Positions 1 to 28,336 of a DNA stretch of 28,336 nucleotides are shown in pieces. The position numbers and the translations under genes were made by a program. Under the pieces are notes generated by a model. That model did not search any database. It saw only the letters and a list, made by a program, of their open reading frames with translations, and was not told the DNA's origin. Every line of letters starts with the position of its first letter. Within the stretch, counting starts at the first letter, position 1. Origin of the DNA: a virus (Duplodnaviria > Caudoviricetes); the IMG/VR virus record IMGVR_UViG_3300025277_000114, positions 1 through 28,336 of that record. The stretch is one strand, 5' to 3'.

Positions 1-202
1 CTATACTACTATTACTATAAGTATAAGACAATATAAATAGTCAAAATATGTACAATTTTCTCAAATATGGGATTTTAGGGTGGGCAGGAGGCAATAAATT
101 TTATGCAATCGCCTGATTTGAGAGGAAATAGTGTCAATTTTGGACATTTTTGCATCAAAATTTACGCAAGGTGATCGCAAACAGGGATTTTAAGCTTATT
201 TT

Positions 203-267
203 GTCTCTGCATTAGGTAGGAAAGTAGCCTTTTGGTCTCCGCACTAGGTAGAAAAGTAGACCTTTTT
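203..267. repeat. Imperfect tandem duplication, ~32-bp unit (GTCTCYGCAYTAGGTAGRAAAGTAG..CTTTT)
   Basis: Two adjacent copies at ~203-233 and ~235-267 in non-coding DNA. Confidence 0.7.
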
Positions 268-366
268 AGATAAACCCAGTGTTTTTGGAGTTTTTTAAGC
301 TATTAAGTCGCAGGAAGGAAGGATTACTGGCGAGATCATCACGAGGAAAACAGCAGTTATTATCAT

Positions 367-693
367 TTATCTCCACAATCTAATACGATATGTACCATAT
401 TTACCTTTGGCCCAAGCGTCACCTACAAGTGTCATTCTATAACGAGGACGACATGTTCCCAAAGTTTTAGGATCACGGTAACGCCCACCCCAACCAGCAC
501 CTTCGAAGCGTGCTACTTTCCATAAACGGTTATTAGGAATATTGTATGGAGGGTGCCATCTGTAGTTATACTTTGCCATATAGTCGGCACGATCTTGAGC
601 AACTTGTTGAGCTGTTAAAGGTTTAGGTTTAGTGTCATCACCCATGACAGTCAAGGGCAACAAACACATCATTATAAATAAAAATTTCTTCAC
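367..693 (-). CDS. Secreted protein with signal peptide; possibly a reduced CAP/SCP-like domain
   Basis: MKKFLFIMMCLLPLTVMG signal peptide; GGAG upstream; AQ.RA.YMA...H...EG.GWG pattern loosely recalls CAP domains (inference). Confidence 0.6.
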   Translation of the reverse strand: MKKFLFIMMCLLPLTVMGDDTKPKPLTAQQVAQDRADYMAKYNYRWHPPYNIPNNRLWKVARFEGAGWGGRYRDPKTLGTCRPRYRMTLVGDAWAKGKYGTYRIRLWR

Positions 694-739
694 AACAACT
701 ACTCCTTTGTCGCTGACTATAACATTACGGGCGATTGGA

Positions 740-1219
740 TTACTTAGGGTAAGACTGATCTCTCAATCTTTGTAAATGTATACTTAGGGTTTCATGTTGT
801 ATTGCGAGAGAATTAATAATTCGACCCACACTACTATTAATTTCTGACGAGTCATCGTGTACTTGGGATAACTTTGTTTTTCCGTCATCTATTGGTTCGT
901 CCAACAGGGTGTCATCCTCATATACTTTACTACCTGAACATTCCATACAGAATAACTCTTGTTTAGTGTGAGGCGTAGTATAATGACTATATCTACCCAT
1001 TAGATCAGAATTATGGTGTAATAGCTTGCACGCTTGTGCTACCTTATTAATAGTGTCTGAATTAAGGGCAACAACATTACCCGGCGTTGGAACGAAAAAA
1101 CTGTATATATTATAAGTTAATGGGGAAATTATTAACCCGAATAAACAGCCTACTGCCCAAATAAGGGTTGAACGTCTACATGGTTTATTTGGGAATAACT
1201 TCATGGCCCCCTCCTTCAC
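740..1219 (-). CDS. Hypothetical membrane-anchored protein
   Basis: ORF track; one hydrophobic segment (LIWAVGCLFGLIISPL); true start may be the second Met. Confidence 0.65.
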   Translation of the reverse strand: MKEGAMKLFPNKPCRRSTLIWAVGCLFGLIISPLTYNIYSFFVPTPGNVVALNSDTINKVAQACKLLHHNSDLMGRYSHYTTPHTKQELFCMECSGSKVYEDDTLLDEPIDDGKTKLSQVHDDSSEINSSVGRIINSLAIQHETLSIHLQRLRDQSYPK

Positions 1220-1403
1220 AGTCTATTAGACCGCATTCACAACCATCATTGCATTCTTTTTTGCAGTAACATGCACATTCACCGCCACATCCACACTTAC
1301 TATTTATCACTAAATTCCCAATAAAGAGAAAGGAGATAGCGATAGCTAACGAGGCCAGAAGTGGCTTGATTAATTTTAACTCTTTGAACACCGGATCTAT
1401 CAT
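1185..1403 (-). CDS. Small membrane protein with Cys-rich (metallothionein-like) C-terminus
   Basis: TM segment followed by CGCGGECACYCKKECNDGCECGLIDC. Confidence 0.6.
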   Translation of the reverse strand: MIDPVFKELKLIKPLLASLAIAISFLFIGNLVINSKCGCGGECACYCKKECNDGCECGLIDCEGGGHEVIPK

Positions 1404-1440
1404 ATTACATACTCCGAATCAGATTGTCAAGTTATAAAAT

Positions 1441-1478
1441 AAAAAAAACTCACTCCCGCGTCCTTGTAGGAATGAGTT
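1441..1478 (-). terminator. Probable intrinsic terminator
   Basis: AACTCACTCC...GGAATGAGTT stem next to an A-run (U-tract on - strand), just after the 32-aa ORF. Confidence 0.55.
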
Positions 1479-1485
1479 ACACAAA

Positions 1486-1584
1486 TTAGTTGTTGCGGTA
1501 CAACTGCACCGCTTTGTAGCCGACGAATACAAGTATTCCAATCAGCAATACGTGCCAACCATTTGAAATGTCGGGAATAGGCAT
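1486..1584 (-). CDS. 32-aa single-TM peptide (MPIPDISNGWHVLLIGILVFVGYKAVQLYRNN)
   Basis: Translated by hand; GAAGGGGG RBS upstream; terminator downstream; below ORF-track cutoff. Confidence 0.6.
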   Translation of the reverse strand: MPIPDISNGWHVLLIGILVFVGYKAVQLYRNN

Positions 1585-1670
1585 ATAAAGCCCCCTTCTA
1601 TAAAAAGAATATCTCCTTAAGAAAGTCCATCCTAAATACTCCAACATTAAGTAATATATTATACACTAAG

Positions 1671-1748
1671 TCAAGGATCTTTTTTATAATACCATACTGT
1701 GATACACGCTACCACTATTAATATGGCTAATTCGTACACATTGTTCAT
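1671..1748 (-). CDS. Possible 25-aa TM peptide (MNNVYELAILIVVACITVWYYKKDP)
   Basis: Translated by hand; hydrophobic core with basic tail; weak RBS. Confidence 0.35.
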   Translation of the reverse strand: MNNVYELAILIVVACITVWYYKKDP

Positions 1749-2066
1749 TCTTCTTAGCCTTTTCTTATAAAATACTGCGATTTGTCTGTCTGGTATTGTA
1801 TCTAATATATAGACCGACTAGAAGGATCAAATTTTTGATAGACCTCCCCCTGAAGTTCTTATGGAACTCACTCAGCTTCGCTTCGCTCGTTGTTGCTCGC
1901 TTTGCTCGTCTAGTATTTTAAACACTTAAACACAGGTTCATTCTTCGCTTGTCGCTCAGAATAAATATTAGTAAAAGCTCTACCTATAATAGACGCGAGA
2001 CACCCCTTTTGGAACCACAAAATGTGATATTTTCCAATTTTGTCCAAAATAATTTTCCATCATAAC

Positions 2067-2162
2067 CGCTGACTGTTAAACAACTGGCGATTGCGACGGA
2101 TTGGGCTTGACACAGAAACGCGGAAATGCTACAATGTCGCTGACTGTTAAACAACTGGCGAT
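2067..2162 (+). repeat. 25-bp exact direct repeat CGCTGACTGTTAAACAACTGGCGAT flanking the tRNA promoter
   Basis: Copies at 2067-2091 and 2138-2162; degenerate third copy near 2273-2295 after the tRNA. Confidence 0.85.
2107..2135 (+). promoter_or_regulatory. sigma70-like promoter for the tRNA
   Basis: TTGACA-N17-TACAAT with TG extension, about 50 bp upstream of the tRNA. Confidence 0.8.
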
Positions 2163-2184
2163 CCGTCAGGATCAGGTGATCCAC

Positions 2185-2258
2185 GGGGATGTAACTCAGA
2201 TGGTAAGAGTGCCGTTCTTATAAAGCGGTGGTCGTGGGTTCGAGTCCCACCATCCCTA
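2185..2258 (+). tRNA. tRNA-Ile, anticodon UAU (no encoded CCA)
   Basis: Full cloverleaf: acceptor GGGGATG/CATCCCT+A, D arm ACTC/GAGT, anticodon arm CCGTT-CTTATAA-AGCGG (TAT at 2219-2221), T arm GTGGG-TTCGAGT-CCCAC. Confidence 0.92.
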
Positions 2259-2330
2259 TTTTGCCCATTTTCCGCTGGCAGTTAAACAAGTCGCGTATCC
2301 GCAGGGATGCGGCAGGACAAATCAGCCGAC

Positions 2331-2382
2331 GAAAAAACCCGGTCACCCATAATGCAGAAAGCGGGGTCTGCGGGTGGCCGGG
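2331..2382 (-). terminator. Probable terminator hairpin between the converging tRNA and - strand unit
   Basis: CCCGGTCACCC...GGGTGGCCGGG stem next to an A7 run. Confidence 0.55.
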
Positions 2383-2452
2383 CTGACGTGGCTGTTATAC
2401 TGCTCACTAGGACGATTGAGGAATCCCAGTGAGTAGAGTCACCACTTAGTTT

Positions 2453-2689
2453 TTATTTGTTAATTGACGATTCCAGAACTGAGATTAAGAGATTAGAAAT
2501 TTTCCCTACGTCTTCAGGTTTGTTGCAATCGTTTATTGCTGCAGAGCAATAATGACGGGCATGTACAAGTAAAGAATCTCTCAACCATTTTCCCTCATCT
2601 GTGTTTGGGATGTTAATTGTTAGATCTTCGACTAATTCCATTTCCTTCGTTGTCTTCTGCATAGTTTTCGCCACGTTCACTGTCTCCAC
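2453..2689 (-). CDS. Hypothetical protein
   Basis: ORF track; directly downstream of promoter 2726-2754. Confidence 0.6.
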   Translation of the reverse strand: METVNVAKTMQKTTKEMELVEDLTINIPNTDEGKWLRDSLLVHARHYCSAAINDCNKPEDVGKISNLLISVLESSINK

Positions 2690-2725
2690 ATCTAATGTAA
2701 GTAAGTCCTATAACGTCACACGCCC

Positions 2726-2754
2726 ATTCTACGCTATCCCATTAAAACCGACAA
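2726..2754 (-). promoter_or_regulatory. sigma70-like promoter TTGTCG-N17-TAGAAT
   Basis: Read on - strand; 42 bp from double-box element 1. Confidence 0.55.
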
Positions 2755-2795
2755 GGCTAATCAACCCATGTCAAGAACTTTTAAAAGAATTGCCC

Positions 2796-2871
2796 TAAGT
2801 CGTTGGTATAACAGGGTTTACGGCGACACGGCGGGCCGGGCCAGCCTAAGTCCTTTGGTAGTAAGGGTTTA
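2796..2871. repeat. Double-box element 1 (25-26-25 bp)
   Basis: TAAGTCGTT-GGTATAA-CAGGGTTTA / linker / TAAGTCCTT-TGGTAGT-AAGGGTTTA. Confidence 0.92.
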
Positions 2872-2928
2872 GGTCGATTTCTTTACTTCGGTTGTTTGTT
2901 GGTAAAGGTTTCGACCGATTTCTTTACT

Positions 2929-2962
2929 AAAAAAACCCCGCCCGGAATCCTCCGAACGGGGT
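2929..2962 (-). terminator. Intrinsic terminator after the DUF932-like gene
   Basis: ACCCCG...CGGGGT stem plus A-run (U-tract on - strand). Confidence 0.7.
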
Positions 2963-2980
2963 CTGGATAGGCGTCCAAGC

Positions 2981-3886
2981 CTATGCCGCGAGGGCTAGTT
3001 TTTCCGCAGCGAGTACCTGCGAATTTGCAGCACGAAGAATCCGTTCAAAATCCTCATTGCCACGCATCCTGCGACGAATGGCATCGTGCTGCTCATAACC
3101 CTGCACGGCATTATAAGCAAACCAGGCGGGAATGCCATCGACATTACTCTGGTTGAGTTTAATTTGCCCGGTCTTCCCGAGTTCATTCCACAACCTATCC
3201 ATGATTGTTGTGTTCCTGCTGCGGTGCATCGTGATCTCACGACCACCCGCATCATCAGTAGGTTCACCATAGATTTCACTCAGGAATTCTCGCATATTAA
3301 CCGTTCGCTGTTGCATCTGAGCTATCAGGTCAGTCAGAGTACACCACGAATCCTTTAACTGTGAGAAAGTCCCAATCAGTTCATCCATTGCATGTCGCAA
3401 TCCGGAAGTGTGACGAATCGAACGTGAAAACGCATCGACCGTTCGCATCATTGCCAGATTGTCGCACATATCCCGATAGTATCCGATAGAAGCCTTGAAC
3501 CCGCGACCATCAAAACCACCGCGAACCATAAAACGAGGGAACACGTTATCACCTTGCACGACGTTGAACATATTCCTACGGTCACCGTCAGTCGGTTTCA
3601 TGTGGACAAAATGCCCATTGTTGAAATGACATTTGACAGAAATCTGACCGTCGAACACTTCGGCGGCGGCTTCAGTGAGTGCGACCACATCATCGGTAGT
3701 ATGCGGCACGTAACGTGGAGAAACTGATTTCACGCCGTTCAGGTATCCATCCTTTGAATGAAACAAACCGTACTGGTCAGTCTCCACGAGTTGACCATCA
3801 ATCAGACCAACCAAAGGGTTTTTGTCAACGCTGAAATCGAATTTTGCTTTGACGGTTGCGACTGCGTTCTGTACTGAAGTTTCCAT
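2981..3886 (-). CDS. DUF932-family phage/plasmid protein
   Basis: VSPRYVP, R.MCDNL.M, IRHT and W.AYNAVQ.YEQH motifs recognised as DUF932-like; start moved to METSVQ (GGAG RBS; ORF track starts at 3925). Confidence 0.75.
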   Translation of the reverse strand: METSVQNAVATVKAKFDFSVDKNPLVGLIDGQLVETDQYGLFHSKDGYLNGVKSVSPRYVPHTTDDVVALTEAAAEVFDGQISVKCHFNNGHFVHMKPTDGDRRNMFNVVQGDNVFPRFMVRGGFDGRGFKASIGYYRDMCDNLAMMRTVDAFSRSIRHTSGLRHAMDELIGTFSQLKDSWCTLTDLIAQMQQRTVNMREFLSEIYGEPTDDAGGREITMHRSRNTTIMDRLWNELGKTGQIKLNQSNVDGIPAWFAYNAVQGYEQHDAIRRRMRGNEDFERILRAANSQVLAAEKLALAA

Positions 3887-3942
3887 AGCTCCAAAATCTC
3901 CAAAAAAGGTGAGTGTTGGCAGCACACGCTGCCGGGCTGTGC

Positions 3943-3971
3943 ATTGTAGTTTATATCGGCAGAGATTGTAA
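3943..3971 (-). promoter_or_regulatory. sigma70-like promoter TTACAA-N17-TACAAT
   Basis: 51 bp from double-box element 2. Confidence 0.55.
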
Positions 3972-4021
3972 GTAATAATTGGCTCAAAATAACAATTCGG
4001 ACGAATTTACAGAAATAGTTG

Positions 4022-4097
4022 TAAGCCGTTGGCACCAAAGGACTTAGGGTCGCGGGGCGGGCCGGGCCGTCGTAACCCGTTGCCCCCAAAGGGTTTA
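4022..4097. repeat. Double-box element 2
   Basis: TAAGCCGTT-GGCACCA-AAGGACTTA / 26 bp / TAACCCGTT-GCCCCCA-AAGGGTTTA. Confidence 0.92.
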
Positions 4098-4106
4098 CGT
4101 CAAAAA

Positions 4107-4337
4107 TCACACCTTGTGAGCAACTGGTTTACTACAATTTACATACCCCACCTCTTCTAAAAGGTCCACAAATTGCCTAAAGTGTTCCGCCAGTGTAAAA
4201 TACGCAGCCTTTTCGTCATCCCAATAGATTCGGTCATCCAGTATTCTACGTGTGTTGTAGGTTATGAGCCATCCACGAGAATTAGGTGCTTCGTCTCCGG
4301 ATTTTATTGTAAATTGTTTTTCTGTATGGTTAACCAT
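4107..4337 (-). CDS. Hypothetical protein
   Basis: ORF track 4107..4367; likely start MVNHTEK just after the upstream stop; ends 10 bp from element 2. Confidence 0.6.
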   Translation of the reverse strand: MVNHTEKQFTIKSGDEAPNSRGWLITYNTRRILDDRIYWDDEKAAYFTLAEHFRQFVDLLEEVGYVNCSKPVAHKV

Positions 4338-4339
4338 TG

Positions 4340-4570
4340 TTAGTTCTTTCTTAAGTGTTGCCACCATGTTGGATTTACTCTGCGGTTTCTACCCGCACAA
4401 CTTAAACATTGCTTAGACTGTCCGGTTCTAAGATGTTTACTGCAAACGTCTTTAATTTTTCCACACGCACATTGACATTGCCACAAAGTCTGTACACTGG
4501 GTTCGTCGGCCCTTTTAATAACCGTCCATCTGCCAAACTTTCTACCGTGCAAATCGATTAGTTCATTCAC
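4340..4570 (-). CDS. Stand-alone Cys-rich domain like the N-terminal repeat of AP2/HNH-type phage endonucleases
   Basis: DLHGRKFGRWTVI...WQCQCACG......HLRTG.SKQC..C motif. Confidence 0.7.
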   Translation of the reverse strand: MNELIDLHGRKFGRWTVIKRADEPSVQTLWQCQCACGKIKDVCSKHLRTGQSKQCLSCAGRNRRVNPTWWQHLRKN

Positions 4571-4572
4571 CT

Positions 4573-4728
4573 TTAATATCCTAAGAAATCTAAAACATCT
4601 TTGCCCAAGTATTCTTCGCGGTCACCGTATTCTAATACGAATTCTTCAAATGTCGCGTCATGTTGTTCAAGTTCCCATTGTGCTTCACGACGGGATACAA
4701 TGGCTTCGCACGCTTCGTAGTAATCCAT
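4573..4728 (-). CDS. 51-aa acidic protein (MDYYEACEAIVSRREAQWELEQHDATFEEFVLEYGDREEYLGKDVLDFLGY)
   Basis: Translated by hand; fills the gap exactly. Confidence 0.65.
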   Translation of the reverse strand: MDYYEACEAIVSRREAQWELEQHDATFEEFVLEYGDREEYLGKDVLDFLGY

Positions 4729-4771
4729 GATAATAAAAGCGGGGATTTTCATCCCCGCCTCCGTTCCTAAT

Positions 4772-4831
4772 CTAAGGGTCGAAATAGTATGTTAACACAA
4801 CATACATAATCAAACACAAAATAGCGGCCAT
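4772..4831 (-). CDS. 19-aa hydrophobic peptide (MAAILCLIMYVVLTYYFDP)
   Basis: AAGGAG RBS; followed by hairpin GCGGGGAT/ATCCCCGC plus U-tract at ~4735-4758. Confidence 0.4.
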   Translation of the reverse strand: MAAILCLIMYVVLTYYFDP

Positions 4832-4842
4832 CCTTCTCCTTT

Positions 4843-5598
4843 CTATCTAGAGTAGGAAAACTTCTCTCCTTTCCTTTTAAGGGTAGAGATTGCTGCGGCG
4901 GCTTCACTGCCTGCCGGTTGAATACCGTGAATCATTAGAGCAAAGTCCTCGTTTTTGGTCAATGGGTTTGCTGCATGGGAATCGTCGTGGTCAACTTCCA
5001 AACCTAGTTTTTCTGCCTGTTCGTATGAATAGACTACAATCGCAGATCGTAGGTTGAGTTGGTCGATCAGGTTATCACATCGCCCACCATAGGATGCCGT
5101 CAAAATCAGATTGTCTGGGATGTTTCCCAGATTCTCCAGCCAGTAGGGTAGGCTCTTTGTGTAGGCGTAAAACAGGCGGTCAGGGTTTAGAATAGCAACC
5201 TGAATCCACGCCCGGAAATATTTCTTATTAAAGAAATCACCAGCTACATGAATGCGACCGATTCCGAGATTGTGCGGCATTATGTCGGAAATTATCGCGA
5301 CCATTTCATCAGTGGTTTTATGTCTCAATGCTTCAAAATTGTTTAGGCGTTTGTTGTACGTATTTGTCAACAGTGCTTCCTGAGACGCTGAGAAACACCG
5401 GATCTCCATTTTTGGACCGTCCACAACTTTACGCCGCCCGTTAATAATCTTAACTTTTGACAGACACGTTTCAGCGAAGGGACAAGAATGACCAGAAATC
5501 AAGTCGAAAGAGTAAATTTTGCGACGATTTTGTAAAAATATTTGTAAATCAGGATGCTTCGCGAGTTCTTGCAGTTTTACGTTGGCCTTCGAGAACAT
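4843..5598 (-). CDS. GP88-like (mycobacteriophage gene 88-type) Cys-motif protein
   Basis: SCP.A..C...C.. cluster, RIHVAGDFF, FYAYTKS and NLILTAS motifs. Confidence 0.7.
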   Translation of the reverse strand: MFSKANVKLQELAKHPDLQIFLQNRRKIYSFDLISGHSCPFAETCLSKVKIINGRRKVVDGPKMEIRCFSASQEALLTNTYNKRLNNFEALRHKTTDEMVAIISDIMPHNLGIGRIHVAGDFFNKKYFRAWIQVAILNPDRLFYAYTKSLPYWLENLGNIPDNLILTASYGGRCDNLIDQLNLRSAIVVYSYEQAEKLGLEVDHDDSHAANPLTKNEDFALMIHGIQPAGSEAAAAISTLKRKGEKFSYSR

Positions 5599-5646
5599 AC
5601 TTTTACCTAATCTTGAAATTTACGGGATTTTCACTTGCAACCTCCC

Positions 5647-5675
5647 ATTATAGCATAATGCGTTAAAACACTCAA
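5647..5675 (-). promoter_or_regulatory. Strong sigma70-like promoter TTGAGT-N17-TATAAT (TG-extended)
   Basis: 32 bp from double-box element 3. Confidence 0.75.
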
Positions 5676-5706
5676 GACCAGTCTGTCCAGATTGTATGTT
5701 TCGACC

Positions 5707-5782
5707 TAAGTCGTTACCAGCAAAGGGCTTAGGTCGGCCCGCCGGGCCTTGCCGTCGTAAGTCGTTACGGGCAAAGGGTTTA
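5707..5782. repeat. Double-box element 3
   Basis: TAAGTCGTT-ACCAGCA-AAGGGCTTA / 26 bp / TAAGTCGTT-ACGGGCA-AAGGGTTTA; terminal TTA is the stop of ORF 5780..6055. Confidence 0.93.
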
Positions 5783-6055
5783 CGGCGGATCATCCACGAA
5801 CCAGTCTATCTGCTGATAGTCGCCGTCGTCGCAATCGCGTTGAGCAGCAATCACATCTTCCAAGATGTAGTCACCTTGATCGTCATCGTCGAGGTTCTGC
5901 CATTCCACGCCGGTAATCATATCAGGACGTTCGTCTTTGTTGGGATCAATTCCCATCTGATGCAGGATTGTTGGCTCTCCAATTTTGACGAATTTAGCAT
6001 TCGCAGGCGATAGTCGAACCCAGCCGGAAAACTCTACAATAATGTCTTTCATCAC
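5780..6055 (-). CDS. Acidic hypothetical protein
   Basis: ORF track; AGGA RBS; Asp-rich. Confidence 0.7.
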   Translation of the reverse strand: MMKDIIVEFSGWVRLSPANAKFVKIGEPTILHQMGIDPNKDERPDMITGVEWQNLDDDDQGDYILEDVIAAQRDCDDGDYQQIDWFVDDPP

Positions 6056-6061
6056 GTCGTC

Positions 6062-6196
6062 CTAAAAACAATGTTCAAAGTGGACTTCCGCCCTGCCTTG
6101 CGTATCTTCATGATGGAAATGATGATCTACTGCAAATGAGCTTATAACTTTACAGCCCGGCAATAATAGTAAACCAGCAATTATTAAAATTCTCAT
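6062..6196 (-). CDS. 44-aa putative lipoprotein, His-rich (MRILIIAGLLLLPGC-KVISSFAVDHHFHHEDTQGRAEVHFEHCF)
   Basis: Translated by hand; GGAG RBS; lipobox-like LLPGC after a hydrophobic stretch. Confidence 0.6.
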   Translation of the reverse strand: MRILIIAGLLLLPGCKVISSFAVDHHFHHEDTQGRAEVHFEHCF

Positions 6197-6197
6197 C

Positions 6198-6611
6198 TCA
6201 ATTCTCCACAGGATAAGGATGAGTAAGAAGTTCGTACACACCCGCCGTATTCAATATCACAGCGTTCATAGTATGACACGGTCCTCCGAGATGTCTAAAC
6301 GTAGACATTTTGTAAGGATCATAGGTTACCTTGTCACCTTTCACAAGATCACCTTTTCTTATAAAGATGCCCTTGATAAAGGCGTGAACGTTTTTGCGTT
6401 TTTCTCTCAGGACTCGTTGCCGTCCCGCTTCGCTCACTTTGAATTGGCACTGTTCTAAAGCTATTGCGTGAGTGTGCAACCTAACAATGCCGTCTTGACG
6501 TACCGACCAACAATTCCGATTGAGATTTTTGTAAACCTCAATCGGTTTCATTGGATCGATTAGCCAAGCTATTCTTCTATCGGTTGAACAATTACGAATG
6601 AACGTTTTCAT
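6198..6611 (-). CDS. Conserved phage hypothetical protein
   Basis: VYKNLN..CWSVR...F.VSEAGRQRVLREKRKNVHAF motif recognised from phage proteins of unknown function. Confidence 0.75.
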   Translation of the reverse strand: MKTFIRNCSTDRRIAWLIDPMKPIEVYKNLNRNCWSVRQDGIVRLHTHAIALEQCQFKVSEAGRQRVLREKRKNVHAFIKGIFIRKGDLVKGDKVTYDPYKMSTFRHLGGPCHTMNAVILNTAGVYELLTHPYPVEN

Positions 6612-6856
6612 TAGAATCTCACAAGTTTTTTCTCACTGTAGGATCGAAAATGTCCGTTAGGTTTCTTTACGGTAACGAACCACCCATTCGGACCTCTTCC
6701 AACCTTTTCAACATTACCTTCTAGGTCACACAGTATATTCCTTTTCCCGTGTAGTGGATACTTCAACTTCAGACCAGAAACATCGTCACCCACTTCAAGG
6801 TGCAACATAATCTCAGCCATCGTCGTTCTTTTTGTCACTTGTACGATCATCTTCAA
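6611..6856 (-). CDS. Hypothetical protein, possible SH3/WYL-like beta-barrel
   Basis: ORF track; beta-rich pattern ending FRSYSEKK; start uncertain. Confidence 0.6.
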   Translation of the reverse strand: MKMIVQVTKRTTMAEIMLHLEVGDDVSGLKLKYPLHGKRNILCDLEGNVEKVGRGPNGWFVTVKKPNGHFRSYSEKKLVRF

Positions 6857-7013
6857 AAACCCTTTCTATAGCTTGCCTAGAAACAAAAAACTCATTACCC
6901 TTGTTTTCAATATCGACACCATCGTGACGAATCTTGACAACTTTCCCAATACTTAGTTTAGAACCAACAGAAATATCCGCGTTCTGCTGATTCACCGCTA
7001 CTCTACTTTTCAT
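6813..7013 (-). CDS. Hypothetical protein
   Basis: GGAGGTG RBS; first gene after promoter 7025-7053. Confidence 0.7.
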   Translation of the reverse strand: MKSRVAVNQQNADISVGSKLSIGKVVKIRHDGVDIENKGNEFFVSRQAIERVFEDDRTSDKKNDDG

Positions 7014-7024
7014 CTTTCACCTCC

Positions 7025-7053
7025 ATTGTACCATAAACTACTCCCAACGTCAA
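7025..7053 (-). promoter_or_regulatory. sigma70-like promoter TTGACG-N17-TACAAT (TG-extended)
   Basis: Near-consensus hexamers. Confidence 0.75.
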
Positions 7054-7056
7054 GAC

Positions 7057-7126
7057 CCGCTGACCGCTGACCGCTGACTGCTGGCTATAAACATTATCGG
7101 ACAAGGTCCGATTGGACACTTGTCCA
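7057..7126. repeat. Hairpin element B1: (CCGCTGA)n plus ATCGGAC-AAG-GTCCGAT hairpin
   Basis: Related copies at 11430, 13548 and 14562. Confidence 0.8.
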
Positions 7127-7156
7127 TTAGCCCACTATTATACACATAAATTGACG

Positions 7157-7232
7157 TAAGTCCATACATACCAACGGGTTACGTCAAAAAAACCGGCCCC
7201 CTCGCCCTAACCCCTTGCGGGGCTAGGACTTA
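7157..7232. repeat. Double-box element 4
   Basis: TAAGTCCAT-ACATACC-AACGGGTTA / 26 bp / TAACCCCTT-GCGGGGC-TAGGACTTA; first box flanked by TTGACG...CGTCAA. Confidence 0.88.
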
Positions 7233-7241
7233 GGACGATTA

Positions 7242-7319
7242 TTAACCTGTTGATATGCATGTGAAAATTATAGCGGTTATTAAACCGATCCAAACCGCTA
7301 TAGTTTCTACTGTGTTCAT
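7242..7319 (-). CDS. 25-aa TM peptide (MNTVETIAVWIGLITAIIFTCISTG)
   Basis: Translated by hand; last gene of its module, ends 10 bp from element 4. Confidence 0.45.
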   Translation of the reverse strand: MNTVETIAVWIGLITAIIFTCISTG

Positions 7320-7326
7320 TTGTCTT

Positions 7327-7518
7327 TTACCCATCATCTTCTCCAAACATATCATCCCAACATTTAACACAAGTGCGGGATATTAACATTTCTCGGTCAT
7401 CCTTGTTCAAACTTGGCATTGCGTCCTGAATGAGTTTACCGCCCTTCCAAGCCTGAAATTCTTCATCTTTTACTGGAACGTCTACAACTGTCTCACAACT
7501 ATGACATGTAATTTCCAT
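7327..7518 (-). CDS. Small CxxC...CxxC zinc-binding protein
   Basis: CHSC...LIQDAMP.L...DREMLISRTCVKCW. Confidence 0.75.
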   Translation of the reverse strand: MEITCHSCETVVDVPVKDEEFQAWKGGKLIQDAMPSLNKDDREMLISRTCVKCWDDMFGEDDG

Positions 7519-7529
7519 TATCTCATTCC

Positions 7530-7769
7530 CTATTTGAAACTAAAATAGTATCGTGGATCGTGTTGAAAAACCAATGTGCCCTCTTTGCCATCCGACTTAC
7601 GTCGGACACTCACGAACGGAGCTATGAAACCCAGTGTCTCAAAATCCTCTCGCATCTCTTCCATATTCCACACTTGGCCGTACTTTTCGACTAATGCTGG
7701 GCGACTACCTGGAACGTGATTAATTTCCTGCACCATTTCGCGGCGGATTGTTTCAGTGGGATCACTCAT
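7530..7769 (-). CDS. Conserved hypothetical protein
   Basis: YGQVW....EDFE.LGF.APFV.VRRKSDG.EG.L.FQH.PR.YF pattern; stop/start overlap with neighbour. Confidence 0.75.
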   Translation of the reverse strand: MSDPTETIRREMVQEINHVPGSRPALVEKYGQVWNMEEMREDFETLGFIAPFVSVRRKSDGKEGTLVFQHDPRYYFSFK

Positions 7770-8050
7770 TGTGCGGTTTCCTTTTCTCGTTCGTGAATTA
7801 AATTAGCAACTTCCAACAGTCCGTTGATCATTTTCTCGACTGCCTCAACGTTCTCGAATGATAGCATAAAAGACTCAACAACGTCAACCTGTTTACCTTT
7901 AATTGATCCATGCGTTTGCGGGATCTCAAACTTGATGTCAGCCCAGTGCTCACTTTCAATTAGCCATTTAATATCCTTTATGTAAGAGATGTCGTGATCA
8001 ATAAACACCTTGCCGGTTTCTGAAATGTACGTTCTGCCCGTTACCATCAT
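7766..8050 (-). CDS. Hypothetical protein
   Basis: ORF track; tightly packed operon. Confidence 0.7.
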   Translation of the reverse strand: MMVTGRTYISETGKVFIDHDISYIKDIKWLIESEHWADIKFEIPQTHGSIKGKQVDVVESFMLSFENVEAVEKMINGLLEVANLIHEREKETAQ

Positions 8051-8052
8051 TT

Positions 8053-8277
8053 TTAATCCTCCGAGTCAGGGTAAAGTTCGCGATATTCGTCAACACATCT
8101 TTGCATGTTGGCGATTGTTTCGGCATCGACTTCGACATACGCTACACGTGGGATTTCTCTGCTGTCGTAACTTTTACCGTACACTGTAAGCTGGAAACGT
8201 CTTTTGTTGTCCCGATGATAACCAGTCATTGAAATAGTTCCGCTGGAATTTTTAGCAGTCATCAGTTCAGTGCTCAT
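8053..8277 (-). CDS. Hypothetical protein
   Basis: ORF track; tightly packed operon. Confidence 0.7.
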   Translation of the reverse strand: MSTELMTAKNSSGTISMTGYHRDNKRRFQLTVYGKSYDSREIPRVAYVEVDAETIANMQRCVDEYRELYPDSED

Positions 8278-8584
8278 TGTTTAATGCCTTGCAAATTGTT
8301 TCCAGATAAGTCCTGCCGTGCTCATCTTGTGATTGTACGTATGCACATTCTGGATACACTACGAATTCCGTAGGCTCAGTACAGATAATTTTTTCAGTTT
8401 GCGTGTCTTTAACTGCTAAGTATTCGCAAACGTCGTCCCACTTATTGCCGGACAAGTGACGCAGAGTTACAATTTGATAGCGGTGAAATGCTTTTTCAGC
8501 CGCTTCAGCAATAGCCGCCGCACCATTTACAGGCATGTTTAATTCTTCCTCTGAGATATTATGTTTACGTGTTTCCCAATCCAT
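8267..8584 (-). CDS. Hypothetical protein
   Basis: ORF track; tightly packed operon. Confidence 0.7.
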   Translation of the reverse strand: MDWETRKHNISEEELNMPVNGAAAIAEAAEKAFHRYQIVTLRHLSGNKWDDVCEYLAVKDTQTEKIICTEPTEFVVYPECAYVQSQDEHGRTYLETICKALNNEH

Positions 8585-8586
8585 AA

Positions 8587-8802
8587 TTATCGTCCCAATG
8601 GTCTCAATGCAGTTGCGAGACGATCTTGTTTAATGTCGATGTTTTTAATTCTCATGCCCTTCAATGCCCTAGCGGCCAGATTCCTTCCGTCCTGTTCTAC
8701 GTATGTACTGACAATATCAGACCATACTTTGACGCTTGCGGAACGATCTCCAAAGATGTGTATGAATACATCCAAACCATCATTGTAGTACATCTTGTGC
8801 AT
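8587..8802 (-). CDS. Hypothetical protein (start MHKMYY)
   Basis: ORF track 8587..9021 runs through element 5; GGGAGCAACAAA-ATG at 8802 lies downstream of promoter 8841-8869. Confidence 0.65.
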   Translation of the reverse strand: MHKMYYNDGLDVFIHIFGDRSASVKVWSDIVSTYVEQDGRNLAARALKGMRIKNIDIKQDRLATALRPLGR

Positions 8803-8840
8803 TTTGTTGCTCCCATGTTGTTTACACTTGCCACGCGGGT

Positions 8841-8869
8841 AGTCTATCATTATCATCGACAGATGACAA
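8841..8869 (-). promoter_or_regulatory. sigma70-like promoter TTGTCA-N17-TAGACT
   Basis: 52 bp from element 5. Confidence 0.6.
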
Positions 8870-8920
8870 GCTCTAGACCATCTATTTCGCCATAAATTCA
8901 AAAGGTTATCAAAATAGCCG

Positions 8921-8996
8921 TAAGTTGTTATTGCCAAAGGGTTTACGCTCACGCGGCCCGCCCCGTCGCCGCAACTCATTGCGACAACAGGGTTTA
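8921..8996. repeat. Double-box element 5
   Basis: TAAGTTGTT-ATTGCCA-AAGGGTTTA / 26 bp / CAACTCATT-GCGACAA-CAGGGTTTA. Confidence 0.9.
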
Positions 8997-9017
8997 CGTC
9001 ATTTCCTTCACCCCAGC

Positions 9018-9335
9018 TCAATCGGCTGGGATTGGATAAGACTCCCGAACAGGTCCACCAATTGGTACGGGCGGCATTTGTCCACCCCAGTCAAGATATT
9101 CAAAACTGGGAAAGTGTGCTTTCTCTGCGGTTATCCATTCGCCATAAACTAGAAAGACACTTGTCATTCCATCCTCTGTAACCGCGTCGATCTCCATTGG
9201 ATCTTCGCTATTGCCGGACAAGTGACGCAACACCATGTTTGCACCTGCTATAAAATGAGCAATGTCCGTTTTTCTTGAGTGTGCAAATTTCCTCAGAAAC
9301 ACGCGAGTAGCTGCACTGGTTTTGATTTTGCTCAT
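9018..9335 (-). CDS. Hypothetical protein
   Basis: ORF track; GAGGA RBS; ATGA overlap. Confidence 0.7.
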   Translation of the reverse strand: MSKIKTSAATRVFLRKFAHSRKTDIAHFIAGANMVLRHLSGNSEDPMEIDAVTEDGMTSVFLVYGEWITAEKAHFPSFEYLDWGGQMPPVPIGGPVRESYPIPAD

Positions 9336-9784
9336 GATTCCTCTCTTACTAATGTTTGTGAGTACTTATCAACAAATGACCGTGATTCGATTTGTTTGAC
9401 CAGTCTACGGAGGTATTCTGGCTGTTGGTACTGCGTATCCATGCCTATATCGATACCTAAGTTACTCAGCAGCAACTGAAATCGTTGTTCTTGGTCTGCA
9501 ATAGCAGCCGCAAGGACCGTAGGTCTATCTTCACTTCTTGCTTTGCCACTGGGGTAGACTCGTTGTTCTTTTTTGGGTTTTAAGAGATTGAGTTCAATCT
9601 CAGCGTCTTTAGCTAATCTTAGTAATTGAGTCGAGTCCGATAGCCTTATATCTAATTCACAACGCAAAAGGTCCACAACCTCTTGTGCAGTCATGCCCGT
9701 CACATCCATCTTTCGGAGATGTTCAACAACTCTAAACTCTTGCCAACGTTTCAGACAGTTCGCCATTGTACTACAGCCTTTCAA
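9332..9784 (-). CDS. Hypothetical protein, possible N-terminal helix-turn-helix
   Basis: GMTAQEVVDLL...LS.S.QLLRLAK pattern; start may be MANCL. Confidence 0.65.
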   Translation of the reverse strand: MKGCSTMANCLKRWQEFRVVEHLRKMDVTGMTAQEVVDLLRCELDIRLSDSTQLLRLAKDAEIELNLLKPKKEQRVYPSGKARSEDRPTVLAAAIADQEQRFQLLLSNLGIDIGMDTQYQQPEYLRRLVKQIESRSFVDKYSQTLVREES

Positions 9785-9947
9785 TAATTGAGTTTTGAAA
9801 TTCCCGGTCAGATACTTCGTCGAGTTCTTTTTGTGCTTCGCGTTCCTGCTCTTCCATCCATTTTTGCATAAAAGCCATTTCCTCCATGTTGAAACACAGT
9901 TGAGCCATTGAAACCTCTTCGCACTGGACTTCGTCGTAACTATTCAT
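9771..9947 (-). CDS. Small acidic protein (MNSYDEVQCEE...)
   Basis: AGGGAAGCAACG-ATG leader downstream of promoter 9988-10015. Confidence 0.65.
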   Translation of the reverse strand: MNSYDEVQCEEVSMAQLCFNMEEMAFMQKWMEEQEREAQKELDEVSDREFQNSIIERL

Positions 9948-9987
9948 CGTTGCTTCCCTTGAAAAACACAAAAAACCAGATACAAGT

Positions 9988-10015
9988 ATTGTCGTCAAAT
10001 CGCCAAGAATTGCAA
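9988..10015 (-). promoter_or_regulatory. Promoter TTGCAA-N16-GACAAT
   Basis: Same layout as 13355-13382 and 15954-15981; 42 bp from element 6. Confidence 0.55.
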
Positions 10016-10056
10016 TACCTTTTCTTGTAGTTTATGGCAAATAAAGAAAGTTGACG

Positions 10057-10132
10057 TAAGTTGTTGTTGTCAAAGGGTTTGCGTCGGCGGGGCCGGTCTT
10101 AGTGCCCTAAACTGTTGGCACCATAGGACTTA
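10057..10132. repeat. Double-box element 6
   Basis: TAAGTTGTT-GTTGTCA-AAGGGTTTG / 26 bp / TAAACTGTT-GGCACCA-TAGGACTTA; terminal TTA is the stop of the upstream ORF. Confidence 0.9.
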
Positions 10133-10315
10133 CGTAATATCTTTTCCTGTTAATTTCATCACTTTGAATTCTAGTGGGATGAATTGCCAATCGTATTCTT
10201 CTCCGATCCACTGTGTACAGTCCTCTGGATCAGTACCAACTTCTTCCGGTATTTCTCCCTTAATAATGCTTTCCGTGGTTGGACGGAATGCCTTGTATAG
10301 TATTGTAGTTTGCAT
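10130..10315 (-). CDS. Hypothetical protein (start MQTTIL)
   Basis: 3' part of ORF-track 10130..10477; the upstream extension overlaps hairpins and a terminator. Confidence 0.6.
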   Translation of the reverse strand: MQTTILYKAFRPTTESIIKGEIPEEVGTDPEDCTQWIGEEYDWQFIPLEFKVMKLTGKDIT

Positions 10316-10327
10316 TATTATTCCAAT

Positions 10328-10663
10328 AAAAAAACCGGTCCCTTGGGTCATTTGCGGAAGCAACTCAACAAATAACACCAAAGGACTGGCGAGCGATATT
10401 AAGAGCTGGTAAGAAATAGTGATCAAGCTATTTCTCTCACTCACTGTTATTCCGGTGCCCCGGACAGTGAAATCCACGCCAGCAACAAATTACGATCACT
10501 TCGGCGGCTGCTTTAGTTTCACGCAATTGACATGGATAGAACTGATTATGTCTGAAATGTACCAAGTATCAGAGAATGTCGCAAAAATCGGGCTAGCACG
10601 ATTATGGAGTGATTTGAGGGAACTGCAATTCAGACCATCAGTCCTTGTGTCGTTGTTTCCTGT
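10328..10663 (-). ncRNA. Candidate structured ncRNA or long regulatory leader
   Basis: Lies between promoter 10670-10698 and a hairpin plus U7; no credible ORF; several hairpins and 5'/3' complementarity. Confidence 0.45.
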
Positions 10664-10669
10664 ACGTGC

Positions 10670-10698
10670 ATTGTACTCTTTAGATCGGACGATTGCAA
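10670..10698 (-). promoter_or_regulatory. sigma70-like promoter TTGCAA-N17-TACAAT
   Basis: 52 bp from element 7. Confidence 0.65.
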
Positions 10699-10749
10699 CG
10701 CCAAGTCCTCCGATTTCGATAATAATCAGAAAGTTTCTTGAAATTGCCC

Positions 10750-10825
10750 TAAGTCCTTAGTATCAAAGGGGTTAAGTCTTCGCGACCCGCCCCGTTACCG
10801 TAAGTCGTTACGGCAACAGGGGTTG
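10750..10825. repeat. Double-box element 7
   Basis: TAAGTCCTT-AGTATCA-AAGGGGTTA / 26 bp / TAAGTCGTT-ACGGCAA-CAGGGGTTG. Confidence 0.9.
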
Positions 10826-10950
10826 CGAGATCCTACCCGGCTTTTATACCCTTCAACATCTGTATTTTGGTGGGTGTGACTCCCACCCGGTCTTTTTTGC
10901 ATTCGAATAGACCAACAGACACTGAGACAGCAAGGGGGCCGGGTCTTATG

Positions 10951-11223
10951 TCAATTTATAGGCTGATTTTCACCGTAAGATGCTGGGATATTCTGTTCAC
11001 ACACATCGCAAGTGAGATTTTGATCCTCCCAGTTAATAAACGCTTCGACGCGGTTTACATCTTCAAATTCTTTTTTGTTTGTACAGTCTGGACAACAGTG
11101 CATATGTTCATTATCCGCGTGAACATAATAGAACATCTGATATCCGCCGGGCCAAGCAAAATGATCTAATTGCTTGCCGTTGTTGTAATCCTGTGTAACA
11201 GCTTCAGAACGTCGAAATGTCAT
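10951..11223 (-). CDS. CxxC-containing phage hypothetical protein
   Basis: AWPGGY.MFY...CPDC...NWED..L.CDVC...I.ASYG. Confidence 0.75.
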   Translation of the reverse strand: MTFRRSEAVTQDYNNGKQLDHFAWPGGYQMFYYVHADNEHMHCCPDCTNKKEFEDVNRVEAFINWEDQNLTCDVCEQNIPASYGENQPIN

Positions 11224-11227
11224 TTAA

Positions 11228-11407
11228 TTAATCCTCGTGATAGCCAATAATGTCTTTGATCGCACTCATAAATATACGCAATGAACCCATGATTGTCAAC
11301 ATCCAAGCCGCACAAAGTACATAAGCCAGAGTAGTCCCTGAACTGTGGAATACACAGCCATACAAAATTGCTAGCATAATTACAAGCTGTATTATCGCTT
11401 CAACCAT
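11228..11407 (-). CDS. Small two-TM membrane protein (start MVEAII)
   Basis: AAGGA RBS; ORF-track extension to 11500 only translates repeat B2. Confidence 0.6.
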   Translation of the reverse strand: MVEAIIQLVIMLAILYGCVFHSSGTTLAYVLCAAWMLTIMGSLRIFMSAIKDIIGYHED

Positions 11408-11429
11408 TATTTTTCCTTTATAAAATTCT

Positions 11430-11500
11430 CGCTGACCGCTGGCCCGCTGACCGCTGACCCGCTGACTGCAGACATTATCGGACAGGGTCCGATTGGACAC
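11430..11500. repeat. Hairpin element B2
   Basis: Five (C)CGCTGR units plus ATCGGAC-AGG-GTCCGAT-TGGACAC, nearly identical to B1. Confidence 0.85.
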
Positions 11501-11526
11501 AAAGATAGCCGCCCCGGAGGGCGGCT
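11501..11526 (-). terminator. Terminator-like hairpin
   Basis: AGCCGCCC-CGGA-GGGCGGCT followed on - strand by ATCTTT. Confidence 0.55.
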
Positions 11527-11538
11527 GGTGGTGGGATG

Positions 11539-11691
11539 TTAGGCGGCAACGGTCTGAAGTTCTGCGTTCACGTCTTCAAGTTGTTCCTCATACCACTGGT
11601 CAAGTTGCTCGTCAGATACCCGCAGGTATTCCAGCAGATCATCACACTCGTAACGGTAGTATTCGAGAGAATAATTGGCTGTCTCGTACAT
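11539..11691 (-). CDS. 50-aa highly acidic protein (MYETANYSLEYYRYECDDLLEYLRVSDEQLDQWYEEQLEDVNAELQTVAA)
   Basis: Translated by hand; GAGGAAGCAACA-ATG leader; has its own promoter and terminator. Confidence 0.75.
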   Translation of the reverse strand: MYETANYSLEYYRYECDDLLEYLRVSDEQLDQWYEEQLEDVNAELQTVAA

Positions 11692-11730
11692 TGTTGCTTC
11701 CTCAAAAAAGTGAATTGTAACCCGATACGT

Positions 11731-11759
11731 ATATTATCGGCATTCTATTCCGTGGTCAA
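11731..11759 (-). promoter_or_regulatory. Promoter TTGACC-N17-TAATAT
   Basis: 42 bp from element 8. Confidence 0.6.
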
Positions 11760-11800
11760 TAGTTATTCCCCAAGTTTTCTGCTAATTTAAGTTATTGCCG

Positions 11801-11876
11801 TAAGTCGTTAGCCTGTAAGCAGTTACGTCGGCCCGGCCCGCCCCGTCGTCCTAAGTGCTTAAGTGATAAGGGTTTA
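11801..11876. repeat. Double-box element 8
   Basis: TAAGTCGTT-AGCCTGT-AAGCAGTTA / 26 bp / TAAGTGCTT-AAGTGAT-AAGGGTTTA. Confidence 0.9.
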
Positions 11877-11975
11877 GGTAAAAATCTCCGCCAGTATCGC
11901 GACGGCTTCCGCCATCGCCCAAGAAAACGCAAGAGCAAACAGAAAGATTCCCACAATTGAGAAAACCGCAATCAT
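11874..11975 (-). CDS. 33-aa hydrophobic peptide (MIAVFSIVGIFLFALAFSWAMAEAVAILAEIFT)
   Basis: ATGA overlap with the upstream gene; stop is the terminal TAA of element 8. Confidence 0.55.
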   Translation of the reverse strand: MIAVFSIVGIFLFALAFSWAMAEAVAILAEIFT

Positions 11976-12172
11976 TGGTTGATATCCCATAAAACTTTCG
12001 CGGCGGATTCCACGCGATTCGCTGCGGCAACAGCATATTCAGTGGTTCCAATGTCATCATAATGAATGAAAACATCGTGCCAAATCGTGTGGGTGAAATC
12101 ATCCCGATTTTCGTAAGTCGAGAGATCAAACTCCCATCCGTTCAAGTTTACAATACTGTCGGCGGTTTTCAT
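11972..12172 (-). CDS. Hypothetical protein
   Basis: ORF track; ATGA overlaps. Confidence 0.7.
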   Translation of the reverse strand: MKTADSIVNLNGWEFDLSTYENRDDFTHTIWHDVFIHYDDIGTTEYAVAAANRVESAAKVLWDINQ

Positions 12173-12480
12173 GCTGTTTCCTTATAAGATTTATTGATTT
12201 TGAAAAACATAATGTTTTCAAAATTATCGTACAATTTCAGCTCTGCCTCATCGTATGTCAATTTTGTGTCGGATGTGATCGTATGTTGAAACCAGTCACT
12301 GATTCCAATCGCACCGGATCGGCGACCGTGAAAACTGGTTTCGTACACCCAAAATTCTGCATTTTGTGAATTGAATTGTGCCGTTTCAATGTCCATCGTT
12401 TTTGTCCTTATCATATTGTTGTCAAGCCTGAAGTACATTTTTGGCACTGAAGAACCACCAACCCGGTGCGTCTTCCTCAT
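12169..12480 (-). CDS. Hypothetical protein (true start probably internal)
   Basis: ORF track; 5' part overlaps the upstream gene. Confidence 0.6.
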   Translation of the reverse strand: MRKTHRVGGSSVPKMYFRLDNNMIRTKTMDIETAQFNSQNAEFWVYETSFHGRRSGAIGISDWFQHTITSDTKLTYDEAELKLYDNFENIMFFKINKSYKETA

Positions 12481-12664
12481 TCCTGTTCAGGATCAAAGTC
12501 TTCCCTGCAAACTTGGAAAGTAGTGCAGTGTGTTCGGCATCGTATCCCACCGTTTTGCTGTTGAGCAATGTATCGGCAGCGACGATCAACTGCCCACCTT
12601 TGAAGTATGGTGCGTCGAATTTTTCTGATTGGTACTTGTCGAGGTAAACGGTTTTGACTGTCAT
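12422..12664 (-). CDS. Hypothetical protein, paralog of the N-terminal half of 14745..15185
   Basis: Shared TVY.D..Q...F.APYF.GG.L.VAAD.LLNSK..GYDA.HT.LL...PG.W. Confidence 0.8.
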   Translation of the reverse strand: MTVKTVYLDKYQSEKFDAPYFKGGQLIVAADTLLNSKTVGYDAEHTALLSKFAGKTLILNRNEEDAPGWWFFSAKNVLQA

Positions 12665-12691
12665 GGTTGTTCCTTTTGAGTGTGAGCGTGC

Positions 12692-12719
12692 ATTCTAATC
12701 AATGGTCGATTGTTGTCAA
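12692..12719 (-). promoter_or_regulatory. Promoter TTGACA-N16-TAGAAT (near-duplicate of 13124-13151)
   Basis: GCTTGACAACAATCGRCCATTRATTAGAAT in both copies. Confidence 0.75.
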
Positions 12720-12886
12720 GCCTGTTTTCCGGTCAATTTCTCAACATGAGAGAACTGCCGGATCTCGAATTTCGTGTCAGGATTGTGCAACTGCATTTCT
12801 GTCATTGCCTTGAATGCCTCATTCTGTTCCATGTAGATCGTCGTTCGGTAGTCTTGTTTTTTTCCGATTTGAAAAACCGCGTACAT
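12716..12886 (-). CDS. 56-aa hypothetical protein (MYAVFQIGKKQDYRTTIY...)
   Basis: Translated by hand; its TGA stop lies inside the TTGACA of the next promoter. Confidence 0.6.
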   Translation of the reverse strand: MYAVFQIGKKQDYRTTIYMEQNEAFKAMTEMQLHNPDTKFEIRQFSHVEKLTGKQA

Positions 12887-12897
12887 TTTTGTTACCC

Positions 12898-13089
12898 TTA
12901 AGCTATTTTTGTGACTGTCTTGAAATCAACACACTGGAAATTTTTGTTCAGTGTAAACCAGACATTTCCCGTCCCGGAAAGTGCTTCGATGATTACTTGT
13001 GTGCCGTCTTCAAGTGCGATAGCTTCGCCACGCTTGAGAGTGATATTGGTTTCTGTTTCGTTGTTGAAAAAAGTCAGTGGGATGCCCAT
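12898..13089 (-). CDS. Hypothetical protein (start MGIPLTF)
   Basis: GAAGGAAAACAAA-ATG leader downstream of promoter 13124-13151. Confidence 0.65.
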   Translation of the reverse strand: MGIPLTFFNNETETNITLKRGEAIALEDGTQVIIEALSGTGNVWFTLNKNFQCVDFKTVTKIA

Positions 13090-13123
13090 TTTGTTTTCCT
13101 TCGTGTTGTGTTTGTGAGTGTGT

Positions 13124-13151
13124 ATTCTAATTAATGGCCGATTGTTGTCAA
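13124..13151 (-). promoter_or_regulatory. Promoter TTGACA-N16-TAGAAT
   Basis: Near-duplicate of 12692-12719. Confidence 0.75.
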
Positions 13152-13318
13152 GCCCGGCACGCTCTTTTGATGTAGGAAAGGGATTTTGAGGTTTTAACCA
13201 GAACACGACCGTTTGCGTTTTTCTTTGCCATGTAATATGCGGCAGTTGAACCGGCACATCGCAGGGTGATCGACCATCGGTTAATAATGTCGATGAATTG
13301 TTCAGGGGTGTTTGTCAT
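13148..13318 (-). CDS. Small basic hypothetical protein (start MTNTPEQ)
   Basis: Same leader CAACACGAAGGAAAACAAA-ATG as the previous gene; TGA stop inside the next TTGACA. Confidence 0.65.
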   Translation of the reverse strand: MTNTPEQFIDIINRWSITLRCAGSTAAYYMAKKNANGRVLVKTSKSLSYIKRACRA

Positions 13319-13354
13319 TTTGTTTTCCTTCGTGTTGTTGTTTGTCATACGTGT

Positions 13355-13382
13355 ATTATCGTCATTTTGGGACGGATTGCAA
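13355..13382 (-). promoter_or_regulatory. Promoter TTGCAA-N16-GATAAT
   Basis: Same class as 9988 and 15954. Confidence 0.6.
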
Positions 13383-13459
13383 TACAACAATCCGTGATTA
13401 TTTTAAGATCCCATAAACAAGAATGTCGCCCTTATTATTAAGAAATTTGGTTTTTGACC

Positions 13460-13535
13460 TAAGTCGTTGCCGTACAAGGGTTTACGTTCGCGGGGCCGGT
13501 TTTCACGTTGTAAGTCGTTTGACAGTAAGGGTTTA
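13460..13535. repeat. Double-box element 9
   Basis: TAAGTCGTT-GCCGTAC-AAGGGTTTA / 26 bp / TAAGTCGTT-TGACAGT-AAGGGTTTA. Confidence 0.93.
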
Positions 13536-13547
13536 CGTCAATTTCTC

Positions 13548-13616
13548 ACTGACTGCTGGCTGACTGGCTATACACATTACCCGACAGGGTCGGGTAAGAC
13601 ACTCCGTGTCTTACCC
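13548..13616. repeat. Hairpin element B3
   Basis: TTACCCGAC-AGG-GTCGGGTAA overlapping GGGTAAGACAC-TCC-GTGTCTTACCC. Confidence 0.85.
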
Positions 13617-13630
13617 TTCCCTTGTCAAGG

Positions 13631-13708
13631 CTACTTTCGGCAAAGCGGGTAGATTCCCAACAATGGGAATCCAATCCCGCTAATGGCAATTATCAGATCA
13701 ATCAGCAT
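13631..13708 (-). CDS. 25-aa hydrophobic peptide (MLIDLIIAISGIGFPLLGIYPLCRK)
   Basis: CAGGAAGCAACAAT-ATG leader shared with neighbours. Confidence 0.55.
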   Translation of the reverse strand: MLIDLIIAISGIGFPLLGIYPLCRK

Positions 13709-13732
13709 ATTGTTGCTTCCTGTGTCTTGAAC

Positions 13733-13924
13733 CTAGTTCCAAACCTGTTCCATGATCCATTCGATGGGGTCGCCTGTTCTGGCCTTCATGGTGCCATATG
13801 GCATGTCGCCATTGCCAGCGAAATGATCGTACAATGCCTGATACAACTTGTCATGATTTGACAGGCAGTCCCCCGCATGGACTGCGTTGAACGCTGCCTG
13901 ATTGTCTCGGATAATCTTGTCCAT
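13733..13924 (-). CDS. Hypothetical protein
   Basis: LY..LYDHF...GDMPYGTMKARTGDP.EWI motif; shared leader. Confidence 0.75.
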   Translation of the reverse strand: MDKIIRDNQAAFNAVHAGDCLSNHDKLYQALYDHFAGNGDMPYGTMKARTGDPIEWIMEQVWN

Positions 13925-13990
13925 TGTTGTTGCTTCCTGTTGAGTTGAGTGATGAGGCCGGGAACGTTCCCGGCCTCGTAGTGTGACGAT

Positions 13991-14314
13991 TTACAGAGAA
14001 TTGATGATTTTGTTCAGAGCTTTGCCAACACTCCACAGATGATCGATGTTCGTCCCTGGCAATGTGATCGTCTCATCCGCGATTCCTTCGTCCGTGATGT
14101 TGTTGATTGTGCAAGGCCACCGTTCGCCTTCGTCGCATTCCGCCCAGATCAGCGGAGTGTCGCTTGTGTCGATATCGACACAACTGTCCAGGGGATTGAT
14201 TGAAACGATAACCGCTTCGCGACAGGCCCAGTCTTCCAGGATGATCCTGTCACCAACTTTGACAGTCCAGCCTATTTCGTCGCACGTTACGCTTTGTAGT
14301 GAGTTTCTTCCCAT
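13991..14314 (-). CDS. Hypothetical protein, paralog of 15698..15913
   Basis: Shared SVTCDE.G.TVK.GD.IIL.D...IDTS.TPL..AE...GE.WPCTINNI. Confidence 0.8.
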   Translation of the reverse strand: MGRNSLQSVTCDEIGWTVKVGDRIILEDWACREAVIVSINPLDSCVDIDTSDTPLIWAECDEGERWPCTINNITDEGIADETITLPGTNIDHLWSVGKALNKIINSL

Positions 14315-14474
14315 CGTGTTGCTTCCTTCATGTTAGTGGTTGTTTCGTCTCTCTATATACTATAGCGTCAAAACTCAGAAAATGTTACATAGTTTTTACC
14401 CCAATATCGTGGTTTGTCAATAATGGGAATTCCATTCTATTAGTGAGAATATCCCTATTTCTCCAATATTGACG

Positions 14475-14550
14475 TAAGTCGTTGCCCTGTAAGGGTTTAT
14501 GTCCACGGGGCCGGGCTTCGCGTCGTAAGTCCTTTGCTGGTAAGGGTTTA
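14475..14550. repeat. Double-box element 10
   Basis: TAAGTCGTT-GCCCTGT-AAGGGTTTA / 26 bp / TAAGTCCTT-TGCTGGT-AAGGGTTTA. Confidence 0.93.
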
Positions 14551-14561
14551 CGTTGATTTCT

Positions 14562-14625
14562 CGCTGACACGCTGGCTATACACATCACCCGACAGGGTCG
14601 GGTGAGACACACCGTGTCTCACCCG
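14562..14625. repeat. Hairpin element B4
   Basis: TCACCCGAC-AGG-GTCGGGTGA overlapping CGGGTGAGACAC-ACC-GTGTCTCACCCG. Confidence 0.85.
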
Positions 14626-14626
14626 C

Positions 14627-14714
14627 ATTGAGACTGAGTCTCAATCTCAATCCAATTGAGACTGAGTCTCAATCTCAATCCCCCAGAAAAGCCGAATTGA
14701 GACTGAGTCTCAAT
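14627..14714. promoter_or_regulatory. Three copies of the 19-bp 9-1-9 palindrome ATTGAGACTGAGTCTCAAT (Fur-box-like operator candidate)
   Basis: Exact copies at 14627-14645, 14655-14673 and 14696-14714. Confidence 0.6.
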
Positions 14715-14744
14715 CGGCAGATTCCCAGGAATAGGAAGCCGTTC

Positions 14745-15185
14745 CTATTTCTGACAAAGTGGGGCGAATTCCATTTTGTCAACTGTGAACGTCTTCGGGT
14801 ATTCTTCCCCGATGCACTCAACCCGGCAGACTATGCTTCCTGTCTTGCTTTCCCAAGGTTCCTGAACCACCTTGCCCTGCCTATCCTTCCCATTGTACGA
14901 GAACGCCACAGAGTCTCCCGCCTTCATTCCCCGATGAACCGCAATTGCCACCGGGTCTGTCATGGTTTGACTGATTGTCCAGGATCCTGGTTGATCCCAT
15001 TCGGCACGAGTCAGAACAAGCGTAGCCTGTCCGTATCCGGTCAGCAGTTCAGTATGGGGAGCGTCGTATCCGCAGCCACCTTTGCTGTTCAGCAGTGCGT
15101 CAGCAGCCACTACCAATCGACCACCTGCAAAGTATGGTGCTGCGAATCGTGCTGCCTGGTTCTGGTCGATGTAAACTGTGTTCAT
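14745..15185 (-). CDS. Two-domain protein: paralog of 12422..12664 plus C-terminal WYL/SH3-like domain
   Basis: N-terminal similarity seen directly; C-terminal V.FSYNGK.R.G....KTFTVDKM resembles WYL-like folds (inference). Confidence 0.75.
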   Translation of the reverse strand: MNTVYIDQNQAARFAAPYFAGGRLVVAADALLNSKGGCGYDAPHTELLTGYGQATLVLTRAEWDQPGSWTISQTMTDPVAIAVHRGMKAGDSVAFSYNGKDRQGKVVQEPWESKTGSIVCRVECIGEEYPKTFTVDKMEFAPLCQK

Positions 15186-15245
15186 GGTCGTTTTCCTTTG
15201 AGGAGAGTGTGGGGCAGGAACAATCCTGCCCCGTAGTGTGGTGCC

Positions 15246-15686
15246 TTAGCGAATGGTTGAAAGAATCTCTTCGACGATTCCGGATGTTGTCAGTTTGTCC
15301 AGACGTTTCCGGATCGTCAATCCCCTGGTCCCTGCCTGTTTCCAGGTTCGTGCCTGGTTCGCCAGTTCTTCAATCTGCCAGCCTCGAACGTCAGCCACTA
15401 GTTGCTTGAATTCTATCCGGTTGCAGGTTACGTCATGCCGATCGCCGAAACCTTCGCTAAGTGCCAAAGGTGCCTGAATTGCCAGGGCTTCGATTTCGAC
15501 GTTACCCTTCGTATTGTTACAGAACGAGCATAAAGCCTGCAGATTGTCCAGATCGTCTGAACCGCCCAAACTACGTGGCTTAACATGGTCGATCTCCATC
15601 GTCAGACTGTCTGAGAATCCACAGGATCGGCACCGGCAATTGTCCCGGATCAATACTGCCTGTTTGGTTTGTTCGCTGATTGCCAT
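15246..15686 (-). CDS. HNH endonuclease
   Basis: RDNCRCRSCG...EIDHVKPRSLGGSDDLDNLQALCSFCNNTKG; start MAISE after AAGGA. Confidence 0.88.
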   Translation of the reverse strand: MAISEQTKQAVLIRDNCRCRSCGFSDSLTMEIDHVKPRSLGGSDDLDNLQALCSFCNNTKGNVEIEALAIQAPLALSEGFGDRHDVTCNRIEFKQLVADVRGWQIEELANQARTWKQAGTRGLTIRKRLDKLTTSGIVEEILSTIR

Positions 15687-15697
15687 TGATTCGTTCC

Positions 15698-15913
15698 TTA
15701 ATTGCTGATGTTGTTTATCGTGCAAGGCCATTGTTCACCATCACTATCCTCTGCAGTCAGCAGCGGAGTCTCGCTTGTGTCGATGTTGACGACCGATGAA
15801 TTCTGATCGATATCGACGATAGTCGCCGTTCTGTATCCACAATCGTCAAGAATGATTGAATCTCCGATCTTGACTGTAAACCCGGTTTCGTCGCATGTTA
15901 CGCTGTTGATCAT
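15698..15913 (-). CDS. Hypothetical protein (start MINSVT), paralog of 13991..14314
   Basis: GAGGAAACAACA-ATG leader; first gene of the leftward arm. Confidence 0.75.
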   Translation of the reverse strand: MINSVTCDETGFTVKIGDSIILDDCGYRTATIVDIDQNSSVVNIDTSETPLLTAEDSDGEQWPCTINNISN

Positions 15914-15953
15914 TGTTGTTTCCTCGTTTGTTGTTTGTCTTGCGTCTGTATTC

Positions 15954-15981
15954 ATTATCGACATTCTGCCACCCATTGCAA
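15954..15981 (-). promoter_or_regulatory. Promoter TTGCAA-N16-GATAAT
   Basis: First promoter of the leftward arm. Confidence 0.6.
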
Positions 15982-16015
15982 GATAACAATTCACCAGATT
16001 CTTAAGATCGTCCTC

Positions 16016-16034
16016 ATTGAGATTCAGTCTCAAT
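16016..16034. promoter_or_regulatory. Fourth 9-1-9 palindrome variant ATTGAGATTCAGTCTCAAT
   Basis: 17/19 match to the 14627 palindrome; 35 bp upstream of the 15976-15981 -35 box. Confidence 0.6.
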
Positions 16035-16095
16035 AGTCGCCGCTCCGTTGTCGCTCCCATGCTAAGAATAACGTCCCCATTGTTGAGAAGTTAAC

Positions 16096-16120
16096 CTTGG
16101 TAAGCTTGGTAAGCTTGGTA
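16096..16120. repeat. Short tandem repeat (CTTGGTAAG) x ~3
   Basis: CTTGGTAAG CTTGGTAAG CTTGGTA in the strand-switch intergenic region. Confidence 0.75.
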
Positions 16121-16391
16121 GTCTAGGTAGGGTGGGGGTTTTAGTGGCTCCTGGCAAGGTAGGCTGGCTGGGCAATTTGCGGGGGGTGGTCTACACACTT
16201 CTCAAAAGCCTCAATGTAAATGTACTATCGAAACTACCCCTATCGGCCCCTGTTGTCGAGGCGTAGCCGAGTTATTTGCAACTATTTTCCCAAAAACGGG
16301 AAATATATTTACCAAAAGTGGCTTCTGGTGTATATTATAGGTAGGGAGCAAGCTCCCTACATAAACAGAACCAATATAACGAGGTGTTGAT

Positions 16392-16583
16392 ATGAAAAAT
16401 ACAGAATCTGTGGATGGTAGCGAAGCTGCCCCTTTTGTGTGTGAGACTACCCTAGTTACTAGAGCCACTGCGGAGTTAAACGAGGAGATCCTAGAGGAGC
16501 TTAGTGAGGAAGACCGCTCATTAGCATCTCTTTTAGACACTCCAGCATCTGATGATCGAGGGAGCAAAGCGACCGATGCATAA
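16392..16583 (+). CDS. Small acidic hypothetical protein
   Basis: GAGGTG RBS; GTGTATATT motif upstream. Confidence 0.7.
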   Translation: MKNTESVDGSEAAPFVCETTLVTRATAELNEEILEELSEEDRSLASLLDTPASDDRGSKATDA

Positions 16584-17352
16584 TGTTATGTGTAAAGCCG
16601 ACTTAGTATCTCCCTGTAGGAGGATTCCCCAAAGTGAGGACTTCGAGATCCTAGATCGCTCCTATTTTGAGAAAACCGGATGTGAAATCCCCATAGGTAT
16701 TGACGAACTCTGCATAGCTCAGTTGCCAGAAGGTCAGAATTTCTTTTACCAAATTTCAATATATGATGAGGATGGTAGTCCATTTCAGTCTGAAACCGGA
16801 ATCGGAGAAATCTATACGTATGGTGGCGATAAAACAGCTTTTAAACGCGAGTTTGCGTCCACCTTTATTAATCACAAAATGGGCAGTACACGACATATTG
16901 TAGACAACAAGCCCGTCAAATTTAAACAAAAAACCGAATATTTTGTAGTAAGTTCTTATATACCACAGACATGTCGTGAAGCACTAGTCACCCCCAACTC
17001 CGTCCTGTGTAGTGTTGAGAGATTCGATCCAACGCCCGTTGAGCTTGAGGACAACTCTGTCCTTGGCAGGCTTAATGACAAGATCCAATCTATTGACGGG
17101 GCGGAGTTGCGGACTATCTTAACCGATGACCGTATTGTATCTGCCATAAAGGAATGGAAAAAACCGTTAGTCCTCGCTACTAATAAATTCGAAGTAAAAA
17201 ACCGCTTAACTTGTAGACACATATATGCACGACCCGGATCTAGACCATCAAAACCACAGCCCGGCTTTTTACATTATAATGATGGGCTTGACTGTCTGGA
17301 AATCTTTACGTCGCTAGGTTGGCGTAGTGTCACCACTACCCCAACTAGCTAG
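16552..17352 (+). CDS. Hypothetical protein (possibly virion-associated)
   Basis: 266-aa ORF; C-terminal P.PGFLHYN....CLEIF...GW resembles motifs in fibre-like proteins (inference). Confidence 0.7.
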   Translation: MIEGAKRPMHNVMCKADLVSPCRRIPQSEDFEILDRSYFEKTGCEIPIGIDELCIAQLPEGQNFFYQISIYDEDGSPFQSETGIGEIYTYGGDKTAFKREFASTFINHKMGSTRHIVDNKPVKFKQKTEYFVVSSYIPQTCREALVTPNSVLCSVERFDPTPVELEDNSVLGRLNDKIQSIDGAELRTILTDDRIVSAIKEWKKPLVLATNKFEVKNRLTCRHIYARPGSRPSKPQPGFLHYNDGLDCLEIFTSLGWRSVTTTPTS

Positions 17353-17368
17353 ATAAACAGAGTAATTT

Positions 17369-17881
17369 ATGATGCGAGTTCCAGAAGGTATGACACAACA
17401 AGAAGTGATTGACCAAATTACGATAGTGGTCAATCGTATTGCACCGCGTTATACTTTTTACGGTTATACGGTCGATGATATTAAGCAAGAGGCATTTATT
17501 ATCTGCATGGATGCATTGCATCGTTATGATAATACGAGGAAGTTAGAAAATTTCTTATCGGTTAACCTTTCGAATCGCCTGAAGAATTTTGTAAGAGATA
17601 ACCATTTTACTACTAGTGACTGTCCTCAACGTATCAAGCTCTTTCAACCGGCACAGTTAGACAACGAAGAGAGTCTGGAAGAGGCATGTTTAGATGATGA
17701 CGGTTATAATGTTGATATGAAAGATATGATCGGCATTATTAATCGCGATTTACCACCTTCTATGAGGATGGATTATCTCAAAATGATCAATGACGTATAC
17801 GTTTCGATTGCTCGCAAAGAATATATTAAGGCGACGGTTAAAATCATCTTAGAGGATAACGGTTATTATGAAGAAAGGTAG
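17369..17881 (+). CDS. Phage sigma-factor-like protein (sigma70 region 2)
   Basis: IA.RY...GY..DDIKQEAFI.CMDAL.RYD.....NFL...L.NRL.NF.RD. Confidence 0.75.
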   Translation: MMRVPEGMTQQEVIDQITIVVNRIAPRYTFYGYTVDDIKQEAFIICMDALHRYDNTRKLENFLSVNLSNRLKNFVRDNHFTTSDCPQRIKLFQPAQLDNEESLEEACLDDDGYNVDMKDMIGIINRDLPPSMRMDYLKMINDVYVSIARKEYIKATVKIILEDNGYYEER

Positions 17882-18674
17882 GATATCCAAACAAGAGGAA
17901 CAGTATATACAGGATAACCTGTCTCTAATGTCTCATATTGAGATTGCGGAGAAGCTTGACAGAGATCCCGATAGTGTACAACAGTTCATTAAACGAAAAT
18001 TTAAAATCGGTTTGTCTGGAGAAGAAGAGGCGGCGTATCAACTTGAAGACCGTCCATATTGGTCGAATATTAAGGAGCAGTTTACGGAAGAAGAACTGGA
18101 ACTTTTCAGATACCACTGGTCAAGGATAATTGCTCAATTTAAGGACGATGTTATTCCAACGGAAGAGGTTCAGGTGGTAGACCTTATCAAACTGGACTTA
18201 TTGATGAACCGTTCTTTATCTTCGAGTAAGGATAATTTAGAACAAGTACGGGCCTTGGAAGCTCGAATTACAGAGGAAAGGAGGAACGAGGATCAGGATA
18301 GAGATCAGCTTTTCAACATGGAAAGGCAGGCGGCATCCCTAAAGGCTGCTACAGAAGCACTGGGTAGGGATTACCGTGATCTGCAGGACAAGAAGAACAA
18401 GATGCTGAAGGAAATGAAGGCCACTAGAGAACAACGGGTTAAGCGACTTGAGGATAGTAACCAAAGTTTCACTGGTTGGCTTTCGTTTCTTATCAGTAAT
18501 CCTGAGACAATGAGGGATTACGGTTTAGAGATGGAAAAGATGAGGCTTGCTATGGAAAAAGAGAAGGCTCGCCTTGGATCATTTCATAAATATGATGACG
18601 GCGATGTTGATCAGCCATTTTTAAATCATGAGACGGTTTTTTATGGGGAAGGCGATGATATCAGAGAAGTTTAA
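17868..18674 (+). CDS. HTH plus coiled-coil protein; candidate terminase small subunit
   Basis: N-terminal S..EIAEKLDR...SVQ HTH and long coiled coil; upstream of terL (functional call is inference). Confidence 0.5.
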   Translation: MKKGRISKQEEQYIQDNLSLMSHIEIAEKLDRDPDSVQQFIKRKFKIGLSGEEEAAYQLEDRPYWSNIKEQFTEEELELFRYHWSRIIAQFKDDVIPTEEVQVVDLIKLDLLMNRSLSSSKDNLEQVRALEARITEERRNEDQDRDQLFNMERQAASLKAATEALGRDYRDLQDKKNKMLKEMKATREQRVKRLEDSNQSFTGWLSFLISNPETMRDYGLEMEKMRLAMEKEKARLGSFHKYDDGDVDQPFLNHETVFYGEGDDIREV

Positions 18675-19308
18675 GACGGTTTTTGTTCATAACCCAAAGG
18701 CCGCAGGGACTTCGGTCAAATTGCTACTACAGGAACAAGGAAACGACTGGAAATGTAACGACTGGCATCATAACATTGAAATACTTAGTAAGAAAACTGA
18801 TCGCCTATGGGAAAATTACTATTCGTTTGGTATTTGTCGCAATCCTTACAGCCGGTTTGTCTCAGCTTTCCTATATAATGTAAAGAAAATTAGAAATCTA
18901 GGAGATTACCACTGGGATAAATACCCTACAGCCTATACTATTCTTTCTAAATGGATAGGTAGTAATCGGCATAATATTGATAACTTTCAGGATTTCGTTC
19001 TCGGTCCTGATTTTGATTCGATATTCGACAAGGGGTGGCCCATCCATTTCAAGCCACAATATCAGTTTCTAACAGGTATTCGTAAAGATGTGCAGCTAAA
19101 TAATATAAGCAGGTTCGAAGATATCAGCACAGACACTAGGCTTACCATCAAACTGGCCAATAACGAAATAGAATTATCTTTACCTATACTTAATAATAAT
19201 AAGCCTTATCGCTATCAGGATTTCTATAATGTAGAAGAAGTGATGAGTAAGGTAAGAGACAAATATATACTGGATTTTCATAACTTTGATTACGATACGG
19301 ACCTATAA
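18655..19308 (+). CDS. Sulfotransferase (Sulfotransfer_2-like)
   Basis: 5'-PSB FVHNPKAAGTS, 3'-PB RNPYSRFVSAF, HFKPQ and RFED motifs; start MISEKF (ORF track starts at 18628). Confidence 0.85.
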   Translation: MISEKFKTVFVHNPKAAGTSVKLLLQEQGNDWKCNDWHHNIEILSKKTDRLWENYYSFGICRNPYSRFVSAFLYNVKKIRNLGDYHWDKYPTAYTILSKWIGSNRHNIDNFQDFVLGPDFDSIFDKGWPIHFKPQYQFLTGIRKDVQLNNISRFEDISTDTRLTIKLANNEIELSLPILNNNKPYRYQDFYNVEEVMSKVRDKYILDFHNFDYDTDL

Positions 19309-19325
19309 GGCTGGAGAAATAACGA

Positions 19326-20447
19326 ATGAAAGCAATTATATTCGGAGTAACGGGACAGGATGGCAGCTATCTTGCGGAGTTACTATTAGAAAAAGATTAT
19401 CAAGTCATTGGTGTTTGCAGACGATCCAGTGTAAACAATGCCGAGCGTATCAAGCATCTGCTGGATATCGAGGGGTTTAACACCGTGATCGGAGACGTTA
19501 CAGATGTTTCTAGTATCACCGGTATCTTTCAGGCCCACCCCGATGTAAACGAGATATACAATCTTGCCGCCCAATCTCACGTCGGAGTCTCTTTTAGTCA
19601 GCCTGGAGCCACATGGGATATTACCGGGAAGGGATGTCTGAACATCCTACAAAGTATCGTCGATGTTGGATTAGATGCACGGTTTTATCAAGCAAGTTCC
19701 AGCGAAATGTTTGGAGATAGCTACGATATCCGACTTCCAAAAGATATGAACGGTGAAGTTTATGAGAATAAATACCAAGACGAGATGACTCGTTTTTTAC
19801 CTCAATCGCCATATGCTATCGCTAAAGTTGCTGCTCATCAAGCTGTAAGATTATATAGAGAAGCCTACAATATACATGGAAGCTGTGGTATTTTGTTTAA
19901 CCACGAATCTCCACGTAGAGGTGAAAATTTTGTAACCCGTAAAATAACCAAATGGATTGGTCAGTTTGTAGAATGGTTAGCTTTTCATGGTATTCCGGCA
20001 GAGCGTCTTTCCAAACAATGCTGGAATGACGATGTAGAAATGTTATACTATTCCGGTGAACAAAATTCTTTTCCAAAATTACGTCTAGGCAACTTAGACT
20101 CATTTCGCGATTGGGGATATGCTGGTGATTATGTAGAGGCGATGTGGATGATGCTGCAACAGCAAAAACCGAATGATTTTGTTGTTTGTACTGGTGAGAC
20201 CCATAATATACGAGAATTTTTAGAAATAGCATTTAATCATGCTGGGTTAGAGCATTGGTCACCATATGTATTTATAGACCCTGAATTTTATAGACCAGCG
20301 GAAGTTGATTATCTCAAAGGTGACAATTTTAAAGCACGTAGTTTTCTCAATTGGCAACCAACGCATTCTTTTGAAGACTTAGTAACAATGATGGTCGATC
20401 ATGACATTGATAATACATATGCCAAGGTTCCATCTTGTGTACAATAG
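19326..20447 (+). CDS. gmd: GDP-mannose 4,6-dehydratase
   Basis: GVTGQDGSYLAE, YNLAAQSHV, FYQASSSEMFG, SPYAIAK, LFNHESPRRG.NFVTRKIT, GNLD..RDWG, RPAEVD.L.GD. Confidence 0.96.
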   Translation: MKAIIFGVTGQDGSYLAELLLEKDYQVIGVCRRSSVNNAERIKHLLDIEGFNTVIGDVTDVSSITGIFQAHPDVNEIYNLAAQSHVGVSFSQPGATWDITGKGCLNILQSIVDVGLDARFYQASSSEMFGDSYDIRLPKDMNGEVYENKYQDEMTRFLPQSPYAIAKVAAHQAVRLYREAYNIHGSCGILFNHESPRRGENFVTRKITKWIGQFVEWLAFHGIPAERLSKQCWNDDVEMLYYSGEQNSFPKLRLGNLDSFRDWGYAGDYVEAMWMMLQQQKPNDFVVCTGETHNIREFLEIAFNHAGLEHWSPYVFIDPEFYRPAEVDYLKGDNFKARSFLNWQPTHSFEDLVTMMVDHDIDNTYAKVPSCVQ

Positions 20448-20459
20448 ATCAGACTAACA

Positions 20460-20711
20460 ATGAAGATGTACAAAGTACATATGTGTCTAGCCATAGTGAT
20501 GGGTAGAATTAATAAATATAAACTGTATGAGTTTAACACTGTAAGTCCTATTATCTTTGTTACCGCTAATGATCCAGATGATGCATGTTTTAAGGCTAGT
20601 GCTAAATTAGCCAAGATTCTTACGAAACAGAGTAAGAAAAATAAGAAAACTCTAACTTTTGTTAGAGAGATACTAGATGATATTAAGATCAAACATGTAG
20701 AGGAAGGTTAA
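20460..20711 (+). CDS. Hypothetical protein
   Basis: ORF track; packed in operon. Confidence 0.65.
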   Translation: MKMYKVHMCLAIVMGRINKYKLYEFNTVSPIIFVTANDPDDACFKASAKLAKILTKQSKKNKKTLTFVREILDDIKIKHVEEG

Positions 20712-20980
20712 TGACACGAGATTATAATGACCCTGTATATAAAGAGTGGAGACTGAGAGTATTCAAGAGGGACAAGTTTACTTGTCAAATGCCATCCTGT
20801 GGCCGTAAAAAACGATTGAATGCTCATCATATTAGAAAATGGTCATCCGCACCCCATTTAAGATTTGATGAATATAATGGGATTACATTGTGTTATCAAT
20901 GTCACAAACAAATTACTAAAGACGAACATCTTTACGAACCTCTTTTTATGGACTTAGTTAGATTGAACAGTAATGGCTAA
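20711..20980 (+). CDS. HNH endonuclease (packaging-cluster type)
   Basis: WR..VFKRD.FTCQ..C....LNAHHI.......RFD..NGITLC..CH. Confidence 0.88.
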   Translation: MTRDYNDPVYKEWRLRVFKRDKFTCQMPSCGRKKRLNAHHIRKWSSAPHLRFDEYNGITLCYQCHKQITKDEHLYEPLFMDLVRLNSNG

Positions 20981-21461
20981 AGCTCCAGATTATACGGTTA
21001 TACGCGACACCAGAGAAAGAGAGGGCTATCATTTTAGTAAATTTGATAAATGTCTAGGAATGGTTGTACGTAAGCTAGATACTGGTGATTATACCTTAGT
21101 TGGGCTAGAAGATAAAATTTGCATAGAACGAAAGGGTTGTGTTGAAGAGGTAGCGATAAACTTTGGCAAGAAGAAAAAACAGTTTCTTGCAGAGATCGAA
21201 AGGATGAAAGAATTTCCTCATAGGTTTATTCTCTTAGAATTTACTTTAGAAGATCTTATGAAGTTTCCGCAAGATACAAGGATACCAAACAAGAGCAGTG
21301 TGAAGATAACTGGAAAATATATTTTACGAACATTAATGGAATTTCAAGTACATGATGATGTCCATGTTGTCTTTTGTGGTGACAAGAATAATGCTTTTCT
21401 ATATGCTAATAGCTTATTCAAAAGAATAAACGAAAAGTATACAACTGGGAGGCAAAAATGA
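20973..21461 (+). CDS. ERCC4/XPF-like PD-(D/E)XK nuclease
   Basis: IRDTRE...L.TGDY......IERK signature. Confidence 0.82.
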   Translation: MAKAPDYTVIRDTREREGYHFSKFDKCLGMVVRKLDTGDYTLVGLEDKICIERKGCVEEVAINFGKKKKQFLAEIERMKEFPHRFILLEFTLEDLMKFPQDTRIPNKSSVKITGKYILRTLMEFQVHDDVHVVFCGDKNNAFLYANSLFKRINEKYTTGRQK

Positions 21462-22117
21462 TGGAGACTACTGATACTATAGGCGATATACACTCATATA
21501 ATATAAATATTAAATCTCGTGAGATATATCTTCATAGTCATGTTGGTAACGAGGAAGAAGATCCGGGTATCGAATATAAGATGGCCTCCAAGTTTATTAA
21601 GAACATACGAACACTTGATAGTATCAACAGCAAGCCTATTCTTATACATATGTTTAGTGTGGGAGGTGAATGGGAAAGTGGAATGGCTATGTATGATGCT
21701 ATAATGATGTGTAAATCATTTGTTTCTACTGTTGTTTATGGGCAGGCTGAATCTATGAGTAGTATTATTTTACAGGCATCAGACAATCGTGTTATGACTT
21801 CTCATTCTTATTTTATGTCACATTATGGTAACGGCGGTTATGAAGGTAACTATCTTGATGTACAGGCGGCAAACAAGTACGATAAATATTGTTGTGATAT
21901 AATGTTAGACATATATTCAAATGTTTTTATTAAATCTAAGGTTTTTAAAGAGAATTATAAAGGTGGCACAATTGAGAAGGCTAGAAATTACATAATGAGG
22001 AAAATGAAAAACGGTGATTGGTATCTCAGTGCTCGTGGTGCTGTAGATCATGGTTTTGCAGATTCTACGTTGGATAATAAGTATGATTTGGATAGTGTAA
22101 AAAATGAAGGAAAGTAA
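21458..22117 (+). CDS. clpP: ClpP-like protease
   Basis: S.GG....MAMYD.I, G.AESMSSII (Ser), FMSH (His), DWYLSA..AV..GFAD. Confidence 0.82.
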   Translation: MMETTDTIGDIHSYNINIKSREIYLHSHVGNEEEDPGIEYKMASKFIKNIRTLDSINSKPILIHMFSVGGEWESGMAMYDAIMMCKSFVSTVVYGQAESMSSIILQASDNRVMTSHSYFMSHYGNGGYEGNYLDVQAANKYDKYCCDIMLDIYSNVFIKSKVFKENYKGGTIEKARNYIMRKMKNGDWYLSARGAVDHGFADSTLDNKYDLDSVKNEGK

Positions 22118-24083
22118 ATTAACTAACATCAACGATGCTTGGTTGGGGTTGGATATACCTGAAAGGGATATATTCAATCCTATGTCTATTATATCGCCAG
22201 ACGATGATGACTTTCATTTAAAGGTAACTTGGTTATTATCAAAACCAGAATACTTTTCCTTTATATGTTATCATATGTTTAATATTAAGATTCTACCGTC
22301 ACAAGCATTGATGTTGAATGAAATGTGGAATCGAAAATTCCCTATGTTAATTGCTTCACGAGGATTTGGCAAGTCTTTTATCTTATCTTTGTATGCAATT
22401 TTAAGATGTATATTATTACCAAATCGTAAGGTTGTTGTGGTCGGTGCTGCATTTAGACAGTCTAAAGTTCTCTTTGAGTATATGGAGACTATATGGTATA
22501 ATTCTCCAATCTTGCGGAGTATTTGTGATTCCAATAGCGGTCCCAGAAGAGAAACAGACCGATGCGTTATGCGTCTCAATGACAGTAGAGTAACTTGTTT
22601 ACCACTTGGTGATGGTCAGAAGATCCGTGGTCAAAGAGCAAACGATATCCTTGCTGACGAATTTGCATCGATTCCTCGTGATATCTTTGAAACGGTTGTG
22701 GCTGGTTTCGGTGTTGTTAAGGCTGAACCGATTGGTAATGTGCAACGGATAGCGGCAAGAAAAAAAGCTAAAGAGTTAGGTATTAAATTAGATAACGATG
22801 ATGAGCATTTAGACAGTAAGGATAATCAGATTGTACTTTCTGGAACCGCTTATTATGATTTTAATCATTTTGCGACTTATTGGAAAAAGTGGAAGGGTAT
22901 AATATCCAGTCGTGGCAATAAAGCCAAGATAAGAGAATTATTTGGTGGAGAAGATCCACCGAAAGAATTCGACTGGACTCAATATTCTATTATACGCATT
23001 CCATTCGAATTGCTTCCAGAGGGCTTCATGGATGCCGCTCACGTTGCTCGATCAAAAGCTACGGTACATGCGGGCATTTATATGATGGAGTATGGTGCGT
23101 GCTTTACTAGAGACTCTCACGGCTTCTTTAAGCGTACTCTTATAGAATCATGTGTCAGTTCTGATCTTGAGCCTATAAAGAATAGTGCTGGTCAGGATAT
23201 TATATTTGAAGCAAAGCTAATAGGTGACTCAGATAAGAAATATGTATTCGGTGTTGACCCGGCGAGCGAAGTTGACAATTTTAGTATCGTTGTTATCGAA
23301 CTAAATGGTGATCATCGTAGGATTGTTCATTGTTGGACCACAACTCGTGCAGACCACAAAGAAAAAGTCAAAAGGGGATTTGTTTCTGATAACGATTTCT
23401 ATTCTTATTGTGCAAGGAAAATACGCGATTTAATGAGATTGTTTCCGTGTGTGCATGTCGCTATGGATGCTCAAGGTGGCGGTATTGCAGTTATGGAATC
23501 TCTTCATGATAAAGATAAGATTAGAGATGGCGAGGTTGCAATTTGGCCGATAATAGATCCTGACAAAGAGAAGGATACTGACGGTGAACGTGGATTGCAT
23601 ATTCTTGAGATGTGTCAGTTTGCTAGGTACGAATGGTTGGAAGAAGCTAATCATGGTTTAAGGAAAGACTTCGAAGATAAAGTTGTGCTTTTCCCACGTT
23701 ACGATGCTATTAGTGTCGGATTGTCTAATGTAGAAGACGAGCTAAAAGGTAGACAGTATGACACTTTGGAAGAATGCGTTGTAGAAATAGAAGAGCTTAA
23801 AGATGAATTAGCTATGATCCAGATGACAGAAACTCAAGCTGGTCGTGCTAGATGGGATACGCCAGAAATTATTGTAGCTGCGGGAAAGAAAAGTAAAATT
23901 CGTAAGGACCGTTATTCTTCCTTAATTATGGCTAATATGGCAGCACGAAAGATAGATAGAACACCTGACGCTCCAGATTATGCATTCTACGGAGGCTTTG
24001 CTGCATTTACGGATGCCAAGCCTACAGGTGAGATGTTTACTGGTCCAAGTTGGTTCACAGAGGGTATGAAGGATGTATATTAG
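22104..24083 (+). CDS. terL: Terminase large subunit
   Basis: Walker A ASRGFGKS, IRGQRA, Walker B ILADEF, nuclease FGVDPA, C-terminal KDR.S; upstream of portal. Confidence 0.9.
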   Translation: MKESKLTNINDAWLGLDIPERDIFNPMSIISPDDDDFHLKVTWLLSKPEYFSFICYHMFNIKILPSQALMLNEMWNRKFPMLIASRGFGKSFILSLYAILRCILLPNRKVVVVGAAFRQSKVLFEYMETIWYNSPILRSICDSNSGPRRETDRCVMRLNDSRVTCLPLGDGQKIRGQRANDILADEFASIPRDIFETVVAGFGVVKAEPIGNVQRIAARKKAKELGIKLDNDDEHLDSKDNQIVLSGTAYYDFNHFATYWKKWKGIISSRGNKAKIRELFGGEDPPKEFDWTQYSIIRIPFELLPEGFMDAAHVARSKATVHAGIYMMEYGACFTRDSHGFFKRTLIESCVSSDLEPIKNSAGQDIIFEAKLIGDSDKKYVFGVDPASEVDNFSIVVIELNGDHRRIVHCWTTTRADHKEKVKRGFVSDNDFYSYCARKIRDLMRLFPCVHVAMDAQGGGIAVMESLHDKDKIRDGEVAIWPIIDPDKEKDTDGERGLHILEMCQFARYEWLEEANHGLRKDFEDKVVLFPRYDAISVGLSNVEDELKGRQYDTLEECVVEIEELKDELAMIQMTETQAGRARWDTPEIIVAAGKKSKIRKDRYSSLIMANMAARKIDRTPDAPDYAFYGGFAAFTDAKPTGEMFTGPSWFTEGMKDVY

Positions 24084-24165
24084 GTTTTTGTGTATAATAC
24101 TACAGACAATATAATTCCAATTTAATTGATTGAAAAACAATATTATTCATAGCTAAGGAATTCAA

Positions 24166-26160
24166 ATGAGCGATCAAGATAAAATACAATCTGTGGTAAC
24201 TTGGAATGAAAATGATAGTGCTAGTAAAGAAAATGCTATGGCGGAATTTTCAGAAGCAATGGATAGTTATCACGCTGTACCCAAAGGTAATCGTAGAAGT
24301 TTCCTTGAACAAACAAAAGGAGGCCATAGAAATTTTCTTGATATTGAAACAAATAAGTCTGTGCGTCCTGGATTTAATCATAGCGATTATTATGCCTTTA
24401 GGTCGCACGAGCAAGTACCAACGGAAAAGAAAAAAGCAATTAGTATGTGTATGCAGGCATACGATAAAGTTGGTATCATTAGAAATATCATTGACTTAAT
24501 GGGAGATTTTGGTAGCCAAGGCATTGATGTGGTTCACGAGAATCCTAGTATAGAGAAATTTTTCCAAGCTTGGTTTAAGAAGGTTGACGGTAAAGAAAGG
24601 TCTGAGCGATTCTTGAACAATTTGTACAGGACCGGTCAGGTATTTATCTACAAAAGCGATGCCAAAGTCACTCCTAAAATAGTTAAGCATATTAAGAGTA
24701 TGGCTAATGATATAACTGTGAGAGCCCCTAATACTAAAAAGGGTATATTACCTTGGAGGTATAATTTTCTCAACCCTATAGATATTGAAGTTAAGGACGG
24801 AGACATCAATATGATGATGGGAAGGACTTCTTATGAAATAGAGACACCGGCCTTTTTGGATAATTTCAGTAAAGATATGTCCTCGACGGTTACATATAAT
24901 ACTTTACCTCCAAACATAAAACAAGCTATAAAACGAAAAGATAAGAGAATACCATTAGATGACAATAAGCTATCGGTTTATTATTACAAGAAGGATGATT
25001 GGCAGCAATGGGCGAATCCTCTTGTGTATGCTATTCTTGACGACATTATCATGCTGGAAAAGATGCGATTGGCAGATCTCTCAGCGTTGGATGGTGCTAT
25101 ATCTAATATCAGACTTTGGACACTGGGAAACCTTGAACATAAGATTCTTCCAACTAAAGCTGGTGTTGACAAGCTTAAAAATGTTTTAGCGGCAGATACT
25201 GGTGGGGGCACTATGGAACTTATCTGGGGACCAGAGTTACAATACACAGAATCAAATAGTCAAGTGTATAAATTTCTTGGCTCTGAAAAGTATGTGTCTG
25301 TACTAAACTCTATTTATGCAGGTCTCGGAGTTCCTCCTACTCTTACAGGAATTGCTGGTCAGTCTGGTGGATTTACTAATAATTTCATTTCCCTAAAGAC
25401 ACTTGTTGAACGTCTACAGTATGGTAGAGATCAATTGATTAAGTTCTGGGAGAAGGAATTCGATATCGTTCGAAGGTCTATGGGTTTTAGAAAATCAGCT
25501 CATATCACTTTTGATCAGATGAGTCTAACAGACGAGGCATCAGAGAAAAAGCTACTGTTAGAACTTGCTGACAGAGATATCATTAGTCATGAGACTATTT
25601 TGGAGAGATTTAAGGAGATTCCTGCTGTCGAGAAAATGCGTCTCAAGCGGGAAGTCAAGGTCAGAGATCCAGAAAATCATCGTACTCCAGACAAAGTAGG
25701 GCCGTACCATCCACCCAAAGAAGATGAGATGGAAGATGACAAGAAGAATGGCCGTCCTCAATTTAAAAAGGACGAAATAAAAAGGAAGCCTCGTCGTGAC
25801 AAACCTAAAACTAAACCTGGAGTAGCTGATCTGTTTATCTGGGCTAATAATACTTTCGACAGAGTGTCCAACCTTATCAATTCTGCACACTTAGGCGTGA
25901 AGGGTAAAAAGGACGCAAGATATTTAACAAAATCAGACATTGTAGGATTAGAACCTATAAAACTACATACATTTACTAATATAGAGGTTATGTCGGAGGT
26001 TACTGATCAGTCTATAAATATAGCACTTGGTTCTGAACGAATCATTCCTAAAGACTTCGATAATATGCTGAAAACTAATGCTGTAAATATAAAGAGTATG
26101 AATTCAGATGAGCATAAAAAGGCAGTTATCGCTCTATACGTAGAGTATGTTTTGGGTTAA
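24166..26160 (+). CDS. Portal protein (probable)
   Basis: 664-aa ORF between terL and the protease; helical composition; AGLGVPP.L.G portal-like segment; assignment rests mainly on synteny. Confidence 0.75.
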   Translation: MSDQDKIQSVVTWNENDSASKENAMAEFSEAMDSYHAVPKGNRRSFLEQTKGGHRNFLDIETNKSVRPGFNHSDYYAFRSHEQVPTEKKKAISMCMQAYDKVGIIRNIIDLMGDFGSQGIDVVHENPSIEKFFQAWFKKVDGKERSERFLNNLYRTGQVFIYKSDAKVTPKIVKHIKSMANDITVRAPNTKKGILPWRYNFLNPIDIEVKDGDINMMMGRTSYEIETPAFLDNFSKDMSSTVTYNTLPPNIKQAIKRKDKRIPLDDNKLSVYYYKKDDWQQWANPLVYAILDDIIMLEKMRLADLSALDGAISNIRLWTLGNLEHKILPTKAGVDKLKNVLAADTGGGTMELIWGPELQYTESNSQVYKFLGSEKYVSVLNSIYAGLGVPPTLTGIAGQSGGFTNNFISLKTLVERLQYGRDQLIKFWEKEFDIVRRSMGFRKSAHITFDQMSLTDEASEKKLLLELADRDIISHETILERFKEIPAVEKMRLKREVKVRDPENHRTPDKVGPYHPPKEDEMEDDKKNGRPQFKKDEIKRKPRRDKPKTKPGVADLFIWANNTFDRVSNLINSAHLGVKGKKDARYLTKSDIVGLEPIKLHTFTNIEVMSEVTDQSINIALGSERIIPKDFDNMLKTNAVNIKSMNSDEHKKAVIALYVEYVLG

Positions 26161-26220
26161 AGGGAGGTATTTCTAAATAAAAACAGTTTTTCGTGTATAC
26201 TTTCTATAGAGGTAATAACT

Positions 26221-27651
26221 ATGAAAAAAATACAAATTTTCGATAGAGAAATAGAAGACGGAATTTCTGATTCAGTTAGTAGCCAAGCATCGATTGCATA
26301 CTGCAGTCCTGCTCTCCTTGTTGAAAAAGGAGATACAGATCTTTCTTTAGCTGCCATTATAGCTTCTTCAGATTCTGTGGACAAGAATACTGATCTCTAT
26401 TATCTTGAGTCAGTTCTGGTATCGACTAATTGGAATGGTAACGATGATGTCTTTATGGCTGATTCCACATGGGCAGCACGAGACACTCCAGTAGACAAAC
26501 AATTTAATTTTATGCACGATGAAAATGATATCATCGGACATATTATAAGTAGTCACGTCATTGACAGTGAAGGTACTACTATCTCTGCTGACATAATGGA
26601 GCCTCCAAGCAGTTTTGATATTATAACCAAAGCTGTGCTGTATAATAGCTGGACAGATACAGAAAACAAAATAAGGATGGACAATATCATTGCTGAGATT
26701 AAAGAAGGCAAATGGTTTGTTTCCATGGAATGTTCTTTCGCTGGTTTTGATTATTCTGTTATGGATGACATGGGTAACCAACATGTAGTAGCAAGAGACA
26801 GCGAATCAGCATTTCTTACTAAACATTTGAGAGCCTATGGAGGCACTGGAGAATACGAAGGGTACAAAATAGGGCGTGCCCTCCGTGATATTTCATTTTC
26901 AGGAAAGGGTCTGGTGTCAAATCCAGCTAACCCAAGAAGTATAATTTTAAATTCTAAAAGTATAGCTTTTAGTGTTGATGCACCTAGTTTTATAGGAGAC
27001 TTAAAAATGTCCGATTCCAAAGTATTGGAAGAACAAATTAGTGAAATCAAATCTGAACTTACTCAAGCTAATGAGACAATCGAAGGATTGAAAGCAGAGG
27101 CCGCTAAGGTTGAAGCATTATCTTCTGACATTGAAACTCTTGAAGCTTCCGTTAAGGAAAAAGAAGAGATTATCGCCAGTTTGGAAGAAAAAGTTAGCAC
27201 ATCTGAAACTCAAGTGAGTGAACTCACTGCCTCCCTTGAGGCATCTCAGACAGAATTGACTGCTAACAAAACTGAGCTTTACGAAGCTAAGAAACGCGAA
27301 AAGGACAATTTGCGTAAAGCCGCACTTGTCGAAGCTGGTATGGAATCCAGTGAAGCGGAAGCAAATCTTGCTTCATTTGAAGCATTAGATGACGAAGCTT
27401 TTGATGCTGTTATTAGTCTGTATGCTGCTAAAAGTTCTACTGTTGCTGAAGAAGTAACAACTGAAGAAGTCACAGATGAAGCACAGGCATCAGAAGAAGT
27501 CGAAGAAGCAATCGAAACGCCTCAAGAAGTATTTGAAGATGTTGTATCTGAAGATGCTACTTTAGTTGTTGCTGAAAAAGACGAAGCTGCAGAAGCTATG
27601 TCGGCTAGAGCAGAACTGTCCGACTGGATTTCAGGTGGACTCAACAAGTAA
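26221..27651 (+). CDS. Prohead protease with C-terminal acidic coiled-coil scaffold
   Basis: N.NDD.F, N..HD...IIGH, VSMEC and FSG.GLV.NPA motifs; C-terminal ~210 aa are E/A-rich coiled coil. Confidence 0.8.
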   Translation: MKKIQIFDREIEDGISDSVSSQASIAYCSPALLVEKGDTDLSLAAIIASSDSVDKNTDLYYLESVLVSTNWNGNDDVFMADSTWAARDTPVDKQFNFMHDENDIIGHIISSHVIDSEGTTISADIMEPPSSFDIITKAVLYNSWTDTENKIRMDNIIAEIKEGKWFVSMECSFAGFDYSVMDDMGNQHVVARDSESAFLTKHLRAYGGTGEYEGYKIGRALRDISFSGKGLVSNPANPRSIILNSKSIAFSVDAPSFIGDLKMSDSKVLEEQISEIKSELTQANETIEGLKAEAAKVEALSSDIETLEASVKEKEEIIASLEEKVSTSETQVSELTASLEASQTELTANKTELYEAKKREKDNLRKAALVEAGMESSEAEANLASFEALDDEAFDAVISLYAAKSSTVAEEVTTEEVTDEAQASEEVEEAIETPQEVFEDVVSEDATLVVAEKDEAAEAMSARAELSDWISGGLNK

Positions 27652-27688
27652 ATAAATAACCATTTTTCTTATATAGGAGAAATAAAAC

Positions 27689-28189
27689 ATGGCTCTTAAA
27701 GCAGATAGACACGTAGAAACTACTGATATTTCGTTTTTCTACAATGAAGGCACTGCTACTCGTGGTGGTGTAGCTTTGTATGACGGGAAACAACTTGCCT
27801 CTGGTGCATCAATGGACCAAGGTGGCAACCTCGTTAAGTATGCAACACCTGCTGCTACAGATGTTCCCGTTGGTATCCTTCTTAATGATGTTGTGAATAA
27901 AGATTTGACACGAACTCATCTGAACGAACACAAAGATGAAGTTCAAAAGGGTGGTAAAGTCACTATTATGACTCGTGGTACTGTTGTAACCAATATGGTT
28001 ACTGGTACTCCGACTCCTGGGGCTGTAGCTTATGCTAGCACAACTGGAACAATCGGCACATCCGCTGTCGAAGGTGTCGCTTCTGGTAACCTTGCTATTG
28101 GTCGTTGGATGAGTCGTAAAGATGCTGATGGCTATGCTAAGGTATCTGTTAATCTTCCTAATCATGGCTCCAACTGGGCTGCGACCTAA
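27689..28189 (+). CDS. Capsid decoration/cement-like protein
   Basis: Gly/Ala/Thr-rich beta protein (PVGILLNDV, G.VT....G.V.T) between scaffold and capsid gene; AGGAG RBS. Confidence 0.65.
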   Translation: MALKADRHVETTDISFFYNEGTATRGGVALYDGKQLASGASMDQGGNLVKYATPAATDVPVGILLNDVVNKDLTRTHLNEHKDEVQKGGKVTIMTRGTVVTNMVTGTPTPGAVAYASTTGTIGTSAVEGVASGNLAIGRWMSRKDADGYAKVSVNLPNHGSNWAAT

Positions 28190-28237
28190 GCTATTAGTTT
28201 AATCACAACATTACAAATTATAAAAGGAGATTTTAAT

Positions 28238-28336
28238 ATGTCTTATGATAGACCAAGCGAAGAAATTATTTCGCTTCTGAAAAGCACCGGTGATTCTGAC
28301 ATGAATATCGCTGTTGCTGCACAAAGAGAATTCGCT
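28238..28336 (+). CDS. Probable major capsid protein, N-terminus only (MSYDRPSEEIISLLKSTGDSDMNIAVAAQREFA...)
   Basis: AAAGGAG RBS; open to window end; identity from synteny only. Confidence 0.55.
   Translation, partial: MSYDRPSEEIISLLKSTGDSDMNIAVAAQREFA

Follow-up and report, generated by a model that had tools for sequence, protein, structure and literature searches.

What are ten copies of one rigid, double-palindromic element doing in the early region of an uncultured marine tailed phage? A sequence-only reading of this DNA offered two answers, a system for shuffling gene cassettes or an array of tandem binding sites for one dimeric protein. The window, meaning the whole stretch of 28,336 nucleotides analysed here, does contain the ten 76-bp elements that this reading described, with their coordinates, lengths and spacing exact: E1 at 2796..2871, E2 at 4022..4097, E3 at 5707..5782, E4 at 7157..7232, E5 at 8921..8996, E6 at 10057..10132, E7 at 10750..10825, E8 at 11801..11876, E9 at 13460..13535 and E10 at 14475..14550 (no strand is assigned to them). 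Each consists of a 25-bp box, a 26-bp GC-rich linker and a second 25-bp box, 51 bp from start to start, and E4 is inverted relative to the other nine. A profile scan of the contig separates them cleanly: the 20 boxes score 24.2-37.7 bits and the next best site in the 28,336 bases reaches 6.6, with the profile derived from the same 20 boxes that it scores and the comparison made without shuffles. The score gap together with ten exact 51-bp spacings is far beyond chance. The same scan finds no further box in the late half of the window, as had been claimed, and a repeat search of the window independently recovered nine of the ten elements as one repeat family. An Rfam search over positions 1-17000 returned a tRNA-Ile and one chance match, and nothing else.

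Each box reads YAA-N4-TT-N7-AA-N4-TTR, a two-fold-symmetric site of the IHF type. Its earlier description as a quasi-palindrome holds for the symmetry, but the arms are systematically unequal, with GACTTA usual in one and GGTTTA in the other. Likewise, the linker has exactly the length given, but it is centred on a GG(C/G)(C/G)GCC-like run and is not random GC filler. The conserved site reaches approximately 37 bp. As summarised for E. coli, IHF recognises WATCAR-N4-TTR and introduces two kinks into the DNA, 9 bp from each other (10.1101/382655). The invariant TT and AA of the phage box are also 9 bp apart, a TTR element lies 4 bp beyond the AA step on both sides, and YAA/TTR stands at both ends. 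The IHF core is matched exactly by 14 of the 20 window boxes and by 692 of 802 family boxes, the latter count being partly circular since a profile of the motif itself had served to choose those boxes. The full E. coli consensus (WATCAR) occurs in none of the window boxes and in only 42 of 572 boxes of the class with 51-54-bp spacing, and full WATCAA-N4-TTR is found in 99 of 196 boxes from lineages with spacings of 41, 42, 48, 50 or 58 bp. The C/G flanks of the conserved site are not part of the E. coli consensus. The box is likely an IHF-type docking site for a host protein; a phage-encoded HU/IHF protein (PF00216) was found in 0 of 26 related records, 11 of them at least 90% complete.

The modules between elements measure 0.69-1.76 kb from element start to element start and carry genes on the minus strand, which bears out the 0.7-1.8 kb of co-oriented genes reported before. 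A DUF932 gene (2981..3925, minus strand) lies in module E1-E2 and a GP88-family gene (4843..5598, minus strand) in module E2-E3; most early proteins of the window have no family assignment. Genes terminate at the element or just before it. At E3, the upstream gene takes its TAA stop from the outer TTA of the right box, and at E6 the right-box TTA is the stop of the ORF at 10130-10477. A promoter-like site lies to the left of every element, in line with the proposal of a promoter for each module; three of the ten are weak and the other seven score above 9 in the promoter model. The predicted promoters, all on the minus strand, lie at 2726..2754 (sigma70-type, -35 start 41 bp from E1), 5647..5675 (31 bp from E3), 7025..7053 (103 bp from E4), 8841..8869 (51 bp from E5), 10670..10698 (51 bp from E7) and 13355..13382 (77 bp from E9, out of phase), and with weak scores at 3943..3971 (50 bp from E2), 9988..10015 (41 bp from E6) and 11731..11759 (41 bp from E8). 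The E10 promoter region (14359..14420, minus strand) holds two weak candidates, with the -35 at 14420 or 14388.

Distances between element and promoter follow the helical repeat. In related phages, the distances of the -35 start from the element peak at 20, 31, 41, 51 and 70 bp. With elements oriented by promoter score (orientation by ORF content was unsuccessful), the helical phasing between an element and the next predicted sigma70-type promoter is R=0.46 over 103 independent flanks, and none of 2000 jitter shuffles was as strong. Phasing rises with promoter score (R=0.59, n=43), is kept when counted per source (R=0.51, n=37), and disappears in the control, the opposite side of the element (R=0.11, n=81). 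It is significant only in the 51-54-bp class; the other lineages give R=0.28 (n=20), which is not significant. A-tracts between element and promoter have the same period. Phasing of predicted promoters is a matter of geometry and by itself leaves activation versus repression undecided.

The reading that we favour, at a probability of roughly 60%, is that these are paired IHF-type sites which a host IHF-like protein would bind, tuning early expression from the phased promoters. Each element, placed between the end of one gene module and the predicted promoter of the next, would carry two dimers of this DNA-bending protein, and the bound pair would bend the stretch immediately ahead of the promoter into a fold. 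Early transcription would thereby be boosted or gated, with activation as the presumed direction. The fold may consist of two U-turns that lie in phase and together close about one loop, and the binder may be an IHF-beta-like homodimer of a Planctomycetota host; we propose that the TTR element stands on both sides of the box because the binder is a homodimer. As a by-product, the repeats would likely provide homology joints for module gain and loss in the manner of the promoter-early stem-loop (PeSL) cassettes discussed below. This reading would uphold the earlier suggestion of tandem sites through which one dimeric protein controls the early region, and sharpen it to IHF-type sites phased with promoters.

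Related phages show which features of the element are kept. Among 401 elements, pair spacing is constant within a genome and differs between genomes; because 48-50 and 58 bp do not correspond to an integral number of helical turns, no single loop geometry fits the whole family. Across 21 pairs of orthologous elements, the ten core positions (TT, AA and YAA/TTR) change in 16 of 420 comparisons (3.8%), against 36/336 for N4, 53/294 (18%) for N7 and 67/462 for the linker, N7 drifting at a rate like that of flanking DNA. Nine relatives keep the order of the elements. E9 and E10 are sister elements, represented by a single copy in relatives L310 and L320, and E7 is missing in L309/L310, having been lost in one relative via a short micro-homology. 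In-register hybrid elements join E5 with E6 in L323 and in the X19 contig (joint 8945-10082), where module E5-E6 (8946..10081, minus strand) is missing, and E9 with E10 in L320. Some relatives carry a 91-aa gene (5780..6055, minus strand) that others lack, the boundary of the difference coinciding exactly with the right edge of E3, and a gene block at 12907-13074 is placed elsewhere in L310 and is not element-bounded. Scans of viral contigs for close relatives returned the same contig each time.

The box also occurs singly in cells. Planctomycetota-titled records account for 53 of 132 such loci by hand count, and 151 Planctomycetota genomes hold 244 box matches versus 51 for a reversed control. 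Cellular copies sit in CRISPR leaders (L204, L248, L277), at tRNA ends (3 of 32 loci within 15 bp) and beside integrases and transposases (5 of 74 flanking ORFs), all of them known IHF-type places. Five of five box-carrying Planctomycetota genomes encode one protein that is closest to IHF-beta and has its R-x-E-x-R motif, whereas a search for an alpha-type partner recognised none in them; the Planctomycetota IHF-beta-like proteins score 65-86 bits, under the NCBIfam IHF-beta cut-off of 115. Several boxes occur in a Lachnospiraceae genome in which only an HU-like protein was found, and a Bacteroidetes MAG gave no such protein. The CGATA promoter motif gave 13 versus 3 controls in 121 Planctomycetota genomes and 12 versus 8 in 121 Verrucomicrobiota genomes. 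For one window protein, only weak homologs appeared, in 2 of the 121 Planctomycetota genomes. No cultured phage with terminase identity above 30% appeared among the 25 of 85 matches listed, and neither a search with the sigma-like protein nor the Atlas indicated a host. From the cellular boxes and the IHF-beta-like proteins we infer Planctomycetota as candidate hosts and an IHF-beta-like protein as the candidate binder.

The same IHF-type sites could serve mainly for insulation, each element acting as a roadblock terminator or supercoiling barrier between units, an unlikely reading that nonetheless accounts for several features. Although genes end at or before the element, an intrinsic-terminator-like hairpin lies upstream in just 21 of 246 elements (antisense control, 3), a count that reflects a strict terminator test, and a stem-loop terminator lies inside the element in 3 of 246. 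A strong hairpin of this kind at 2933..2964 (minus strand), upstream of E1, is something most elements do without; the 58-bp lineage is an exception, its linker itself being a terminator-like hairpin (4 elements). In 21 of 229 elements of the family set, the TAA inside the box is itself the stop codon, and the frame of this TAA is open in 46 of 235, versus 22 and 20 for the other two frames. Insulation would also suit a toy two-bend model, illustrative only and with an assumed twist, which gives a closed loop at 41-42 and 51-53 bp. A pure barrier, however, has no need of helical phase with a promoter. It is less probable still that the dimer bound is encoded by the phage or is a host protein other than IHF, a repressor or activator, with the elements as its operators and only a partial likeness to IHF sites. 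The C/G flanks, the missing WATC in the window boxes, the genome with boxes and only an HU-like protein, and the many early proteins without a family would all allow such a dimer, but variation is lowest at precisely the columns of the IHF kinks and the TTR element, the sequence passes by degrees into the full IHF consensus across related lineages, and the same box stands in cell chromosomes at the IHF-type places listed above. That the array is a decoy, or sponge, drawing a host IHF-like protein off CRISPR leaders, att sites or the origin seems very improbable. Twenty strong sites in 12 kb and a host-type box in CRISPR leaders, which IHF is described as folding for spacer integration (10.1101/2023.05.26.542337), speak for a sponge; fixed pair spacing and promoter phase are not required for one, and the 5,000-10,000 IHF molecules given for an E. 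coli cell (PMC10380432) far outnumber 20 sites.

A dedicated recombinase system, in which tyrosine-recombinase core sites or attC-like folded sites shuffle the modules, is not supported, and we give it scarcely any weight. In dif/XerCD and lambda att, inverted arms flank a spacer, and in attC the stop codons of genes overlap the site; the phage boxes resemble both in their 11-7-11 layout of inverted arms around a 7-bp spacer and in the stop codons that overlap a box. The expectation that gain and loss map to elements survives as an enrichment, 9 of 43 breakpoints versus 3.6 expected, but the other 34 lie outside elements, E7 was lost at a micro-homology, and the hybrids fit ordinary homology-driven exchange. 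No tyrosine recombinase was found among the window proteins, where the sequence-only reading had noted no recombinase, and the search that it called for recovered the tyrosine recombinase family PF00589 in 0 of 26 related records; serine recombinases lay outside this search, and a host enzyme is possible. N7 varies as freely as had been stated, with 18 distinct sequences among the 20 boxes, and is thus unmatched between partner sites; its identity between the two boxes of one element is not above shuffles. Reordering of modules is not seen in the nine collinear relatives. In each of nine inverted comparisons over 128 elements, pairing between variable positions is lower than genome-matched shuffles give, with z from -2.9 to -4.5 within boxes and -4.0 at linker ends. 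The reading as an RNA hairpin or cruciform was rejected on this deficit and on the few terminators. Wobble pairing, suggested by G.T-type mismatches on the plus strand, was rejected as well, A.C (357) exceeding G.T (226) on the transcribed strand.

Lambda pL is said to be an IHF-assisted promoter, a finding attributed to Giladi in 1998. In the favoured reading of paired, promoter-phased IHF-type sites, the closest functional parallels are sigma70 promoters of this kind. At glpFK, the IB element of IS5 combines an IHF site with A-tracts and activates its promoter in a phase-dependent manner (PMC2753651), and gltBDF is a further example (PMC1784095). As these reports describe them, such promoters share with the phage loci an upstream IHF-type site and phased A-tracts, and their dependence on the face of the helix would have its counterpart in the phasing of the predicted phage promoters. 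They differ in having a single asymmetric site for the alpha/beta heterodimer, whereas the phage sites are symmetric, rigidly paired across a GC-rich linker and repeated before about ten promoters per genome. The Type I-F CRISPR leader offers a geometric parallel, two IHF sites there being described as folding approximately 150 bp into a U-turn and loop (10.1101/2023.05.26.542337), and the single box occurs in CRISPR leaders too; unlike that leader, the phage element has no Cas1-2 partner, repeat array or integration site. In the literature searched, no description was found of paired symmetric IHF sites phased to about ten promoters.

If the favoured reading is true, a widespread phage clade would run its early genes via a modular DNA-bending switch borrowed from the host. 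For Planctomycetota, whose IHF-beta-like protein is uncharacterised, the box would offer that protein's candidate recognition site, and it could mark the hosts of uncultured phages; cassette turnover would be explained without a new recombinase. A bolder version, which we put forward only tentatively, has two symmetric host IHF-type homodimers forming a nucleosome-sized loop that is repeated across a broad clade of large aquatic phages, serves at once to terminate or topologically insulate the module upstream and, as a phased enhancer, to act on the promoter downstream, and has its sequence and spacing retuned to the IHF variant of each host phylum. Such a loop, if real, would be the first case in Planctomycetota of a sequence-specific site for an IHF-like homodimer, and would supply a signature for host prediction.

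The arrangement of the early region is reminiscent of the PeSL cassettes reported for the T4-type phages RB49 and phi1 (Arbiol et al. 2010, PMC2839356). As outlined there, these are also repeated intergenic cassettes in a variable early region, each beginning at a stop codon, crossing AT-rich DNA and ending in a sigma70-like promoter, and chimeric copies mark the gain or loss of a gene between two cassettes, much as the E5/E6 and E9/E10 hybrids do here. PeSL, in that account, needs an RNA stem-loop terminator of variable position; the phage element instead lies outside the promoter and couples two protein-type sites rigidly, with base pairing disfavoured and the promoter phased. Mini-circles are reported for PeSL, and the comparison here is with assembled contigs of eight DNA runs, in which rare molecules are lost on assembly and which contain no circle junction of this phage. 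The joints in these contigs that go back on themselves are elements of other phages, with different linkers.

Ten 76-bp elements, each made of two 25-bp boxes around a 26-bp linker, are present between 2796 and 14550 exactly where the sequence-only reading had located them, with box starts exactly 51 bp apart in all ten; E4 (7157-7232) is inverted. We favor, at a probability of roughly 60%, a model in which each element is a pair of IHF-type sites with promoter control as its main role. Against a profile made from the 20 boxes, those boxes score 24-38 bits; the next-best site in the window reaches 6.6. The boxes follow the layout YAA-N4-TT-N7-AA-N4-TTR, in which the YAA, TT, AA and TTR columns are invariant or nearly so. 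The two kinks that IHF puts into DNA are spaced by 9 bp, and one half of its site carries the consensus WATCAR-N4-TTR (10.1101/382655; PMC10380432). Judged by sequence, the box is a mirrored IHF half-site. The WATC part occurs in none of the 20 window boxes and in 42 of 572 boxes of lineages with 51-54-bp spacing, whereas in the 41/42/48/50/58-bp classes 99 of 196 boxes have it. For an ortholog comparison, 29 elements from nine relatives were reduced to 21 orthologous pairs after 6 discordant and 2 duplicate cases had been set aside. Since the ten core positions differ least (16/420 cells, compared with 36/336 in N4, 53/294 in N7, 67/462 in the linker and 27/168 in the C/G flanks), selection appears to act on the IHF-type core. 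Binding of the box by an IHF-type protein is a prediction that we hold to be probable.

The elements belong to a large family. A pattern allowing 40-70-bp spacing matched at least 180 stretches, the full number being estimated at about 280; together with relatives and 20 fetched regions, the matches yielded 484 pairs, or 401 once dereplicated. Spacing in these 401 elements is mostly a single value per genome, distributed as 53 (174 elements), 52 (61), 51 (48), 50 (35), 58 (19), 42 (19), 41 (17), 48 (8), 49 (7) and others (13). The core pattern was found in 12 of 12 records searched, its reversed control in none, and among the matches listed for these records it is concentrated in one region. 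The terminase of the window is common to 28 of 34 element records, 19 at 49-75% identity and 9 at 27-31%, which makes the element ancient within a broad clade. The group with distant terminases mostly carries the full IHF consensus at other spacings.

A search of 26 related records found no HU/IHF gene; a candidate binder comes from cellular genomes. Single boxes occur at 132 cell loci, against a handful expected by our own estimate. By hand count, 53 of these loci lie in records titled Planctomycetota, of which 5 are phage-like pairs; several of the other loci are paired arrays resembling mis-binned phage contigs. Across 151 genomes of Planctomycetota, the one phylum run, the core pattern gave 244 matches versus 51 for the reversed control. 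All five box-carrying Planctomycetota genomes inspected encode one protein with IHF-beta as its top NCBIfam match, below the cut-off, which has the beta chain's R-x-E-x-R stretch; their remaining DNABII proteins have diverged and show no such stretch. In IHF, this part of the beta chain reads TTR. TTR is present at both box ends, as a beta-type homodimer would require. Three observations count against an IHF-beta-like binder: of 29 further loci (one locus per genome, not a census), 8 had the R-x-E-x-R motif; in a Lachnospiraceae genome with several boxes, the search recovered an HU-like protein alone; and in a Bacteroidetes MAG it found none. The phage may have a Planctomycetota host; the sequencing runs that best match the window are marine metagenomes.

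The majority of cell boxes flank ordinary genes. Boxes abut tRNA genes at 3 of 32 loci, and integrases and transposases make up 5 of 74 ORFs scanned beside boxes (90 picked). Some boxes sit at a distance of about 10 bp from the final CRISPR repeat (cell loci L204 and L248); there, a CRISPR leader adjoining cas3 has two boxes 92 bp apart (L204:1465-1620; L248). The record is titled Woesearchaeota, yet has about 60% GC and is possibly mis-binned. The Lachnospiraceae genome (loci L179, L220, L224, L226 and L233) has many single, near-identical boxes.

Promoter control is argued for by helical phasing. A sigma70-type promoter scoring >9 lies on the downstream side in 213 of 289 oriented elements. 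When these were collapsed to 113 independent flanks, 103 of them within 110 bp, -35 starts peaked near 20, 31, 41, 51 and 70 bp from the element with a period of about 10-10.2 (R=0.46), a value reached by 0 of 2000 jitter shuffles. The signal strengthens as promoter score rises, persists when each source contributes one value (R=0.51, n=37) and is present in the window by itself (R=0.65, n=10, p=0.015). It is absent on the opposite side of the element (R=0.11, n=81) and not significant in classes other than 51-54 bp (R=0.28, n=20). A-tracts lying between element and promoter recur with the period of the -35 starts, and phasing to predicted promoters extends to unpaired boxes (R=0.47, n=39). 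The center of the proximal box falls at about -66, -77, -87, -97 or -117 relative to the estimated start. Phase-dependent activation by an IHF site with A-tracts is described for glpFK (PMC2753651). In the 51-54-bp class, 64 of 90 promoters have a CGATA motif in the spacer (one such promoter is at 10670-10698), compared with 0 of 20 in other classes; the motif is a possible mark of a host sigma factor or an additional regulator.

Two in-phase U-turns spaced by 51-53 bp (five turns) or 41-42 bp (four turns) would close approximately one loop. With an assumed twist, a toy model gives one loop at 41-42 and 51-53 bp and an open zigzag at 48, 54 and 58 bp. A second role of the pair as a boundary is plausible, because a classical terminator precedes just 21 of 246 elements, genes frequently end at a box, and the linker of the 58-bp lineage (phage records L046, L054, L001 and L003) resembles an intrinsic terminator, consisting of a GC stem with a tetraloop and a T run after it. 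IHF-assisted promoters, PeSL cassettes and two-IHF CRISPR leaders are known parts; their combination is not. The paired element was not described in the literature searched, outside which lay most subscription papers.

The sequence-only reading had offered, besides tandem sites for one dimeric protein, a tyrosine-recombinase or attC-type system shuffling gene cassettes. The inverted arms prompted that idea, and several observations oppose it: PF00589 is absent from all 26 related records searched, and the N7 spacers are mismatched, with 18 different among 20 boxes. Pairing between variable positions is below that of genome-matched shuffles in each of the nine inverted comparisons (128 elements, 19 sources; z -1.3 to -4.5), a deficit partly explained by the strong-arm/weak-arm asymmetry of the box, leaving an attC-like hairpin without support. 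Nor are modules reordered as had been proposed, element order being kept in nine relatives at about 77-90% identity.

Turnover at the elements fared better. Nine of 43 alignment ends fall in or ≤12 bp from an element (3.6 expected), a figure inflated by the likeness of elements to one another; 6 of the 9 sit at the right edge. An in-register hybrid of E5 (8921-8996) and E6 (10057-10132) that lacks the 1,136-bp module occurs in relative L323 and in a contig of the sequencing-run set X19, and E9 (13460-13535) and E10 (14475-14550) correspond to a single copy in relatives L310 and L320. The gene at 5780-6055 is present in some relatives and absent from others exactly where a box provides its stop codon, and loss of E7 (10750-10825) in L310 maps to a five-base micro-homology. 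Adjacent elements have exact runs of just 6-14 bp in common. A dedicated recombination system is improbable; the hybrids show the same pattern as the chimeric cassettes of PeSL (PMC2839356).

Small minus-strand genes occupy the window, a virus record of 28,336 bases, to about 16.1 kb, and the plus-strand genes beyond include those for a sigma-like factor, a ClpP-like protease, the terminase and head proteins. Gene size, host-type promoters and position suggest the label "early" for the minus-strand region. It contains two paralogous gene pairs (12422-12664 and 14745-15185; 13991-14314 and 15698-16060). Repeats of another family measure about 40 bp, contain an internal inverted repeat and follow short tandem CGCTGAC-like units; they lie at 7080-7119, 11461-11500, 13563-13602 and 14571-14610, two copies coming directly after E9 and E10. 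A 19-bp AP-1-like palindrome (GAGACTGAGTCTC core) is present in several copies, at 14620-14717 and about 16015-16034, close to where the leftward gene block starts. A 25-bp box that occurs three times (2067-2091, 2138-2162 and 2273-2297) flanks the tRNA-Ile(TAT) gene at 2185-2258 and a strong promoter on the plus strand (2107-2135). Sulfotransferase and GDP-mannose 4,6-dehydratase genes (18628-20447) separate the sigma-like factor from the packaging genes. Across the whole 28-kb window, CGCG occurs 39 times, GATC 117 times and GCGC not at all, an absence that suggests avoidance of a host restriction site.
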